A stretch of 64,000 nucleotides of DNA from a plasmid, in the sequence record NZ_CP033968.1; one strand, written 5' to 3'. The position numbers were made by a program, and so were the translations under genes. Within the stretch, counting starts at the first letter, position 1, and each line of letters begins with the position of its first letter. Positions 1-64,000 of this stretch are shown one piece after another. Below the pieces are notes generated by a model that did not search any database, was not told the origin of the DNA, and was given only the letters and a program-made list of their open reading frames with translations.

Positions 1-219
1 CGCGGGTGCCGACCTGGCTAGTGTCTTCTCTACATGTTTGCGCCTACAAGTCCCCCGAAGACTCAGTTCCGGTTTGACGCTTCGGAGAGTTGAACTGTCC
101 CACTAAACTGCCTGTGTGGTGCAATGTGCATCTACGAGCGCCAGGTTACCGGTAGCGGAACTGTTTCTTGGTAAGTCTTCGAACTACAGCTTCATTCTTA
201 AGCCCATCGACCGATGTCC

Positions 220-798
220 CTATGCATCGTCGCCTGCCGTTGCGTGGCCCATTTGCACGGTGTGGAACCGCGACTCCGCTTCGCGGAACAGCAACTTAAC
301 CTTGTCGACGTCCCAGGGCCGTTCGGCCAAGGTCTCATGATCCCACTGACTGCGGGGCTCGGTCGGATGGAAGAAGTCACCACCATAGACGTGGATGGCG
401 CACGTCATCTTGCCGATCGGATTCAGCACAGAATGGATCGCCTCCCGGTCGAGCACAGCGACGTCGCCCACTCCAAGAGATCTAGCTGTCGTTGCCTCGA
501 TACCCGATGCCGTCCGCCGCCAGAAGACATTATCCTCGCGTCCCGCATAGATGCCCACTGCCGAGAACATCCGGTGATTGTGGGGCATGAGGCTCATGCA
601 CGGTGCCCAGACGAAATTGATGACCGTGACCTCGGGCGAGGTGTAGAGCGGTAAGAGGCCGGCGTGTTCCGGCTCGCCGAGCCCGGCGAAGATACCGGCG
701 CCGTCGGCAACAGCTTCTGCCACCACCTCGCGCACGGCCTGCGAGCCTTCGGCGACGGCCTTGACGCAATCCTCGATGAAGCGGTCCTTATCGAACAC
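220..798 (-). CDS. Cupin-fold protein, cysteine dioxygenase type I-like (passenger gene). Start reassigned to a GTG preceded by GGAGG.
   Basis: The six-frame ORF 220..972 contains His-rich cupin motifs (MPHNHRMFSAVGIYAG ... CAIHVYGGDFFHP) typical of CDO/3-mercaptopropionate dioxygenase-like proteins. A GGAGG sits 8 nt upstream of the GTG at 796-798 (minus strand). Confidence 0.5.
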   Translation of the reverse strand: MFDKDRFIEDCVKAVAEGSQAVREVVAEAVADGAGIFAGLGEPEHAGLLPLYTSPEVTVINFVWAPCMSLMPHNHRMFSAVGIYAGREDNVFWRRTASGIEATTARSLGVGDVAVLDREAIHSVLNPIGKMTCAIHVYGGDFFHPTEPRSQWDHETLAERPWDVDKVKLLFREAESRFHTVQMGHATAGDDA

Positions 799-1352
799 GA
801 TCCTAACCTCCTGCGCTGAGTTTTTGGTCCGAGATCGTCCCGCATTCGAACCGCGCGCTCGGAGCGGAATGATGGCATTCCCGCGTTCGTCGATCGGGTA
901 CGCATATTTGAAAAAGGCGGCCGGGAGCCGTTCCTGTCCTCCAGGAGGGCGACAGCCAAGGCCGAGTTGCAAGAGCAGGCCGGCGGACAGGTTTCGGAGC
1001 CCTGCCTTTGCTCGAACGACTGGGATGCCAGGCCAGCGAACGACAACTCTTGGCTGGGAAGCGGCCTTCGAGGTTCGAAGTGGCCATCGATCTGCGACGA
1101 CACAAGTCCCGGGTCATGCTCGCAGTATAGATGTGCGGGGAGACCAATGGGTTCCGACATGAGCTTTGGCGCGCCGTGATCGATGAGCGCCGCATTGGGG
1201 CAACGGCGGTGCGTACGCCTGTAGGTAGTCGCGCAAGCGCGGCGCTTTGGGCAGTGCGCATGGCGGCGGCGCCCTCCAGCGCAAACCGGCGAGGCCGATC
1301 CATTCGAGGCCGATGGTCCGAGCGATTCACGAACGCCAGGGCCAATACGCGC

Positions 1353-2537
1353 CTACTGTGGCGGGGCGGGCGCGGTGGGTGGTTGAGCTTGTTGCTCGCC
1401 CACGGTGTGCGCATGCCGCCGGTCGTCCTCGGCGTGCAGGTAGATGCCGGTCGTCTCGATCGAGGCGTGCCGCAGGTTCTTCTGAATAAAGCGGATATCG
1501 GTACCCGCGTCGGCCTGGTGCGAAGCCGCGGAATGGCGCAGCCAGTGCGTCGAGGCACGCGCCAGCGTCGCCGCGCCGGCCGGATCGCTCGCCTCCAACA
1601 CGGCGGCCGCCCGCCGGAACACTTCCTTCGCGATCAGATAGACCGCCGTCGGCGTGAGGTGCCGCTGCGCGTCCCCGGCGACGCTCAGGATGGCCGGGCT
1701 CAGGTCACCGGGCCCCGGCATCGGCGGCAGGCCGTGGAACGCGCGATAGCGAGCAAACTCGGCCATCAACGCGTCGCTCACTGGTACCTCGCCCTCGGCG
1801 CCGCCCTTGCCGACAACGTACAGCCACCAGCGCCCGCGCCGCTGGACAAAGTCGGCTGCCTTCGCGTGGGCGGCTTCGCTCGCGCGCAGCGCCGTATGGT
1901 AGAGGAAGCGCATCACCCAGCGGCTGCGCTCGTAATGCTGGCACTCGCGCGGCGTGCCCTGCGGCCAGCCCTCCATCGACGCGAGCACCACCTGCCACAG
2001 CGCATGATCGAGATAGCGCTCGACGCGTCGCGCGCGCGAGCCACGCGTTGAACGGCTGCGGCGCAGGGCAAGCGGATTGCCTGCGAGGTAGCCGGCCGTG
2101 ACAAGGTAGTCCAACAGACCCGAGAGGATGCCGAGCGCTTGACGGCGGCTGCCCTCGGCGAGCGGCCCCCCGAACAGGCGCCGAGCGCCGCCGCGGCGCG
2201 GCAGCGCCGGGTCGATCCAGTCCGCCGTTGGCGCGGCAAGGAAACGTTCGTACAGGAGGAAATCCTCGCGCGTGAGGCTAGAGAGCGGCTTGCCCAACGT
2301 GCGCGTTGCCCAGATGAGCAGCCGTACTACTTCCTTTCGGTAGCTGCGCAGCGTGTGCGGCGAGCTGGCGTACTCGGCAAGCCACAGGCGTACGGCCTCG
2401 ATATCGGTGTCGGCGGCGATCTGGCGGTGGCCGCCGCGCGCGCGGTTGGTACCGTCATGGCCGTCGAGTGCGGCGGGCAGCGCGACGAGCAGAAGCGATT
2501 CGGGGGCTGGGGCAGGCAGGTTCATGGGGTTCCGCAT
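1353..2537 (-). CDS. Tyrosine site-specific recombinase (phage-integrase family), candidate TnpS-like cointegrate resolvase of the Tn3-family element.
   Basis: 394 aa. C-terminal catalytic region ASTHWLRHSAASH ... IRFIQKNLRHASIETTGIYLH carries the R..H..R..Y signature of tyrosine recombinases. It is divergent from a coiled-coil gene across an AT-rich site. Confidence 0.8.
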   Translation of the reverse strand: MRNPMNLPAPAPESLLLVALPAALDGHDGTNRARGGHRQIAADTDIEAVRLWLAEYASSPHTLRSYRKEVVRLLIWATRTLGKPLSSLTREDFLLYERFLAAPTADWIDPALPRRGGARRLFGGPLAEGSRRQALGILSGLLDYLVTAGYLAGNPLALRRSRSTRGSRARRVERYLDHALWQVVLASMEGWPQGTPRECQHYERSRWVMRFLYHTALRASEAAHAKAADFVQRRGRWWLYVVGKGGAEGEVPVSDALMAEFARYRAFHGLPPMPGPGDLSPAILSVAGDAQRHLTPTAVYLIAKEVFRRAAAVLEASDPAGAATLARASTHWLRHSAASHQADAGTDIRFIQKNLRHASIETTGIYLHAEDDRRHAHTVGEQQAQPPTAPAPPQ

Positions 2538-2670
2538 CGTACACCTAGTAACCTTACGATTATGCGCGTTATCGTAAATTTCTACGGCTTGTGATTACAG
2601 ATATAACGTAATACGATCATATACATCAGTCAGATTCACGAAATTCCACCCTCTCAGCCCGCTTCCGCCC
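2538..2670. promoter_or_regulatory. AT-rich divergent intergenic region between the recombinase and the KfrA-like gene; candidate resolution (rst/res-like) site plus divergent promoters.
   Basis: 133 bp of markedly lower GC (cgtaatacgatcatatacatcagtcagattcacgaaattcc) in an otherwise >65% GC context. Its position matches the tnpS-rst-tnpT arrangement of Tn4651-type elements. Confidence 0.3.
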
Positions 2671-3618
2671 ATGAGCCGTATCAGCGATACCCGTCTACGC
2701 ACCCGCGACGCCGCCGCGCGCTTGGTTTCCGCGGGCCGGCACCCGCATGAACTCACCGTCGACCTGATCTACGCCGAGATCCGCCAGGGCAGCCGCACCA
2801 CCATCAACGACGAGCTGAAGCTGTGGAAGGACGAGCAGGCGCGCAACGACGCGCTCTCCGCCGCACTGCCGCCAGCAGTCGCCAACGCCATGCTGTCGGT
2901 CTGGGCGTTGGCCGTCGAACAGGGGGAACAGGTCTTCGCGCAGCGCAGCGGGGAGTTTGAGGCCGAAGCGACCGCCGCCATCACGCGCGCCGAATCGCTG
3001 CAGGCCGCCAACACAGGGTTGCAGGCGGAAGTGCAAACGCTTCGCGCCCAGGTTGACGACCTGCAGGCGCGGCTCGCTACCGCGCTGGCCGCTCACGCCC
3101 GGGGCCAAGCCGAACTGGAGGCTGCCATCCGACGGGCCGAAGCCGCCGCGGCTGAGGGCGATGCCGTGCGCGCGCAAGCAGAGCAGGCCTTGCGCGAAGC
3201 GCAGTCCGCCCATGCCCGCGAACTGGAAGCACTGCGGACCGCCCGCGCCGAACACGAGGCCGCCCTGCGGGTGGAGGTCGACCAGGCTACCGCCCGGCTC
3301 GAAGGCGTGCAGAAGCTCGTCATGCTGCAGACCGAGGAAGCGCGCGAAGCCCAGCGTCGCGCGGAAGCTGCCCTTGCGAAGACCCGCCAGCGCAACGAGC
3401 AACTTGTGGCTGACGGGCAGCGGCTCAGCGCCGACGCTGCTGAACACCGCCGGCTGGCCGAACGGCATGAAAAACAGCTCGCCAGTGTCATGGAAGAGAC
3501 GCGCGAACTGCGGCGTGAGCGCGATTCCCTGACCCAACAGGTCGCCCTGCTGCAGGGCCAGCTCAAGGGTCGCGACGAGTCTGCGCCAGCGCGTACAGCC
3601 AGGCGTCGCGCCGGCTGA
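2671..3618 (+). CDS. KfrA-N-like DNA-binding, alanine-rich coiled-coil protein (TnpT-like accessory protein candidate).
   Basis: 315 aa. N-terminal DNA-binding region (TRDAAARLVSAGRHPHELTVDLIYAEIRQGSRTTINDELKLWKDEQ), then a long Ala/Glu/Arg/Gln coiled coil typical of KfrA-family proteins. Confidence 0.6.
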   Translation: MSRISDTRLRTRDAAARLVSAGRHPHELTVDLIYAEIRQGSRTTINDELKLWKDEQARNDALSAALPPAVANAMLSVWALAVEQGEQVFAQRSGEFEAEATAAITRAESLQAANTGLQAEVQTLRAQVDDLQARLATALAAHARGQAELEAAIRRAEAAAAEGDAVRAQAEQALREAQSAHARELEALRTARAEHEAALRVEVDQATARLEGVQKLVMLQTEEAREAQRRAEAALAKTRQRNEQLVADGQRLSADAAEHRRLAERHEKQLASVMEETRELRRERDSLTQQVALLQGQLKGRDESAPARTARRRAG

Positions 3619-3755
3619 GCCAACAGCGAGCAACGGTTTTCGGACTACCGCGGAGCGCGTCAGCGCCCGCGCTACAATCGGGCCTTCGGTCATCGCCTGC
3701 GGGCGCTGGACCGATGCAGTGCCATGAGCAACCGCCCGACAGGAAACCGAGCCTC

Positions 3756-4190
3756 ATGAACACGAACGAACCACAGCCACCAGCCTGGCAGCCGATCGCT
3801 GCGCTGCCGGTCATTCTGGATCTCGCCGGCGCGCAGATTGATGAGGTACAGGCCACCTTCGACGCCCTGACCCGGTGCCGGTCGCGACCCCATGTGCTTG
3901 ACGACGCCACCCTGGCCCGGACGCGCCAGGTCTACGGCGAACAACGGGATTTTCTGCCGATCCAGCGCGAGCAGGTGGCACGGTGGCGATCCGGGCCGCT
4001 CACACCGCAGGAGCGCGAAGCCCTTGCTCATCTGAGCGCGCGGATCGACCGGCTGGCGGCGCTGCTCGACGATCTGCTCGCGCTGGCAGACGAGCTGTCG
4101 CACGGCACGATCGACCGGATCATGGGCATGAGCGATGCGGACCTTGCCACTGCGGTGTTATCGGGCGCGCTCAGATTGCCGCAACGCTGA
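3756..4190 (+). CDS. Hypothetical protein between the accessory gene and tnpA.
   Basis: ORF with AGGAAAC RBS before the ATG at 3756. No recognisable domain. Confidence 0.4.
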   Translation: MNTNEPQPPAWQPIAALPVILDLAGAQIDEVQATFDALTRCRSRPHVLDDATLARTRQVYGEQRDFLPIQREQVARWRSGPLTPQEREALAHLSARIDRLAALLDDLLALADELSHGTIDRIMGMSDADLATAVLSGALRLPQR

Positions 4191-4241
4191 CAGGCGGAAA
4201 ATGCAGCAACGGTACCGGCTGGCTCGATTCGCGCGGCACCT

Positions 4242-7223
4242 ATGAACCAGATTTCCGAAACCGCGTACCCGTTACTGCCAGCGGAGATCACCGCAGACGA
4301 GTTGCGGGCAGTCTACACGCCCAGCGCCGCCGAAATCCGCTTCGTGTATGGCCAGTTCCGGCAAGCGCCAACACGCGTGCTGATTCTGACGCAGCTCAAA
4401 CTGCTTCAGCGTCTGGGATACATGCCGCCAATGTCAGACGTGCCACCCGAAATCGTCGCCCATATTTGCTCGGTGCTCAAGGTCCGATCGCCGCCCCGCA
4501 CGACAATCAAGCGCTATGACAGGTCGGGCAGCAAGTCTCGGCACCAGAAGGTGCTGCGCGAATTTGTCGGCATCCGCGTCGTTGATGCGCTTACCCATGA
4601 ATGGCTTGCTGTCGTCGCGGCCATCGCGGCGCGCACGAAGGCAGAGTTGCCGGACATCATCAACGTTCTGCTCGAAGAGCTCATCAGGCAGCGCTACGAA
4701 CTGCCGCCGCTGGCAACCCTCTCGCGCATTGCGGCTTCCGCCCGCAGCCGGCTTCACGAGACCATCTACCAGGCCTTCTCCGACGCGTTGGACGAACCGC
4801 TCAGAGCCCGCCTCGACGCTCTCTTCAGCAACCGGGCGGGACGCACGCCCTGGGACGAACTGAAGCGGGAACCAAAACGGCCGAGGCCGCGCGAGGTCGC
4901 AAGCTTCCTCAAACACATTCAGGCCTTGAACGAGCTGGCCGACGGCCTACCGCCGCCGCCGGAAATGCTCTCGGTCCCCAAGCGCATGCAACTCGTCCTT
5001 GAAGCACGGGCCCTCGACGTCCATGAGATGCGCATGCTCAAGCCGGCGAAGCGCTACACGCTTGCTGTGCTATTCATCCTCGCGCAGCTGCAGAAGGCAC
5101 TTGATGACGTCGCGGAAATCTTCATCAAGACGGTCCGCAACCTGGAAGGCACGGCGGAACTGCGCATGAAACAGTATCGGCTGGCGCACGCTGACGAGCT
5201 CGAATCGCTCGTCAGTCAGTTTCGCGATGTGCTCCACATCCTGCAAGACGACGAGGCGCCGCCCGCCGAGCGCATTGCGCGCATGAGGGCATCCCTCAAT
5301 GACGATCCCGGCAACGCCCTGAGCCGATGCAACGAGCACATCGCATATACCGGCAATCACGCCATCCCGTTTCTGCTGGCCCCATACAGGAATCTGCGGT
5401 CACTGCTGTTCCAGTGCCTCGATCTCCTGTCACTGCGCTCGAGCTCCCAGGACGATGCCCTGCTCGGCGCGCTCGCTTGGGTCCAGCAATACCGGGCCTC
5501 ACGTCGCGAATACCTGCTGCTGGGCGACGCCGACCTCGCAGAGCTGCCGCTCGACTGGATGCCAGAGAAGTGGGAGAAATTTGTCTTCCCGGACGGGCGG
5601 ACCGCCCGACTGCTGCACCGGAAATATTTCGAGTTATGCGTGTTCAGCCAGCTCAGGCGTGAACTCAACTCCGGGGACGTTTACGTCGAGCACAGCGACC
5701 AGTACGATGATCCCCGCGAACACCAGGTATCGTGGGACGAATTCCGCGAAGAACTGCCGCGCTATGGCGAACTCGTCGACTTCCCGGTCGATAGCCGGGC
5801 CTTCGTCCAGCAACTGAAGGACCAACTCAGCGCACTGGCCGACGAGGTCGACGCTGCCTTTCCGGAGAACGACTACGTCGAGATTGGCGACCAAGGTCTG
5901 ATTCTCCACAAGCTCGAGAAGAAGCCCGACCCGCCAAACAAGATGTTAATCGACCAGGCCATCACGGCGTCGATGCGGCCGGTCAGCATCCTTGACATCC
6001 TGACCGAAACCGAACAGTGGCTCGACCTGCACCGGCTGTTTGGCCCGTTATCCGGCTTCGAGGCGAAGATCGACGAGCCGCGCAAGCGCTTCATCACGAC
6101 GCTGTTCTGCTATGGGTGCAATCTCGGACCGGCGCAGACGGCGCGCTCGGTAAAGAACCTCAGCCGCAAGCAGGTCGCCTGGCTGAATCTGCGCCACGTG
6201 ACCGAAGAGCGCCTGGACAAGGCCATCGTCCGGGTCATCAACGCCTACAACCAGTTTGCGTTGCCGAAGTTCTGGGGTTCCGGAAGCCGAGTTTCGGCCG
6301 ACGGCACGAAATGGAATCTCTACGAGCAAAATCTGCTGTCCGAATATCACATCCGGTACGGCGGCTATGGCGGTATTGGTTACTACCACGTGTCGGACAA
6401 GTACATCGCGCTCTTCAGCCACTTCATTCCGTGTGGCGTGCATGAAGCCGTCTACATCCTCGACGGGCTGATCAAGAATACCTCCGACGTGCAGCCGGAC
6501 ACGGTCCATGGCGATACCCAGGCGCAGAGCGCGCCGGTCTTCGCACTCGCACACCTGCTCGGCATCAAACTAATGCCCCGCATCCGCGACATCAAGGAAC
6601 TGCGCTTCTACAAAGCGGACCGGCGCCGTCGCTACACCAACATCGAATCACTGTTCCGCGGCAACGTCGACTGGGCCCTCATCGAAAGGCACTTGTCGGA
6701 CATGCTGCGCGTCGCCATCTCAATCAAAGCCGGCCGGATGACGCCATCGACGATCCTGCGGCGCCTCGGCTCCGAGAGTGTCAAGAACAAGCTGTATTTC
6801 GCGTTCCGCGAGCTCGGGCGGGTAATCCGCACGCTGTTCCTGCTGCGCTACATCAAGGACCCCGAAATGCGCCGGACGATCCATGCCGCGACGAACAAGA
6901 GCGAACAGTTCAACGATTTTGCGAAATGGCTGATGTTCGGCGGTGACGTCATCGCGGAAAACGTCCGGCACGAACAGCGCAAAGTCATCAAGTACAACCA
7001 GCTCGTCGCGAACATGGTCATCCTCTACAACGTGCAGTGGATGTCGCGCAAACTGAAGGAGTTGCAAATGAAGGGCCATCCTGTCGACGCCGAGGTGCTC
7101 CAGGCGCTGTCGCCTTACCGGAAGGACCACATCAACCGGCTCGGGTCTTATTTGGTGGATCTCCAGCGGAAGGTGCCGCCGCTCGATACGTCGATCGATT
7201 TCGTTTTCGGATCGGCGGCATAG
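4242..7223 (+). CDS. tnpA: Tn3-family DDE transposase TnpA.
   Basis: 993 aa, the expected size. The conserved Tn3-family C-terminal DDE region is present (FALAHLLGIKLMPRIRDIKELRFYK ...). Confidence 0.9.
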   Translation: MNQISETAYPLLPAEITADELRAVYTPSAAEIRFVYGQFRQAPTRVLILTQLKLLQRLGYMPPMSDVPPEIVAHICSVLKVRSPPRTTIKRYDRSGSKSRHQKVLREFVGIRVVDALTHEWLAVVAAIAARTKAELPDIINVLLEELIRQRYELPPLATLSRIAASARSRLHETIYQAFSDALDEPLRARLDALFSNRAGRTPWDELKREPKRPRPREVASFLKHIQALNELADGLPPPPEMLSVPKRMQLVLEARALDVHEMRMLKPAKRYTLAVLFILAQLQKALDDVAEIFIKTVRNLEGTAELRMKQYRLAHADELESLVSQFRDVLHILQDDEAPPAERIARMRASLNDDPGNALSRCNEHIAYTGNHAIPFLLAPYRNLRSLLFQCLDLLSLRSSSQDDALLGALAWVQQYRASRREYLLLGDADLAELPLDWMPEKWEKFVFPDGRTARLLHRKYFELCVFSQLRRELNSGDVYVEHSDQYDDPREHQVSWDEFREELPRYGELVDFPVDSRAFVQQLKDQLSALADEVDAAFPENDYVEIGDQGLILHKLEKKPDPPNKMLIDQAITASMRPVSILDILTETEQWLDLHRLFGPLSGFEAKIDEPRKRFITTLFCYGCNLGPAQTARSVKNLSRKQVAWLNLRHVTEERLDKAIVRVINAYNQFALPKFWGSGSRVSADGTKWNLYEQNLLSEYHIRYGGYGGIGYYHVSDKYIALFSHFIPCGVHEAVYILDGLIKNTSDVQPDTVHGDTQAQSAPVFALAHLLGIKLMPRIRDIKELRFYKADRRRRYTNIESLFRGNVDWALIERHLSDMLRVAISIKAGRMTPSTILRRLGSESVKNKLYFAFRELGRVIRTLFLLRYIKDPEMRRTIHAATNKSEQFNDFAKWLMFGGDVIAENVRHEQRKVIKYNQLVANMVILYNVQWMSRKLKELQMKGHPVDAEVLQALSPYRKDHINRLGSYLVDLQRKVPPLDTSIDFVFGSAA

Positions 7224-7371
7224 AGGAATTCTGGATACCGGGCCGCTCCTGCACGGGGCAGTTCAGCTGCTGACACATCCGTACGCGATAGCTGCGTCAC
7301 GGCTCGGCATCGCCCACACAACCGTGCCTTGGCCCGAGGAAGAGAACCACTTTTACGTTTCGGATCACATA

Positions 7372-7417
7372 CTTAAGGCAACTTTGGCGAAAATTTCACG
7401 AATTCCGGCCGACCCTC
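7372..7417. repeat. Terminal inverted repeat (right end) of the Tn3-family transposon.
   Basis: Read outside-in: GAGGGTCGGCCGGAATTCGTGAAATTTTCGCCAAAGTTGCCTTAAG. The G-rich outer end and inner ...TTAAG resemble Tn3-family IRs. This sequence is translated as the non-native tail (EGRPEFVKFSPKLP*) of the truncated asparaginase ORF. Confidence 0.5.
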
Positions 7418-8446
7418 GTTCAGGCTATCTGCGACGAGGCCAGGGTATGCCGGATCATCTGGCACAAAGCCACCACCGGTCCGTGACGAACGCACGACGA
7501 CGATGCCTTGCCCCATCGCCTTTTTGATGGAGGGGATGGCGCGCAGCGAAACACTACCGGCGCCTACACCTGAGGCAATGATGCCTTTGATGCCGTTGTT
7601 TGCTGCGGCTTCGTACATGAATCCGGAGTCACTTTGATAGTGCGCGATCACCGCGACTTCGGGCAAGACATCGAGTTTTGCGACGTCGAATGGCGTGGCT
7701 TTGGTGTGAGGCTTTGCCGTGGTGGTTTCGAAGTAGGGGACTTGATCGACCAGTGTTCCGAGGTAGCCCGCGTCCTGCCCCTTGAAGGTGTCCAAAGAAT
7801 TGGCATTGGTCTTCGTGACATACCGCGCAGCGCCAATACGATCATTCAACACGATCATGACACCGCGTCCGCGGGCAGACGGGGCTGCGGCGACCGTAAC
7901 GGCCTGGAGGATGTTACTGGGCCCATCCGCGCTAATCGCCGTCGAGGGGCGCATCGCGCCGGTCACGACCACCGGCTTGTCGCTCTTGACCACCAGATTC
8001 AGGAAGTAAGCCGTCTCCTCCAACGTGTCGGTGCCGTGTGTGATGACAACGCCGGCGATATCGGGCTGCGCCAGGAGGGCGTTCACGCGCTTTGCGAGTT
8101 TCAGGAGAATCTCGTTGGTCATGTTGTCACTGCCAACGTTTGAGATCTGTTCACCCGACACGCGTGCGACTTTTTCGAGCGATGGCACGGAACGAAGCAG
8201 CGCGTCGGCGGTCAGCACGCCAGAGGTGTATGCGGTCGTTTGGGTCTCGCTTGCGCCGGTACCCGCGATGGTGCCTCCCGTAGCCAGCACCGCCACACGG
8301 GGCAATGCAGCTTCTGTGGGCTGGGCATGCGCACCCGTCGAAAGCGTAGCGGCAAGGATGAAGCATTGAGTAATCAGCCAGCGAAAACGGCCTGGAAGGG
8401 TGCGTTGTTGTGTCACAGAGTGCTCCACTGATTTCAGTTTGAACAT
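7373..8446 (-). CDS. ansB: L-asparaginase II (periplasmic), C-terminally truncated and fused to transposon IR sequence.
   Basis: VAVLATGGTIAG, GVVITHGTDTLEETAYFLNL and the C-proximal GLVADSLN are all asparaginase-II motifs. The last ~30 aa expected after SLN (PQKAR...) are replaced by IR-encoded EGRPEFVKFSPKLP. Confidence 0.8.
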   Translation of the reverse strand: MFKLKSVEHSVTQQRTLPGRFRWLITQCFILAATLSTGAHAQPTEAALPRVAVLATGGTIAGTGASETQTTAYTSGVLTADALLRSVPSLEKVARVSGEQISNVGSDNMTNEILLKLAKRVNALLAQPDIAGVVITHGTDTLEETAYFLNLVVKSDKPVVVTGAMRPSTAISADGPSNILQAVTVAAAPSARGRGVMIVLNDRIGAARYVTKTNANSLDTFKGQDAGYLGTLVDQVPYFETTTAKPHTKATPFDVAKLDVLPEVAVIAHYQSDSGFMYEAAANNGIKGIIASGVGAGSVSLRAIPSIKKAMGQGIVVVRSSRTGGGFVPDDPAYPGLVADSLNEGRPEFVKFSPKLP

Positions 8447-8469
8447 GTCAATTGATTTGACACGCAGAC

Positions 8470-9237
8470 TCAGGCCAGTACGTGGCCCAGGAACTCGCGT
8501 GTGCGGGAGTCCTGCGGATCATCAAAAAATGCGTCCGGTTTGCCGTGCTCCACGATAAGTCCTTTGTCGGTGAAATAAATGTGGTGGGCCACTTCCCGGG
8601 CGAACCTCATCTCGTGGGTCACGAGGACACAGGTCATGCCTTCCTGCACCAGCTCTCGGATCGTGATCAGGACTTCTTTGACGGTCTCGGGATCCAGTGC
8701 TGCAGTGACTTCGTCGAACAGCATTACACTAGGCCGCATGGCCAATGCTCGTGCGATTGCCACGCGTTGCTGTTGCCCGCCCGAGAGGTGGCCGGGGTAG
8801 GCGTTCTCTTTGCCAGTCAGTCGGACTTTTGCAAGCAGCGTCATGGCGCGCTCGCGGACTTCGTCGGGGCGCTGCTTCAGAACCTGGACGGGCGCAAGCA
8901 TGATGTTCTCGAGCACCGTCATATGAGGGAAGAGGTTGTACTGCTGAAACACCATGCAGACGTCCTTGCGCAAGGCAATGCGTCTCGCACTGTCGGAAAG
9001 GTCATGGACCCTGTGCCCCGCGGCATAGATCTCGCCGCTATCCGGCTGAACGAGACCATTGATGCAGCGCAGCAACGTCGACTTGCCGGAACCCGATGGC
9101 CCAATCAGCGCCACGGCTTCCCCTTTGCCCACGGTCATCGAAACGCCCTTGAGCACCTGATTTGCGCCGAATGCCTTCGTCACGCGGTCGACTTTCACGA
9201 TGGTCTCGCGAGTATTGTTAGTCACGAATGTCTCCAT
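8470..9237 (-). CDS. Polar amino-acid ABC transporter ATP-binding protein (GlnQ/GltL-like).
   Basis: Walker A GPSGSGKST, signature LSGGQQQRVAIARAL, Walker B MLFDEVTAALD. Confidence 0.9.
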   Translation of the reverse strand: METFVTNNTRETIVKVDRVTKAFGANQVLKGVSMTVGKGEAVALIGPSGSGKSTLLRCINGLVQPDSGEIYAAGHRVHDLSDSARRIALRKDVCMVFQQYNLFPHMTVLENIMLAPVQVLKQRPDEVRERAMTLLAKVRLTGKENAYPGHLSGGQQQRVAIARALAMRPSVMLFDEVTAALDPETVKEVLITIRELVQEGMTCVLVTHEMRFAREVAHHIYFTDKGLIVEHGKPDAFFDDPQDSRTREFLGHVLA

Positions 9238-9246
9238 TTTTATGTG

Positions 9247-10014
9247 TCATGCCACGGCGAAGCGGGCTTCGAGCCGTCTTGTCCAGCGCGCAATGGGCGC
9301 GCAATAGGCAAAGAAGAGAATGAGGAGGAGCCCATACACAGGCATGAGGAGTGCCGGGCTGTTCTCAGCCGACAACACGGCCCGTGCCACGGTCACGCTA
9401 TCCTCGACGCCAACGATGGACACCAGCGGCGTGGCCATCATCAGGATGGCGTAGACGTTCATCCAAGGGGGAACCATCCGCTTGACGGCCTGGGGCAACA
9501 CCACCAGACGAAGAATCTGCCAGCGGCTCAACGCCAAGGAGTCCGCGGCCTCCCACTGGCCGGAAGGAATCGACTGAATGCCGCCACGCACCACCTCGGA
9601 GACGTTCCCCATGACCGGTAGTGCAAGACCAATGATGCCTTTGGCCCAGCCAGGAAAGGGTATGTCCGTGCCCAAGAGCGTGAACTGGTTGGGGAGCAGT
9701 AAGACGCAGAAAAACAGCAGGACGAGCCATGGCGCATTGCGGAAGAACTGCGTCACCCACTGTGAAGCGACTCGAAGCTGGCGACGCTGCGCGATCTGCC
9801 CCAGTCCCAGCCCTGCGCCGAGGAGGGTTCCGATGGCCATCGATGCCGCGCTGATGCCTACGTCGACGGCGAAGCCTTGCAGGAGTAATGGGAGCCACTT
9901 GCCCAGCGCCGCGGCGCCGGCCTCACCATCCTTTGCCAGGGCGGAACCTGCGTAGGCCGAGAGCGCGAGCGCCGGCCACCATTTTGACGTTGCACACTTC
10001 ATGTATGGGCTCAT
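9247..10014 (-). CDS. Amino-acid ABC transporter permease (His/Glu/Gln/Arg/opine family).
   Basis: Multi-TM protein with the EAA-like permease loop. Sits in the operon with the ATPase. Confidence 0.8.
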   Translation of the reverse strand: MSPYMKCATSKWWPALALSAYAGSALAKDGEAGAAALGKWLPLLLQGFAVDVGISAASMAIGTLLGAGLGLGQIAQRRQLRVASQWVTQFFRNAPWLVLLFFCVLLLPNQFTLLGTDIPFPGWAKGIIGLALPVMGNVSEVVRGGIQSIPSGQWEAADSLALSRWQILRLVVLPQAVKRMVPPWMNVYAILMMATPLVSIVGVEDSVTVARAVLSAENSPALLMPVYGLLLILFFAYCAPIARWTRRLEARFAVA

Positions 10015-10748
10015 GCTTTTCCCCAGCCAGGTACTGCGACGGCATGCTCGATCCTGTGCATCAGCCAGGTGAAAACGCCAATAACGGCGATGTAGAAGAC
10101 GAGGAGAAAGACCATCATCTCCAGCGCGTTCAAGCTTTCTGACCAGATTTGCGAGGACGCATAAAGCAGCTCAGGCACGGCAATGGCGAAGGCGTTGGTC
10201 GACGTCTTGATCAGGTTCACCAGGTTGTTATTCAGGCCGGCGAAGCTGATGCGCAACGACAGCGGCAGCACCACCTTGCGAAACGTCTGACCCTTGTTCA
10301 TCCCAAGTGCATCGGCTGCTTCAAGCGTAGAGTTGGGGACGGCCTCCATGCCAGCACGAAAGATTTCCACGTTGAACGCACCGGCATAGAACGTCAGCGA
10401 GACGATCGCCCAAGTTACGTTGCTCAGGACGGGGGAGGTGCCGCCGAGCAAACCGGTTAGCGCAGGGCCCAGCGCAAAGTAGAAAAAATAGAGCTGGACA
10501 AGCGGGGGCGTGTTTCGGAAAGCCTGCACGTAGAGGTCGACGGCACTCCTGGCGAATTTTCCACCCGAAAACTGGAGGTAGGCGCCGATCGCCCCCACAA
10601 CCAGGCTTCCCACGATCGACGCCACCGACAGCCAGGCGGTGTAGCGTATGCCCTGGAGAAGAAGCTCCTTGTCGAACTGGTCGTAAAAGAACGAGAAATT
10701 GATGCCTTGAGTGCTGTTTAGGCCGCGAAAGAGTTCTGCGATGTCCAT
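10011..10748 (-). CDS. Amino-acid ABC transporter permease (second subunit).
   Basis: Multi-TM permease. Its stop overlaps the downstream permease start by 4 nt. Confidence 0.8.
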   Translation of the reverse strand: MDIAELFRGLNSTQGINFSFFYDQFDKELLLQGIRYTAWLSVASIVGSLVVGAIGAYLQFSGGKFARSAVDLYVQAFRNTPPLVQLYFFYFALGPALTGLLGGTSPVLSNVTWAIVSLTFYAGAFNVEIFRAGMEAVPNSTLEAADALGMNKGQTFRKVVLPLSLRISFAGLNNNLVNLIKTSTNAFAIAVPELLYASSQIWSESLNALEMMVFLLVFYIAVIGVFTWLMHRIEHAVAVPGWGKA

Positions 10749-10756
10749 CTTGCCTC

Positions 10757-12133
10757 CTAGGCGTGCGCAGCTGGTCGCAGAAGATCGCGCGCTTCAGGCA
10801 GACTGGCTATGCTCATCAGCCGATCCCACAATGCCTCGCGGCCAGAAGCTTCCAGCACTTGCGCCGTGCAGTCCTTGAACTTCGTGCACAAGGTGTCGAT
10901 CGACGCGGGCTTTTGGGGCATGCCTTCGGCCGCAAGAATGGTCTCGCTGTAGCGTTCGCCGTTGGCGAGCGTAATTTCAACGCTGGCACCTTCCGGATAG
11001 TCTGCCCGCTCGCGCGGATCCACGAGTTCCGCATCGGCAATCATTTCGATGTGCGTCATCAGAACGCGAAGTCGTTCGTCGCGCAGCGTTTCCATATTGA
11101 GATGGTTGATAGAGACCGGCCCGTACAACAGCGCGCAGGCGATCGCGAACGTCATCGAGAACTGAGCTTCTGACGGCGCCGTCGGTTCCAGATATGGCAG
11201 GCAGCTAGCGGCCAGCGGCGTGGTTCGACAACGGATCCGGACGATATCGGCGACACGCGGTCGCAAGGTGGTGGCAATCATCAGCGTGGCCTCGATCGCG
11301 GCCTGAGTCGCGGAGCACAGGGGGTATAGCTTGAAAGCGATTCCTGGTGAAATCAGTGCAAAGCGGGTTCCAAGTCCGGCGATGGCGTCTTCATGAAACC
11401 GTCCGCCGTTCACCGTATTAATGAAGCCGAAAGCGTGATGTGTGGTATTGGTGCTCCCCGCGATGCCGGCCTTGGCCGCAAGCGCCATCTCGACGCCCAG
11501 TCGGGCTGCCATACCGCAGAGGAACGGTTTGCCGGTGGAGCCGTGTGTCGCGCGCAGCCCCAGGGGAATGTTCATCGAGAGACGAATGGCGTTCGCGACT
11601 TCCTCCACGCCTAAACCGTAGAGCTTGCAAGCCCCGACGGTCGCCCCCAGGATGCCCAACGTCGCCGTCGTCCAGTGTCCGCGGGCGTACAGCGTCTCGG
11701 TGAGCGCCAGGCCCAGGGTGTACTCGACTTCGGCTGCACAGATGAACGCTTCCAGCAGTTGGCGGCCGTTGGCACCGATTTCCTCGGCGACAGCCAAAAC
11801 GGCAGGAAGTATGACGGCAGACCCATGGACGATTCCAGCGTAGCTTGTGTCGTCAAAGTCCAGGACATGCGAGGCCACTGCATTCAGGTACGCTGCTGAC
11901 GGTGCATCAGCAGTCGCGCCCGTGCCGATAACCGTGCAACCGCCTTGATGAAATCCAGTGCGGGAACAAAGGCCGTAGGTCTCAGTGCGCGACCCGGCGT
12001 GAGCGACGCCCATGACGTCTGCAATACATAGCGTGGCTGCGCCGATGGCGCCTGCCGGTGCTTGATCGATGGAGAAACGGTGTACCCATCGGGCGATGGT
12101 CGTTTCCAGGTCCATTTGGTCGGCTTCCAGCAT
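10757..12133 (-). CDS. MmgE/PrpD-family protein (2-methylcitrate dehydratase superfamily). Start reassigned to MLEADQ.
   Basis: The N-terminal MmgE/PrpD pattern (ARWVHRFSIDQAPAGAIGAATLCIADVMGVAHAGS) runs through the whole length. The start was chosen so the gene abuts rather than overlaps the upstream binding-protein gene. Confidence 0.75.
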   Translation of the reverse strand: MLEADQMDLETTIARWVHRFSIDQAPAGAIGAATLCIADVMGVAHAGSRTETYGLCSRTGFHQGGCTVIGTGATADAPSAAYLNAVASHVLDFDDTSYAGIVHGSAVILPAVLAVAEEIGANGRQLLEAFICAAEVEYTLGLALTETLYARGHWTTATLGILGATVGACKLYGLGVEEVANAIRLSMNIPLGLRATHGSTGKPFLCGMAARLGVEMALAAKAGIAGSTNTTHHAFGFINTVNGGRFHEDAIAGLGTRFALISPGIAFKLYPLCSATQAAIEATLMIATTLRPRVADIVRIRCRTTPLAASCLPYLEPTAPSEAQFSMTFAIACALLYGPVSINHLNMETLRDERLRVLMTHIEMIADAELVDPRERADYPEGASVEITLANGERYSETILAAEGMPQKPASIDTLCTKFKDCTAQVLEASGREALWDRLMSIASLPEARDLLRPAAHA

Positions 12134-12135
12134 TG

Positions 12136-12960
12136 TCACTTTCCTGCAGCCAACTTCGTCTGGTTTTCCTTCAGGAACTCGGTGGGCTTGAGACCCCACT
12201 TCTTTTCCTCTTCGATCAGATAGCCGCTTGCGTGCCACTGTGTCACGGTCTTGCGTACGAAGTCGCCGTATGCCGTGTTGAGTTCACCGATGGGGACAGC
12301 GATTGCCCAGGGTTGAAGGTCCTGAACGGGCAACGGCGTCGTGTAGTCATTCCACTTCGCTTCGCCGCTTGAAATGATGGAGGCCAGGAGGGTGCTGTCC
12401 TGCACGAAGCCGACGCAGGAGCCCGTCAACAAGGCGTTCAGTGCTTCGACGTTCCCAGGGAATGCCACGATGTTCGCCCCGTACTTCTGCGCCACTGCCC
12501 GGTTGTAGTACGCGCCTTGCGTGCCACAAATGTCTTTGCCTCGGACATCTTCCCAAGTCTTGATGCCGGCGGACTTTCGGGCGAGCAGGCTCGTCCCGCC
12601 TGCGTAATAGAAGGGCTCGATGACGCCGACCACTTTCCGACGTTGGTCGTTGACCGACATGGTGGCAATCATGAGATCGATGCGGCCTTGCTGCAGGAAC
12701 TCGATGCGGTTGGCGGTCTGGACCGGAACCAGTTCCAGCTTTACCTTCAGTTTCTGCGCCAGATCTGCAGCCAAGTCCGGTTCCAGGCCAACGACGGCAC
12801 CCTTCGGATCGAGGTACCCGAACGGTTTGTAGTCGGTCTTCACGCCAACGCGTAGCACACCGGAGTTCTTAATACGATCCAGCGCGGGGCTTTGTGCATA
12901 GGCCTGAACCACAGTCAAAGCGGACAGGGCGGCGGTTGCCCATACGATCAGTTTCCTCAT
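12136..12960 (-). CDS. Periplasmic amino-acid-binding protein of ABC transporter (family 3 SBP).
   Basis: Signal peptide (MRKLIVWATAALSALTVVQAYA), then the SBP_bac_3-like fold (LRVGVKTDYKPFGYLD ...). Confidence 0.85.
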   Translation of the reverse strand: MRKLIVWATAALSALTVVQAYAQSPALDRIKNSGVLRVGVKTDYKPFGYLDPKGAVVGLEPDLAADLAQKLKVKLELVPVQTANRIEFLQQGRIDLMIATMSVNDQRRKVVGVIEPFYYAGGTSLLARKSAGIKTWEDVRGKDICGTQGAYYNRAVAQKYGANIVAFPGNVEALNALLTGSCVGFVQDSTLLASIISSGEAKWNDYTTPLPVQDLQPWAIAVPIGELNTAYGDFVRKTVTQWHASGYLIEEEKKWGLKPTEFLKENQTKLAAGK

Positions 12961-14008
12961 TGTCTTGTCTCCTTTTTTAATACCGCCAGAATGGCGGTGC
13001 GCTGTCGCGCGGTGTCAGGCGGCAGGCAGGGCGGATCGAAGCACAATGGCGTTGATCGGAGGCCGGAAAATCTGCCGCGTGATTTCAGTTTATGGGCTGT
13101 TGCATAAGCCAAGGGCGGTCGGCGTCCCGTATCAGGAAATCTAATACTGGCTAGCTGCAAGGCGTGCTAGTGGGGGAGGTCAATGCGGGTTTACCGAATT
13201 GGTGGATTCCCTATCTGATAGGAGGGTCACGGCAAGCACGGCTGCGCTTCCTGCGTGGTGCATAAGGCGGTGGGGGATTTTGGGGTCAGCGTGTGAGTAG
13301 ATTGCGCTCAGGGTGGCAGGTCTGAATGGGCAAGCGCGACCTCGGAATTCTCCCTATCCGACGTGGGTGGGTGGAAGAAGTTGCCTAGGATATTGAACGA
13401 GTAAACCTTGGCGGTAGACCGCCAGCGGAAGGTGAGGGCCAATGTTGGACTGTGTCCCCCTGTCCCGTTAGGCACCCGGCAGGTCTGCAAAGGGCGCGTT
13501 GATCCGCGAGAGGTTGGCGACCGCGCCTTTGAATGCAGGGTTCAATCGACATCCGGGAAGAGGCGTGCTTGCGTCCGGTGTTCTCTGCCGACGTCAGAAG
13601 CCGGGCAGGGGCACGAGCGGCGGCATTTTTCCCAAAGCAGGCCAAAACGCGAGAAGGGCGGGTGCCGAGAGATCGAAATCGATCTTTGCTTTTCGCTGGA
13701 ATAAGGCGAGCTGCATGATGGGCATTGAGGCGATGTGGCGAAACTGTCCTTCTAGAGTATGCGCCAGTAGGCCATGTCAAGTGCGCGTTGTCCTGTGCAA
13801 CAGCGTGGGATGCGATCCTTCTACCATGGCAGGGTGCATTTGCTTCGCCGAGCTTTTGCAGGGAACAGGAAGACGCCGTGGCGCCGCGGTCTGGGCTAAC
13901 CCGCGCTTCGCACTACCTGATCTGCAGGATGATCCAGCGCCAGCCGTTCATGCTTGACCTCGTCACCATGAACGGCAATACGACGATCGCGGATTTCGAA
14001 TACTGGCG

Positions 14009-15028
14009 TTACGTCGATGCGCTGCCGGCGGCCTGAAGCGGTGCGCTGCCCGCGGGCACCGGACTGGCATGGGTGACGTAGTGGATTGCCTGCAGCACCC
14101 CGTCGACCGAAGGCGGTGCGCCGTTATCGCCGACCGACACCGACTGGCCTGGCTTGTTGACGCCAAAATGCGGACGCGATGTCGCGGTGAACAGCATCAC
14201 CGTTGGCTTGCCAAGCGCGTCCGCCAGATGCACGAAGCCGGTGTCCATGCCGACAACCAGTGACGCCGCGTCGACGCGCTGCGCACACTCGGTGATCGAC
14301 ATGCGGGGCAGCACCTCGGCGCCGGGGATGGCCGCAGCCAGCGCCTGGGCTTCCTGCTGCTCCTTCTGCGAGCCCCAGGGCAACTGCACGCGATAGCCGC
14401 GCCGGGCCAGCTGATGCCCAACTTCCACCCAGTTCGCCTGTGGCCATTTCTTGATTTCGAGTGACGTCGCGTGGAACAGCAGCGCACGTGGCACGCCGTC
14501 GGCATTCAGCGGCGTGGCCGGTGCCGGCACCCGAAGCTCGGCCGTTTCGTGCGGCTCGATGTCGTAGCCCAGCGCGTTGGCCACCACCATGCGCATTTTC
14601 TGCCGGCAGTTGGCATCGCCATGCGGCCCGAAAATCTCGGTGTAGGCGAACACCGCCTTTGCTTCGCCAAGGAACTCGGCGGCATAGCCGAGGCGCCGCT
14701 TTGTCCGGGCGAGCCTGGCCGCAATGGCACTCTTGTAGACACCGTGAACGTCAATGGCCACGTCATAGCGCTCGCGGCGCAGCGACATCAGTGCGCTGAA
14801 TATGCCGCGCAGGTCGCGCCATTTGCGGCCATTCTTCTTGAACTGGCGCAGGGGCGGCGCAATGACACGATCGACGCCTACCGCCCAGTTGGGGATATCC
14901 GCGCACGACGCGTCGGCAATCCAGTCGATTTTGGCTTCCGGATAGGCGCGCCGCAGGTCGTACAGCAGCGGCAGGGTATGCACCATGTCGCCAAGCGACG
15001 TGATCTTGATTACCAGGATGCGCTTCAT
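14009..15028 (-). CDS. ADP-heptose:LPS heptosyltransferase (glycosyltransferase family 9). Start reassigned to MKRILVIK.
   Basis: N-terminal MKRILVIKITSLGDMVHTLP is the GT9/WaaC/WaaF hallmark. C-terminal GMDTGFVHLADALGKPTVMLF. Confidence 0.8.
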   Translation of the reverse strand: MKRILVIKITSLGDMVHTLPLLYDLRRAYPEAKIDWIADASCADIPNWAVGVDRVIAPPLRQFKKNGRKWRDLRGIFSALMSLRRERYDVAIDVHGVYKSAIAARLARTKRRLGYAAEFLGEAKAVFAYTEIFGPHGDANCRQKMRMVVANALGYDIEPHETAELRVPAPATPLNADGVPRALLFHATSLEIKKWPQANWVEVGHQLARRGYRVQLPWGSQKEQQEAQALAAAIPGAEVLPRMSITECAQRVDAASLVVGMDTGFVHLADALGKPTVMLFTATSRPHFGVNKPGQSVSVGDNGAPPSVDGVLQAIHYVTHASPVPAGSAPLQAAGSAST

Positions 15029-15861
15029 GCGGGGGACGGCTTGATTGAGCGAGCGCGGCCGGATCTGCCCGCGGCGGGCCAGTATGCCCCAGGCCGCCGC
15101 TCCAGCGCGTGACAATTGCGTAATGAACGACACACTCTCAGCTCGCCATTCGGCCCTGCGTCGAGCGGGCCGTTGGCGCGTTGTTTACAGGGCAGGCTGG
15201 TCCGGTCAAAAAGTGCGTACTTCGGTATTGCGCTTCGTACCCTTGGTAAGCGTTGGCGTCGCCATCCGCAGAATGCGCCTCTGCAGACCGCGACAAGGCC
15301 GGAGCCTACCGGCAGTTTTCCGAATTGTTCACTATCGTGCCTCCGGAGACTCCTCGCCGTGAAAGGCATTGCGCTTCCATTGGGCGCGAGGTTGCTGCAC
15401 CCAAAAAGGCTCACTCGAAAATTCCTGCCTTGCCCCTGGACGGGTTGGCGGGCGACGCCGCCTTCAAAATGCGCCTGGACACGCCGCACTCCCCAAACCC
15501 TTCTATATATAGAGGGCGGGAAACTCGCCGGCGCAGTCGTCGCGCCGCCCGCCGCCCGCCTCCCTCGTCGGCCCGTCATCTCGCGCAGCATCGGCATCGG
15601 CGGGCTGAGGTTGGCGCGATCCCCGTCTCAAACTAAATGGGCACACTTGCAAAATGCCTCATAAGGTACTTTTCGTGCCAGTCCCCGCCAAAAATGCACT
15701 TTTTATGTGTGCATGATAACTACACTTATCAAGCATAGAAAAAATAAGGTACGGGTCACCTAGTATCCCGCACAGGGCAGGGCCTATAATGTGACCCATT
15801 CGCGCGTGACCCGCGCCGGCGCTGGGCTGGCGGGTGGCAGCGCCCACCGACCCTGAACCAC

Positions 15862-17136
15862 ATGGACCGCGATCCCGACACTCTGCAGCAGGTCACCCAA
15901 TCCCACCTGGAGGCCGCCGCCGACGCATGGCAGGCGGGCGAGCGGGTCCCCGGGCTGGCGTCACATTCGCCGTGGGAGGCGCTGATCGCGGGGCAGTGGT
16001 ATCCGAACAAGGCCATTCTGGCGCTCGCGCACCGCCTGGCGGGTTTCGGCGACCTCACGGCAAAAACGCTGGCCGGCGCCGCCGTCCGCCGGCGACTGGT
16101 GGCGCTGGATATCCCGCTGCGGAATGCCAGACAGGAGACGAGCTCCGACACGCGTCCGGATTGGTCGCGGCTCCAGGCGCACCACGTGGAAGCCGGCGCC
16201 GCCGAACTGTCCCGGGAACTGGAACACTTGATCTCGATAAAACAGATTGCCCACAAGCCGCACGAGACCGGCTGGCGGGTAGGCGTGAATGGGCTCTGGA
16301 TCGGGCCATATACGCTTGGCACCGCGGCCTGTGACGTGGCGGGGCTGCGTTTCGAGCGGGAGATGACACCCGTCGAATATGCGCAGTACCGCGCGCACCT
16401 GGAGTCGCTCGGCTTTCCGGTGAAACGTGGCCGGACACCGACCCGCACCAAACCCACCTGGGGCGCCGGCGAATTGCGCGCCGCGGCAGCGGCGCTGGTC
16501 GGGAGGGATCTTGAAGCCGCAGACGCCGCCGAAGGCGAAAGCGAACCGCTCCAAGTGGTCCTGGACGGCCGGGCGTACCCAGCGTCCGACCTGCTCGGTC
16601 TGCCGGCCGGCCAAACGCCCTCTGCGCAAGACCTGACCGCGATCGCCGAAGCCGGGGGCGCCTTGCGTGCCGCTCCTGACCCTGTTGACGACGCGCTGGA
16701 AGCCTTGGCCGCCCAGAGCGGGTTGCCCACGGAAGCGGCGCGTCAGGTGCGGGGCCGGATCGGGCAGGGACGGTTCCGCGACGCGCTGCTCCAGGTCCAC
16801 GGCCGCTGCGTCCTGACCGGCATCGCGACCCCGGCCGTCCTGCGCGCGGCGCACATTCATCGCTGGGCGGACTGCGCCGACACACCGACCGCCCGCCACG
16901 ACATTGACAACGGCCTGCTGCTGGCCGCGAACCTCGACTGCCTGTTCGAGACCGGGCTGATCGCCTTCCACGACGACGGCCAGATCCTGATTTCACCCGA
17001 ACTGGACGAAGCCGCGCGTGACGCGCTGGGCCTCAGACCGGAACTGCGGCTGGCGGTCGTACCATCGGCTGGCCAGCGCGGTTACCTCGCCAAGCACCGC
17101 GCACGCACCCGGGCCATGCGCGGGGCTTCGGCATGA
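15862..17136 (+). CDS. HNH endonuclease-domain protein (C-terminal HNH_2-type domain) with a ~290-aa N-terminal region of unknown function.
   Basis: C-terminal GQGRFRDALLQVHGRCVLTGIATPAVLRAAHIHRWADC ... DIDNGLLLAANLDCLFETGLIAF matches the HNH (PF13391-like) nuclease motif. Its stop overlaps the integrase start (ATGA). Confidence 0.65.
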   Translation: MDRDPDTLQQVTQSHLEAAADAWQAGERVPGLASHSPWEALIAGQWYPNKAILALAHRLAGFGDLTAKTLAGAAVRRRLVALDIPLRNARQETSSDTRPDWSRLQAHHVEAGAAELSRELEHLISIKQIAHKPHETGWRVGVNGLWIGPYTLGTAACDVAGLRFEREMTPVEYAQYRAHLESLGFPVKRGRTPTRTKPTWGAGELRAAAAALVGRDLEAADAAEGESEPLQVVLDGRAYPASDLLGLPAGQTPSAQDLTAIAEAGGALRAAPDPVDDALEALAAQSGLPTEAARQVRGRIGQGRFRDALLQVHGRCVLTGIATPAVLRAAHIHRWADCADTPTARHDIDNGLLLAANLDCLFETGLIAFHDDGQILISPELDEAARDALGLRPELRLAVVPSAGQRGYLAKHRARTRAMRGASA

Positions 17137-19277
17137 CGGCGCCGGCGACTGCCGTCGATACGCCCCTGCGGCGACGCCGGTCCGTCACGCGCCGGCAGCT
17201 GCATCGCGGACACTTCGGGTTCCTGCGGGCCATCATCCAGGGGCTGCACGCGCGGGCCATGTGGGAACGCTATCTGATGGAGGAGGGCGAGATCGAGGCC
17301 GATCAGGAGTTGCTGGCCCGATCCCCGGAGGGCGAGGAGAGCGAGGCGGCCAACGACGAAGCGGATCCCGCCGCCCGCGCGTTCGCCACCCACCCCAAGG
17401 TCCGCCGGGTCACGGCGTGGCTGCGCAGCGAGCTCATCGCTGCGGCAACCCGGGCCCAGCGCCCCGGTACCGCCCGCCGTTTGAAGCTGGAAGCCCGGGA
17501 CCTGCGGAAGATCGGCCAGAAGGGGCTGGGCCTGCCGTCGCTCGAGGAATTTGTGGCCGAGACCGGCATGGACGGCTTTGGCGAGTCCGAGCAACTGGCC
17601 GCCTACGAGGAGCGCTATGGCAACGCCCTCAAACGGGAATCCAAGCGCGCCAGGATGATGCGTCGCCAGCTCGAGGCGATCGACTGGCTCGAAGAACGGT
17701 ACGCCCAGCCCGTCCTCGCCGGCGACGCTTGCCGGGCGTGGCTGGCCGAGCCCCTCGCGGAGCGCCTGGAGGCGGCCGGGGCCCTGACGCTCGCAGATCT
17801 GCTCGATCGCATCGATGGACTGGGCACCGGCTGGGCCCGCGGCCTGCCAGCGATCGGCGCCGGCAAGGCAAGGGCGATCGAAGCCTTCCTGGCCACCCAC
17901 GCCGAGACGCTGGGCCGGGTGATCGGCAACCACGTGGCGGTGCCGCGCAGGAAGCGTTATGCGCATGAGATGGCCACGGTCGTTCCCCGCGGCAAGGAAA
18001 ACGCCCTGGTCCCGCTCGACAAGCTGCTGCTGCCCGCCCATCTGGACGGTCGGGACGGCGCCTACCGCCTGCCGCAGGCCCGCTGCCTCATCAACGCCCA
18101 CAACGACTACGAAGCCGTGCTGTCCTGGCTCCGGTCCAAACCCGGCCTGGCGCCGGATCGGATCTTGCGCCTGCGGGAAAAGCGCAAGGATGTCGGCACA
18201 GGGCAGGGGCCCTACGACTGGCTGCATTACCTGTCGAATACCCAGCGCGCGTACCGGAAGGAGGCGGAGCGCTTCCTCCTGTGGTCGATGTTGGCCCGCG
18301 GGAAGCCCCTGTCCTCCATGGACACGGACGATTGCATGGCCTACCGGGACTTCCTCGCCGACCCGCCGAAGGAATGGTGTGGCCCGCGCTCGCGGGAACG
18401 ATGGACACCCCTGTGGAGGCCTTTCGAGGGACCGCTCAATCCCCGTGCCCAAGGCTACGCGATCGGTGTGCTGACCAATCTCTACACCTACCTGAACGCC
18501 AAGAACTACCTGGCGGGCAACCCGTGGCAGGGCATCCACGTGCCGACGAGCGCCAAACCCGAACTGGACGTCAGCCGCAGCCTGACCGAAGACCAGTGGG
18601 CCTTCGTCAAAGGGTGTCTCGCCCGCCTGCCGGCGACGTCCATCCATCGCCGGTTGCAGGTTGCCTTGCCCCTGCTGTACGCGACGGGCCTGCGCCTGTC
18701 GGAGCTGGTCGCCGCCAGCACGGATGACCTGGAGTGGGTGAGCCTCGCCCAACCCGGTACCGGCGAGCGGGAGGAGGGCTGGTGGCTCACGGTGATCGGC
18801 AAGGGAAACAAGCTGCGCCGCGTGCCGGTACCGGACGCCACGGTCAACGCCTTGGGCGGGTACCTGGAATCGCGCGGATTCGCCAGTGATCCTGCCCGGT
18901 GCCGCGGGGTGGCGCTGCTAGGCCACGCAACCGACCAGGTCGAACGGGCAGGGGGCTGGGCAAAGGTGGACATGGCTCCCGCCGAGGCAGGATTGGCGGC
19001 AACCACGTTGTACCGGCAGATCAAGCGGTTCTTCCAGGCCTGTGCGACCGAATTGGAAGCGGTCGACGCCCGGGGCGCTGCGCGCCTCGCGGCAGCCAGC
19101 ACGCACTGGATGCGGCACACCCATATTTCCCATGCATTGGCCGCTGGCGCACCGCTCGAGGCCGTCAAGCAAAACGCGGGGCACGCATCGCTTGATACCA
19201 CCACCCGCTACGTCACGACCGAGGACGCCCGCCGCCGAGCTGCAATGAGGAAGTTCTGGGATTCGCAATCAACGTAA
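17133..19277 (+). CDS. int: Large tyrosine recombinase/integrase (714 aa) with an N-terminal extension containing a helix-hairpin-helix-like region.
   Basis: The C-terminal half parallels the first recombinase (GKPLSS..D...Y..FL; YLAGNP; catalytic ASTHWMRHTHISHAL ... GHASLDTTTRYV). The N-terminal ~280 aa are extra (LTLADLLDRIDGLGTGWARGLPAIGAGKARAIEAFL). Confidence 0.8.
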   Translation: MTAPATAVDTPLRRRRSVTRRQLHRGHFGFLRAIIQGLHARAMWERYLMEEGEIEADQELLARSPEGEESEAANDEADPAARAFATHPKVRRVTAWLRSELIAAATRAQRPGTARRLKLEARDLRKIGQKGLGLPSLEEFVAETGMDGFGESEQLAAYEERYGNALKRESKRARMMRRQLEAIDWLEERYAQPVLAGDACRAWLAEPLAERLEAAGALTLADLLDRIDGLGTGWARGLPAIGAGKARAIEAFLATHAETLGRVIGNHVAVPRRKRYAHEMATVVPRGKENALVPLDKLLLPAHLDGRDGAYRLPQARCLINAHNDYEAVLSWLRSKPGLAPDRILRLREKRKDVGTGQGPYDWLHYLSNTQRAYRKEAERFLLWSMLARGKPLSSMDTDDCMAYRDFLADPPKEWCGPRSRERWTPLWRPFEGPLNPRAQGYAIGVLTNLYTYLNAKNYLAGNPWQGIHVPTSAKPELDVSRSLTEDQWAFVKGCLARLPATSIHRRLQVALPLLYATGLRLSELVAASTDDLEWVSLAQPGTGEREEGWWLTVIGKGNKLRRVPVPDATVNALGGYLESRGFASDPARCRGVALLGHATDQVERAGGWAKVDMAPAEAGLAATTLYRQIKRFFQACATELEAVDARGAARLAAASTHWMRHTHISHALAAGAPLEAVKQNAGHASLDTTTRYVTTEDARRRAAMRKFWDSQST

Positions 19278-19302
19278 TTGAAATCAACCTATGGGGGAAG
19301 CG

Positions 19303-19632
19303 ATGTTCGAAGTTCGTCGAGCACGCCTGCTAGCGAAGATGCTAGCGCGTGCCTACCGCATTGAAATGCGGCTCGGCAAGAGGCTGGTCACTACCGTCAG
19401 CGGCTGGGCTTTACAACGTCGCACAGTGAGCGTGGACATTGCAGAGACCGCGTGGGTTGCTAGTGACAAGCCTCGCGTGCGCCTAGTCGTTGACTTCATC
19501 AACGAGCGCATCGAAGTTCGGCAGTACGCAAGTGGCAGAGGCGACGAACTGAAGTTCATGGTTACGTCACTTGAGCAGTTCAACACCGTTGGCCACCAAA
19601 TCGTCGCGTACCTGGTACGCACCTTCCCCTAA
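19303..19632 (+). CDS. Hypothetical protein.
   Basis: ORF with GGGGGAAG before the ATG at 19303. No recognisable domain. Confidence 0.3.
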   Translation: MFEVRRARLLAKMLARAYRIEMRLGKRLVTTVSGWALQRRTVSVDIAETAWVASDKPRVRLVVDFINERIEVRQYASGRGDELKFMVTSLEQFNTVGHQIVAYLVRTFP

Positions 19633-19704
19633 GTTATTGGGGGTTGGAAGATCGGTACTGCCAACAGCTTGATTCGGGTCCACGATAGACAAAGGGCAGG
19701 GGAC

Positions 19705-20325
19705 ATGAAAGAAGACATTCTGGAGCAGATGGTCGACGAGTACCTCCAGCACAAGGGGTATTTCACCCAGCACAACCTGAAGTTCCGACCAGCCAAAGAC
19801 CATGTCGACTATGTCGCCCAAGCCGATGCGGTTCACAGCGACGTCGACGTGATCGGCATTCACCCGCTAATGCAGGGGCCCGAACGGGTGGTGGTAGTCA
19901 GTTGCAAGAGCTGGCAGCAAGGCTTCAGCCCGCAGTATTGGAGTGATGCGATCGCCAAGAACAAGAAGGTGAATGGTAGGGAAGCATGGCTGGCATTTCG
20001 CGAGCTCGCCAGGCCGAAATGGGCGCAGGCGTTTCGCGCTGAGGTGGAGCGAGCCACGGGCGCAAAGGCATTCACGTACGTAACGGCCGTGACGCGGCTC
20101 ACTGCCCAAGCAGATCGGACTGCTTGGGAACAGCACCCAGAGTTCCGCCAGAGCTTGAATGGAAACCCCATCAGGATACTGACGTTCGACGATATGTTGA
20201 GTGAGCTATTTCCGACGATCAACCAGACAGTCGCCTCCTCACAACTCGGTCGCCTGCTTCAACTGATCAAGGCATCAGGTTGGGCGCTAGCTTCGAGGAA
20301 TGAAAATGGGCCATCCTTGGTCTAG
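19705..20325 (+). CDS. Hypothetical protein with a restriction-endonuclease-like (PD-(D/E)xK-type) motif.
   Basis: GGGCAGGGGA RBS. Motif DVDVIGIHP ... VVVSCKSW resembles D-(x)n-(E/S)xK nuclease cores. This is weak, motif-level evidence. Confidence 0.35.
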   Translation: MKEDILEQMVDEYLQHKGYFTQHNLKFRPAKDHVDYVAQADAVHSDVDVIGIHPLMQGPERVVVVSCKSWQQGFSPQYWSDAIAKNKKVNGREAWLAFRELARPKWAQAFRAEVERATGAKAFTYVTAVTRLTAQADRTAWEQHPEFRQSLNGNPIRILTFDDMLSELFPTINQTVASSQLGRLLQLIKASGWALASRNENGPSLV

Positions 20326-20430
20326 GTCACGGTCACTGCCAAAGCCTCGCGCCGTACTCCGGACGTGTCATGATCGCCGATCGCCGCGCGGCAATTCAGT
20401 TACATTGCGCCTAACCGTACTAGCTGACAA

Positions 20431-21249
20431 TTGACCCTAATGAATACCAAGGTTTTTGACTGGAGAATGCGCCGGAACTGGCTGGCTAGCATCCGCCACT
20501 ATGCAGGCCATGTGCTAACCGTCGAACTGCGACAGCATCTCTCGCAAGAGCGGCCGAAATGCTGGTCGGACGACTTTGCCTGGCTACCCGACTCGGAATA
20601 CGTCCTACCCGAATTCGTCGCTGGCTTAACCAGCTACTACACGCATTTCAAGGGCTTTCATGGCTGCCGCCCGTTGAAGCTGGCCAGCTACTACGAGCGC
20701 GGCTTGCTCGGGCAAGACAGCGAACTTCTTTGCGACGCGTTCCGCGAGATTTTTTCGGATGTACCCAAGGAGGACGTGGATAGTGCCATCAAGCAGTTCG
20801 CCGACCGCAGCGATAGGGAGCGGGGCAAAATGTGGCTCGTGGGAAGTGACGAATTTCTAGTAAAACAATGCGGCCATTACCTCATCCAAGGTAGTGAATA
20901 TTTGATGGCGCTCGCGGCGCATCTGGGCCGTCCCCTGAGTGGTGAAGACTACCGCTTCCGGCTTCGCAACTATGGCATCCCGACAATTCTGGAGGTCGAT
21001 GTCCCAGTAGGCCTCGTGCCTGCGGCGCAGCATGTTGAAGTGGCGAAGATGATCTTGTCCGAGTGGGGGCAACTAGCCGCTCGGCGCCCCTTGGGTTTTG
21101 GGGGTGAGCCCCCCTGCTATGTCGTTCGCCAAGACATCCCCCCCGATTGCGTTCAGGGCCATTACCATCCCAAACAGATTGTTGACCCCCATCAGGGAAA
21201 CCGGCCGTACATCAATGGCCTGCTGACCTGCGATGTGTGCGGCGGGTAA
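20431..21249 (+). CDS. Hypothetical protein (272 aa), C-terminal CxxC.
   Basis: Long ORF co-oriented with its neighbours. No recognisable domain. Confidence 0.35.
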   Translation: MTLMNTKVFDWRMRRNWLASIRHYAGHVLTVELRQHLSQERPKCWSDDFAWLPDSEYVLPEFVAGLTSYYTHFKGFHGCRPLKLASYYERGLLGQDSELLCDAFREIFSDVPKEDVDSAIKQFADRSDRERGKMWLVGSDEFLVKQCGHYLIQGSEYLMALAAHLGRPLSGEDYRFRLRNYGIPTILEVDVPVGLVPAAQHVEVAKMILSEWGQLAARRPLGFGGEPPCYVVRQDIPPDCVQGHYHPKQIVDPHQGNRPYINGLLTCDVCGG

Positions 21250-21306
21250 ATCCGCCGCCAAGCGTGTGGCGACAACACAGACCGGCTTTGAAGAGATACG
21301 AGACTA

Positions 21307-22497
21307 ATGGAGCAACTTGCACAGGTTTTGAGGCAGATCGGGGACCTGCCCCAGATGGAATCGCCGGAACTCAACTTCTACGCGGTTGGCGGCGCGGGGT
21401 ATTTGGAGAACCCTACGTCCGACCTGATGGCTCTTTTCATGGGTGCGGAACCACAAGCGCCGCGATGGCTAGCAAAAGCACTTCTATCGTGTCTCGCAAA
21501 TAGAGGCCTGGCTGAAGGGATCATAGTCGAGTCGGTCGACTGGGACGGCGTTACCGCTGAACGGGAAGTTGCCCAGACCGATCAAGAGAGTGATTCTGTA
21601 AAACGCCTTGATCTCGTGATTTCTGACGGGGACTTCGTTCTGGGCATCGAGAATAAGGTCTACGCCACCGCACGCGGAAACCCGTTCCACGTTTACGACC
21701 GGCTGCTTGCTGAACGCGCAGCCGGTGGGCCAATTATCAAATGCGTACTCCGCCCGACCGATAGGACCTCCGATGTTCCATTGGGATGGCCGGTGGTCAC
21801 CTATCCCGATCTCGTGAAGACAGCGCTCGATCTTCTAGGCCAGGAATTCGTTCGGGCACCGGTATCAAAGTGGCACTTTTTCTACAGAGAATTTCTCAAC
21901 CACCTAGAGTCACTCGCCAACCCAGAGAGCGGCACCATAATGTCAGACGCAGCATTCAGCTTTGCCCTGAAAAACTTCCATGCACTTAGCCAGGCCGCCG
22001 ATCTCCTAGGCGAGTTCAAATCGCAGCTTGAGCACGATGCCACGGCACGCGTGCGAGAACGTCTATCGGCTATGACACTAGAAGGGTCCGTCGCGCTGAC
22101 TTCGAAACAGCAGGTCTGGCGATCCCTTAACCAGCATGTAGTCGAGATTTATCCTGCTAGCTGGGGAAAATATTCGAAGGTGGTACTGGCTTATGGTGAA
22201 GATGAAACGGATGAAGATCATGCGCTGTACTTCTACGTTCTCGGCTACATCAGCTTCGGTACCGAAAAGCAAAGCATCGAAGAGATCAAACAAAGGTTTT
22301 ACGCCGACACGAAGAACGAAGTCAGTTCATGGCGTACCCACTCGGACCCGGCAGACAATTTGTTTGAGGAGGGTCGATCGACCAAGTATCTCGGAATCAG
22401 CGGCATGCCCAAGGATGCGACGCTGAGCGGGGCGTTGCAAGCGCTGGAAGACCTTGCAGCCTGGATGCAGCAGTTTGTATTCACCCCGGCGCAATGA
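21307..22497 (+). CDS. PD-(D/E)xK nuclease-superfamily protein (396 aa) with the nuclease motif in the N-terminal third.
   Basis: Canonical motif RLDLVISDGDFVLGIENKVYA (D ... D/E-x-K) at residues ~100-125. Confidence 0.5.
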   Translation: MEQLAQVLRQIGDLPQMESPELNFYAVGGAGYLENPTSDLMALFMGAEPQAPRWLAKALLSCLANRGLAEGIIVESVDWDGVTAEREVAQTDQESDSVKRLDLVISDGDFVLGIENKVYATARGNPFHVYDRLLAERAAGGPIIKCVLRPTDRTSDVPLGWPVVTYPDLVKTALDLLGQEFVRAPVSKWHFFYREFLNHLESLANPESGTIMSDAAFSFALKNFHALSQAADLLGEFKSQLEHDATARVRERLSAMTLEGSVALTSKQQVWRSLNQHVVEIYPASWGKYSKVVLAYGEDETDEDHALYFYVLGYISFGTEKQSIEEIKQRFYADTKNEVSSWRTHSDPADNLFEEGRSTKYLGISGMPKDATLSGALQALEDLAAWMQQFVFTPAQ

Positions 22498-22604
22498 CTT
22501 CGGCAATTAAGCCCGGCGCGACGGAGGTAATCTAGCCGCCCCCCATGTGCGCCCTGTGACACAGATCAAGACCAACCATCACCAGAATCGCAAGACGATC
22601 AACA

Positions 22605-23297
22605 ATGACGAATTCTCTCATTCGACCCACAGTCGGCGAGGTGTATCAACTCCTCCAAGGCGTCAGTGGCCTGCTCGTACATTTTTCTGGGGCGCCGAAA
22701 GGCGCGGGGAAAACTGACGCTGAAAGATTGTGGTTCCCTGACGACCTGCAGAAGGTACTTGACGGGAAAGCGCAAGGAGGACTCTCCGCGTCGGTGGTCA
22801 TGCCAGGCGACCGGTTTGGGCAACACTATGCGAGCAATGCGGTTGGTTGCGTTGGTGTGATTCTCGGCCTGCACTCTCCGCAATCCCTACGGTGTGCAGA
22901 TGCGGCAGATTGTGGCTCGTGGACTGACCAGACGGGAAGCCGAATGTGCGACGCGCCAGCGAGCCTCTCAATTCAAGAATTGGCGCTGACGATTTCCAAT
23001 CGGCGCCAAGGTTGCTACAACGAATGGGTGATTGCCGACTACATCCCGCTTGGAATTCTCGCGATGCCTCCGTTTGAGGTGCGAACCGGAGGGTCGCCTT
23101 CTGACTTGCCAGGCGGCGGCGACCTTTCGCCCGAACTCGCCGGAGACAGCCCCGTTGAGGTTCCAAAGTTTCTCGATCTGGCAAGCGTGCGCAGGGTCTT
23201 TCCGAGTCAGCCGCTCTACACGATGACTGGAGAAGGCATTGCCTTGGTAGGGCCAGACGACAGTACCTCAATCATTCTTCACGACCAGATCTATTGA
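22605..23297 (+). CDS. Hypothetical protein (230 aa).
   Basis: ORF co-oriented with its neighbours. No domain recognised. Confidence 0.35.
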   Translation: MTNSLIRPTVGEVYQLLQGVSGLLVHFSGAPKGAGKTDAERLWFPDDLQKVLDGKAQGGLSASVVMPGDRFGQHYASNAVGCVGVILGLHSPQSLRCADAADCGSWTDQTGSRMCDAPASLSIQELALTISNRRQGCYNEWVIADYIPLGILAMPPFEVRTGGSPSDLPGGGDLSPELAGDSPVEVPKFLDLASVRRVFPSQPLYTMTGEGIALVGPDDSTSIILHDQIY

Positions 23298-23511
23298 GCA
23301 GGGGCGGGCCAGCCAATGGCGGCATGACATGGCAGGGGAACGGCCGGTCACCCAGACCAATGATCAGACCACTTGATCTTCTGCCGACGATGAGTATCAT
23401 GCTTGGAGCGCTGCCCAAGCCTTCCGTGCACCCGCCGACTCGGCGGATGGTAAAACAGGGCCTATTCCACCTCCTCATTCTCGTGCTGACTTCTGTCGCG
23501 GCCGAGGCAAT

Positions 23512-25098
23512 GTGCACACCTCTCACGCCGCGCAAAATGGAAGACTCAGCATGCCTGCTCTTGCACACCCCTATGGGTCCAACGGGTTCTGGAACGATCT
23601 GGCCAGACGACTCGAGCCTTTCTTGGGCAACGTCAAAGTCTGTCTGGGTGGGAATTGGTACGACCGCTTCGAAGACCTGTTCACCAAGCCTGATTTCGAG
23701 ACTGTCGCAATCGCCGAAGGCGGTCTGCCCCAAGCACGCTATCTGATTGAGCTGCAAAACTCAGCAGATGTCCTGGCGAGTCGCTACGACTGGCTAATGG
23801 CAGGAGCATCGGAGGCAGAGTGTGTCGCCGCTCTGCTAGATATGTGTCGAGACTCCGATCAATGGCCAACCGCTATATCTCGAGCCCACAATATCCTTGC
23901 ATTCTCGCGCGACAACGTCCCGTTTGCAGAGATTAGACCAGTCCCTGAGCCGCCTCGCTGGTCCAGCGCGACACTTGACCGCGCCGAGCACGCGCTAGGT
24001 CGGTTGCACAAGAACGGCGACTCGGAAAAGGAGTTCGCCAATCGAATCAAGCGATGGCCGGGATTCGAATCAGTCCAGGTAGGTGATCGCGAGCAAACGA
24101 CGCCGCAGTGGGGTCACTGGCCTAGCCCGGCGGAGTGGCTGATATTGGCTCGACAGCTTCTCAGCATCGCGGGAGCAACCGAAGCCGGCACTGCGCAAGC
24201 GCAGGCGCTGGTTGCCGCCATCTTTGACGTGGCCAGCTGGCATCACCTTTGCGGGCTGATGCCTGGTTGTCGCGATGCCCAGTGGTGGGCATTGCAGGGC
24301 CCGTTTTTAACTTCTCTCGGACGGAATTCTGAGGACGAACGGGTGTTCCCTGGCCCTGTAGAGGCCTTCATGGATTTCATTACTCGCGGGACAAAGCTTA
24401 GTCCTGATGATGGCCCTTGGACCGCCCGTATAAGCTGGCCTTTGGAAATGCCCTATATAACGCTTGAATCCGAACGCCGCCACGATGGAGGGCCCTATCC
24501 GTTGCCAATTTTGGGGGCGAGCATGGAGGCGGTGTGCCATACCTCTGCTAGACCAGAGAGCCTTGCTGCCATAGCGTCGCCACTGAGCACTAACGACCTT
24601 GAAGGGGTGTTAGCGTGCTTTGTGATCGACCCTAACGACGACAGCTACTCCACCCGCATTTTCCACAGAGCGAACTTTGGTGGGCTGCTCTGCAAAGGCT
24701 TCGTTACGAGCGATGGCCCATATATCACTTGCGGAGACGGCTGGATGGACAGCACTCCGCTCGGCGTCTCGATGCTTCGGAAGTTTCAGCCCCATCCAAA
24801 GAATGGCCGCCCCCAGAAAGAGGGATGGTGGCTGGTGAAGTACTCCAGTGAGGCCAGGGTTGATCTGACGCGGTTCTCGGAAACACAGATCCAGCAGCTC
24901 AGTAAAGAGTTTGGCATCGTGGTTGCCGGTGAAGCCGAGTACGGGGACGACGAAGAGCGGTTCTTTTCCTCACCTGCCTGGTCAGCTCTGCAGGACTGGG
25001 CACGGTCACACCCTGAGTTGGCGAAAGACTTAGCCGAAGGGGCGTCCTACTTACCAGGCTGGTACCAGCGAGCAAAGCGCAAGGCGGCGTTGCACTGA
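23512..25098 (+). CDS. Large hypothetical protein (528 aa). Start uncertain; an alternative start is MPALAHPYG at 23551.
   Basis: Long uninterrupted ORF in a lower-GC region. No recognisable catalytic motif. Confidence 0.4.
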   Translation: MHTSHAAQNGRLSMPALAHPYGSNGFWNDLARRLEPFLGNVKVCLGGNWYDRFEDLFTKPDFETVAIAEGGLPQARYLIELQNSADVLASRYDWLMAGASEAECVAALLDMCRDSDQWPTAISRAHNILAFSRDNVPFAEIRPVPEPPRWSSATLDRAEHALGRLHKNGDSEKEFANRIKRWPGFESVQVGDREQTTPQWGHWPSPAEWLILARQLLSIAGATEAGTAQAQALVAAIFDVASWHHLCGLMPGCRDAQWWALQGPFLTSLGRNSEDERVFPGPVEAFMDFITRGTKLSPDDGPWTARISWPLEMPYITLESERRHDGGPYPLPILGASMEAVCHTSARPESLAAIASPLSTNDLEGVLACFVIDPNDDSYSTRIFHRANFGGLLCKGFVTSDGPYITCGDGWMDSTPLGVSMLRKFQPHPKNGRPQKEGWWLVKYSSEARVDLTRFSETQIQQLSKEFGIVVAGEAEYGDDEERFFSSPAWSALQDWARSHPELAKDLAEGASYLPGWYQRAKRKAALH

Positions 25099-25210
25099 TC
25101 TCCGGTCAGCATTCTGGATGTACATGCGCGAGAGAGGGGTAAGGGAGGCAAGGCCACGGCCAGAGTTGATTGGTACAATCCGCCGTGAGCCTTAGCCACC
25201 TACTTTCGAT

Positions 25211-25543
25211 ATGAAACAGTTCACGTTTGAGGATGTTCTGAGTCTGACTTTCGACGAGCTTGGCGCCATAGAAGACCCCATGCAATTGGCCGCCACCGCG
25301 CAAGTCTCACCGATGCTTGTACGGTACGTCATCAGAACGGACCAACTCGAAGAGAGGTACCGCGGCGTCCGAATGCGCACCTTGCTCGGTGCAATCGACG
25401 TAGCTGCCGCGGCAGTAAAATGGCCAAACGTGGTCGGGCAGAAAGCTCTGTTGGCACAGAAGGATGCCGACGTTGATGCCTATTTGGATGAGCTACAACC
25501 GCATGTAGCCAAGGCAATCGAATTGGCGCCCAAGTACCACTGA
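25211..25543 (+). CDS. Hypothetical small protein.
   Basis: 110-aa ORF followed by a hairpin terminator. Confidence 0.35.
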   Translation: MKQFTFEDVLSLTFDELGAIEDPMQLAATAQVSPMLVRYVIRTDQLEERYRGVRMRTLLGAIDVAAAAVKWPNVVGQKALLAQKDADVDAYLDELQPHVAKAIELAPKYH

Positions 25544-25554
25544 CCCATGAAAAA

Positions 25555-25575
25555 AGGCCCGCGACTTAGCGGGCC
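25555..25575. terminator. Bidirectional rho-independent terminator hairpin between convergent genes.
   Basis: GGCCCGCGACTTAGCGGGCC, flanked by an A-run upstream and a T-rich stretch downstream. Confidence 0.4.
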
Positions 25576-25605
25576 TTGGTTCATCAAACGGTAGGTTGCG
25601 TACGA

Positions 25606-25974
25606 TTACTTCATCGAGGGCCAGCCCATCGGCTCGGCCTCGTTCAGCGCAACATCTGCCTCATTGACCATGGTCGTCACGACCGCAAACTGTTCCTCCG
25701 TCAACTTCTTTGCGGAAGCCAATCCGATGGCTTCCGAGTACTTGCGAGCAGCTTGCTCGCACTGCGTCTTTTGCTCGCCCAAGGTCTGAAGTTCCTCAGG
25801 GTCCGTATCGTCGTCAGAGTTGTCCAGGGCTTTATCGAAGGCGCTGGTGAGGTGACCGTCAAGGCGTGCCAGATGACGCTGGCACTTGCGGATGTGTCGT
25901 TTAACGTGGTTGACTTCGGCTCGATCTGCGAGAGCCACCGGCTCGCTAGATGAACCACCCGTGTCAGTTGTCAT
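25606..25974 (-). CDS. Hypothetical acidic protein. Start reassigned to MTTDTGG.
   Basis: GGAG RBS 8 nt upstream of the ATG at 25974. Confidence 0.4.
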   Translation of the reverse strand: MTTDTGGSSSEPVALADRAEVNHVKRHIRKCQRHLARLDGHLTSAFDKALDNSDDDTDPEELQTLGEQKTQCEQAARKYSEAIGLASAKKLTEEQFAVVTTMVNEADVALNEAEPMGWPSMK

Positions 25975-26192
25975 AATCAACTCCAGGAAAGAGACTATTG
26001 CTCTGAGCTGGCGCCAATTCAAGTTGAGAGGGTGATCAATCCTCCTGGTCGACAATCTACCCGAAGGTTACGCCGTTTGGAAGGCGGCAGATGCGTCCGG
26101 GAACCCAAGCTCTGAGCGCCGGCCCACACGGCAATCCCCGGGCTCTCCTGCCGTGCTAGATTGCAGAAATCTATAGGCCAGAGGTACAAACC

Positions 26193-26372
26193 ATGGAAGT
26201 GGAAGGTCAAGTCCTATACGTCTACCGCTGTCCGACGTGCGGCCACCGTGGCGAAGTTCATTTCGCCGACGACTCGCATGATGCCGCTTCCCATACTTGC
26301 GCTTCGTGTGGTGGTCAGGTCTCGCTCGAGTGGGATGGCGGCGTGACGTTCGATGTTGTGCCAAAGTCCTGA
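26193..26372 (+). CDS. Small zinc-ribbon protein (59 aa, CPTC ... CASC). Below the threshold of the supplied ORF track.
   Basis: AGAGGT RBS 6 nt before the ATG. The two CxxC pairs are spaced as in a zinc ribbon. Confidence 0.4.
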   Translation: MEVEGQVLYVYRCPTCGHRGEVHFADDSHDAASHTCASCGGQVSLEWDGGVTFDVVPKS

Positions 26373-26623
26373 TCTACCTACCAAGGGCACGCCCCAAAAT
26401 CCTTCACCTCCACGCCCCAAATCTGTTCCCCTTTGCGCCGGCGGTGGCGTCAAGTTGCACAGATGCGCCTTCGCCGCTAATATCTTGCGGTGGATGGCCT
26501 CCCAACCTGCCGACGGGTTAAACGGCCTGCGATACCTACGGACACTCGTCCTCGGCATGTGAATCTCCATTTCATTGTGCCCGCATGTAATCGTCGGTTG
26601 TGGGCAAGAAACGGAGTTTTCCC

Positions 26624-27238
26624 ATGTTGCTGCTATTCCCATCCGCTCTCACTCAGAACTCAGCTGGCGAACACAAGAAGGCCGCGCGAGAGCAATTTTC
26701 TGGCATCAAATCGTCGCACTTGAGCGAAGCCATCGCGTCTGGTTTTGGCTATCAGTCCCATGCGGCTCTGCTCGCCGCGCTGGGTAGCAACGCCCGCCCG
26801 CGCAGTAATTTCTCTTTGATTGGTTTCGGGAAGCGGTTGACTGAACTCGGATACGAACGCCCAGCGGATTTCCTGGCCGACCAGGACGTGCCCTGGGCAG
26901 TTCAATGCCTGGTGTCCCTCATGATCGAGGCGGGATTTCGAGACTCTCTTGCTAGCAACAGTTCACGGATCGGCGTCACCAAGACAATTGATGCGCTCAA
27001 TGTCGCCGGTTGCACCGAGTTCAATTTCAAGGCCCTAGGCCGGCAAGCGCAACAGCAACAGACCCGAGCCTTGCGCGAACTCTTCAGCACGGTTATCGAG
27101 TTGCAAGTCTCGGTGCGAGACGGCGATCGCGTATTGAGATCGCCGATTGTCCGAGAGGTAGGAATCGAGACGCCAACCAACTGCATATTGTTCTCGCTAG
27201 CGGACGTTATTGTCCGAGCGGCCCGGTTAGCAGCTTAG
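26624..27238 (+). CDS. Hypothetical protein.
   Basis: AACGGAG RBS before the ATG at 26624. Confidence 0.4.
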   Translation: MLLLFPSALTQNSAGEHKKAAREQFSGIKSSHLSEAIASGFGYQSHAALLAALGSNARPRSNFSLIGFGKRLTELGYERPADFLADQDVPWAVQCLVSLMIEAGFRDSLASNSSRIGVTKTIDALNVAGCTEFNFKALGRQAQQQQTRALRELFSTVIELQVSVRDGDRVLRSPIVREVGIETPTNCILFSLADVIVRAARLAA

Positions 27239-27703
27239 CGCCCTACGTGTGACGCTTGATGCACATAACGTCTATTATGTTAAATGCGCCAAGCAAACCA
27301 GCCGGGGAGATGCGAGATGGTTAAAAGGCGGGTATGATGCCCATTTTCCCGGCTTCGGTGCCGTGTCTGGCACATTGTTGATCGGGGACTTCCTCAGCGG
27401 ATGTCTGGTGTTGTTTGCTTCCTTGTTTATGGTGTTCGAGGTCGAGATCGGCGTCGAGGCTCATTTGAAAGGAAAAAAATGAAACTGAGATTCAAGCTGA
27501 AAAGCAATCGAAGGGGCGCGGGGTTACTGGGGGTATGCGCACTGGACACTGCAGGGGAGTCACGATCGCATACGTGGCAGACTTAGGCCCAAAGAGTGCC
27601 TCAGCCCCCGCCAATTCCAAGAAACGCTCCACTGGGGCGTTTTTTTTCGACCCTCGTCAGCTGGCGGGCGTCGCACGAAGGATGAACTAGTAGGAGTAAC
27701 AAG

Positions 27704-28102
27704 ATGAGTTTTCATTTTCATCCGATTCCGGCTGCCGGGAACGGCGGCGGCGTATCGGTCGTGGCCGCATACGCGAGTTTCAACCCCCAACACGATAAAA
27801 CCTGGGAATTCTCCGGCTGGCTCGAATCGGTGCGAACACGAGCCCTCGACTACTTCCCAGACCTCAGCGAGCAGGTGTACTTGCGGATGTACCTGCCGCA
27901 GAATGTGCTCAACCTATACAGCAAGGGTGGCGGAGTCCGGGAAATGGCTCTGCGTCACCTCATCCCTGGCAATTCAAGACGTCATACTCGCATCGCGTAC
28001 TTCGACTGGGTCACGAGCGACCAAATCTTTGACGTTGAGGCTGACTTTGACCAGTTCATCCAGTTCGTGCAAATGAACTGGCCGAGGCTCCGGAGCTACT
28101 GA
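27704..28102 (+). CDS. Hypothetical protein.
   Basis: GTAGGAG RBS before the ATG. Confidence 0.4.
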   Translation: MSFHFHPIPAAGNGGGVSVVAAYASFNPQHDKTWEFSGWLESVRTRALDYFPDLSEQVYLRMYLPQNVLNLYSKGGGVREMALRHLIPGNSRRHTRIAYFDWVTSDQIFDVEADFDQFIQFVQMNWPRLRSY

Positions 28103-28483
28103 TCTGGCATTGGCCGAGCGCCCCAGAACAGAGGCCACTCTGGCCGGCGCTGGCCGCACAAAACTAATGTCAGCAGGCCATTGTTAATCAACACCCGGCT
28201 CGCGTTCGAAAAACCGACAGGAGAGCGCCCGAATCGGCGCATATGGCACAGCATGCGGGCAGTCCATCCATAGCCGAGGGTGAGGAAATTCTGGCCGGAC
28301 GCCGAACTGCAGCCGCGAGCAGGTGCGGCAGATGGAATCCTCTGGCACGACATAGGATGGCATCGGCAGGGGTGGGGGCTCAAAACCGGCACTCACGAAA
28401 TTGAACTGGATATTTGTACAGTACTCCCATTGTAGATCGGCATCTGGCCGCGCCCTTGCGACCCGGGTGGTGCTTACGGCGGT

Positions 28484-29455
28484 CTAGCGGTCATCTTCTT
28501 CGTCGGCTTCTGCACATCCATCGTTGTACCGCTGCGTTGGTACAGAAACATAGTTCACGGCGGAGAGATTGATCGCAACTTGCTTATACGAGCCCTCGAC
28601 ATCGAGAGTCACAAATGGCACGTCCTGGTAGGGATACTCGAGAGTGAAGCAGAATGCGTTGTAAATCGAGCAATCATCCTCCACGTCGACATCATGTTGA
28701 CCGATGCATGGCAGGTTCCAGACCACACAATTTGCGCGATCCATATACCGATCCAAGATCTTCTTGTCCACCGAAGCAACAACTGCGTCCCAATCCAAAC
28801 CCTCGAATTCAACTCTGCTAGGCGTCCCGCCCAAAGCGGGCGAGGATGGTCGAATATGAGTGAAAACCGCCAGAACCTCTTCTTCGGTGAATTCAGCCTT
28901 CGCCAGAAGATCATGGGGGGAGTCCAGTTGTGACACTATCCTCCAAAACGTATCATCCGGAGCAACACCAAGGTACTGGTCACCATATTCCTCTGGCCCA
29001 CCCTCGCCCACTTCATGGCCGGTTAGGTACATGTCGCCCATCGCTGCGCGACGGATGTACACGGTCCTGTTATCCAATGATTGGATGACAATCCCTAGCG
29101 TGTCGGCATCATCCAGCTGTATCAGGATGCGACTGCGTTCTCCATCAGATATCGGCAGTAGCAACGGCGGACAGCCGGTACTAAAGTGAATCGCTGCGAA
29201 TCCGTAGTTCTTCCTGTCTGCAGGAAGTTGCTCATCCATTCCCTCGATATCAAATGGCTCAGGCTGCCCTCGCAAGTACTCTACAGATACCCCGAGTGCC
29301 TCCGACAGAGAAATCACCTTCGCCTCTGGAACCTCGATCTCGCCGGACTCCCACCTGTGATAGGTCGATTGGCTCAGGCCGAGCCGCTTTGCAATTTCGC
29401 TTTGCGTCAAGCGCGCAAGACGCCTCGCTCTTTTCATCGCGTTTTTGCGGACCAT
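28484..29455 (-). CDS. XRE-family HTH transcriptional regulator with a ~240-aa C-terminal domain of unknown function.
   Basis: N-terminal LTQSEIAKRLGLSQSTYHRWESGEIEVPEAKVISLSEALGVSVEYL is a classic XRE/Cro HTH. Confidence 0.7.
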   Translation of the reverse strand: MVRKNAMKRARRLARLTQSEIAKRLGLSQSTYHRWESGEIEVPEAKVISLSEALGVSVEYLRGQPEPFDIEGMDEQLPADRKNYGFAAIHFSTGCPPLLLPISDGERSRILIQLDDADTLGIVIQSLDNRTVYIRRAAMGDMYLTGHEVGEGGPEEYGDQYLGVAPDDTFWRIVSQLDSPHDLLAKAEFTEEEVLAVFTHIRPSSPALGGTPSRVEFEGLDWDAVVASVDKKILDRYMDRANCVVWNLPCIGQHDVDVEDDCSIYNAFCFTLEYPYQDVPFVTLDVEGSYKQVAINLSAVNYVSVPTQRYNDGCAEADEEDDR

Positions 29456-29684
29456 GATTCACCTCCATGTCGACGCATCCTATGCGAATAATATGCGTCA
29501 AGATGGAATGATCAAGGATAGGAATGAGTTCTCTCGCACTTTCATTGCTGTGATCCTGATGGATGGCGCTGGGTTCGAAAACCCGCAGCCGCGGCTGGCT
29601 GTCGTTGGCGCCTCGCCTGGCGTAGACTCGCGTTGGCCGGCACCAATCATCAGAGAGCCGATAGCAGAGCAAGGGGGAAGTCAG

Positions 29685-30056
29685 ATGGCTCGGCACTTTA
29701 GGCTTGGCATGTGGAATCGGCTAGCGATTGTTCTGACAGTGATCCTCTCGCTTGGGGTGCCGACGTACTTCCATTTTGCCCGCGGTTTGCAGTTGCAGAT
29801 CGATTTCGACAAGTCTTTGCAGGACTGCAAGGACATTGCCATCAGCAAGGGGCTGCAGCTTGACCCCGCAGCGGACTACATCGGGGTTTGCCAGAAGCAA
29901 ACCAAGATGATGTACGCATGGGAAGAACAGCATGAGCCGTACATGTATGTCAGACACATTGTCGCCATGTTCGCCCTTTCAGTGGCTGCCTATTTGCTCA
30001 TTTGGGCCGGCGCGGCAGTGGCACGGTGGATCTTGCGCGGGCGCACGCGCGCATAG
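29685..30056 (+). CDS. Small membrane protein. Start reassigned to MARHFRL.
   Basis: AAGGGGGAAG RBS. Hydrophobic segment LAIVLTVILSLGV, and a second near the C-terminus. Confidence 0.45.
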   Translation: MARHFRLGMWNRLAIVLTVILSLGVPTYFHFARGLQLQIDFDKSLQDCKDIAISKGLQLDPAADYIGVCQKQTKMMYAWEEQHEPYMYVRHIVAMFALSVAAYLLIWAGAAVARWILRGRTRA

Positions 30057-30075
30057 CTGCTAGCAAGGGCCCGCC

Positions 30076-30690
30076 GTGCCGCGCCGGCAACTGCTCGAGC
30101 TCGAGGATATTCAGCCGATGCTGGCGGTAGCCAGTAAGGCCCTGCCGCGTACGGGCACCTGGCAGTATTCCCCGTAGCACGATGGTTACCGCACGCTGGC
30201 CACACGGGATCGGTTGCGCACGCGCGGCGGCGCGGATGCCACGACATGGTTTCCGGAGATTCCTGCCACGCTAACCGGTCTGCCCGCTGGCCATCACATC
30301 ATCGACGGCGAGATGTGCGTGCTGGTCAACGGGCGCTCCGACTTCGTACAGTTGCACGAGCGCGCTATGCGGCGCCGCTGGTATCCGGGCGCACCACCAG
30401 TGGTGCTGTGTGCGTTCGATCTGCTGGTGCATGCCGGCACGGACATTCGTGGCAAACCCATCGAGGAGCGCCAGGCACGCTTGGCGGCGTTGGTGTCGGG
30501 TTTGCCTGGCGTGCTGTATGTGAGCGCCATCGATGACGGCGCGGCGATGTGGGCTGCCGTGATTGCGCTGCAGCTTGAGGGAATGGTGGCGAAGCGCGTA
30601 GGCAGCGCCTACGTGGCTGGGCCCTCGCGCGACTGGCTCAAGATCAAGAGACCGGGCGCCACCCTTCCCGGCTTCAAGCGCGATATCTGA
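30076..30690 (+). pseudogene. ATP-dependent DNA ligase (adenylation-domain) pseudogene with an in-frame TAG at the position where the conserved KxDGxR catalytic lysine is expected.
   Basis: In one frame: ...PMLAVASKALPRTGTWQYSP*HDGYRTLA ... RSDFVQLHERAMRR ... EGMVAKRVGSAYVAGPSRDWLKIKRPG. These are ligase motifs I (with * replacing K), IV and V. The TAG lies at ~30148-30150. Confidence 0.6.
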
Positions 30691-30888
30691 TGCACCAAAG
30701 CAAAACGGCCGCACGCGACCGTTTCTAAAGGCACTCCTGGCGGCTAGCGTCCGTCCGAGGAGGGAGCAGCTAGCCGTTGGTCCAAGGCGCCAAGTGACAT
30801 GACAGGATAACACCGATGCAGACCAGCCGGGCCACGTTGGTGATGCTGCGGGACGAGAACCTGATAGATCACACTTCAGTGGCTCAGC

Positions 30889-31374
30889 GTGCCGGTTCTC
30901 TTGCATTGTTCACGAGCAATCTCATTCCAACGCACTGCCTCGCCCGCCCCTTCGATACTGTATATTTATACAGTGCTATTCGAAGTCATGAAACTCTGTC
31001 AGGAGGGGCGCCGACTACACCGTGGATGGTGGGGCGGGCAGTCGCTATGGCGCGGCCAGGTGTTGATCGAGGACCGCATGGATACGCGCGCCCATCGCGT
31101 GATGGCTCATGCGTTCATGGCCTACAGCAAGCACCAGGACGTGGCGGAGCTCGGCGTTCTGTACGACGCGCGGATAGTGAAACTCACCTCCGACGACATG
31201 ATCCTGACGGGGTTTGAGCGGGCCGACTTCGATCTGAGGGAGTACCGCCAGGCCTGGCTGCTGCGGCCGATCACGCAGGCAGAAATGGACACGCCCATCC
31301 GCGCTGACGTGGTACGCGGGCGCGGCAAGGTACCATCACCACCACCCGACAACGGAGACAAGTCATGTGCGTGA
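30889..31374 (+). CDS. Hypothetical protein upstream of, and overlapping, the SRAP gene start. Start uncertain.
   Basis: ORF only. No domain recognised. Confidence 0.25.
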   Translation: MPVLLHCSRAISFQRTASPAPSILYIYTVLFEVMKLCQEGRRLHRGWWGGQSLWRGQVLIEDRMDTRAHRVMAHAFMAYSKHQDVAELGVLYDARIVKLTSDDMILTGFERADFDLREYRQAWLLRPITQAEMDTPIRADVVRGRGKVPSPPPDNGDKSCA

Positions 31375-31441
31375 ATTACGCCCCCGTGCAACGCCAGGTG
31401 TTACGGGACGTGTGTAAGCGCTCAATTGACGACGTCTGGTA

Positions 31442-31960
31442 TTGAAGGCTGAACGTTGGCAGGCTAGCGTCCGCAAAGACTTTGCGGACGCAAACATGAT
31501 CCAAGACGAGATTGACCTATTTCCGCTGCAGGCGGTGCGAGTCCGCTCCAATGGGAAGCGCGACTACGAGCCAGCGGCCAAGCGGCGTCTGATTGAGTTC
31601 TGTCTTCAATCGGGAGCATCGGTCTCGGGCACGGCGCTCAAGGCCGGTATCAACGCTAACCAGTTGCGCAAATGGATTCGGGACTACCGAGATTCAGTGC
31701 AGGCGCGAGGTGCGTTGCCGGCATTCGTGCCGGTTGTCCAGGAGGTTCAGGATTCGCGGCCAATCGAGACACTTGCAAAGGTTGCGGTGCCGCGTCACGA
31801 AGCGGCATCAGCGACTGGCGATCCGCCACCGCGGCAAGCGCAACCGCTGGCGCTCTTGAGCGCAAAGCTGCCCAACGGTGTATCACTTGAGCTCGAATGC
31901 AGCGAGCGAGACGTTGGGCTCGTAAAGGCAATGATCGAAGCACTGAGTGGAGACCGTTGA
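31442..31960 (+). CDS. tnpA: IS66 accessory protein TnpA (Orf1).
   Basis: First ORF of the IS66 operon. HTH-like region near the N-terminus. Confidence 0.7.
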   Translation: MKAERWQASVRKDFADANMIQDEIDLFPLQAVRVRSNGKRDYEPAAKRRLIEFCLQSGASVSGTALKAGINANQLRKWIRDYRDSVQARGALPAFVPVVQEVQDSRPIETLAKVAVPRHEAASATGDPPPRQAQPLALLSAKLPNGVSLELECSERDVGLVKAMIEALSGDR

Positions 31961-32310
31961 TGTTTCGGCTCGACGCTGAGCTGCGGGTGTATCTGCATCG
32001 CGACGCAGTGGACTTCCGTAAGAACATCAACGGCCTGGCACTGCTGGTCGAGCAGACGCTCGGGCTGGATCCGTTTGCATCGGCTGTATTTGTGTTCCGT
32101 AACCAGCGGGCCGATCGCATCAAGATTCTCGGGTGGGATCGCAACGGCTTCTGGCTATTGTTGAAGCGATTGGAGGCGGACCGGTTTGCCTGGCCACGCG
32201 AGGCGGCTGTGGCTACGCTGACGGTCGAACAGTTGCACTGGCTGCTCGAGGGAATCGACATCGAGGCGATGCGCCGGCACCCGCACCGAGAATACCATCG
32301 CGCTGCGTGA
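31960..32310 (+). CDS. tnpB: IS66 Orf2/TnpB.
   Basis: MFRLDAELRVYLHRDAVDFRKNINGLALLVEQTLGLDPFASAVFVFRNQRADRIKILGWDRNGFWLLLKRLE is the IS66 Orf2 family signature. Its ATG overlaps the tnpA stop. Confidence 0.85.
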   Translation: MFRLDAELRVYLHRDAVDFRKNINGLALLVEQTLGLDPFASAVFVFRNQRADRIKILGWDRNGFWLLLKRLEADRFAWPREAAVATLTVEQLHWLLEGIDIEAMRRHPHREYHRAA

Positions 32311-32341
32311 ACGCTGTTTGGCGGCAGCGGTCTAACCCGCC

Positions 32342-33931
32342 ATGCCATCCACGCCCGTCACCGTTACCGCCGCCGAGCTGCAACTGTTGCGAGACGCCGA
32401 GCGCGAGCTCAAGGCAATACTCGCGGAACGCGAGGCAATCAAGGGCGAACTGCGTGTGATGACGGTCCAGCGAGACCTGCTCTTGGAACAGCTCAAGGCG
32501 TTTCAGCGTAAGCTGTTCGCCGCAAAGAGCGAGGCGCGAGGCTCGGAGCAGAAGGACTTGTTCCTCAATGAGGCCGAGGCCTTGGCGACGGCGGCCGCGC
32601 AGCCGGCGCAGGAAGAAGAAGGTACGCCCGAGACCGAAGTGGCCGGACACAAACGCAAGAAGCGCGGCCGCAAGCCGCTCGACCCGGCGCTGCCCCGTGT
32701 CGAGGTTCGTCACGAACTACCCGAATCGGAACGCGTCTGCCCCCTCGATGGCCAGGCTCTGGTCGAGATTGGCGTCGAGGTCAGCGAACAGCTCGACATC
32801 GTGCCGCAGCAGGTCCGCGTGATCCAGCACCAGCGGGTCAAGTACGCCTGCCCATGCTGCGACGGCGGCATCAAGACGACGCCGGCACCGGCGCGCATTA
32901 TTCCCAAGGGACTCCTTACCGAATCGGCGCTGGCCTGGTGCATCACCTCGAAGTATCAGGATGGCCTGCCGCTGTACCGCCAGGCAGCGCTGCTGCATCG
33001 CTTCGGCGGGGACCTCTCTCGCGGCACCCTGGCCGCAAGCATAGTGCGAGTAGGCCAGGCGGTGCAGCCAATCATCAACCTGCTGCGTGACCATCTGCTG
33101 GAAGCAGACGTCGTGTACGGTGACGAGACAACGGTACAGGTGCTCAAGGAGCCCGGCAGGCCTGCCCAGAGAAAGAGCTTCCTATGGGCGCAGATGAATG
33201 GCACAGGGCCGCCGGTACGGTTGTTTGCCTATAGCCCGACACGCGAGACAAAGCAGGCTACGGCTCTCTATGCCGGCATCAAGCCTGGGGCGGTGTTGAT
33301 GACCGACGGCTATGCACCATACGACGACGTCGCAAACACCTATCAGTTGGTGCATCTCGGATGCTGGGCACACGCGCGCCGCTACCTGGTCGAGGCGGAG
33401 CAAGCCTTGCCCAAGGACAAGCGCCCCGACCACCCGGTCACCGGATTCCTGCAGCGCATCGGCAAGCTGTTTGCCATCGAAAGCCACACGCTCAAGATGA
33501 AGCCGGAACAACGGCAGCAGGTTCGCGCCGAACAAAGCCAGCCGCTGCTGGCCGAGATCGAAACGATGCTGCTGCAACATCTGCATACCGTGCTGCCGCA
33601 AAGCCTGTTCGGCAAGGCGCTGCACTACCTGCATGGGCAGTGGCCAAAGCTCGTGCGCTACATCGAGAACGGAACCTGGCCGATCTCGAACAATCCCTGC
33701 GAGAACGCGATTAGGCCATTCGTGATCGGACGGAGAAACTTCCTCTTCTGCGACACCGTGGCCGGTGCCAACGCTAGCGCAAGTCTTTACTCGCTGGTGG
33801 AAACCTGCAAGGCCAACGACGTCGATCCGTATCAGTATCTCGTTGCCTTGTTCAAGGCGTTGCCACACGCACAGACCGCCGACGACTACGAGGCTCTGCT
33901 GCCCTGGAGGCTCAAGCCCTCAACCGTCTAG
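32342..33931 (+). CDS. tnpC: IS66-family DDE transposase TnpC (Orf3).
   Basis: 529 aa. Leucine-zipper N-terminus, CPCC zinc-finger (YACPCCDGG) and the DDE_Tnp_IS66 core. Confidence 0.9.
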   Translation: MPSTPVTVTAAELQLLRDAERELKAILAEREAIKGELRVMTVQRDLLLEQLKAFQRKLFAAKSEARGSEQKDLFLNEAEALATAAAQPAQEEEGTPETEVAGHKRKKRGRKPLDPALPRVEVRHELPESERVCPLDGQALVEIGVEVSEQLDIVPQQVRVIQHQRVKYACPCCDGGIKTTPAPARIIPKGLLTESALAWCITSKYQDGLPLYRQAALLHRFGGDLSRGTLAASIVRVGQAVQPIINLLRDHLLEADVVYGDETTVQVLKEPGRPAQRKSFLWAQMNGTGPPVRLFAYSPTRETKQATALYAGIKPGAVLMTDGYAPYDDVANTYQLVHLGCWAHARRYLVEAEQALPKDKRPDHPVTGFLQRIGKLFAIESHTLKMKPEQRQQVRAEQSQPLLAEIETMLLQHLHTVLPQSLFGKALHYLHGQWPKLVRYIENGTWPISNNPCENAIRPFVIGRRNFLFCDTVAGANASASLYSLVETCKANDVDPYQYLVALFKALPHAQTADDYEALLPWRLKPSTV

Positions 33932-34620
33932 CGGATACCGCCGGCGGCCGCAAGGGGCGCCCTTAAAAGACCGCTTACGGACGTGTTCGGCGTCGAGCCG
34001 CCTTCCGACGAATGGCGTGCAGAGGCGTGGCGAGACTACCCTGCCCCGATCATCCGCGCCGGCGACCACGGCCAACGGGAATGCGTGCTGGCAGGTTTTG
34101 GGATGGTGCCCAAAGCGGAGATAAAGCGGCGCAATGAGGAGACGATGCAACGGACTGGCGCTCCCCCAAAGGTGCGGGACTACGACACCATGAACGCCCG
34201 CTTGGAAACCATTGGCAAGCTCCAGTCGTTTGCAAAGTACTGGCGTGAATGCCGGCTCGCGCTTGTGGGGGCCACCGCTGTGTATGAGCCCTGCTGGGAG
34301 ACAGGCAAGGCCGTGCGGTGGCGTATCGGGCTACCTGATGGCGAGCCCTTCGCCATTGCCGGCTTGTGGCGCGATTGGCCGGACGGCTCGGCCACCTTCA
34401 CGATGCCAACGGTTGCGGCCGAAACCCATGCTCTCATGCGGCGCATGCACGCGCCAGGCAAAGAGAAACGCAGCGTAGTGATCTTGCCTCGCGACGAGTG
34501 GGATGATTGGTTGAACTGCCGCGATCCGGAACTCGCCCGCAGCTTCCTGCGGCTCTATCCGGCTGATGCCATGGTGGCCGAGGCAGCACCGGCACCACCG
34601 CGCAAGAAAGCCGTCGAGGC

Positions 34621-35082
34621 CTAGAGCGTGGGCCACTCGATTTTCTCTTGGGGCCCAGTCTCGTCCTCCCAGGAGATCTTCACCTGGAACTTCCGTTCCG
34701 CGAGCCCTAGATGGGCAGTTGCAATCAGGTCCACCCCGCACTGTGGTTCCAGCCGCTCCAGCGGGAACGTGCTGCGCACCTGTGACTCGACCAGAATGCT
34801 ATTGCCGTCCACGAACTCGATGCGTACGTTCCTGGCAGCGGCCCGTCCCCGGTTGAAGACCTTGAAGCGCCTGTCGTTGGAACCGCGCATGGCAAACGCA
34901 GTGCTCACGTCAGCCTTTTTCTCTGCCGCTGCTTCCGCCTCCTCTCTGGCCAGCAGACGCTCGTTCAGCAACTTCTGGCTCTGATTGACACCCTTCTGCC
35001 GATGGTTGAAGAGCACCGACGCGCCCGTACCGACAACGGAAACGATCAGCGCCGCGGCTGCGATGAAGTCGCTCTCAGTCAT
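34621..35082 (-). CDS. Hypothetical membrane-anchored protein.
   Basis: N-terminal TM helix (FIAAAALIVSVVGTGASVLF). ATGA overlap with the upstream zinc-ribbon gene. Confidence 0.4.
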   Translation of the reverse strand: MTESDFIAAAALIVSVVGTGASVLFNHRQKGVNQSQKLLNERLLAREEAEAAAEKKADVSTAFAMRGSNDRRFKVFNRGRAAARNVRIEFVDGNSILVESQVRSTFPLERLEPQCGVDLIATAHLGLAERKFQVKISWEDETGPQEKIEWPTL

Positions 35083-35345
35083 TTCAGCTTGAACCCCGAG
35101 CCCTTGAAGATGTTGGCGATCTCTTTCTTGATGTCAGCCACTACCTCTGCCTTCACCTCATCTACATGGGCTTGTATGTGAGCACCGTTCTCGCTCACCA
35201 GGTTCTCGCGGGAAATCTCACGTCCGCAACGCGTGCACTTCAGCAGCTCCGGAACTGGCGCGTTCTCGATGCTGGCGAAGTCAGTGCCGCCACATGTGGG
35301 GCACTGCAGTTGGACTGTCCTGTCGTACTTTCCCTCTTGCAACAT
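35079..35345 (-). CDS. Small zinc-ribbon protein (CPTCGG ... CTRCG). Start reassigned to MLQEGK.
   Basis: AGAGGGA RBS 7 nt upstream of the ATG at 35345. Two CxxC pairs. Confidence 0.4.
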   Translation of the reverse strand: MLQEGKYDRTVQLQCPTCGGTDFASIENAPVPELLKCTRCGREISRENLVSENGAHIQAHVDEVKAEVVADIKKEIANIFKGSGFKLK

Positions 35346-35547
35346 TTCTGATCCCTCTGTGGTGTAGTTCATTGGCCAGCACGGCACTAAACCACACCAG
35401 AAGGTACGTGGCAGGCACTTGCTCGACAGCTCCCTGTCCGAGCTGCTTCTGCTCGTTGGTCGACCTCGTCAGATTCACCCGCCTAGATCAAAGCCGGCAC
35501 GGCTCGTCAAGTGCCTGACGTTCCACATCGTCCTCCCCGGCGCGATC

Positions 35548-35594
35548 AGTTCTATATGGTATTGCGTCGTTTTTTCCACTCACACCATATAGAA
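35548..35594. promoter_or_regulatory. Inverted repeat upstream of parA; candidate parAB operator/promoter.
   Basis: GTTCTATATGGT ... ACCATATAGAAC, 12-bp arms ~23 bp apart. GTGACGTTT is repeated twice just downstream. Confidence 0.3.
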
Positions 35595-35683
35595 CGTGAC
35601 GTTTTTCCTTGCCCCGCTACCATCTAGCCCCTAGAATCGGCTCAAACTGCATTTTGTGACGTTTCATACTTGGAGGGTTGCCT

Positions 35684-36808
35684 ATGACCGCAACTGAGGT
35701 AGAAATCGATCCCTATCCCTATACGGACTTTGCGAGCCTGGCTTACCCGCCTCAGTTTGCTGCCGAAGCACTAGGGGTTAGCCCACAAACACTCAAGATC
35801 ATCGAACGCGACAACGACCTGAAGATTTCTCGGGTGCCCCGGGGGTCGGTCGAAGTCCGCAACTACTCGCTGAACGATATCTTTCAGATCGCGCGAATTC
35901 GGCGAGAGAGCAAGCACATCAAGGGCTTCACGCGGCCCATCACCATTTCGGTCTTCGTCCCGAAGGGCGGTACCGCGAAAACCACCACCACTTGCAACCT
36001 GGCCATTCAGTTTTCCCTGATGGGTTTGAAGGTGCTGGTGATCGACAATGATCAGCAAGCTGACGTGTCGACCATGATGGGCTATGACCCTGACCTTACG
36101 GCGGAAGAACTCATTGACATGGGTATCCCTGGCGAAAGGTCCATCAATGGGCACATCGGCAACCTGATGCGCGTTGGCAACTTCTACCAACCGATGTCGC
36201 TTGAAGAGGTCGTCAAGAAGCCCTTTGGTGAGCACGGCCCGCACCTGATCCCTGCGGAAGACTCGTTGGACGATATGGACTCTGCTCTGCGCAGCGCCAA
36301 TGGCTCGGACTTCCGCTATTCGCTGTTCTTCGAGCAGGCTCGCACTGGCGCCCTGCCCCACTGCAACTTGTCCAGCTATGACGTGATCATCATGGACAAC
36401 GCACCAGCGGGTTCGCTGCTTTCCCGAAACTCGATGGTGGCTGCGGACTTCCTGATCTGCCCGATTCGCATGGACAAGTTCTCATTCCGGGCACTCTCCC
36501 GTCTCGCGTTCCGGCTGGGTGAGTTCGCCAAGGATTTCAAGCGTGCGCCGGAGATTGTCGCGATCCCCACGATGTACGTTCGCAACCGGCCGCGCGTTGA
36601 ACGGAACATGGCCAGCCTCATCAGCCTGTTTCCCGGTAAGGTGACTGAGAGCCGCTTGTACCATTCGGAGGACTACTCCAAGAGCCTCGAGGACGGCGTT
36701 CCGCTGTCGCTCTGGCGCACCGGCACTGAAAATTCGCTCGGGGCAATGCGGGAAGTCTTCGAGGAGTTGGTCGCGCGCATCCGCGCAGTTACGGAGGTCG
36801 CTAAATGA
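35684..36808 (+). CDS. parA: ParA-family partition ATPase with N-terminal extension.
   Basis: Deviant Walker A VFVPKGGTAKTTTTCNLA. Overall ParA/Soj-like. GGAGGG RBS 6 nt before the ATG at 35684. Confidence 0.85.
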   Translation: MTATEVEIDPYPYTDFASLAYPPQFAAEALGVSPQTLKIIERDNDLKISRVPRGSVEVRNYSLNDIFQIARIRRESKHIKGFTRPITISVFVPKGGTAKTTTTCNLAIQFSLMGLKVLVIDNDQQADVSTMMGYDPDLTAEELIDMGIPGERSINGHIGNLMRVGNFYQPMSLEEVVKKPFGEHGPHLIPAEDSLDDMDSALRSANGSDFRYSLFFEQARTGALPHCNLSSYDVIIMDNAPAGSLLSRNSMVAADFLICPIRMDKFSFRALSRLAFRLGEFAKDFKRAPEIVAIPTMYVRNRPRVERNMASLISLFPGKVTESRLYHSEDYSKSLEDGVPLSLWRTGTENSLGAMREVFEELVARIRAVTEVAK

Positions 36809-37914
36809 AACAATCCCGACGCCTCGGCCACGATGCAGCACGGCCGCCAGCCGCTGAGGCCCCGCCTCAGCATATCCAGGGGGTTGTCGTACCCGCGGAG
36901 ATGCCATCGGCCAATCTGAATCGGCCGATGTCGGAGATTCTGCGCGAGCAGGGAATCTTGGACGAAGATCCGCTTGCCCCCCCTCCCCCGCTGCAGAGCA
37001 CGCCGGCACCAGCTGCTGCACCCACTCCGAGTCCTTCGCCTCGGACAGCTCCCGTCTCTGGGGGTGCATCGGGGGTTTCGCCCCCCCCGAAGGCCCTTCA
37101 CATCCCCATTGGGTCCCAGCAGATGTTGCCGATGGACCAGATTGATGTCAGCCCACATCAGCCTCGGCTCGTCTTTGATCAAGACGCCCTTGCTTCGCTG
37201 ACAAGCACCATTGATCTCGTTGGGCTGAACAATCCGATTACCGTCCGACGCAAGGATGACGGTCGTTTTGAGCTCATTGCCGGCGAGCGTCGCTTCAGGG
37301 CGTTCCAACTGAAGCATGAGGCATATATTCCAGGCTTTGTCCGTGATCTTGGCGAGAAGGAAGCCGCGATCCTCGCAATGACGGACAACGATGCCCGGGA
37401 AGACCTGTCTGATTTCGAACGAGCCCTGGGCTATCAGCGATTGCTGAAGTTGGGGCATTGCCTCAACCAAATGGATATCTCCCGGTGTGTCGGTCGAAGC
37501 ATGGCCACCGTCAGTCGGTGCTTGGCTTACTTCAAGTTGCCGCAGGTAGTGATTGACATGCTCATGCAGAGGCCGGGGCTGATTGGCACTAAGGTTGTGG
37601 CTGATTTCGTCGCGTTCCATGAGCAGGGCTGCACCGAGCTGGTGATAGCGGCCGTTGTTAAGGTAGAAAAGGGCATGTCCCAGGAGAATGCCTTGAACTG
37701 GCTGAAGGCCGAGGCCCGGAAGCTCACGAACCCCGCGGCTGTCGTGATCCCACGCCGCCTGCAGATGTCCGGGAAACCGGTCGCTGACGCCAAGATCGAC
37801 GGGCGGAACCTCATTCTGAAGTGTCCGAAAGACGTCAATCCGGAGCTGCTACTCCGTACGATCGAGAAATTCCTCTCCGAGGCTGCAGCGGATGACCTTG
37901 ACGAGGCAGCATAG
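36805..37914 (+). CDS. parB: ParB-family partition protein.
   Basis: ParB N-terminal domain (ITVRRKDDGRFELIAGERRFRAFQL ... ILAMTDN). ATGA overlap with parA. Confidence 0.8.
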   Translation: MKQSRRLGHDAARPPAAEAPPQHIQGVVVPAEMPSANLNRPMSEILREQGILDEDPLAPPPPLQSTPAPAAAPTPSPSPRTAPVSGGASGVSPPPKALHIPIGSQQMLPMDQIDVSPHQPRLVFDQDALASLTSTIDLVGLNNPITVRRKDDGRFELIAGERRFRAFQLKHEAYIPGFVRDLGEKEAAILAMTDNDAREDLSDFERALGYQRLLKLGHCLNQMDISRCVGRSMATVSRCLAYFKLPQVVIDMLMQRPGLIGTKVVADFVAFHEQGCTELVIAAVVKVEKGMSQENALNWLKAEARKLTNPAAVVIPRRLQMSGKPVADAKIDGRNLILKCPKDVNPELLLRTIEKFLSEAAADDLDEAA

Positions 37915-37922
37915 CCGCCTCG

Positions 37923-38829
37923 ATTTCACCGTGAAAAGCCCGCGCAAATGACGCGGGCTTTTTTTGCTCTCGACCAACTCTCCGGGCCGCCTAGAGCGCG
38001 AGAGCATTCACGGTATCCCAGCCCGGAACGGGCTTGGCCTGTCCTGCGGGCGCGGGGACTGCGCAGCGGCGAACTTACGACAACGCCCCCGGGGGGATTC
38101 GCGAGAGATTTCACCGTGAAAACTGGTTGGATCACCGCCAGCATTTCGCGCCCGAATTCTACCCAGCGTTTTCACGGTGAAATCTGCGCCGGCGCCAACT
38201 AGGGCGGGCGTTGCCCACGCGAATTGGGCCCACTTCAAATAACTCGCTCATGGGAGCGTCGCGGTGAAGATTCGCTGACAGGCCACCCCAGGTGCATACG
38301 CGCCCAGCGGCTAGATTTTCACGGTGAAAACTGCCACGGCGGCTACTCAGCTGGACGCTGCCAACGCCTTGTCCCGGAAGCGGAAATGCCGGCAGGCCTT
38401 TATGTGGATGCGCTCCTCGATCTTTCACGGTGAAAAGCGCCAGGTAGCCCTCGCTGCGCAATCGTCCAGCGGCGTGGTTTTCACGGTGAAATCCCAACGT
38501 TGATGGCCCCCTCAACGTCTCAAAAGCATCACCGTCCTTGGTGCGAGCGGAGCTTTTTCACCGTGAAAAGTCAATGGTCGCTCAATCGGCGCCTGCGGTC
38601 AGGAAGCAATTTCAAGCCTGCCGTCAGCATTCAGGGGCGAGGACGCACGAGCCTACGCCAGGCTGGTCTTCGACGAAACCGCTCGGCGCGTTGCATTCCC
38701 AGCCAAGGCGCGCTAGGAGAACGCCCAGTCTCTGCGCATTGCGCAGAGCGCACTACACATTGCGTACTCTGTGCGTCATCGCGTTTTCACCGCGAAACCA
38801 GCGGCATCACAATTTTCACGGTGAAAACG
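37923..38829. repeat. Array of 9 copies of the 15-bp perfect palindrome TTTTCAC(C/G)GTGAAAA (parS-like centromere sites). A 10th copy lies at 42214-42228.
   Basis: Copies at ~37924, 38109, 38169, 38316, 38424, 38478, 38555, 38784 (degenerate, CGCGAAAC) and 38814. The motif is a 7-1-7 variant of the canonical parS TGTTTCACGTGAAACA. The array lies immediately downstream of parB. Confidence 0.6.
37938..37966 (+). terminator. Rho-independent terminator after parB.
   Basis: GCCCGCGCAAATGACGCGGGC hairpin followed by TTTTTTTG. Confidence 0.5.
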
Positions 38830-39168
38830 AACGCGATCGCCGGCCGGGCATTAGGAATACCATACAACTATTGCTACGTGTTATGTATCGCTATTGTGAG
38901 AAACGAGGAGCTAGTTGCAGTTCGCAAATGGCAGGAGAGCACACTGGGCACTTCTCCGAGCACTAGCCATTCGGTCAAACGTGATCATCGCGAGATTGGA
39001 TATCGGCTTGCCGAGGTTGCACTCAGCAGGACACCAAGAATGAACACCGGGAATTTCGAGAAAGAGGCGGGAGGTTTCGTGCCTCGCGTAGGGAAGCACT
39101 AGCAAGCTCGACGAGCTCAACCGCGCGCACTCTGGCGGCGGTCTTTCGCATGTATTGAGGAGGGCAGG

Positions 39169-40506
39169 TCAGGCAGCCTTCTGTTCCTCTGCCTGTCGCT
39201 TCACGTATTGGGCCAGTTCGACCTTCAGTGCCTTACGAGCCATGATTGCCGCCTCATCCGGCCTAGCCTTTACCTTCTGCCGCCGCGCAGCCATCTGGAA
39301 CGTAGTCTCCTTGTACAGTCCATCAAGGACAGCAAGTCGTTCGTCGTCCGTCATCGAGGCGAAGATAGCCAGACCTTCTTCGATATCGCGCTCAAGATTG
39401 CGCGCAAACTCGATCTCAGCGACCGGTACCATTGGCTTACTCGGGACTGCTTCGGCTGGGCTACCAAACGCCGCCTCGCGCTCCATTTCGCTAAGTGCCC
39501 AACCCTCTTTGATCGCGGTCATTAGGTAGGCACCAGGCGATTTCACCCCTCCAACTTTGACTCGGTACCTCACGAGCTCAATCGCCGCACGGATTCGCTC
39601 ATCCGTGTTCACTTCGCGATTGCTGATGATCTCATTGATCTGCCTGGTGCTCAGCCCAAAGCCCTTAACGAGAGTCTCATACAGATCCTTCAGCTCATGT
39701 GGTTGCGCAAAGTCCAGAACGAGCTTGCCCTCTGCGTTGTCCCTAAGCTTGAATCGAATCGCCGCAACGCGTCGCGAACCCTGCGCGGTCTTCGTTTCGT
39801 ACTCAACGTAGAGATCGGTCAGTTCATTGATTTGGGCAATGTTCTTATCCAGAACCAACCGCTTGAACTGCTTGTACTCGGTGAGTGATTTGACCGCGTC
39901 AGCATTGACCCACTTCCTGACCTCTTCGATCGGAAGCCAGTTCGTAGTCCCCATGAATCGAAGGGCGCCCAAACGCTCATACAGGATGTACGCGTACTGG
40001 CTGAGTGCCGCAGACATGCGCAAGGATAGATAGGTATAGCGCTTCGGATCTTTGAGTTGTCGACGGATCATCTCGTCGACCTTGAACACAACGCGCCCGC
40101 CTGCGATCCCTACAGAACCAAGAAGCGGCACTGACACCCATTGCGGGTCGCCGCCGCCCTTGCGCTCAACAGAGACTTGAACCGATGAGCTCTGGCACTC
40201 GCGCAGGGCCTTCTTGAGGTGCGCGACGTTGTTCGATGTTTCGAACTTAGCGAGCCATTTGAAGTAGCCGAGCTCGATATCGTAATGCTCAAGATCCGGG
40301 TTCTCCGACACCGTGAGCCACAACGCATTGATGGCCCGCCTTGCCACGAGGGACATAGGGGTGACGTCAATCAGAACATTGGTTTTGCGGTACCCAATGT
40401 CGCGCGTGGATTCAGTGATTGCGGTACTAGGCCCGAGCTCCTCGCGGACAGCGTTGAAGATATCGAAACCCAGCTGCTCCTGGATGTTTTTTGGGAGATT
40501 AGACAT
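39169..40506 (-). CDS. rep: Plasmid replication initiator protein (RepA/TrfA-like). Start uncertain: ATG at 40506, or GTG at 40527.
   Basis: ~445 aa. Gene faces an operator-like repeat region, an AT-rich stretch, a DnaA box and a large iteron array. Sequence reminiscent of TrfA/RPA-type initiators. Confidence 0.55.
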   Translation of the reverse strand: MSNLPKNIQEQLGFDIFNAVREELGPSTAITESTRDIGYRKTNVLIDVTPMSLVARRAINALWLTVSENPDLEHYDIELGYFKWLAKFETSNNVAHLKKALRECQSSSVQVSVERKGGGDPQWVSVPLLGSVGIAGGRVVFKVDEMIRRQLKDPKRYTYLSLRMSAALSQYAYILYERLGALRFMGTTNWLPIEEVRKWVNADAVKSLTEYKQFKRLVLDKNIAQINELTDLYVEYETKTAQGSRRVAAIRFKLRDNAEGKLVLDFAQPHELKDLYETLVKGFGLSTRQINEIISNREVNTDERIRAAIELVRYRVKVGGVKSPGAYLMTAIKEGWALSEMEREAAFGSPAEAVPSKPMVPVAEIEFARNLERDIEEGLAIFASMTDDERLAVLDGLYKETTFQMAARRQKVKARPDEAAIMARKALKVELAQYVKRQAEEQKAA

Positions 40507-40979
40507 GGCAGAGTGCGCCCAATGCACTAAGAGACTGCCGTAATATCTCCGTAATGGTGTAATGAGTCAAGTATACGATTGCACCTTTGCGCAACACCGT
40601 TGCCAAGAGGCACCAATCAATGACACCGTCGAACCAACTGATGCCACCATGACTGAGCGCCACTCCCCGGAAACCTAGACTGGGCGCGCCTTTCCGGGAT
40701 ATACGCACATCAAGCCAACGGTTAACACCTTCCACCAATTCATTGCACCTTGGCACCAATGGATAGCACCGTAGGAAGCCAATTTCTTACACCTTTGCGG
40801 CCCAATGCGGTACACCAATCCCCCAACAGATATCACCTTGGCACCAACAGTTAACACTTTGCTGCTCGTAAGCCATTGAATTATTTAAGCAAAACGAGAC
40901 CCGTATACGTTGGTTGGTTTACGTAAACAAAGCTGCTAGCTCTCCGCAGAAAAATGCGGAACGTCAAAACCACCGGTAC

Positions 40980-40988
40980 TTATCCACA
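40980..40988 (+). promoter_or_regulatory. Consensus DnaA box TTATCCACA at the edge of the iteron array.
   Basis: Exact 9-mer consensus. Preceded by the AT-rich stretch at 40868-40925. Confidence 0.5.
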
Positions 40989-41034
40989 GCCATCGGCACT
41001 TGCCGCTTCGTCACCGCGACCGCTATCGCAGTAC

Positions 41035-41713
41035 GGTGCAATCTGTTGGACCGCAATGAGCTCCGCCACACAGAGATGCAATCAACTCGACGCAACCCTC
41101 CCTCTCTAAACCCCATGGTGCAATCAGTTGGTCCGCAATCTTCCATATCGGTATGGGTGCAATGTATTGGCCCGCAAAGCCCCAGGGGGAAAGGTGCAAT
41201 GTATTGGCCCGCAAAATCGGCGTTCACTTGCCGCTATGGTGCAACGTATTGGTCCGCAAGAGACTGGGCACATGGTGCAGTCAATTGGTCCGCAGAGTAC
41301 CTCTCAACGACATGGTGTAGTTTATTGGTCCGCAAACGGACTCTCTACCATGGTGCAATGAATTGGCCCGCAGGGGGCTAGAACCGATAGCGCAGTTCTT
41401 TAGTCCGCAGAAACCCTAGCGCGTCATGGGCCCGCTACCCCCAGGCAATATGGTGTATCTGATTGGTCCGCAACCGCACGAGTACCGGCTATGGTGCAGT
41501 CGATTGGTCCGCAACCATGGCGAATCAGCGGCGTTAGCAGCTCTGCGCAGGCTCAAACACGCGCAAGGTGGCATCCGTTGGTCCGCAAAATGTGAGGACA
41601 AATAAGCACTCGCCTCGAAAGGTGCAATGACTTGGTCCGCAAAGATTGGCCACTGATTCCAGCATCTCTTACAGCACCTGCACTGCGCAAAGGTGCAATG
41701 GTTTGGTCCGCAA
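41035..41713 (+). repeat. oriV iteron array: 13 direct copies of a 22-bp repeat, consensus GGTGCAATnnnTTGGTCCGCAA.
   Basis: Copies start at 41035, 41117, 41156, 41193, 41238, 41274, 41314, 41352, 41452, 41493, 41567, 41621 and 41692. There is one degenerate copy near 41392. Confidence 0.85.
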
Positions 41714-41848
41714 TTTCTCCCAGCGGGGTTCAACCGGCAAGGTTATGACAACAATTAGCGAGATCTAGCGATAGGAAGCACTCACTAAAGCTCCGCAAAT
41801 TGCGCCACGGTCCACCAAACCGTTACACCTTGCCCGCGGGAGCGGGCT

Positions 41849-41935
41849 TTGCGGTCCAAAACGCATCACCCTAGGTAGTGCTCCATGGGGCACCTCCGCA
41901 AACTTTTGCGGGTCTGCGGGCCAAATCGTTACACC
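41849..41935 (-). repeat. Two inverted-orientation iteron copies (41849-41870 and 41914-41935) beyond the direct array.
   Basis: TTGCGGTCCAAAACGCATCACC and CTGCGGGCCAAATCGTTACACC are reverse complements of the iteron consensus. Confidence 0.6.
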
Positions 41936-42433
41936 TTTCACCGCTGCCGCGAGGCGTAGACAGCCTGGAGCATCAGTACGCGGGGAGGGCGAGTTCCGGA
42001 TCAGATCTTTGCTTGCCTGTCGGCTGAATGGAGGGGCGGAACACGTTTCTCGATCGTGCAATGCGCATTGCACCACCCGCCTTGTTCGGCAGCGTTCCTG
42101 CGGGTCTTACTGGCCGAAGCACTGCGCAATACGTAATGCGCCCTGGGCAGTGCTCAATACCCAATGCGCAATGCTCACTGCGCATTGGGTACTCATCTCT
42201 GAACGCGCCGCCGTTTTCACTGTGAAAAGTGGCGCTACCACGGTATGCCAGCCCCGGAACTGTAATCAGTGACGGGGGCCATCCAAAGACGAGCGATCGC
42301 ACGCAAGACATGCAACTCCCAAGGACTCCTGCGCTAGGCGGCCGATACACGCTGTTGTCAGCCATATCGGAGTACCAGGGCAACCCGCAAGCTTGCCTCG
42401 GACATCCAACCTCAGAGCTTCCAGGAGAACCTC

Positions 42434-42919
42434 ATGTCAATCGCATTGATCCTCAAAGCCGGCGAAGGCTCCATCTTCCCGAACCACGCAAAGACGTCCG
42501 ACAAGGACCCGCTGTTCCTCGGGTGGATGGAGTTTCCCCTCGACGAACAGAAGAAGAACTCGCTCCGGCTCGATGTCGCTGTTTGGCGGAAAAATAACAG
42601 CGGCAAAGATTTCTACTCGCTGTCCATCGGCGGCATTCCTGCAACCCTCTTCAAGGAAGAGAAGCAGGACAGGCCGGAGAGCTCCCCTGACTATGCCGGC
42701 AGCTTTGGCTTCGGCCGAGAGATGCGAATCGCCGGCTGGCGCAAGAAAACGAAGGAGGGCGACAACCCTTACATCAGCATCTCAGTAGTGGAGAAGAAAG
42801 CCGCTGCGAACAGTGAGCGCGCGCAAACGCCGGCAGCCGCCCAGGAGCAAAAGGCTCCCCCCAGGCAACCGGCCCCGTCACAGGAAGCAGCAGGACATCC
42901 GGGATTTGACTTCATCTAA
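42434..42919 (+). CDS. DUF736-like plasmid protein (two tandem weak repeats).
   Basis: Pattern AVWRKNNSGKDFYSLSI ... AGWRKKTKEGDNPYISISV resembles the DUF736 family found on proteobacterial plasmids/ICEs. Low-complexity Pro/Ala/Gln tail. Confidence 0.4.
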   Translation: MSIALILKAGEGSIFPNHAKTSDKDPLFLGWMEFPLDEQKKNSLRLDVAVWRKNNSGKDFYSLSIGGIPATLFKEEKQDRPESSPDYAGSFGFGREMRIAGWRKKTKEGDNPYISISVVEKKAAANSERAQTPAAAQEQKAPPRQPAPSQEAAGHPGFDFI

Positions 42920-42930
42920 CCGCAACATGC

Positions 42931-42961
42931 CCCCACGAGAGATTTCGTGGGGCTTTTTTTT
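42931..42961 (+). terminator. Rho-independent terminator.
   Basis: CCCCACGAGAGATTTCGTGGGG hairpin + TTTTTTTT. Confidence 0.55.
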
Positions 42962-43050
42962 GCCCCTTTTCCACGGATCGGGCGAGGCGACACGTCCCTA
43001 TAATCGCGCGTTCACTATATGAGGGCGGGCCAGAGGTCCGAGAGCGGACA

Positions 43051-45648
43051 GTGGAGGAGAAGAGACCATCACAAGGTACGGGCGGCCGATCGGCTCGCCG
43101 CCTTGCCATTGCTGCAGGCGTTCTGTCGAGCCTCTTGCTTACGAGCATCTCCATCCACGAAGTGATTGACTTCAGGCGACGGGAATACGCTGAAGCACGA
43201 GAGAGCCTGGCGGTCTTCTCATCCGCACTGACTCGACAGGCGGCTGAGATCCTGAGGAGCCAGAAGACCGTTGTTCGACAGGTAGCTCGCACTTTGAATG
43301 GCGACAGCAACGCTCTCAGCATTCAAGAACGGTTTGCAATCGCAAGGGCAACAACCGAGAACACCTGCGTTGCCCGACTCTTCCTATACACCTTGACTGG
43401 TGCACTTGAGCTCGATACTTCAGGCTCTCCTGAGCCACAAGCTCCTCTAGCGCCGAGCAAAGACCTCCTGACTCAAGCAGTCAGCTATATCGTTGATGGA
43501 CCAGTTCCGGGCCTGCCGTACCAAATCTCAATCTCTGAAGGCCTACTTGGCGGCAACGGCCAATACCGTTGGCTCGCAACATCCTGGATTGACTTCGCCC
43601 CCTTCGCGCAGACAGTGGCCGCGATCACACGCGATACCGGTTACCAGGTCGCACTTGCCACTGAAGAGGGTCGCATCCTCTATCGCTTTCCAGAGTCCGC
43701 TCGCTTTGATTCGCAGGAGATTCGCCAAGGAGCGTTCGACGCATGGGGTAAAGCCGCGAGCCACGCTCCGATTCGCGAGCTTCCCGCCGGCGCAGCCGCT
43801 GAGAGCGTCATAACACGGATCGAGGGCGCACCGCTTGCCTTACAGATCGCATTGCCGACGCAGACTGTGAACACGGCCTGGCAGCGCCGCGCATCGTACC
43901 TCGCGGTACTTTCAACGGCCGGCATAGGCCTGATCTGGCTTCTCATTGCCACAATCCTCCGCCAGGTTAAGCAAACAGAACGTGTCGCCGAGTCCGCGGA
44001 ACGCGGCGAAGCAATGTTCGTCGACGTCTTGTCGCGGCTACGTGAGGCCGTCATTGCTACCGACACAAAGGGCACGATTCGCTTTGCGAACTCGAATGCC
44101 TTTATTGCTCTAGCTGCCACCTCAACCCATCAACTGATTGGCCAGCAGATTCAGACCTTGCTCCCTCCTGAGGTATGGAAGGGCTCGCCTTTAGGCGCGG
44201 GCGGAAATCCACGCCAAGAGGCATCCCACGAGTGGGCGGGCTGCTTGCCGACCCTTGCGGGCTCTTCGTTCCATGCCGAAGTCCGCATCTGTGGCAACGG
44301 CCTCCACGGAACCGATGGTCTCGTCATTACAATTCATGACGCCAGCGAGAGAAAGGCCTACGAGGCTCGAGTTGTTGAGGCGGCCACCATCGATCCGGTC
44401 ACGAACGTCTCAAACATGCACGCGTTTCGCGACAGACTCGATCGACTATTCCTGTCCGAGAGCGATCGCGACCAATTCCACGCCGTTTTGGCGGTGCAGC
44501 TCTCCGCTCCTCAAGGGGCACCGCTTGATGACTCGATTTGCGCACTGGCGGCAGATCGATTGACCACGAGCATTCGCGATTCCGACTCAGTCGCTTCGGA
44601 GGGCAGCGGTCGCTTCTTTGTACTGGCAAGAAATGTGTCCGAGCCGATTGACGTTGCGATCATTGCGCGTCGGATAGCTGCATGCTATGAAGCGCCGCTT
44701 ACGCCAGGCGGAGAGACGCTGCGGCTTCGCGCACGGACAGGCATCGCGCTGTTCCCCGTCGATGCGGAAACCAGTGACGCCTTGGTCGCTTCGGCTAAGA
44801 AGGCCGCGGCAACAGCAAACGCCGAGCATTTTGTCTATGCGAATGAAGCTTGTTCACGGCAACTCGAAAGTTTGCGCGAGCAAGCCGATGCCCTGAGAAC
44901 GTCGTTCGGCGCCGACAACTTGAAGCTGAACTACGCCCCGATGGTCTGTCTGAAGAGTAACGTCATCGTCGGCGCTATCGTAACGCCACTGGTCAGCAGC
45001 AATGGGCGGTACATCCCACTCGCTCGTCTGAGCGCCATACTTGAAGAGACGCGCATCTCTGCCCTGGCCGACGAGTGCGTGCTGAGATCGTTGCTCGCAG
45101 ATCTTCGCGCCTGCCAAGCTATTCCCGCCCCACGCTTGCTGATCGTGCCTGTCCACCGCGATAGCTTCACGAGGCCCGGATTTCTCAACACATTGCGAGA
45201 AGCGGTCGACGCTCTTCCGACGAAATGGGCGCTCGGCGTCAGCATTCTGGAACCCGTTGAATCAGAACACTGGACACAGGCCACGGTAGCGATCAGTGAT
45301 CTCGCGACGTTCGGCGTCCAGGTGTTCCTATCTGACTATGGCAACGGCTTAGCGTCATTGCCGCGCCTCATTACTTCCGGAGTACAAGGCGCAATCCTCG
45401 ACCGATCGCAAGCGCCGTTTATGGCTGGGCGGGACGATGCCTTCGCCTTCGTTACCGCCGCCACGGCCGTTGCGGCTAATCTCGGCATCAAGCTCGTGGC
45501 CACGGGCGTCAAGGACGCTGAAGTCGCTTCGATGCTAGCAAAAATGGGAGTGTCGTACGCCTGCGGTCCCCTTTATGGGACCAGCTACACGGCACCAGTC
45601 CTACCCGAACCTGCGATTCGAGAGTCACAAACGACGAATGCGCGTTAG
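43051..45648 (+). CDS. Membrane sensor protein with degenerate GGDEF and EAL domains (likely catalytically inactive c-di-GMP signalling protein).
   Basis: N-terminal TM/periplasmic region, PAS-like segment, a GGDEF-like domain with SGRFF in place of GGDEF, and an EAL-like domain lacking the canonical EAL/QPI signatures. Confidence 0.65.
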   Translation: MEEKRPSQGTGGRSARRLAIAAGVLSSLLLTSISIHEVIDFRRREYAEARESLAVFSSALTRQAAEILRSQKTVVRQVARTLNGDSNALSIQERFAIARATTENTCVARLFLYTLTGALELDTSGSPEPQAPLAPSKDLLTQAVSYIVDGPVPGLPYQISISEGLLGGNGQYRWLATSWIDFAPFAQTVAAITRDTGYQVALATEEGRILYRFPESARFDSQEIRQGAFDAWGKAASHAPIRELPAGAAAESVITRIEGAPLALQIALPTQTVNTAWQRRASYLAVLSTAGIGLIWLLIATILRQVKQTERVAESAERGEAMFVDVLSRLREAVIATDTKGTIRFANSNAFIALAATSTHQLIGQQIQTLLPPEVWKGSPLGAGGNPRQEASHEWAGCLPTLAGSSFHAEVRICGNGLHGTDGLVITIHDASERKAYEARVVEAATIDPVTNVSNMHAFRDRLDRLFLSESDRDQFHAVLAVQLSAPQGAPLDDSICALAADRLTTSIRDSDSVASEGSGRFFVLARNVSEPIDVAIIARRIAACYEAPLTPGGETLRLRARTGIALFPVDAETSDALVASAKKAAATANAEHFVYANEACSRQLESLREQADALRTSFGADNLKLNYAPMVCLKSNVIVGAIVTPLVSSNGRYIPLARLSAILEETRISALADECVLRSLLADLRACQAIPAPRLLIVPVHRDSFTRPGFLNTLREAVDALPTKWALGVSILEPVESEHWTQATVAISDLATFGVQVFLSDYGNGLASLPRLITSGVQGAILDRSQAPFMAGRDDAFAFVTAATAVAANLGIKLVATGVKDAEVASMLAKMGVSYACGPLYGTSYTAPVLPEPAIRESQTTNAR

Positions 45649-45701
45649 AATTCATAACACGTACTTGTAATAACGTTCGCAAACTTTCACCTCGAATCGA
45701 C

Positions 45702-48368
45702 ATGCCCAGTGTTTCCATGACAGAACGACACGGTCGAAGCAAAAAGGCCACCACGCGGGTCTTCTTGCCGCTCGTCTATGTTGGCGCCGTCATCGGCACA
45801 CTAGTGACTGGCCTCGTAGCGTACGAGATCAACGACAGTCGAACGCAGGCGCTGAATGATGCGTCCAGGGATCTAACTGTCCTTTCGTCTGCTTCTGCAG
45901 CACAGCTAAAGAGCTATCTGGACTCGATAGGTGAAGTGCTATCGGCGGCGGGCTTGGCGAGTCAATCACTGCTGACGGCGGGCCCTGGAGGCGCGGACAA
46001 CGCGCTCAGTCAAGTTCGTGCAGCCGCAGTCGGCACCGCAATCGAAGGTATCGTGGTTGTTGGGAAGGCCGGCGTCCCTGTGCTGCATACGTACGACGAT
46101 CCGGTTCCGGCCTCATTTCTGCCAGGTCAACTCGCCGTGCAGAAGCTTGAGTATCAGCGCACTGCGGGCACAGAGATCGTTGGCCCGATACTGTCAGACT
46201 CGGGCGACCGGGTTAAGGTGTATGCGGTAAAGCGAATCAACGACCAAACAGGCGCGTTTCTCGGGGCTGTACTGACACCCCTTGATATTTCCTCGATCGC
46301 ACTTGTTGGCAAGGAGGCTCTTCGCAAAGATGGTGTGACCGTCGCGGTGCTGGGAGCCGAGAGGGGAAACCTAGTTGCGCGCCTACCAGATCCCGGCGTC
46401 CTCCGTTACTTGAAACAGTACACGGAGACGGAGATCAGTCCGCAGATGGCGGGCAAGCAGTCGGGGGTGGCAGTTGGCGCGAGCGCTGTTGACGGCGTCC
46501 GACGGCTGATGGCATTCGAGCGTGTCAAGGACTACCCACTTTTGGTCGTTACCTCGATGGACGAGCAAGTCGTCAATAGCGAATGGCACGCTGATGCGAA
46601 GCGAATCATAGGTATCGGTTACGCTTCACTAAGCGTGATTGCACTACTCCTGGTTGTAATGCATCGCCAGCTGAGACAGCTCATGCACCGGACAGAAGCG
46701 ATAACCGAAAGTGAGCAGCGCTTCGACCGCGTTGTGCAGCGTCTTACCGATGGCCTCTATGTACGCGACAAGGCAGGGAAGCTTCTCGTGGCCAATCGGC
46801 AGTTCGCGACGTTCTTCGGCGCGTCTGACGAAAGGGCGCTGGTCGGTGCCGACCTGGCGACAATCAACCCCCAAGCTACTTCAAAGTCCATCGCACGCCT
46901 CAATGATCAGGTGTTCTCGTCGCGTGGGAAACCCTACATCCTTGAGTTGGAGACGGAAAGCCATGATGGACGAATGGTGCCGATGGAGTACACGCTGAGT
47001 GCCGTAGAGATTGGTGGCGTCGACTACATACTTGGCCAGATGCGCGACATCACTGCACGGCGCCAGTACGAGAGCCGACTGGTAAAGCAAGCGACGTTTG
47101 ACGAGATCACCGGTTTGCCGAATCGCCGGCTGTACATGGATCGACTCTCGAATGCCCTGCACCGTGCGAAGCGCGATGGTCGGAACGTGGCCGTAATGTT
47201 CGTTGACCTCGACCATTTCAAGAGAGTGAACGACACGCTGGGCCACCGCACCGGCGACCAGCTCCTCGTTGCCGCGGCCGAGCGGCTTACGTCCCTTGTG
47301 CGCGATGGCGATACGATTGCCCGCTTCGGGGGCGATGAGTTCGTTGTTTTGCTTGCAGAGGTCACCTCACCGCTGGAATGTCGTTTGCTCGCTGAGCGCA
47401 TCGTCGAGGAGTTCCGGACGCCGTTCGAGCTGGCAGGCCGGCGGGTCTCTGTGACAGCGTCGGTTGGTGTAGCCGTAGCTCCGGGGGATGGAGCCGAGCC
47501 AGATCTGCTGCTGCAGCACGCTGATACCGCAATGTACGAGGCGAAATCTGGCGGCAGGAGCGGTTTCCGGTTCTTCAACAATGAGATGAACGTACGCGTT
47601 CACGAGATGCTGCAGATTGACGGTGAAATTCGATTCGCACTGGAGCGCAATGAGATGCGCGTCTTGTACCAGCCGATCGTTGATCCTATTGCCCGCAAAG
47701 TTGTTAAGGCAGAGGCTCTTGCGCGATGGGAGTCCACGCGTCTCGGGTCCGTGTCTCCCGACAAATTCATTCCTGCGGCCGAAGAGAACGGCACGATCGC
47801 GCAAATCGGTGATTGGGTCTTGTCCGAGGCTTGCAGGACTGCCGCCTTATGGGCCAGGGACTTGCCTGAGCCGATCGCCGTCAGCGTGAACGTCAGCGCA
47901 AAGCAGTTCAACGATCCGAGATTTGTCGACAGCGTCTTCTCGGCACTTGATGAATCCGGGCTTCCAGCTCACCTGTTGGAGTTGGAGCTCACGGAACGTA
48001 TTCTGATCTCAGACGATGAGACCGCATTCGAAACGATCGCTGCGCTGCGAGAGATGGGTGTCGGCCTGTCGCTGGACGATTTTGGCACTGGCTACTCGTC
48101 ACTGAGTTACTTGACCAGATTCCCTCTGAACACTATCAAGATCGATCGAGCGTTCGTCAGTGGCCTGGCGGAAGATTCGCAGACTCAGAACCTGACAAAG
48201 GCGATCATCGCTCTGGCAAAGAGCCTGGACCTTCAGCTAGTTGCCGAGGGCGTCGAGACGGCCGACCAAGCAAGAGTTCTGATCGCCTACGGGTGTGATC
48301 TCCAGCAAGGTTATCTCTATGGGCGACCGGCAGAGCCGTCGGCAATCCTGAATCCGAGTTGGGGGTAA
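45702..48368 (+). CDS. Sensor diguanylate cyclase/phosphodiesterase (periplasmic sensor-PAS-GGDEF-EAL) with intact motifs.
   Basis: RFGGDEFVVLL (GGDEF); LYQPIVD and KAEALARW (EAL); TM helix near the N-terminus. Confidence 0.85.
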   Translation: MPSVSMTERHGRSKKATTRVFLPLVYVGAVIGTLVTGLVAYEINDSRTQALNDASRDLTVLSSASAAQLKSYLDSIGEVLSAAGLASQSLLTAGPGGADNALSQVRAAAVGTAIEGIVVVGKAGVPVLHTYDDPVPASFLPGQLAVQKLEYQRTAGTEIVGPILSDSGDRVKVYAVKRINDQTGAFLGAVLTPLDISSIALVGKEALRKDGVTVAVLGAERGNLVARLPDPGVLRYLKQYTETEISPQMAGKQSGVAVGASAVDGVRRLMAFERVKDYPLLVVTSMDEQVVNSEWHADAKRIIGIGYASLSVIALLLVVMHRQLRQLMHRTEAITESEQRFDRVVQRLTDGLYVRDKAGKLLVANRQFATFFGASDERALVGADLATINPQATSKSIARLNDQVFSSRGKPYILELETESHDGRMVPMEYTLSAVEIGGVDYILGQMRDITARRQYESRLVKQATFDEITGLPNRRLYMDRLSNALHRAKRDGRNVAVMFVDLDHFKRVNDTLGHRTGDQLLVAAAERLTSLVRDGDTIARFGGDEFVVLLAEVTSPLECRLLAERIVEEFRTPFELAGRRVSVTASVGVAVAPGDGAEPDLLLQHADTAMYEAKSGGRSGFRFFNNEMNVRVHEMLQIDGEIRFALERNEMRVLYQPIVDPIARKVVKAEALARWESTRLGSVSPDKFIPAAEENGTIAQIGDWVLSEACRTAALWARDLPEPIAVSVNVSAKQFNDPRFVDSVFSALDESGLPAHLLELELTERILISDDETAFETIAALREMGVGLSLDDFGTGYSSLSYLTRFPLNTIKIDRAFVSGLAEDSQTQNLTKAIIALAKSLDLQLVAEGVETADQARVLIAYGCDLQQGYLYGRPAEPSAILNPSWG

Positions 48369-48408
48369 GTTACGAAGATTGCATATCGTCGAAGCAGCCC
48401 GTGGTGTC

Positions 48409-49497
48409 CTATCGCAGTCCTCGCGCGGCACCTGTAGTGCCTGCTGCCACGCCGTGCCGGCCGTTGGAGTCGGTATCGGCCACTCGGCAAAACATCTCCC
48501 CCTGCGTTCTCACAAGCATGAGGAGTGACTCAGGGGTCAAGAATGGGTCATTCCGTAGCATCTGCCGCATGAGCAAAGTGCTGAGCGCGTAGGTGTCCCC
48601 GGCCATAATTGGCACCCCTCGTACTGCCTTGCCCTTGCAGTTGACCGACAAGAAGACCTTAGGGCCCTGATTCTCCAGGGTGAACCACTTCTCGTTTGCG
48701 GTACCGTGCCCCTTGCCCTCAAACTTCGGCACCCATTGCATGAGCGTTGCCAGGACAAGCGGCAATTCTCGCTGCGACAGCTGAATCGATACCTTGTCCG
48801 TCCAGTTGTATTGCCGAGAATTACCACTGGTTTGAGCCACCTCGATACGAACAGTTGCTTGGCCGGCGCGGGATACGTCAGTGGAGAAGCATGCCGCGGC
48901 ACTTCCGCCATATACGTGCTGGCTGATGATCTCTTTGCCTTGGCCAGACTGCCTTGCCGGTTCTTCCACCCCCGGCTCCTCGGACAGAGAGAGAGAGCTC
49001 ATCGGCGGGGGATTGCTCTCGCTCCTGCTCGGTTCCATCGGCCGCCCAGCCGGGATAGCCTCAGCGCCGGTGCCGGAGGGTCGAGTAGGGCTAGACTCCT
49101 GGCAGCGCCGACGAAAACCTGAGCGCTCCAGCTCGAGAAACTCGGCCATGGTCAGCCTGACATAGCGGGCGTCATCCCCCTCATTGCCGGTCTCATCCCA
49201 TCTCTTGAGTCGAGCCGCAAACTGGGGCCCTTCGTGCTTGCCGATCTCGATCAACACGCGCAGGGAAGGGATGCGGACATTCAGTCGCTGTAGACGTTGC
49301 TTCAGCTTCGGCGTAATCGAGAAGAAGATGCCCTGAAGGAATTTGAGTGCTTGCTCATTGCCTTGCTTTACATCTGCAACGGCTTGCGTAATGCGGTCTC
49401 CCTCGATGTCGTAGACGGACATGAGCATGCGGACATCGGGCGCAGGGATCTTGAGCTGCTGCAGGTCCGCACATAACGCCGCGGTATCCAAGGTCAT
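48409..49497 (-). CDS. Hypothetical protein (362 aa) with a Pro/Ser-rich central linker.
   Basis: GGAGAA RBS 7 nt upstream of the ATG at 49497. Confidence 0.4.
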   Translation of the reverse strand: MTLDTAALCADLQQLKIPAPDVRMLMSVYDIEGDRITQAVADVKQGNEQALKFLQGIFFSITPKLKQRLQRLNVRIPSLRVLIEIGKHEGPQFAARLKRWDETGNEGDDARYVRLTMAEFLELERSGFRRRCQESSPTRPSGTGAEAIPAGRPMEPSRSESNPPPMSSLSLSEEPGVEEPARQSGQGKEIISQHVYGGSAAACFSTDVSRAGQATVRIEVAQTSGNSRQYNWTDKVSIQLSQRELPLVLATLMQWVPKFEGKGHGTANEKWFTLENQGPKVFLSVNCKGKAVRGVPIMAGDTYALSTLLMRQMLRNDPFLTPESLLMLVRTQGEMFCRVADTDSNGRHGVAAGTTGAARGLR

Positions 49498-49944
49498 GCT
49501 TGTTTCTCCGTCGAGTCGCTTCATACAGTGACTTGACTATAGCAAACAAACAGACAGATTATCAATACGTGTTATTCCAATGACTTCGATATGGTCATTG
49601 GGCGAGGCGTTGAAAGTTCTCACAGTACCCACCAACTCTTCTCAGAGTTGGTGCTGACTGTTGTGACCCCTCATCGATGTGCAGAGTGCCGTTCCCGGGG
49701 CATTCGTGAACCTTCCGGCGGAGAAACAGCCGTTGAGCGAGGCGGGGCAGCGCTCGAAGGGCTGGTGGTCTCAGGCCCAGATAGTCTGCCCGCATGTCCC
49801 AAATTTGGAGGTTCCTTTGACACCACAGTCACAAAGTTGCATGGAACTTTGAGAACTCCTGTGCGAGTTCGTGTGAGTCATGTCAGCAGCTGAAAGCGGG
49901 GGACGCAACTGCTTTGGGTGTGCGTCGAAAGCGCGACCGATTGG

Positions 49945-50610
49945 CTACCAGATCTCGACTTCTAGCGCGGCATTGAGCTCATGCTCAATATCTATGCGGG
50001 TGCCGTGCAGCAGAAAATCCTCGTACTTCAGCAGGCCGAGGCCACCCATCACCATTGGGGTACCCACCTCCATCGCAGAGGCCATCAACTTGATCTCCTC
50101 GATGTCGCTCAGTTCGGGAGTTGCCACACCGTTCTTCCAGGCCAGGAGCTTGCGATAGCTTACGGCAACTTTGGTGCACGCTTCGGCAAGCGTCTTTGAC
50201 CAAGTGGCCGCAATAAACTCGCCAACGATGAACTCGGGCGACCCGAAAACATCAGCACTGACCACCGAGTGGAGGTAGAGGGCCGCCTCATTCGCTCGTG
50301 TGACATCAGCCGTGCTTGGGCCTGCAAACAGGCCTGATCCCGAGATCAGCGAGTAGTCTTCCCATTTGAAAACGTCGGCGAGGAGAAATACTCTGAAGCC
50401 AGAACAGTCCAGAAACGAACTGATTGCGTCTATTCTCCTTCGCGTCAGAACGTCATAGAGATCATGGGGCTTGGTATGCGTGGGCTCATCGAAACAACTC
50501 ATGAGGAGGTCGGCACCCACGCCACATGAGTGAGCCGCGGCATCGAAGTCGATGCCGAGAGCTTGGGATTGATCGATGATTGCCTGGTAAAGGCGAAGTC
50601 CTGTTTGCAC
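49945..50610 (-). CDS. Hypothetical protein (221 aa).
   Basis: ORF downstream of the HDOD gene. Confidence 0.4.
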   Translation of the reverse strand: MQTGLRLYQAIIDQSQALGIDFDAAAHSCGVGADLLMSCFDEPTHTKPHDLYDVLTRRRIDAISSFLDCSGFRVFLLADVFKWEDYSLISGSGLFAGPSTADVTRANEAALYLHSVVSADVFGSPEFIVGEFIAATWSKTLAEACTKVAVSYRKLLAWKNGVATPELSDIEEIKLMASAMEVGTPMVMGGLGLLKYEDFLLHGTRIDIEHELNAALEVEIW

Positions 50611-50623
50611 GGGAAACGGTCTC

Positions 50624-51445
50624 TCAGCTCGAAATCACGATCGCATCAACTGCATCTCGCACGGGGCCACGAAGACGTTCCAGCCGCTCTTGCGAGAGGC
50701 CCAGCGCCGATGCCAGTTTGCTGTCAAGCGATGCCATGATCAGTTCTTCCCTTACTCCTGACAGGGTGTACCACGAGTACTCGGAAGACGCACGCAATAT
50801 CTTACCGAGGATTGCTGCGCGGTCAGGCTCGGGGAAGTCCGCGATTGCAGTCCTAACGCTTTGCGGGAATCGCCAGCGGAGCAAGAGTTCCGCAGTGACA
50901 TCGTTGTGGGAAAATCCAAGGATTTCTCGCTCCACGCTTACGCGTTTGGCCAGATCCAGAGGGTGCACCAGAGTGCCAATCTGTTTGGCTTCCGCTGGGA
51001 GTCTCAGCTGGATAAGTAGGACGCCGAGCCCTTGCATGAGCCCGGCGGTGAAGGCCTCTTCGGCGTCCACGCCAAGGGTGCCAGCAATCTCTGCCCCCAT
51101 GTACGCACTGGTGAGGCCGTGCCGCCAGTAGTTGCCCATGCTTATCCCAGCCACCTGTGGGAAGGCACTCATAACCCCAGACGTGATCACCGTGGTGCGG
51201 AGTGTTTGCAGGCCAACCAGATTCACTGCACGTTCCACGCTGGCGATTCGGCCGCTTTCTCCGTAAAAGCTGGAGTTCGCGACACGGATGACCTTTGCGG
51301 CAATGGTTTGATCCCGCCGAACGAGATCGATGATATCGGACAGGTCAGTTTTCTCGTACCGCGTCATTTCGACAAGGTCGTACACCACCTGCGGAATCGT
51401 TGGCAGCTTGACGGTTTGATCAAAGACCTTGTTGAGGGGCATCAT
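50624..51445 (-). CDS. HDOD-domain signalling protein. Start reassigned to MMPLNK.
   Basis: HDOD hallmark LPTIPQVVYDLVEMTRYEKTDLSDIIDLVRRDQTIAAKVIRVANSSFYG. GGAG RBS before the start. Confidence 0.7.
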   Translation of the reverse strand: MMPLNKVFDQTVKLPTIPQVVYDLVEMTRYEKTDLSDIIDLVRRDQTIAAKVIRVANSSFYGESGRIASVERAVNLVGLQTLRTTVITSGVMSAFPQVAGISMGNYWRHGLTSAYMGAEIAGTLGVDAEEAFTAGLMQGLGVLLIQLRLPAEAKQIGTLVHPLDLAKRVSVEREILGFSHNDVTAELLLRWRFPQSVRTAIADFPEPDRAAILGKILRASSEYSWYTLSGVREELIMASLDSKLASALGLSQERLERLRGPVRDAVDAIVISS

Positions 51446-51500
51446 AAAACTCCAGCAGGGCGGCGAGGTGGGGGCGTGATTTCCGGGGTTTGAGGGTCCG

Positions 51501-52460
51501 TCATGTGCCAAGCCGAGCGATTGCAGCCTCCAGGTCACGTTGGCCAGGCCGACGTGTTGCCTCAATGAACGGCTCGATGAACTGACCAACATTGCGCAAG
51601 ATCGCCTGCAGCGAGAAATGCTCCACCCAGTCCGAGAAGACAACTTCGTCTAGTGGTTCGCAGGAAACCGTCACGTCGGATGCCCGGAGAACGGGAGCTC
51701 GGGAAAGGTCCATCAACTTCATGTTCCTTTCATACGTAGCCCGGCCTGCTGCCGAAGCAATGGCACCGAGAGTCTTCTTCTTTAAATCGACCTTGCCGGC
51801 CTCGACATGTGCATAGAAGCTCTCAATGGAGCCGCCATGCTGTCCAAACACCTTGAGTGCGGTTGGGATACCTACCCGCGGAAGACCTTCTATGGTATCA
51901 GACGCGTCGCCCGCCAATGCCTTGGCCTGAAGGTAGGTCCAAGGGTCTGGCGTCCCGACATGGTCATGCAAGTCGTCTGCTGTGGCGATCAGCTTTTTTG
52001 CGCGTGAATCGAACCAACCGATGCCGTGTCCGACGGCTTGGAGCAGGTCCGAATCGTTGGTCACGATAAGTACATCATGTCCACCGGCGGCCAAGACATT
52101 CGCGAGTTGGAACGCGACATCGTCCGTTTCAGCGTTCGGGGCCTCTAACTGCATGAGCCCGAGCTTCCCGGCCATCGTCTGAATGTGGGGGCGCTGCCTC
52201 TCGAAAGAGGCCCGCGCAGCTCGCGACGCCTCGCTCTTCAGGCACTCACTTTTATAGTCGGCATAGAGGTCATATCTCCACTGAGCTCGGCCATCCCAGG
52301 CGAGAACCGGGAAGAAGTCGTAGTGGGTGCGCAGCAGCACGGACAACGACCAGAGAGTGCCGCTGATCGCTTGTACCTCCATCCCTTGCGCGGTCAGGGT
52401 GTGAGAGTACTGATTTGCGTAACCAACTGCAGATCCATCCACGATCATGATTGCGGCCAT
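51501..52460 (-). CDS. 5'-3' exonuclease / flap endonuclease (Pol I 5'-exo, Xni-like). Start reassigned to MAAIMIVDGS.
   Basis: IVDGSAVGY, WDGRAQWRYDLYADYK, NAETDDVAFQLA, VTNDSDLLQAV and GLPRVGIPTALKVF match the 53EXO metal-binding and H3TH motifs. GAGGGAG RBS. Confidence 0.75.
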   Translation of the reverse strand: MAAIMIVDGSAVGYANQYSHTLTAQGMEVQAISGTLWSLSVLLRTHYDFFPVLAWDGRAQWRYDLYADYKSECLKSEASRAARASFERQRPHIQTMAGKLGLMQLEAPNAETDDVAFQLANVLAAGGHDVLIVTNDSDLLQAVGHGIGWFDSRAKKLIATADDLHDHVGTPDPWTYLQAKALAGDASDTIEGLPRVGIPTALKVFGQHGGSIESFYAHVEAGKVDLKKKTLGAIASAAGRATYERNMKLMDLSRAPVLRASDVTVSCEPLDEVVFSDWVEHFSLQAILRNVGQFIEPFIEATRRPGQRDLEAAIARLGT

Positions 52461-52629
52461 CAGTGTTGCTCCCTCTACGCCTTTCACGTTTGATGTGTTC
52501 CCTTGTGCGACGCGCACAACTGGAGTATGCGTACATGATACTGCGGAAATGCGAGGGGTTATAGCTTGATGAGCTGCATCCCCTACGGGCAAGGCCTCGC
52601 ATGGCCTCCATCACAGGGAGATTCATAAC

Positions 52630-53838
52630 ATGGACATGTCCGTAGGAACGCAAGAACAAGCAATTCGCTTCATCACGCCGAAGTTCCTGGAAGGTGCCCC
52701 GGCCGGAAAGCCCAATCAGGTTGGTTTGTCGCCAGAGGTTGAATCCATGCTTGCCCGCGATGCGGTGGTGGCGGTCGGGGTCTCAGGCGGCAAGGATTCG
52801 GATGCCTGCGCTATTGCGGTGGCAAGGCACTTGGATCAGATCGGCCACAAGGGACCGCGGCTGCTGGTGCATTCCGACCTAGGCCGTATCGAGTGGAAGG
52901 ATAGCCTGCCTAGCTGCGAGCGGTTGGCACATCGATTGGGTTGGGAACTGCTGGTGGTTCGTCGGCAGGCTGGCGATATGCTGGACCGCTGGGAAGTACG
53001 GTGGCAGAACAGTGTCTCGCGGTACGAGGACATGTCCTGTGTGAAGCTCATCCTTCCCTGGAGCACGCCGTCGATGCGATTCTGCACGAGCGAAATGAAG
53101 ACACACCTCATATCCAGTGCGTTGCGAAAGCGCTTCCCGCAGGGAGACATTCTCAACGTGACGGGGATTCGCCGACAGGAAAGCAAGAACCGCAGCAAGA
53201 TGCCGATCTCGGCGCCGAACTCCGGACTGACCCGCAAGAGTGGGATTGGGATGACGTGGAACGCCATCATCGACTGGCCTGTCCAGGACGTGGTGCATGC
53301 GATCCATGATGCGGAACTCGAGCTCCATGAGGCTTACACGAAGTACGGTATGTCAAGGGTCTCATGTTCTTTCTGCATAATGTCATCCGAGGCCGATCTG
53401 ATAGCCTCCGCGATGTGCGAGGACAACCACGAGCCATACATCCGCATGGTGGAACTGGAGGCAAGGTCGTCATTTGCCTTCCAGGGGAACCGGTGGTTGT
53501 CCGACGTGGCGCCCCACGTCCTGCCGCCGTCGCTGCGAATCCGGGCCGACAAGGCCAAGGCAGTTGCGGCACAGCGACAGGTGATAGAGGCCGCGATCCC
53601 GGAACATCTACTCTATACGGCTGGTTGGCCGACGTGCCTTCCCTCGCGGGAAGAGGCGGGGCTCCTGGCTGGTGTTCGCACGGAGGTTTCGGCGCTACTC
53701 GGGCTCAACGCCCAGTGCCTCGATGCCACCAGCGTGCTGAACCGTTACGGCAGTTTGCTGGAGCTGAAAGTGGCCAAGGGCAAAGCTGGCTCGGCGGAGG
53801 ATACCTATCCCCAGCAGACGGAGCTTTGTTTTGGTTGA
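52630..53838 (+). CDS. PAPS-reductase-family (PP-loop ATP pyrophosphatase) protein with a C-terminal extension.
   Basis: PP-loop VAVGVSGGKDSDACA (SGGKDS), then the PAPS_reduct fold. ~150 extra C-terminal residues. Confidence 0.7.
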   Translation: MDMSVGTQEQAIRFITPKFLEGAPAGKPNQVGLSPEVESMLARDAVVAVGVSGGKDSDACAIAVARHLDQIGHKGPRLLVHSDLGRIEWKDSLPSCERLAHRLGWELLVVRRQAGDMLDRWEVRWQNSVSRYEDMSCVKLILPWSTPSMRFCTSEMKTHLISSALRKRFPQGDILNVTGIRRQESKNRSKMPISAPNSGLTRKSGIGMTWNAIIDWPVQDVVHAIHDAELELHEAYTKYGMSRVSCSFCIMSSEADLIASAMCEDNHEPYIRMVELEARSSFAFQGNRWLSDVAPHVLPPSLRIRADKAKAVAAQRQVIEAAIPEHLLYTAGWPTCLPSREEAGLLAGVRTEVSALLGLNAQCLDATSVLNRYGSLLELKVAKGKAGSAEDTYPQQTELCFG

Positions 53839-54337
53839 CGTGAAACCAAACCCAATATGGATGTGCGATGACAGAGACCGAATTTGACGCCGCTTGTCGG
53901 CTTTGCCAAACGCTGGATACAAGGGCCAGTGACGTCGGAGTTCTTGAAGAAGGCCGATGAAAAGCGATTCATTTGGATTCGCGACGACTTCCTGACTGTT
54001 GAGCGTGTAGTGAGAACCGGCGAGAAGCTGGCTTTCTTGATGCACGTGGCCAAAGTCAAGAAGGAGGTGCGGGAAACTGGGTACGTGTTCTTCGCGTAGT
54101 CGGAACGCATCTGTTGCGTGAAACTCCCTCCAAGCCCGCTGACGCGACTTAGGTCGTGCAGCGGGCTTTTCTCTTTGGCGCTGGCGTGCGCCGGCCGGGC
54201 TGGGGGACGCCAACTGGATCGCCCCCCCCAACAGTCGGCTCATCCCACCCGTGCCGAGGTTCGTGCAACCGCGTGTGGTGCATCTCTCTCCATCTGATCA
54301 ATCGCGGCGCCGTCCGCACACCACAAGGAGAAGGGAA

Positions 54338-54706
54338 ATGACACTTAACCAATCGGAACAGCAAGGCCTGAAGAGCGCGATCTTGGTCCATGAATCCCAG
54401 GCTGGCGTGGTCGAGCATTGCTTCTGCACGAAGGAACAAGCCGAGGCGACGCTGCGCGCATCCCCCGACGCCGATACCGGCGCAAGCATGTTCGTCACTG
54501 AAGAAGCTCTCGAGGCGGAGATGGTGTACTCGACATCTCCAGATCTGCGAGCACGCGTTGAGGCTGCCAAGTCCAAACTTCAATTCGATATCGCTGTCCG
54601 CGACGCGCTGAATCGAAACGGTGTGCCGGCTGACCGCATCCTTCGGGTTGCAGTCTACAAAGCAATCAAGGAGCTGCGGGAGACCGTGCTTCGTCCGGTG
54701 TGCTAA
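54338..54706 (+). CDS. Hypothetical small protein.
   Basis: AAGGAGAAGGGAA RBS. Confidence 0.4.
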   Translation: MTLNQSEQQGLKSAILVHESQAGVVEHCFCTKEQAEATLRASPDADTGASMFVTEEALEAEMVYSTSPDLRARVEAAKSKLQFDIAVRDALNRNGVPADRILRVAVYKAIKELRETVLRPVC

Positions 54707-54730
54707 AGCCTATCGATCTCAGGAGAGACT

Positions 54731-55090
54731 GTGAAATCAACGATCATTGATTGCCTCGCGGAACTCGGCTGGCAGAAGGACAGCATTGTCGATGCCTTCA
54801 GCAAGACGTTCGAAACTGTCGTTGCACCGAAGAAGGCCAGCGTTTGGCTGAGTTTCGATCAGGAGGGCAATCGCTGGTGGCTCCGCAACGGTGAGTTCAC
54901 CAGTGCCGGAGAGAACGTACTGGCGGCCTGCCATGCGATCATTCCCATCGGGATGCCTCCCAATGAAATCCAGAAAGCTGTCGACGCGCTTGTTGCCGAG
55001 ATGGAGTACAGGATAACTGGAGCGTACTCGGTTCGCCTTCTACGTCAACGGGACGCAGATACCGCACCCAGCTCCACATCGCCGTTCTGA
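54731..55090 (+). CDS. Hypothetical small protein (GTG start).
   Basis: AGGAGA RBS 5 nt before the GTG. Confidence 0.4.
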   Translation: MKSTIIDCLAELGWQKDSIVDAFSKTFETVVAPKKASVWLSFDQEGNRWWLRNGEFTSAGENVLAACHAIIPIGMPPNEIQKAVDALVAEMEYRITGAYSVRLLRQRDADTAPSSTSPF

Positions 55091-55237
55091 AGAGCTCCCC
55101 CCTCCCTACGCTACCAAGGCGTTCGGAGGGCTTTTTCATGGTCGACTCCAGAAGAGGAGGTGTCAACTGGACCGCCCCTCAATATGTCCCGGCGTTGCTC
55201 ATCTCCAGCAGCAACTCAACCCTACAAGGAGTCGGAC

Positions 55238-55678
55238 ATGAATCAACAGGAAAATATGGTGCCAGCAGTGACTGGCCAGGTGGTGCAGGGCTACGCGGAC
55301 TCGCCAGTGATTCTGGCGCCCTCTGGCCGGTTCATTACGGACAATCGAAACCGCAAGGTGGCTGAGGTATTCCAGCCGGGAGATTCCCCCGCGGAAGCCG
55401 AAGTGATGAAGCGGCGAATTGTAGGCTCGTTCAACGCGCTGCCAGACTTGGTTGGCGTTCTTCTTCGGGCGGACAAAGAGGGCAGCTTGTGGCAGGCCCT
55501 CTACAACGAGGGAATCACTGACGCCTACGATGAAGCACTGTCGCAGGCAGTGAAGGCATTGGGCGAGGAAGGCCTTACGACCGTCGCGCACCGTTACGAT
55601 CTCGACCTCGAAGCCATCCGGGCCAAAACCGATCCAGATCGGGGCATGAATACCCCTGAGCCGCCGGCGATCGCGTGA
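55238..55678 (+). CDS. Hypothetical small protein.
   Basis: AAGGAG RBS. Confidence 0.4.
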   Translation: MNQQENMVPAVTGQVVQGYADSPVILAPSGRFITDNRNRKVAEVFQPGDSPAEAEVMKRRIVGSFNALPDLVGVLLRADKEGSLWQALYNEGITDAYDEALSQAVKALGEEGLTTVAHRYDLDLEAIRAKTDPDRGMNTPEPPAIA

Positions 55679-55840
55679 CACATTAACCAGCAGCATGCCC
55701 ACCGTTCTCTTTGAGGCGGTGGGATTTTTATTTCCTTCCTTCTTCCGTGCAGTGACGCTAGGCAGTGGCACGCCTATATCTCCCTGGTACGCATATCCCA
55801 TAGCAAGTCCAACCCTGAACTAACAAAGGAGAACTCCGCT

Positions 55841-56446
55841 ATGGGTTTCAAATCGCAGATCGCACTTTACAAGGCATTCTTGGTCGCCGGCTTCAGTCTG
55901 GCGAAGCTTCGCTCGGTGGAAGCGCAAGACGGGCTCTGCTGGGAGGTAACTCTGAAGAAGGGCAAGGTCGAGATCCTCCACATCAGCAATGGAGGTTTCG
56001 GCGGGCCGGACGAAGTTCGCAGCTTGCTGCAGAACGATGACGAGATCGGCCGCAATGTTGACGAACTGTACGCCGTCCCAGAGGTCGCTCAGATCATCCG
56101 AGACGCGATGATCGACGTACTGAAGGCGGAGAAGAAGTACGCGAAGGATGGCGAAACTCGCGACTTCGACGCTGAAATTGAAGCTGCCAAGGACGCCCCG
56201 CTCAAGCGCGCAGACGACACGACTGCCATGGTGATCGGAATCATGACGGATGCCAAACAGACGATCGATCAACTGAAGCGAGCTGCCAAGCGGAAGATCT
56301 GCTGGCTGGAGAAGTGCGAGGCCGGGGATTCCGATACGTACGTGTACATCAGCGCTCCGCTGAACGCGGAGACCCGTGCACACGTCCACCAGAAGTACGG
56401 CGAGACGCTCGACGTCATCCTCAATGACCTGATCGAAGGCCTTTAA
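55841..56446 (+). CDS. Hypothetical protein.
   Basis: AAAGGAGAA RBS. Followed by a hairpin terminator (CCCCGGACTAGATCCGGGG). Confidence 0.45.
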   Translation: MGFKSQIALYKAFLVAGFSLAKLRSVEAQDGLCWEVTLKKGKVEILHISNGGFGGPDEVRSLLQNDDEIGRNVDELYAVPEVAQIIRDAMIDVLKAEKKYAKDGETRDFDAEIEAAKDAPLKRADDTTAMVIGIMTDAKQTIDQLKRAAKRKICWLEKCEAGDSDTYVYISAPLNAETRAHVHQKYGETLDVILNDLIEGL

Positions 56447-56734
56447 CCCACGACGCCCCGGACTAGATCCGGGGCTATTTCTTTATGTGGCCTCAGGGTT
56501 TGCGGGGCGAGGCATCTCTCTTACTGTTCTACGCGCCCATGACATGCATTCATTAGTCAAGTTACGCCAATCTTTTGCCGCTTAGGCGCAGATGGCCGCA
56601 CCGGCGGCCCGGTGGCGGGCGGGGCGAGGGGGATAAGAGTGGGCTGCTTCGGGTGGTGCGTACAGAAGCCTGTTACGCATTTCCCTCTGTAAGGCGGTCA
56701 GGCGCCGAAGCCACAACCTATCTCGGAGAATTAC

Positions 56735-57364
56735 ATGACTACTGCTACTCACAACATTCTCACTCCGTCCAACATTCGCGATCTCACCATTTTCGGGTTC
56801 TACCCGAGTGGGCAGAAATTCTCCGGTACCGTGAAGGCCGGCTCCTCCTTCGAGGCAATGATTCGTGTTCTTGCAGACCGTCGCTATTCCGACGACGGTG
56901 GCGACCTTGCAGTCTCCAGCGTGATTGACGCGGAGACGGGCCGGGTGGTTGACGGTGCTCTGCTGTCGGCCCAGCACGACTTGTTGCCGGAAGTTGAAGC
57001 CATTGAAGGGGTAGTCCAGTGCGTCACTGATCTGATCTCCACCATGCAACCGCGCATGGATGGTGACCTCAGCGACCGCGATCGCCTCTTTGCCTACACT
57101 GAGTACGTTGGATTGCTGCTTGCCGAGGCACCGCTTGCGTTCGAAGGACTGACGCATGGTGCCATGGAGATGTCGGACGAGAACATGACCCTGGAATTCG
57201 AAGACTGTCGGGGTCACGTGCACTACTTTGAGCCAGCATTCGCGCTTCTTACACTTGCGGAGGCTGCGCTGCAGGTAGAGGTCACCACTGCCGCGCTTCA
57301 AGTGAAGACGCTCGCGACGGTGGCACGCAGCTCATTGAATCTTGCTGCGATCGATGCACTTTGA
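56735..57364 (+). CDS. Hypothetical acidic protein.
   Basis: GGAGA RBS. Confidence 0.4.
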   Translation: MTTATHNILTPSNIRDLTIFGFYPSGQKFSGTVKAGSSFEAMIRVLADRRYSDDGGDLAVSSVIDAETGRVVDGALLSAQHDLLPEVEAIEGVVQCVTDLISTMQPRMDGDLSDRDRLFAYTEYVGLLLAEAPLAFEGLTHGAMEMSDENMTLEFEDCRGHVHYFEPAFALLTLAEAALQVEVTTAALQVKTLATVARSSLNLAAIDAL

Positions 57365-57873
57365 TGTCCACGGGAGATCCCTTCACCAGGGGTCTCCCAT
57401 TTTTTTTGCGCGAGCGTGCCTGCTAGTCCCACACGACGTGGACAGGCTCCATTGAGTTGATCCTGCCTACCAGGCGAGATCCATCACCCACTGCGTACGC
57501 CTTGATCAGGAGATGTTGCGACTTGAAGTTGCCGTCTTCCTGCCAGGCCGTCTTCCAGACCGGAATCGTGCACTGCAGCCGGCCGGTCAGATCCTCCACC
57601 CACAAGCTGTAGCAAAGCTCACCCTGGACGGTGGCTACGGTGGGGCGCTGCCTGAGGGTGTACAGCCCGTGGAAATGCAGGCCTGATGCCAGGGTGGCAA
57701 GGTGATCATGCTGCCCGCTCAATGCGAACTTTCGTGCGACGATGGTTTGCATCATTTGAGTACTGCCGTGGGTTTGAGTCCGCGATGGATTGATGGGAAA
57801 GCTATGCCCTTGGTGTTGATGGTCGCTGTTCGCCATTACGAGCTGCAAGGACCAACCAACAAGGAGCATACCC

Positions 57874-58926
57874 ATGCAATACGGCACCTGTCACTTTACT
57901 TCAAAGCAAGCAGCCGATCGCTACTATCAACAGATGGGCTATTCCTCTGCGGACATTCCACTTGCAGAGGGGAACATCCGGATCGGAGAGCCCGCGTTGC
58001 GGGAGGGCGAGATCGCGAAGCCGGATGAGGACGGTCGGTACCACGTCTGGGTTCCTGAGACCGTGGAGAAAGCGCCTGCAGTTAGGCCGTCTGCCACAGT
58101 TTCTGCGCCGCGGCGCCGCGAGGACGATCGCCTGGCATCTGAGCTGGAGCTGTTGACGATCGAAGAAGGCACGATTCAACTGCCGTCGGAGAGACTGCAA
58201 TGCTATGCGGAAATCAAGCGGCTGATCCAGAAGGGCGGGGGGCGCTACGATTCTCGCGGGTACTTCAAGTTCCCTGCGGGCATTGATGCTGCAGTCATCC
58301 TCGAGGAGTTGCGGTGCGGGAATGTCGTGAATGGAAAGAAGGATTCCCAATCGTTCTTTTCCCCCCAACCTGTTGCACGTCGGGTTTGTGAAGCAGCGAT
58401 GCCGAGACCCGGGAGGCGGTACTTGGAGCCGTCAGCTGGTGGTGGCGCATTGGCGGACATCGTGCGTGCGGCCGGGGCGGAGATTGTGGTCGTGGAGAAT
58501 CATGCGCCGAATGTGCATATCCTAGAAGGCAAAGGCTATGACGTTCTGGACCGTGATTTCCTCACAGTGTCGCCGAGCGAGATTGGTTTGTTCGATGGCG
58601 TGATCGCGAACCCGCCATTCAGCAACAACCAGGATATCGACCACATCCAGCACATGTGGTCGTTCTTGAAGCCAGGTGGTTGCTTGTCAGCGGTCGCATC
58701 AACGGGCTGGCAGCGAGGATCTCAGCGCAAGCATCGCGCGTTCATTGAGTTCCTCGAGCAGAACCATGCCGAGATCGCTGAGATCGAGGCGGGGGCATTC
58801 AAGGAGTCAGGAACTAGCGTTGCTACGGTCCACATTTGCGCCTGGAAGACCGTTCCGGAACGTGCGAAGGCTGAATCGAGCCCTCGCCCATCGGCCGCGG
58901 CTACTCAGTTGGCCCTCATGCTGTGA
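57874..58926 (+). CDS. Orphan N6-adenine DNA methyltransferase with an N-terminal domain of unknown function.
   Basis: Motif I LEPSAGGGALA and motif IV ANPPF (D/N-PP-F/Y). No adjacent restriction endonuclease. Confidence 0.7.
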   Translation: MQYGTCHFTSKQAADRYYQQMGYSSADIPLAEGNIRIGEPALREGEIAKPDEDGRYHVWVPETVEKAPAVRPSATVSAPRRREDDRLASELELLTIEEGTIQLPSERLQCYAEIKRLIQKGGGRYDSRGYFKFPAGIDAAVILEELRCGNVVNGKKDSQSFFSPQPVARRVCEAAMPRPGRRYLEPSAGGGALADIVRAAGAEIVVVENHAPNVHILEGKGYDVLDRDFLTVSPSEIGLFDGVIANPPFSNNQDIDHIQHMWSFLKPGGCLSAVASTGWQRGSQRKHRAFIEFLEQNHAEIAEIEAGAFKESGTSVATVHICAWKTVPERAKAESSPRPSAAATQLALML

Positions 58927-59185
58927 AATTCTGAGCTCAACTCAGTCGGATGGCCCGGCCTGTCTCGGCAAGGTCGGCATCTGAAAACTCCCGCCCGCCG
59001 GTCTCTACAGACGGCGGGCATTTTTTTGTCCGCCTTCGGTCCCGATCGCTGCGCCCACCCGAACACCTCGCGATTCATCGTCCCTCCACAGCACAGCATC
59101 CTGGCCGGTGCTGCCGTGCGCTAGGCACTTCACTGCCGCTGTGGTGCATTCCTTAGCTGCAAGGAACAACGCAAAGGAGAAGCAG

Positions 59186-59578
59186 ATGACGACAAGCAGT
59201 AAGGACCTGGTCTCAGGCGCGAAGCACGATGTCCTGGCCGGGCGCATTAAGCGATCGACGGGTCTGCAGTACTTCGGGTACCGAAAGGGAGCCGATTCGA
59301 TCTTGATCAAGATGGCGGAAGGAAACCTGTTCGAGATCCCGGTGACCCCCGCCGGCTCTGCAATCGTAGTAGTGGCTGCAGTTGCCAGTGCTTTCGACGC
59401 TGGATCTACCCCGGCCGATGTTCTGGATGACTTTCGGCGACGAGGGGAAGTGGAAGGAGCTGTGCAATACCTTGGAGCTGATCCATTTGTTGGCGAATGG
59501 GCCGAGTTGGTTCAGACGCCGATGGAGAAGGAGGCTTCCGCGGCTCCTGCAAACACTGCCTTCACCCTGGAGATCTGA
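59186..59578 (+). CDS. Hypothetical small protein.
   Basis: AAAGGAGAAG RBS. Confidence 0.4.
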   Translation: MTTSSKDLVSGAKHDVLAGRIKRSTGLQYFGYRKGADSILIKMAEGNLFEIPVTPAGSAIVVVAAVASAFDAGSTPADVLDDFRRRGEVEGAVQYLGADPFVGEWAELVQTPMEKEASAAPANTAFTLEI

Positions 59579-59580
59579 AG

Positions 59581-60153
59581 ATGAACCAATCCGAACTTCG
59601 CGACACTTTCCAGAATCTTGGTTTGCCCCTGAGTGACGTACAGGAGCTCGATCCCGACTCGCTGTTTCCCGGCGTATCAAAGTGGCATGTGTTGATAGAG
59701 GCCGTCGAAGGGACGTTGGTGAACCTGATGGCCAATGCAGCAGTATCGGCGGTGTCCAGTCCACTATCGGTGCCAATCGAGTTCCGGCTGGACGGTAAGC
59801 CAAGCAAGCTGGAGGTCTGGAATGTGCGTCTCGTAAGCGGGGTGAGTCTGATCCTCAGTGCGACTGTTGAACCGAAGCCTCTCACCGCTGGCGAACTCGA
59901 CATCCGTGCGACGGTAAGTGTGGTTTCGGACCAGACCCTGATGCCGTTTGTTGAGGAGTTGGCGGTAGAGGGGCGACGAATCGAGGCGATCGATCGACTA
60001 AGGGCGGAGGTCAAAGGTGTTGCGTCAGCCATCGAGAGCCTACTCGATGGTGTAAAGCAGCCTCGCGCGACCTACATCTATCGGGAACGTCTGGAATGCA
60101 CGGCGATGGGTTGGGCCAGGCCCGATACACAGCAGCACGCCATCAACTCGTAA
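59581..60153 (+). CDS. Hypothetical protein.
   Basis: GGAGATCTGAAG then ATG. Followed by a terminator hairpin GCCCCCTCTTCCAGAAGAGGGGGC. Confidence 0.4.
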   Translation: MNQSELRDTFQNLGLPLSDVQELDPDSLFPGVSKWHVLIEAVEGTLVNLMANAAVSAVSSPLSVPIEFRLDGKPSKLEVWNVRLVSGVSLILSATVEPKPLTAGELDIRATVSVVSDQTLMPFVEELAVEGRRIEAIDRLRAEVKGVASAIESLLDGVKQPRATYIYRERLECTAMGWARPDTQQHAINS

Positions 60154-60302
60154 CCACAGTAGCCCCCTCTTCCAGAAGAGGGGGCTTTCTTTTCATTTCG
60201 CAGCGCGCAGAGGTTTCGGGCCCTCGCCGTTGTGGTCCCCTGTGAACCATCTCTCAGCACCAACAATCGCGGCATTGCCGCACCGAACTCAGGAGAACGA
60301 CC

Positions 60303-60542
60303 ATGGCAATCCACTACGACAATGCGGACGAGAACAAGGGCGGTTTCACGTCGGAGCAGATGAACGCACTGATTGAAGGGGCGAGCGAGCAGCAGGTCCG
60401 CCTTGCATTGCAGAAGGTGCTCCACGTTATGGCGAAGCTTGGCTTCGGCACGGACGAGGAGATCTCCGGGGCGGATGCTGTCGACGCAATCGGCGAAGTA
60501 TTCGCGGAAGTCACTGAGGAAGTGCTGCAAGGGCAGGGCTAA
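60303..60542 (+). CDS. Small highly acidic protein (79 aa).
   Basis: CAGGAGAA RBS. Asp/Glu-rich. Confidence 0.4.
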   Translation: MAIHYDNADENKGGFTSEQMNALIEGASEQQVRLALQKVLHVMAKLGFGTDEEISGADAVDAIGEVFAEVTEEVLQGQG

Positions 60543-60577
60543 CTCAGTTCAACCGAAGCAAATGGAGGGAGAACGAA

Positions 60578-60781
60578 TTGCCTACCAGTCCTGAACTCGC
60601 AAACATCGACGCGGCATTCGAGCGGCTCAACACGATTCTCGATACGACTGGGGCGCTAGATTCCGCGGCGACCCAGCATGCAGCCTACGCGTTGCGGCTC
60701 GCCATCGTGCAAGCGCTCGGTGACCAGGATCGAATCGAGGCCGCCGAAGCCTCTCTCGCGGAGCTGAAACTCAGTTCCTGA
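60578..60781 (+). CDS. Hypothetical small protein (TTG start).
   Basis: GGAGGGA RBS 6 nt upstream of the TTG. Confidence 0.3.
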   Translation: MPTSPELANIDAAFERLNTILDTTGALDSAATQHAAYALRLAIVQALGDQDRIEAAEASLAELKLSS

Positions 60782-61165
60782 ATTGTGTAGCCCGACGCCC
60801 GCGTGACCGACTCAGTCGGCCGCGGGCTTTTCAATTCAACGCCGGCGTTTCCCTGGGGCAACACCACGCCAAGCAATGTCGAAGCAGCAACTGCTGCTGC
60901 TGTTCATCGTGCGATGGCCATTGTAAGGACTTACACGAGCCTGTTCTGCATGCCCATTGTGCAAGGACTACGCAAAAAGCCCTTTGCACTTTCCCTCAGG
61001 ACACTCTGGAGTTGACAATGCTTGCTGCTATCGCCCTCTCGCTTTTCCTGTTCGCTTGCGGTTATCCGTTTGCGAAGAAGAACTGATCTTCGAATGTGGT
61101 TCGCTCCACGTCCGTCTGACGCCAACTAGGTCTTCTGATGCCATGCTTCGGTTGGCTATGCCACA

Positions 61166-61200
61166 CCCAAGTTGAGCCGTGCTCACTTGGGTGTTTTTTG
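61166..61200 (+). terminator. Rho-independent terminator for the plus-strand small-gene operon.
   Basis: CACCCAAGTTGAGCCGTGCTCACTTGGGTG + TTTTTTG. Confidence 0.45.
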
Positions 61201-61285
61201 TCCGCACCCCCGCATGGAAAAGTTTTTTTGGCCTTTGTTGCAATAGGCTTTGCAGATCTATTGTTTCCCCACACTGCTGCAGCCG

Positions 61286-61322
61286 GGCAAAAAAAAAACC
61301 CACCGATTCCTCAGTGGGCTTG
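61286..61322 (-). terminator. Rho-independent terminator for the minus-strand regulator gene.
   Basis: On the minus strand: GCCCACTGAGGAATCGGTGGG + TTTTTTTTTT. Confidence 0.5.
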
Positions 61323-61339
61323 ATGGCGCATGGAGAAGG

Positions 61340-62485
61340 TTAGCGCTGCTTGATGGCGGCAAGCCGATTCTTAAACGTCCGGACAACCTGCTCATATCGG
61401 TTCAGTGCAGTATTGTCCGGCTTGGTTTCATCCGTACGCCACCGGAAGATGGTCATCTTCGTGACGCCCAGGATGGTAGCAAGATCGGTGTCCGACTCGA
61501 CTTGCAGGTCGTTCGCCCAGCGCCCAAGGATATCGCTCATCGGCCGATTGAACATCTCGCGACGTGCCATGGCCTCAGGCTCTTCGTCGCGCAGCTTTCG
61601 GGCGGCGGTCATAATGTCTGCCGGCACCGAGGCCGTGCGGCCGTAGATATACGAGGAGAGCCGCGGCAGGCCGATGCCGAGTGCTGCGGCAAAGTCCTGG
61701 TTGCGCATTTGCAGATCTGCGCAGATTTGTACCAACTCGAGCTGGTCGGCCGAAAGAGTCTCGTTGCGGTTTGCACGGCGAACCCGCGGCTTAGGCGCGG
61801 CAGGGGCTGGGAGGGCCTCCAGATTCTTGTCCGCTGCGGCGGATTCGGGCGCCGGCGCGACGGGCGCAATCAGAGGATCAAGGTCGAAAACGCCGAGATT
61901 GCTCAATTTCTCTTCTCCATTCAAATGCCTTCGGAAGGCCAGGGCCATTTTCGCAGCAGCAGTCCTGGAATCGATGACCTGGTCCCTATCAATTGGTTCG
62001 CTGTCTACCAAGCCAACATTTTCCAGCTCTTCACCACGCTCTCGCATCTCTTCGATCGAATCGTGGTTGATGGTAAGTGCGAGAGCGTCACGAATGTGCT
62101 CCCGGCAAACATTGCTCGCAATTGCGTAGATTACCGCATAGATCGCGTTTGCCTCGCGCAGCTTATCCAGTTGCTTGGTGGCGAAGAAGACTACCACTAC
62201 TCGCTGCAGGATCTCGTCGACATCGCCAAGATCGACCTTAGACTTCAGAGCTCGTACGCGGCAAATCTTGTGCGTACGCTCATCTGCATACATCGCTTTG
62301 ATGAACCGATCGATGAAGGTCTTCGGGCGCTTGGGATTGTCCAGGAACTCGGCGCTCATGCGCTCAAGTTCCGACGGCTTGCCCGTTGCGGTAGGGGTGT
62401 CAAAGCCGTCAACCTCAGTGGTGTCCACAGGATCGACGCCTTCGTCTTCGGCAGGAATGAATTCGGCTACTTCTTCAGTCACCAT
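61340..62485 (-). CDS. Sigma-70/ECF-like regulatory protein with region-2-like and region-4-like segments plus an extra C-terminal HTH.
   Basis: VVVFFATKQLDKLREANAIYAVIYAIASNVCREHIRD resembles sigma region 2. LSADQLELVQICADLQMRNQDFAAALGIGLPRLSSYIYG resembles region 4. C-terminal DLATILGVTKMTIFRW is a further HTH. Confidence 0.45.
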   Translation of the reverse strand: MVTEEVAEFIPAEDEGVDPVDTTEVDGFDTPTATGKPSELERMSAEFLDNPKRPKTFIDRFIKAMYADERTHKICRVRALKSKVDLGDVDEILQRVVVVFFATKQLDKLREANAIYAVIYAIASNVCREHIRDALALTINHDSIEEMRERGEELENVGLVDSEPIDRDQVIDSRTAAAKMALAFRRHLNGEEKLSNLGVFDLDPLIAPVAPAPESAAADKNLEALPAPAAPKPRVRRANRNETLSADQLELVQICADLQMRNQDFAAALGIGLPRLSSYIYGRTASVPADIMTAARKLRDEEPEAMARREMFNRPMSDILGRWANDLQVESDTDLATILGVTKMTIFRWRTDETKPDNTALNRYEQVVRTFKNRLAAIKQR

Positions 62486-62511
62486 TGAATGGAGTTAGAT
62501 GGACTGTGTTC

Positions 62512-62796
62512 CTAGGTAGCAACCCGGTCAACCACTCGGTCCAGGCGCGGTAGAACTGCGCGTTGCACTTGCTCCACTGAATCCACCAGGTCGAGCATGA
62601 TATGCACGCCGGCTACCAGGATGTCTGACTTCATCTCTGGGTAGAGCAACATTGCGCGTTCCATACGCTTGTTCACAAGAGCGACCGCCTGATCGGCCGA
62701 TTTACCTTCGAGCCGGAGTGCAAGGACCGGGTTTTGGTTCTCTCGCACGCCGAGCGCGTCAAGGCCGATTTCGATAGGGCTGTACTCACGTTGCAT
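62512..62796 (-). CDS. Hypothetical small protein.
   Basis: ORF only. Confidence 0.3.
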   Translation of the reverse strand: MQREYSPIEIGLDALGVRENQNPVLALRLEGKSADQAVALVNKRMERAMLLYPEMKSDILVAGVHIMLDLVDSVEQVQRAVLPRLDRVVDRVAT

Positions 62797-62980
62797 GACT
62801 GTTCCATCCTTGGCCGCCTTCTGCCGAGCGACGCTTTAACAATTATACCTACGGGGCAACACGTGTCAATAAACCAACCAGGCAGATGGTTGGGATACAT
62901 AACACGTACGAATGACCGGAGGGTAATCCCTCAGGCCGGCTTTGGCGCGACTACAGCAGATGCGATCGCGCGGGAACGGA

Positions 62981-63265
62981 TCAGGCTGTGACCTGGACAG
63001 CCATCTCCATGCGGGGGACGAACTTCCGGATCTCGAGGATGTTCTTGGAGGATTTGCTTACAACGGTGAGGCCTGCCAACAAGATTTCCGCACGCGCCTC
63101 GGGGTAGTCCTGGAGCGCATTGCTCATACACGTCATTGCTCGCATCCCCGAGCAGCTGGCGTTCACAAACTTGGAGCACTTCGGTTGACCCTCGGAGTCG
63201 ATGCATCCCATGGATGCCATCCCGATTGTTGTGGCGAGCGACGTTTCCCCGGCGGTTTTGTTCAT
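62981..63265 (-). CDS. Hypothetical small Cys-rich protein.
   Basis: ORF only. Confidence 0.3.
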   Translation of the reverse strand: MNKTAGETSLATTIGMASMGCIDSEGQPKCSKFVNASCSGMRAMTCMSNALQDYPEARAEILLAGLTVVSKSSKNILEIRKFVPRMEMAVQVTA

Positions 63266-63583
63266 CGTGACCTTCCTTGCAGCTATTCGTTTTTGGTTTG
63301 TGCTTGGCCCTTGTTATGTTGGTAACAAGGTGAGATGCATTATAGATACGTGACAAATGTCAGGTCAATTGAAATCGTCCGTAAGTTGTTGTTTTTAAAG
63401 GGGTTTGTTTGCAAAAACGCGTAATGCAAGTTTGGTCACCGAAAACACGTCTGCGTTTTTTCGCTTCTGTAAGTGGCTTAAACGACGCGCGTCGAGCGTT
63501 TTGGTCCAGATTCGGTTTCTCGGCCAGAAAACGGGGCAAAGCAAAAGAAAAACGCCACCCTACAAAGGAGGGTGGCGGGCCAG

Positions 63584-63979
63584 TTAAAGGAAAGGATCTT
63601 CGCTGGAGATGTTCGCGTTCAGTGCCCTCTCTTCCTCAGGGAACAGAGGTAACGAGAACTCATCTGGATGCCGAGCTTGGCGATGGAGCTTGGCCTGCCA
63701 GTAATCCTTAGCGGCGTCGGTCGTTTCTTCAGCGTGGTCGGTCATCGCTGCCGCTGCCCCAGGCAAGCCTGTCGGTACAGTCGGTACAGAGTGCTTCGAG
63801 ACCGAGGCGCGCTTCCCATTCATTGGCTTGTCAGCCATTTCTGGTGTGGGCAGAGTTGCCGGCCGTTGAGCAGCAGGCACCCGTTTCGGAGTTCGCGCCT
63901 CCGGCGGAGATGGTTGCCGCTGGTGCTCCATGGGCGCCCGTCGAAGCAGCTCCAGAGAGCTTGGTCCTCGCCGGCGCAC
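63584..63979 (-). CDS. Hypothetical Pro-rich protein, possibly incomplete at the window edge.
   Basis: ORF only. An overlapping plus-strand ORF makes the strand assignment uncertain. Confidence 0.2.
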   Translation of the reverse strand: MRRRGPSSLELLRRAPMEHQRQPSPPEARTPKRVPAAQRPATLPTPEMADKPMNGKRASVSKHSVPTVPTGLPGAAAAMTDHAEETTDAAKDYWQAKLHRQARHPDEFSLPLFPEEERALNANISSEDPFL

Positions 63980-64000
63980 GGGGCGCTCGACTTCGATGCA

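Follow-up and report, generated by a model that had tools for sequence, protein, structure and literature searches.

A probable plasmid resolvase with a candidate dif-like site, and its likely mosaic surroundings, on a pMOL30-type megaplasmid of Cupriavidus metallidurans

Results

The 64,000 nucleotides of plasmid DNA that we analysed (sequence record NZ_CP033968.1, hereafter the window) are part of a pMOL30-type conjugative heavy-metal megaplasmid of Cupriavidus metallidurans, and pMOL30-family plasmids cover 94-100% of the region described here in a comparison with sequenced plasmids. Eight listed ORFs, all on the plus strand, lie where a first-pass annotation of the window had placed them. 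The first two, an HNH gene (15862-17136, 424 aa) and a tyrosine recombinase gene (17133-19277, 714 aa), share an ATGA stop/start overlap at 17133-17136, again as that annotation had read it. Six cargo genes follow, encoding proteins of 113 aa (19291-19632), 218 aa (19669-20325; the RefSeq start is equivalent to 19705), 272 aa (20431-21249), 396 aa (21307-22497), 230 aa (22605-23297) and 528 aa (23512-25098). A further plus-strand ORF of 110 aa (25211-25543), absent from the first-pass list and annotated in pMOL30, is the last co-directional gene; neither it nor the 113-aa ORF, a hypothetical protein in the pMOL30 annotation, has a significant family match. The nine closely spaced genes end at a GC-rich, terminator-like hairpin found by a terminator scan (25554-25577, 9-bp stem, 7 GC pairs), which separates the array from a convergent minus-strand ORF. 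The plasmid partition and replication genes lie further on in the window (parA start at 35678, repA at 39169-40527), and the window is devoid of tRNA genes.

The cargo had been described as a block of lower GC content. The step in composition is real, yet the cargo (56.9%) is close to the next 38 kb of the plasmid (58.0%), and the compositional outlier is therefore the HNH-recombinase pair, at 69.2%.

The identification of the 714-aa protein as a tyrosine recombinase is borne out by Pfam matches to DUF3701 (PF12482, aa 186-273, 4.1e-19) and Phage_integrase (PF00589, aa 503-698, 1.7e-13). R521, K557, H658, R661, H684 and Y693, which make up the tyrosine-recombinase catalytic set, are invariant in an alignment of five relatives. 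Its domains and its similarity to Tn4401 TnpR place the protein in the DUF3701 / Tn4401-TnpR subgroup of simple tyrosine recombinases; this TnpR subgroup, with its architecture of DUF3701, core-binding and catalytic domains, was defined by Smyshlyaev et al. 2021 (PMC8138268). Tn4401 TnpR itself has the same architecture and is 34% identical over aa 233-707 of the window recombinase (E=6e-60), and its gene is likewise preceded by a short intergenic region with an ATAA-N6-TTATC element. It is annotated as a resolvase, in keeping with the role that we propose for the window protein. The window recombinase differs in having an N-terminus about 140 aa longer, an operon that can hold passenger genes, and a location on the plasmid backbone near par/rep, whereas tnpR lies beside tnpA in a Tn3-family transposon. 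Our literature search found no experimental work on the target site of either recombinase.

Dimers of plasmids and chromosomes are resolved by tyrosine recombinases in the XerCD/dif/cer, Cre/loxP (P1) and ResD/rfsF (F) systems. These systems share with the window locus a single site per replicon, inverted arms flanking a centre of 6-8 bp, and a recombinase gene that adjoins the site close to partition genes. Linkage to such genes recurs: a genome scan gave 35 related Burkholderiales loci, and in 25 of them parA, parB or rep lies within 10 kb of the recombinase, adjoining it in several. The catalytic domain scores best against models of XerC/XerD, although it stays far under their equivalog cut-offs (84 vs 335 bits), and the window recombinase differs from the Xer, Cre and ResD enzymes in its additional DUF3701 helix-hairpin-helix domain and long N-terminus. 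From domain content, linkage and the site described below, we infer that the 714-aa protein is probably a plasmid multimer or cointegrate resolvase that works on an upstream site. More generally, a tyrosine recombinase near par/rep on a large plasmid is likelier to be a resolvase than a vehicle of its neighbour genes.

The candidate res/dif-like site lies at 15709-15736 on the plus strand and is an imperfect 11-6-11 palindrome, GTGCATGATAA-CTACAC-TTATCAAGCAT, with an invariant core TGATAA-N6-TTATCA at 15714-15731 whose inner ATAA/TTAT resembles that of dif. It is present as a single copy in the 64-kb window, against 0.01 expected by chance, and as one exact copy in complete pMOL30. Recombinases at least 47% identical are encoded at 17 loci, and each of these has the core once, in a constant orientation, upstream of its recombinase gene; the distance from site to start codon is 112-203 nt where a passenger gene is absent. 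The outer arms co-vary among loci with dyad symmetry maintained (19 double-sided changes, compared with 7.8 +/- 1.9 after shuffling), a level attained in none of 500 shuffles, and the spacer varies. We newly propose this 28-bp element as the candidate target of the recombinase. It offers a candidate target for DUF3701 recombinases at large, among them the resolvase of Tn4401, the transposon that carries KPC.

In a three-plasmid comparison of the window, BS1 p1 and pMOL30, BS1 p1 is of window type through the spacer and of pMOL30 type from 15736 on, and this switch places a natural crossover within the 11-bp right arm of the site. The tract replaced on the plus strand (15736-19094) is the HNH-recombinase cassette, 67-95% identical to the BS1 p1 and pMOL30 alleles; sliding identity profiles show 100% identity in both flanks, with the palindrome as the left end. 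Just downstream of the site, a conserved non-coding block at 15741-15790 (plus strand) contains AAAATAAGGTACG at 15741-15753 and a TATAAT -10-like hexamer at 15785-15790, and is shared by four plasmids that are unrelated in sequence further upstream. A consensus scan called no full sigma-70 site within the block. Its conservation suggests that it is the probable promoter/operator of the HNH-recombinase operon.

The HNH gene occupies the slot between this region and the recombinase. The C-terminal HNH_2-like motif noticed earlier proved to be a Pfam HNH_2 domain (PF13391, aa 316-370, 1.1e-10), and PADLOC HNH/REase models match as well. The HNH region also matches PDB 6yex, the EVE-HNH enzyme VcaM4I, at 1.1e-14, or at 5.8e-35 with a family profile. 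VcaM4I is a modification-dependent restriction enzyme (PMC7897488), and the window protein resembles it and the ScoMcrA-like enzymes both in this clearly homologous C-terminal HNH_2 domain and in joining a variable, putatively reader-type N-terminal region to a nuclease. No EVE, SRA or SBD domain was detected in the protein, and its N-terminal 290 aa match none of the Pfam models searched, a set that does not contain PF26345 (ScoMcrA_N). ScoMcrA_N does match, with a weak flag, in relatives of 52-59% identity; the closest relatives and the window protein, the latter searched with the set lacking that model, are without such a match. Members of the family exchange the N-terminus while retaining linker and HNH domain. 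By homology and architecture, the 424-aa protein is probably a modification-dependent (type IV) restriction enzyme.

The ATGA overlap had been read as translational coupling of the HNH gene to the recombinase gene. The overlap itself stands; an obligate pair is not supported, since the contents of the slot vary and members of the HNH family occur without an integrase. In other loci the slot is empty or filled by other HNH variants, a KAP NTPase or an unrelated 199-aa ORF, and the HNH gene is thus one of several alternative passengers in the recombinase operon. An obligate HNH-recombinase pair was rejected on these grounds: most integrase loci are without HNH, which was detected ahead of the integrase at just 4 of the 35 genome-scan loci, and family members without an integrase are found in chromosomal defence islands, including an Ssp/GmrSD-like island.

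A related proposal is that the two genes form a single mobile unit in which the HNH protein breaks or targets DNA and homing or gene conversion propagates both genes, which would explain why both were replaced together. Besides the ATGA coupling, this idea draws on the finding of the pair in six or more distinct Cupriavidus plasmids or contigs and on the divergent 3.4-kb tract, which comprises exactly both genes between otherwise identical plasmids. We nevertheless consider it very improbable. The recombinase often follows the site with nothing in between, the slot also takes the unrelated genes named above, the HNH family stands alone in chromosomes, and the two genes are 69 nt apart in USMAA2-4. 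Moreover, the HNH domain is of the restriction type (HNH_2/VcaM4I) and not of a homing-endonuclease family.

Among the cargo, the clearest assignment is that of the 396-aa protein. An N-terminal PD-(D/E)xK nuclease had been proposed for it and was recovered as PDDEXK_4 (PF14281, aa 23-198, 5.4e-35, 121 bits vs a cut-off of 22.3). The accompanying statement that no protein in the cluster matched a nameable system did not hold, as PADLOC model PDLC04981 matches the 396-aa protein over aa 2-343 at 3.7e-44, with nine more PDC-S26 models also matching. On this near-full-length likeness, which extends to the N-terminal position of the PD-(D/E)xK core, the nuclease is a member of PDC-S26, an already catalogued single-gene phage-defence candidate for which our literature search found no experimental validation. 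PDC-S26 relatives are found singly, both on plasmids and embedded in R-M operons: relatives of the 396-aa protein are on 48 other plasmids, chiefly of Klebsiella/Raoultella, and one sits within a Vibrio type I R-M operon. With the enterobacterial plasmid members, the Cupriavidus protein shares only about 27% identity. Shedu was considered and rejected, with no PADLOC Shedu model and no Pfam DUF4263 match in any of the nine proteins.

The 230-aa protein represents an orphan family with no Pfam, NCBIfam, PHROG or PADLOC match. Structure prediction gives it an ADP-ribosyltransferase (ART) fold, and two methods return CteC as the top structural match of the model; AcrF11 is among its structural neighbours. 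The predicted fold is thus closest to CteC, an enzyme of Chromobacterium violaceum that ADP-ribosylates ubiquitin at Thr66 (PMC10810742), and no sequence similarity to CteC is detectable, nor was a sequence-profile match obtained. The invariant motifs of the family are HFSGxPKG, S63 and YNEW. In the model, the invariant H26 closes beta-1, S63 lies within beta-2 and the likewise invariant E140 opens a later strand, a spacing similar to the three-motif pattern of the ART superfamily (DarT, Tpt1, exotoxin A). Unlike CteC, which has an R-S-E triad, the 230-aa protein has His rather than Arg as motif I; it also lacks the ubiquitin-binding insertion, and its context is not that of a secreted effector.

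The 528-aa protein had been reported to have no recognisable domain, and indeed neither it nor the 272-aa protein has a match in Pfam, NCBIfam, PHROG or PADLOC (nor has the latter one in the PDB). The 528-aa protein is a fusion of two orphan domains, N (about 20-370) and C (about 380-525). The C-domain is common on large conjugative plasmids, amid HU/H-NS, LigD, methyltransferase and TA genes, and N-domain relatives are surrounded by genes typical of conjugative elements, including KorA, PcfJ, DUF1643 and SNF2/methylase genes. Relatives of the 272-aa protein have a scattered distribution of their own, over C. necator, Halioglobus, Vibrio, Comamonadaceae, Thauera and Paenibacillus plasmids, where the other cargo genes are absent. 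For the 218-aa protein, a nuclease-like motif (DVDVIG...SCKSW) had been noted; the match to Mrr_cat gives this weak support and falls below threshold (E=0.021, 15.4 bits vs a cut-off of 21), so the protein is possibly an Mrr-like PD-(D/E)xK nuclease. Its sole plasmid relative outside the pMOL30 lineage is in Azospirillum. The ART-fold family and the two orphan domains recur on environmental and clinical megaplasmids.

The first-pass annotation went further and saw in the cargo an integrase-borne island with a candidate for an undescribed system, formed by the 396-, 230- and 528-aa proteins. That this accessory DNA is rich in nuclease- and toxin-type genes is borne out, and relatives of several of the genes lie in defence neighbourhoods (type I R-M, CBASS, an Ssp/GmrSD-like island, TIR/caspase). 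An integrase-delimited mobile island with such a three-gene defence system (PD-(D/E)xK nuclease, 230 aa, 528 aa) would also accord with the run of nine co-directional, closely spaced genes up to the hairpin, with the pairing of a nuclease and an ART-type toxin fold, and with the conservation of the block intact in five complete pMOL30-type plasmids. The distribution of the families speaks against it. The three-gene block does not co-occur outside the near-identical pMOL30 lineage in plasmids, metagenome contigs or loci with N-domain relatives, and the sets of plasmids carrying relatives of the cargo genes are disjoint. No 396-like or 230-like gene accompanies the relatives of the 528-aa N-domain in five loci. 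Similarly, the metagenomic loci of the 230-aa family (30 loci, with 10 informative contigs of at least 5 kb) contain no 396-like or 528-like gene, except in one identical copy of pMOL30. In BS1 p1 the 528-aa gene is interrupted and its neighbours are intact, and the nuclease family is, as described above, already catalogued as a single-gene candidate. The only reunions seen outside the pMOL30 lineage are an HNH/396-aa pair about 8 kb apart and a reordered 230/218-aa pair: in the metagenomic relative L062/63, the order is reshuffled to integrase remnant, 230-like gene and 218-like gene, the last encoding an 85% identical relative of the 218-aa protein next to the 230-like gene.

Nor does the recombinase behave as the integrase of such an island. 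It is linked to par/rep and to its own site, of which there is one per replicon; the six cargo genes are all missing from each of the 35 related integrase loci; and a tRNA gene is lacking. We therefore rejected an integrative element or genomic island, and hold the island with a three-gene system to be improbable. The array does resemble an integron in placing a tyrosine recombinase beside individually shuffled genes on the same strand. It differs in lying downstream, not upstream, of the recombinase gene and in being missing from 35/35 related recombinase loci. No attC-like repeats or hairpin elements were found at the gene junctions and the score for the integron-integrase model TIGR02249 is 27 bits vs a cut-off of 265, and an integron was rejected as well.

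Discussion

We read this part of the pMOL30-type conjugative megaplasmid as a mosaic whose modules are independent of one another, an interpretation to which we assign a probability of roughly 0.7. The first module would be a plasmid-maintenance unit composed of the site at 15709-15736, in or beside the operon promoter region, and the DUF3701-type tyrosine recombinase. A recombinase dimer would most likely occupy both arms of the site, and recombination between two directly repeated sites in plasmid dimers or cointegrates would most likely restore monomers, a scheme modelled on Cre/loxP, ResD/rfsF, Xer/cer and the related Tn4401 TnpR resolvase. The second would be whatever passenger gene stands between the site with its promoter and the recombinase gene. 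On this plasmid it encodes an HNH_2 nuclease whose N-terminus is of reader type and which most likely acts in type IV restriction; it would be expressed from the recombinase operon promoter. The third would consist of co-directional single genes that have accumulated between the recombinase and par/rep: the PDDEXK_4/PDC-S26 nuclease, the CteC-like ART-fold protein, the two-domain orphan, the possible Mrr-like nuclease and small ORFs. Each of these probably acts alone in defence or inter-element conflict; they would form no multi-gene system and would not be moved by the recombinase. If so, a tempting misreading is corrected, in that an integrase beside odd nucleases need not mark a new defence island. 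The chief interest of the locus then shifts to the recombinase site and the orphan ART family.

The cargo could alternatively serve the plasmid and not protect its host, as anti-defence or establishment genes that aid entry into a new host. The ties of both domains of the 528-aa protein to conjugative plasmids and elements, noted above, are consistent with this, and the structural resemblance of AcrF11 to the 230-aa model fits a role in which the ART-fold protein, like AcrIF11, would disable an immune protein of the host. We regard this reading, the role of the ART-fold protein included, as unlikely.

Within the mosaic that we favour, the operon slot between site and resolvase is a variable place for defence genes. 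It is tempting to speculate that this slot may be a dedicated docking place in which Burkholderiales plasmids swap HNH type IV enzymes and KAP NTPases, through a site-specific crossover at the res site together with homologous recombination within the recombinase gene, at its conserved 3' end. In that case the maintenance enzyme would also act as a device for the exchange of defence genes. Along similar lines, an undescribed family of defence or anti-defence systems that depends on NAD+ may have the CteC-like ART-fold protein as its effector; to these two suggestions, the docking place and the effector family, we jointly give a low probability. The partners of such an effector may be interchangeable, the PDDEXK_4 nuclease or the 528-aa orphan being the candidates on this plasmid, and in four metagenomic loci an FRG-domain protein is encoded upstream of the 230-family gene.

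A plasmid-backbone recombinase

The first-pass annotation placed an HNH gene (15862-17136, plus strand, 424 aa) before the gene of a 714-aa tyrosine recombinase (17133-19277), with six cargo genes behind them, and read the recombinase as the integrase of a candidate defence island. All of these open reading frames were found, the ATGA overlap of the first two genes (17133-17136) was confirmed, and Pfam agrees with the domains proposed (HNH_2 in the one product, DUF3701 and Phage_integrase in the other). The notion of integrase-borne cargo did not survive. When one genome from each species was scanned, 35 loci with a related recombinase came up, all 35 in Burkholderiales, and the six cargo genes are in none of them. 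Homologues of parA, parB or rep lie within 10 kb of the recombinase in 25 of the 35, often immediately adjoining. The enzyme has a full set of catalytic residues and, among simple tyrosine recombinases, falls in the DUF3701 'TnpR' subgroup defined in PMC8138268. By tblastn its relatives occur on 1868 plasmid records; one of these relatives, annotated as the resolvase TnpR of Tn4401, is 34% identical to it (6e-60). The recombinase is probably a plasmid-backbone, resolvase-type enzyme with its own candidate site. One dimer would bind each site, and two sites brought together in a plasmid dimer or cointegrate would be recombined to restore monomers, a role to which we assign a probability of roughly 0.6.

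The surroundings are those of a conjugative megaplasmid. In a megablast of 15-26 kb against PLSDB, pMOL30 of C. metallidurans CH34 (record 213.7-224.0 kb) and four sister plasmids cover the region at 94-100%, and a fifth sister, NZ_CP026546, covers 71% of it; pMOL30-type plasmids carrying the region are typed as MOBP, MPF_F and rep_cluster_332. The pMOL30 partition and replication genes lie within the window (parA at 35678-36808 and repA at 39169-40527 on the minus strand), about 16 kb from the HNH-recombinase region, and the locus is therefore not a chromosomal integration site. A tRNA-targeted island was rejected, as the 64-kb window has no tRNA gene, and so was a phage origin, as PHROGs matches are limited to the integrase and the HNH domain. 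No Rfam family was detected in 15.0-26.5 kb. A step in base composition does exist, as the first-pass annotation held, but the outlier is the HNH-recombinase pair (69.2% GC) and not the cargo (56.9%), which resembles the next 38 kb of plasmid (58.0%).

Several other features of these plasmids may be recorded here. An Xre-type HTH gene occupies 28484-29455 on the minus strand, and an IS66-family transposase gene (32342-33931), followed by a SRAP peptidase gene (33983-34624), stands at the place of ISRme15 in pMOL30. The pMOL30 record itself has a perfect palindrome at 72214, AGATAA-ATCTAG-TTATCT, just 5' of a DNA-binding-protein gene and a tyrosine recombinase gene (69699-72121), which may be the target site of a second recombinase. 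It also has a second HNH-signature gene (49487-52092), divergent from a 391-aa tyrosine recombinase.

A dif-like candidate site

Alignment of the upstream regions of four plasmids, unrelated further upstream, revealed a conserved block that begins abruptly at an 11-6-11 imperfect palindrome, GTGCATGATAA-CTACAC-TTATCAAGCAT (15709-15736), followed on its 3' side by AAAATAAGGTACG and a TATAAT hexamer. Of the 17 loci with a recombinase at least 47% identical, all have the core, TGATAA-N6-TTATCA, once and in one orientation 5' of the recombinase; its distance to the start codon is 112-203 nt if no gene intervenes and 779-3008 nt if passenger genes are present. It is single-copy in the 64-kb window, against a chance expectation of 0.01, and in pMOL30 as a whole (233.7 kb). 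The 6 bp at the centre are variable, and the five outer arm positions co-vary such that dyad symmetry is kept: 19 double-sided arm changes were observed against 7.8 +/- 1.9 after shuffling, a number reached in 0 of 500 shuffles, and slid controls all score far lower than the true site. A variable centre between symmetric arms is how core sites of the Xer/Cre type are built. In the literature searched, DUF3701 is scarcely mentioned, and never with a target site. The tnpA-tnpR intergenic region of Tn4401 (L096, 2957-3065) holds GAAATAA-TCGTTA-TTATCGC about 40 nt 5' of tnpR, with the inner ATAA-N6-TTATC in common with the Cupriavidus site; this weak resemblance is a lead rather than evidence.

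A natural recombinant argues that the palindrome would be the recombinase's crossover site, more than an operator, because the junction falls in its right arm. The window and the plasmid BS1 p1 are 100% identical over 7418-15735 and 19095-24102, and the window and pMOL30 from about 19250 to 28759; across the HNH-recombinase tract between them (15736-19094) identity to BS1 p1 and pMOL30 drops to 67-95%. In a three-way alignment, BS1 p1 is of the window type through the left flank and spacer (TACA, where pMOL30 has CGTA) and of the pMOL30 type beginning at the first base 3' of the right arm, which places the switch within the 11 bp of that arm, CTTATCAAGCA. At its right end the divergent tract fades gradually inside the recombinase gene, whose 3' end is conserved; homologous exchange would leave such a pattern. 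Most simply, two co-resident plasmids would have undergone site-specific crossover at the palindrome and then a homologous crossover near the end of that gene. This junction is the nearest approach to att-site mapping that sequence data allow.

The operon is likely to be autoregulated, since the site overlaps its presumed control region. A sigma-70 scan called no promoter 5' of the HNH gene, so the promoter assignment at the TATAAT block is drawn from conservation alone. A candidate target site for DUF3701 recombinases, together with a natural recombinant junction, is modestly new.

A variable passenger slot

The HNH gene and the recombinase gene had been described as translationally coupled. 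An HNH gene stands 5' of the recombinase in only 4 of the 35 loci, all four in Cupriavidus, and the gap between site and recombinase gene is empty in six loci. Elsewhere this slot holds HNH proteins of differing N-termini (pMOL30, the window, USMAA2-4 and the loci L024, L027 and L028), a KAP P-loop NTPase (L025), a P-loop NTPase with an HNH gene (EM10 and L023) or an unrelated 199-aa ORF (L030). Translational coupling is a local feature, because in USMAA2-4 the two genes stand 69 nt apart. HNH relatives also exist without an integrase: a full-length one, 54-55% identical, lies on the Paraburkholderia pallida chromosome among genes for PDDEXK_4, DUF4007, PAPS_reductase and GmrSD domains, and another, with a different N-terminus, adjoins an AAA ATPase pair and an E1-like gene. 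Across the family, linker and HNH domain are constant and N-terminal domains are exchanged. The HNH domain matches PDB 6yex (1e-14; 5.8e-35 with a family profile), which is VcaM4I, an EVE-HNH modification-dependent enzyme (PMC7897488), and ScoMcrA_N is present in relatives of the protein. The VcaM4I match, the ScoMcrA_N relatives, the swapped N-termini and the integrase-free relatives therefore lead us to the view that the HNH protein is probably a restriction enzyme of type IV riding in the recombinase operon. That it would restrict incoming modified DNA has about an even chance of being correct. The variable slot inside a resolvase operon is, again modestly, new.

A single 19-kb stretch of the P. 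pallida chromosome (L021) unites the HNH relative (54%) with a relative of the 396-aa cargo protein (PDDEXK_4, 52%), DUF4007, PAPS_reductase and BrxC-like genes, which we presume to be SspBCD-like, and the GmrSD gene.

Probably independent cargo genes

The cargo encodes proteins of 113 aa (19291-19632), 218 aa (19669-20325), 272 aa (20431-21249), 396 aa (21307-22497), 230 aa (22605-23297) and 528 aa (23512-25098), the last three of which had been proposed as an undescribed system. When each protein was compared by tblastn with 72,556 plasmids, relatives outside the pMOL30 lineage formed non-overlapping sets: Klebsiella, Raoultella, Vibrio and Acinetobacter for the 396-aa protein; C. necator, Halioglobus, Vibrio, Comamonadaceae, Thauera and Paenibacillus for the 272-aa protein; only Azospirillum for the 218-aa protein; Rhizobium etli and Methylorubrum for the 230-aa protein; and, through the C-terminal 150 aa only, Pseudomonas, Ralstonia, Methylorubrum and Phyllobacterium for the 528-aa protein. 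By these comparisons the three-gene system fails on co-occurrence, the sole test available, and the cargo genes appear to be independent rather than a block. An integron-like cassette array was also rejected: no attC-like or other shared repeat lies at any gene junction or across 15.5-29 kb and no hairpin marks the cargo junctions, so the array is not integron-like.

The 396-aa protein is a PD-(D/E)xK nuclease by its Pfam family, PDDEXK_4, as first described, and in PADLOC its match is to PDC-S26, a single-gene candidate (3.7e-44); a Vibrio relative sits between hsdS and hsdR. The nuclease motif reported in the 218-aa protein has a counterpart in an Mrr-like match, although at E 0.021 this is sub-threshold. 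The 528-aa protein indeed lacks a recognisable domain: it and the 272- and 230-aa proteins have no match in Pfam, NCBIfam, PHROGs or PADLOC. Searches of PDB sequences with the 528-, 272-, 396-, 218- and 230-aa proteins and profiles returned nothing significant. The parts that can be identified (TnpR-subgroup recombinase, type IV-like HNH enzyme, PDC-S26 and ADP-ribosyltransferase, or ART, fold) are all of known kinds.

A 31-nt inverted repeat, 84% complementary (21213-21243 and 28153-28183), places a second, inverted copy of the 272-aa gene's 3' end 7 kb downstream, perhaps a paralogue remnant. On a Vibrio plasmid, a 272-aa relative immediately precedes a CBASS operon (within the locus set L058-L060 and L064).

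A word-indexed search with the 528-aa protein returned its own cluster only, and an exhaustive HMMER search was needed to find 272 relatives, which match either residues ~20-370 or ~380-525. The protein is a fusion of two domains, the C-terminal one elsewhere usually a free-standing protein of ~150 aa. The family alignment used is A3; an earlier one, A1, left the query N-domain unaligned and was dropped. Neither a 396-like nor a 230-like gene is present at five loci that hold relatives of the N-terminal domain. In BS1 p1 (27104-28457, corresponding to window ~24100) an insertion of ~1.3 kb splits the 528-aa gene and leaves its neighbours intact. In four proteins (P0063, P0070, P0100 and P0125) the C-terminal domain has a Glyoxalase_8-like domain fused to its N-terminal side, a match above the Pfam gathering score only in P0100 and below it in the other three.

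The cargo genes would act one by one in defence or inter-element conflict. The main alternative is an anti-defence or establishment role, because the 528-aa C domain is so very common on conjugative megaplasmids. On the defence reading, the PDDEXK_4 protein might serve as a nuclease effector, an assignment we make only tentatively.

An orphan ART-like family

The predicted structure of the 230-aa protein has an ART fold nearest to CteC, an R-S-E enzyme (PMC10810742), and eight of its relatives share invariant HFSGxPKG, S63, DCG and YNEW motifs. Spacing and strand position suggest H26/S63/E140 as catalytic residues, in which case the first motif would have His where CteC has Arg. An NAD+-dependent ADP-ribosylating effector is conceivable, with somewhat more doubt than confidence on our part. 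The orphan family is a third modest novelty.

One relative adjoins a type II CBASS operon that lies 3' of a further DUF3701 recombinase, and others adjoin TIR, caspase and helicase genes. This CBASS operon, within the locus set L058-L060 and L064, has SAVED, CD-NTase, E1/E2 and JAB, and the relative beside it is a few kb from the DUF3701 recombinase, HU and a recombinase trio. In L062/63 a remnant of the recombinase's 3' end is followed directly by a 230-like gene and then by a relative of the 218-aa protein (85% identical), the same parts in a different order. A metagenome scan added 30 loci, among which the 528-aa gene occurs only in the one identical to pMOL30; 396-, 528-, 272- and 218-like genes are absent from all ten other contigs of at least 5 kb. 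The sole recurrent neighbour, in four loci (metagenome contigs L078, L080, L081 and L094), is an FRG-domain protein of 320-500 aa encoded directly upstream on the same strand, which may form a two-gene module with the 230-aa relative.

Follow-up and report, generated by a model that had tools for sequence, protein, structure and literature searches.

Dimer-resolution systems such as XerCD/dif-cer, XerH/difH, Cre/loxP, and ResD/rfsF employ recombinases with an Xer-like fold, acting at a site that adjoins the recombinase gene, which lies in the plasmid maintenance region; dif itself is a single inverted repeat with 11-bp arms and a 6-bp spacer. Among simple tyrosine recombinases, the TnpR subgroup (Smyshlyaev et al. 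2021, PMC8138268) is defined by an architecture combining the DUF3701 and Phage_integrase domains; in this subgroup, as in Tn4401 TnpR, DUF3701 (helix-hairpin-helix) lies N-terminal to the domains for core binding and catalysis. In Tn3-family transposons, the stretch that separates res from the gene for the resolvase can harbour toxin-antitoxin (TA) genes (Lima-Mendez et al. 2020, PMC7157771); these passengers lie directly upstream of the resolvase gene, beside the recombination site and promoter, and are passed on together with the recombination module. VcaM4I (EVE-HNH) and ScoMcrA (head-SBD-SRA-HNH), finally, are Type IV, modification-dependent restriction endonucleases; they are single-gene systems without a methyltransferase, occur in defence-island-like contexts, and share a C-terminal linker and HNH_2 domain with catalytic H/N/D/D(E) residues.

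Here we describe a locus in a 64-kb stretch of DNA (in the following, the window) that has each of these traits in part. It resembles the dimer-resolution systems in recombinase fold, site geometry, and setting, but in place of XerCD, XerH, Cre, or ResD it has one large recombinase with extra N-terminal domains, and resolution is predicted here from sequence. This recombinase exceeds Tn4401 TnpR by approximately 300 aa and has a helical N-terminal region (residues ~21 to 185) that is conserved; its gene has no neighbouring Tn3-family transposase, and its family adjoins plasmid partition and replication genes instead. The TA genes of Tn3-family transposons are, by analogy, the closest parallel to the nuclease cargo; however, enzymes of the defence type (HNH nuclease, KAP NTPase, and, in one relative, HipA) take the place of TA pairs here, the host is a plasmid backbone instead of a transposon, and the recombinase is of the tyrosine type, DUF3701 class. 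The nuclease, in turn, shares with VcaM4I and ScoMcrA the C-terminal part and with ScoMcrA the type of N-terminal "head" domain, whereas it has three tandem head-like domains in place of the EVE, SRA, and sulfur-binding domains and its gene is embedded in a recombinase operon. Overall, we consider the locus to be a plasmid-maintenance recombination module with a defence-type passenger gene, not a new integrase-plus-helper system, and assign this reading a probability of roughly 0.6.

Results

The two open reading frames and the overlap of stop and start codons in the tetranucleotide ATGA (positions 17133 to 17136) were found as originally predicted (Table 1), and the description of the HNH and recombinase genes as a coupled unit agrees with their compact arrangement on the same strand. 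The window is part of a pMOL30-like Cupriavidus megaplasmid; the corresponding gene pair, with the same ATGA overlap, is annotated on pMOL30 of C. metallidurans CH34 (WP_011229411 and WP_011229412). In the present lineage, the HNH gene is probably translationally coupled to the recombinase gene. Such overlap or abutment is common to varied upstream genes of this recombinase family and not specific to HNH: a KAP NTPase gene is joined to the recombinase gene by ATGA in locus L003, the junction is TAATG in L016, and the genes overlap by 8 nt in L009 and are separated by 7 nt in L001.

Table 1. Features of the recombinase module and their positions in the window
Feature	Position	Strand	Description
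Direct repeat ATAAGGTAC, left copy	15661..15669	+	Found by repeat search; 40 nt left of the core site
Candidate core recombination site (dif/lox-like)	15709..15736	.	28-bp 11-6-11 inverted repeat
Divergent allelic patch	15736..19094	+	66-94% nucleotide identity to pMOL30/BS1
Conserved motif ATAAGGTACGGGT	15744..15756	+	Immediately right of the core; contains the right copy of ATAAGGTAC
TATAAT hexamer, putative -10 box	15785..15790	+	In the shared leader
HNH_2 endonuclease gene	15862..17136	+	424 aa, ATG start
Long tyrosine recombinase gene	17133..19277	+	714 aa, ATG start

The 714-aa recombinase matches the Pfam families DUF3701 (PF12482; E = 4e-19, residues 186 to 273) and Phage_integrase (PF00589; E = 1.7e-13, residues 503 to 698). 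Its layout comprises an all-helical N-terminal region (residues 1 to 185), the DUF3701/HhH domain, a core-binding domain, and the catalytic domain. The R-K-H-R-H pentad and the tyrosine nucleophile of tyrosine recombinases are complete, with R521, K557, H658, R661, H684, and Y693 invariant in an alignment of 34 relatives. Fold matches were XerA, XerD, XerH, and Cre, and Tn4401 TnpR is 34% identical to residues 233 to 707. These comparisons place the protein, with its catalytic residues intact, among the Xer-like tyrosine recombinases of the DUF3701 "TnpR subgroup." Both recombinases noticed earlier in the window are real; the second one, encoded at 1353 to 2537 on the minus strand, is 32% identical to residues 305 to 703 of the 714-aa protein. 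Of the two, only the latter had been noted to have the long N-terminal extension. The N-terminal 300 aa are indeed absent from the second recombinase, but the extension is conserved from residue ~21 onward throughout the family of ~700-aa proteins, and the long N-terminus is kept in more than 1,100 relatives. Assignment as a Tn3-family cointegrate resolvase (Tn4401-type tnpR) was considered and rejected: the nearest tnpA (4242 to 7223) lies 10 kb away and is accompanied by its own short recombinase, that at 1353 to 2537, and relatives of the 714-aa protein are located by parAB/rep.

The 424-aa protein matches HNH_2 (PF13391) above the gathering score (E = 1.1e-10, residues 316 to 370). Residues ~275 to 420 consist of a VcaM4I-like linker helix and a beta-beta-alpha-Me HNH domain, which the corresponding part of VcaM4I (6yex) matches with an E value of 7e-28. 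Residues H331, N350, D359, and E363 align to H224, N241, D250, and D254 of VcaM4I, which were validated by mutagenesis, and are invariant in 18 members of the nuclease family; the active site, including the catalytic His and Asn whose presence the original prediction had made dependent on a proper alignment, is intact. The AlphaFold model of the protein is poor in the HNH core, with pLDDT values below 50 at residues 311 to 338. Residues 1 to 275 form three tandem ScoMcrA-head-like domains (repeats detected by hhalign with P = 99% and 89%). This region, which is rare (15 cluster representatives out of 1.84 billion), had no match in Pfam, NCBIfam, PDB sequence, or fold searches; its sole assignment is a weak ScoMcrA_N "head" (PF26345) on orthologues. 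No modification-reader domain (SRA, EVE/PUA, SBD, wH, etc.) was found fused to the nuclease, and the operon, searched for a methyltransferase, contains none, in keeping with an enzyme that acts without a cognate methyltransferase; orthologues stand alone in five other genomic contexts. The best fold matches of the protein are two Type IV enzymes, and we regard it as a probable stand-alone restriction endonuclease of the HNH_2, Type IV kind, an assignment included in the joint probability given above. It may restrict modified foreign DNA, the label "modification-dependent" being given by analogy with these enzymes only. A dN/dS ratio of 0.28 and an almost invariant catalytic segment indicate that the gene is under purifying selection. 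Its non-synonymous evolution is approximately 5 times faster than that of the recombinase gene, and HNH relatives keep the nuclease while their N-terminal domains are swapped.

Upstream of the operon lies a 28-bp inverted repeat, GTGCATGATAA-CTACAC-TTATCAAGCAT, which occurs once in the window (0.09 matches expected). It was found at the equivalent position in about 50 loci, with recombinases 31 to 94% identical. Across these loci, TGATAA/TTATCA in the inner part of the arms never changes, substitutions in the outer part of one arm are mirrored in the other, and the spacer varies freely. In independent comparisons, all synteny breaks fall at the repeat or a few bases from it. Specifically, synteny between the window and pMOL30 breaks exactly at the site; L102, L104, and L107 share an identical recombinase module but have a different left flank each, joined to it at the left edge of the site; and in a three-way comparison, BS1 p1 consists of the left flank and spacer of the window joined to pMOL30 from the right arm onward, which maps the crossover to the repeat. 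Because synteny between otherwise identical plasmids breaks there, the repeat is the probable crossover site of the recombinase, which would cut it. A linked recombinase gene and a single core site composed of inverted arms and a short spacer, both present here, are features of multimer-resolution systems.

To the left of the core site, motifs resembling AAGCAC/AAGGTAC-TTT persist in otherwise unrelated flanks, and the left copy of ATAAGGTAC may represent an accessory binding motif. To the right, the leader is conserved regardless of which gene comes first: AAA.TAA.GTACG is invariant in nine aligned leaders, including those of Ralstonia loci in which the recombinase gene is first. The sequence CCTATAATGTGAC is kept in the eight Cupriavidus-clade leaders preceding either HNH or KAP, although L003 and L002 have degenerate versions; the Ralstonia leader with the recombinase gene first lacks it. 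The 28-bp site is located ~50 bp upstream of TATAAT and ~126 nt from the first ATG. A consensus promoter scan revealed neither a full sigma-70 match nor a terminator; transcription probably starts within the conserved leader.

The window is identical to BS1 p1 over positions 8001 to 15735 and to pMOL30/BS1 from 19095 on, for at least 12 kb. Enclosed by these flanks, which are 100% identical to the sister plasmids, is a 3.36-kb patch that takes in the right site edge, the whole HNH gene, and the greater part of the recombinase gene. The patch boundaries indicate that site edge and both genes are co-inherited as a unit.

Across ~60 loci, the slot upstream of the recombinase gene is variable or empty. 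It holds KAP and HNH genes (L001, EM10), KAP alone (L003, L016), a KAP remnant (L102 to L107), or HNH alone (the window, pMOL30, L002, L009, and three further Cupriavidus plasmids); other contents are HipA, a 220-aa protein family, an AAA ATPase, or nothing. Recombinases that are 69 to 76% identical to ours have a KAP NTPase gene or its mere remnant in the slot, which is empty in the Ralstonia relatives (59% identical). The KAP NTPase matches the defence candidate PDC-S20, and a nearby PD-(D/E)XK protein matches PDC-S26. The neighbourhood check proposed at the outset thus gave the outcome named there as refuting: the HNH partner is not conserved across the recombinase family. It recurs in one Cupriavidus plasmid clade, where an HNH_2 gene is upstream in ~9 of 12 alleles; outside it, the slot differs or is empty. 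In five of six sampled contexts outside this clade, HNH orthologues occur without the recombinase, namely, near FRG, SMODS, BrxC-like, and AAA_21 genes or within a mobile element. The partnership is lineage-specific, so the nuclease appears to be facultative defence-type cargo, and among the roles originally offered for the HNH protein, that of a defence component fits best.

Relatives of the recombinase reside mainly on Burkholderiales plasmids, typically next to parA-parB-rep. At a coverage of at least 80%, they were found in 163 plasmid records and in none of the phage records. Family members directly adjoin parA-parB-rep in Ralstonia (L096 to L101) and Cupriavidus (L102 to L107), as well as on B. 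cepacia pBC25416 and on Acidovorax and Hydrogenophaga plasmids. In the window, parA/parB/rep are located at 35.7 to 40.5 kb, with ~16 kb, including IS66 and other genes, between the module and parA. A location in the par/rep maintenance region, as in these plasmids, is expected of multimer-resolution modules. An HU gene is frequently present near loci of the family, and in one locus (L058) a family member abuts the chromosomal metE gene, hinting that some relatives may integrate.

Discussion

In the reading we favour, the recombinase would act at the 28-bp site that immediately precedes its operon and most likely serve to resolve multimers or cointegrates of the plasmid, for which the evolutionary crossovers located at the site are indirect support; incidentally, it would shuffle the DNA left of the site between related plasmids. 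The nuclease gene would occupy a facultative cargo slot between site and leader on one side and the recombinase gene on the other, and would therefore be transcribed and inherited with the recombinase gene while being dispensable for recombination. Several points count against this reading: known resolvases are only half as large as this recombinase, and the palindrome might serve as an operator in addition to, or in place of, a core site. Further such points are the HNH_2 gene upstream in most alleles of the Cupriavidus clade, the N-terminal nuclease domains without a match to a characterised modification reader, the poor model of the HNH core, the negative scan for a consensus promoter and terminator, and the family member next to metE. 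An operator function is common among resolvase sites, and the distances of the palindrome from TATAAT and the first ATG would suit it. That it is a mere transcriptional operator and that the synteny breaks arose by ordinary recombination is nevertheless highly unlikely, since Xer/Cre-type core sites likewise have an 11-6-11 layout in which the spacer can vary, loci whose recombinases are as little as 31% identical retain the arms, and independent breaks fall at or near the repeat, including a crossover between spacer and right arm.

The breaks would also suit a genomic-island integrase with the repeat as attL/attP and the HNH gene plus low-GC downstream genes as cargo, as would the fall in G+C content from ~0.70 (16 to 19 kb) to ~0.56 (19 to 30 kb), the defence-like genes downstream (PDC-S26), and the relative next to metE. 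We consider this improbable: neither a tRNA gene nor a second att-like or 28-bp site is present in the 64-kb window, the recombinase stands beside parAB/rep on many plasmids, the low-GC block belongs to the 100% identical backbone shared with pMOL30 whereas the recombinase module is the divergent part, and the DNA that varies lies beyond the site as seen from the recombinase gene, not on the cargo side. An integrative-element integrase with an excisionase/RDF was rejected likewise, attL/attR bounds in the window and a conserved partner gene both being absent. The original prediction had also offered, as one option for the HNH protein, a part in recombination directionality or targeting; this is unlikely, given that orthologues occur without the recombinase. 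An accessory role at the 28-bp site (directionality, targeting, or nicking), at least in the Cupriavidus clade, draws on the ATGA overlap, the shared leader, the co-inheritance in one allelic patch, and the recurrence of HNH_2 genes upstream of the recombinase gene in ~9 distinct alleles; the last finding therefore leaves some room for a clade-specific link. Set against it are the related recombinases that work with KAP, its remnant, or nothing, the solitary nucleases of identical architecture, and the rapid non-synonymous change with N-terminal swaps, which fits defence genes and not a co-adapted partner, and we judge such a role rather improbable. A homing-type or selfish nuclease, or an addiction module, that favours its own spread or retention instead of restricting invaders is a very unlikely reading of the HNH protein. 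Homing endonucleases often have the HNH fold, recombination is concentrated where the gene lies, and relatives carry toxin genes (HipA, VapC, RES) in the equivalent position or next to it, but the domain is of the HNH_2, Type IV/McrA-like subfamily, the VcaM4I-type auto-inhibitory linker region is conserved, the context is a plasmid backbone and not an intron, intein, or phage, an adjacent antitoxin or immunity gene is absent, and orthologues lie in defence-island-like neighbourhoods.

Beyond the plasmid-maintenance module with a passenger gene, a broader interpretation is conceivable but doubtful: site, leader, zero to three passengers, and long DUF3701 recombinase would form a distinct, widespread betaproteobacterial plasmid platform capturing and exchanging defence and toxin genes (HNH nuclease, KAP NTPase, HipA, and families of unassigned kind). 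As corollaries, the passengers may be under recombinase-controlled expression and fire upon plasmid entry into a recombinase-free cell, the helical N terminus of the recombinase may read accessory motifs such as ATAAGGTAC, and the HNH enzyme with its triple "head" domain may represent a new class of invader-DNA sensor.

The maintenance module provides a concrete candidate site and role for a large recombinase family (>1,100 proteins) that is annotated merely as "phage integrase family protein" and whose DUF3701 domain is seldom mentioned in the literature searched. On plasmids, the slot that separates a resolution site from the gene of its recombinase would be a recurrent lodging place for defence-type genes, extending the TA pattern of Tn3 transposons to plasmids and nucleases, and the HNH enzyme with three ScoMcrA-head-like domains is a candidate for a new restriction specificity. 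For metal-resistance megaplasmids of the pMOL30 type, the annotation "island integrase" would be replaced by "maintenance recombinase plus passenger nuclease."

The long recombinase and its plasmid setting

Both open reading frames of the original prediction and their ATGA overlap (positions 17133 to 17136) were reproduced, with the same coordinates and on the plus strand (table). Pfam assigned HNH_2 (residues 316 to 370) to the HNH protein and DUF3701 (residues 186 to 273) together with Phage_integrase (residues 503 to 698) to the long recombinase; NCBIfam gave only subthreshold, Xer-like matches. The defining feature of the TnpR subgroup of simple tyrosine recombinases is a DUF3701 helix-hairpin-helix domain that precedes the core-binding and catalytic domains (PMC8138268). 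The long recombinase is a member of this subgroup, and it shares 34% identity with TnpR of Tn4401 over residues 233 to 707. Residues R521, K557, H658, R661, H684, and Y693 are invariant across the family alignment, in which conservation begins at about residue 21, so that the N-terminal extension is a trait of the whole family; the form of approximately 700 residues accounted for 1,123 matches among the candidates scored. In the AlphaFold model (pLDDT of 79), the N-terminal 290 residues are all-helical, and the C-terminal half matches XerA, XerD, XerH, Brujita Int, and Cre. The predicted kinship with a second recombinase of the window was borne out, as this shorter protein is 32% identical to residues 305 to 703 and lacks the N-terminal 300 residues. 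A probable Tn3-family transposon occupies positions 1353 to 7223.

Overall, the window region shows 93% identity to pMOL30, a megaplasmid of Cupriavidus metallidurans CH34, as well as to five sister plasmids; in pMOL30 the two genes likewise overlap by 4 nt and bear the annotations "HNH endonuclease signature motif containing protein" and "phage integrase family protein." IS66 lies in the window as well, as does a Tn3 element. Since genes for partitioning and replication are present and no tRNA gene was found in the 64 kb, the region represents plasmid backbone rather than a chromosomal island. The proposal of an island flanked by attL and attR was accordingly abandoned, as was a tRNA target for the recombinase, with a single copy of the candidate crossover site and no tRNA in the 64-kb window. 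A Tn4371-type ICE integrase, considered because of a TTTTTAT motif and "int" annotations, was dropped because plasmid Rep3 and ParAB are present, transfer genes are absent nearby, and relatives adjoin par/rep genes. Specifically, the gene order is recombinase-ParA-ParB-Rep3 in Ralstonia and recombinase-ParA-ParG-like-TrfA in one Cupriavidus lineage, and par/rep genes also adjoin the recombinase in Burkholderia cepacia pBC25416 and in Acidovorax and Hydrogenophaga plasmids. Records covering at least 80% of the recombinase numbered 163 among plasmids and zero among 50,697 from phages. From the plasmid location beside par/rep, we infer that the recombinase mainly serves to resolve multimers or cointegrates.

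Several plasmid lineages have an HU-family DNA-binding gene within a few kilobases upstream of the recombinase, and its product might be an architectural cofactor. A distant relative (39% identity, GC content of 0.72; L058:3267-5624) is separated by 54 nt from a full-length metE upstream of it, at a locus that yielded no core site; its position suggests that some relatives may be chromosomal or integrative. Elsewhere in the window, a cyclic-di-GMP signaling cluster extends from 43051 to 51643. A block of hypothetical genes of low GC content (0.55 to 0.58) follows the long recombinase from 19.3 to 30 kb and contains a PD-(D/E)XK_4 nuclease gene matching the PADLOC defense candidate PDC-S26 (E = 4e-44).

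Coordinates of features in the window and in sampled loci
Feature	Position	Strand	Remarks
Short tyrosine recombinase	1353-2537	-	394 aa; adjoins Tn3-family transposase, 2 or 3 small ORFs between
Tn3 DDE transposase	4242-7223		Beside short recombinase
Direct repeat ATAAGGTAC	15661-15669 and 15744-15752		Flanks core site
11-6-11 inverted repeat (core site)	15709-15736		GTGCATGATAA-CTACAC-TTATCAAGCAT; 126 nt ahead of HNH ATG
HNH_2 gene	15862-17136	+	424 aa
Long tyrosine recombinase gene	17133-19277	+	714 aa
PD-(D/E)XK_4 nuclease	21307-22497
ParA, ParB, Rep3 initiator	35.7-40.5 kb
GGDEF-EAL protein	43051-45648
GGDEF-EAL protein	45702-48368		With dCache and PAS
HDOD protein	50624-51643	-
5'-3' exonuclease/Pol I N-terminal-like	51501-52592	-
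PAPS-reductase-domain protein	52630-53838
KAP-family NTPase	L001:7054-8538; L003:8433-9929; L016:4541-5965		Remnant at L102:7647-7877
~220-aa protein	L020-L025, L022, L031, L034, L064, L080		E.g., L020:5234-5902
HU-family genes	L006 (pMOL30) 9036-9479; L014 3772-4050; L096 1190-1582; L104 4526-4969

A candidate 28-bp core site marks the edge of an exchanged patch

Three contigs carrying an identical recombinase (P0041) have three unrelated left flanks, and their homology begins sharply at a perfect palindrome, GTACATGATAA-GTCTGA-TTATCATGTAC. The 11-6-11 site of the window is unique in the 64 kb (1 found, 0.09 expected), and a scan of all fetched loci detected one site upstream of the recombinase operon in approximately 50 loci (chance expectation of about 0.02 per locus), with recombinases that are 31% to 94% identical. 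The inner part of the arms, TGATAA/TTATCA, is invariant, and any sequence is tolerated in the 6-bp spacer; the three outermost arm positions, which lay outside the search pattern, are complementary at 1.65 of 3 on average versus 0.75 by chance. The site has the anatomy of an Xer/Cre-type core site.

Comparison of closely related plasmids placed an evolutionary crossover at this site. From position 19095 rightward the window is 100% identical to pMOL30 and to BS1 p1 over at least 12 kb (to about 31000), whereas positions 15736 to 19094 are only 66 to 94% identical to either; left of this patch, identity to BS1 p1 is again 100% over 7.7 kb, resulting in a sharp mosaic. Specifically, BS1 p1 and the window are identical over 7,735 nt ending at 15735, inside the right arm, and diverge beyond; BS1 p1 equals pMOL30 from the right arm onward, but its spacer and left flank are those of the window. 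This mosaic places the crossover within the 28 bp, and the core site is the left boundary of the replaced patch. As the divergent patch lies inside identical flanks, a different allele has taken the place of everything from the right portion of the site through the leader (the conserved stretch right of the core site) and the HNH gene into the recombinase gene, of which the greater part was replaced as well. On the basis of these comparisons, we infer that the recombinase acts at the 28-bp candidate site.

The leader arrangement (core site, AAA.TAA.GTACG, CCTATAATGTGAC, and a GC-rich stretch) is kept whichever gene stands first. The right copy of the ATAAGGTAC repeat lies within the AAA.TAA.GTACG motif, which is invariant even in Ralstonia loci; the repeats may function in accessory binding or as part of a promoter. 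Since a promoter and terminator scan found neither a sigma-70 consensus nor a plus-strand terminator, cotranscription is argued from gene spacing and the conserved leader.

The HNH protein resembles Type IV restriction enzymes

The last approximately 150 residues of the HNH protein match VcaM4I, a Type IV enzyme, in its linker helix and HNH domain (E = 1e-14 with the single sequence and 7e-28 with a profile); in VcaM4I, mutagenesis showed H224, N241, D250, and D254 to be essential (PMC7897488). The aligned residues H331, N350, D359, and E363 are invariant in the HNH family, so that the catalytic residues, whose loss would have spoken against the original prediction, are retained. A loss of the last HNH histidine (C or A for H in NLD[C/A]LFE) was suspected and dismissed because the metal ligands of VcaM4I are Asp residues (PMC7897488). 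Residues 1 to 275 comprise three tandem copies of one α/β domain of approximately 90 residues, as indicated by the secondary-structure periodicity of the AlphaFold model and by hhalign (domain 1 versus 2, P = 99%, E = 5e-18; 1 versus 3, P = 89%, E = 2e-6). In HNH orthologues it carries the entry PF26345 ScoMcrA_N, which corresponds to the "head" of ScoMcrA (PMC6224610). Foldseek with the whole model gave VcaM4I and ScoMcrA as best, weak matches (values of 1.6e-3 and 0.14); the N-terminal domains had no match in Foldseek or in a profile search of PDB sequences, and few proteins have this region (15 representatives among 1.84 billion). A PAPS-reductase-domain protein, forming a divergent pair (51501 to 53838) with an exonuclease gene, was considered as a dndC partner of a ScoMcrA-like nuclease and rejected, as it matched neither DndC nor any other curated family.

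Between the window and pMOL30, the HNH gene has a dN/dS of 0.28 and 75% protein identity, ranging from 55 to 60% in the middle domain to 97% around the active site; for the recombinase, the corresponding values are a dN/dS of 0.08 and 94.5% identity. The nuclease gene is thus probably functional but fast-evolving. Its relatives keep the nuclease and exchange the N-terminal domains, a pattern typical of defense nucleases; roles as a directionality factor, targeting factor, or homing nuclease, all suggested originally, found no support.

The position ahead of the recombinase gene has changing occupants

A genome-contig scan with one protein gave five loci, and the wider sample consisted of metagenome contigs and plasmids. 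Among Cupriavidus plasmids, the recombinase gene has an HNH_2 gene ahead of it in the window, in pMOL30-type plasmids, in L001, L002, and L009, and in strains EM10, USMAA2-4, USMAHM13, and HN-2. In L003 and L016 this slot between site/leader and recombinase gene holds instead a KAP-family P-loop NTPase, again with overlapping stop and start codons, and in L001 and EM10 KAP is followed by HNH; the NTPase corresponds to PADLOC candidate PDC-S20, with weaker matches to QatA and PifA. The P0041 lineage retains only a KAP remnant, the first 70 codons. With more distant recombinases the slot contains a protein of approximately 220 residues (10 loci), HipA, an AAA ATPase, or nothing; when it is empty, the site lies 0 to 140 nt from the recombinase start. 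The ~220-residue protein has no Pfam match; it is conserved immediately ahead of the recombinase in ten metagenome loci, all from a clade with ~49% identity, and is apparently a second occupant specific to that clade. HNH orthologues that share the architecture of the window protein (52 to 56% identity), in turn, are solitary on Paraburkholderia chromosomes, on metagenome contigs, and within a mobile element, beside BrxC-like, FRG, SMODS, or AAA_21 genes or beside a serine recombinase, SNF2 helicase, and methyltransferase.

Conservation of an HNH partner beside this integrase family, a question raised with the original prediction, thus holds only locally, in Cupriavidus plasmids. Of the proposed coupled unit, the evolutionary sense stands, as the patch from the right arm of the site into the recombinase gene was swapped as one allele; neither protein needs the other. 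Both proteins are of known kinds. Three features appear undescribed, no description having been found in the searchable literature: the 28-bp site with its evolutionary crossovers, a plasmid recombinase operon with a slot for defense genes, and an HNH protein with a triple-head architecture. The closest described parallel to the slot arrangement is found in Tn3-family transposons, in which toxin-antitoxin pairs lie directly upstream of resolvase genes, beside res, and expression of these passengers is thought to be governed by res promoters (PMC7157771). The best-supported picture is that of a resolution-type plasmid recombinase with a dif-like site that would belong to it and, between site/leader and recombinase gene, a facultative cargo slot that in this plasmid would be filled by an autonomous, Type IV-like HNH nuclease.
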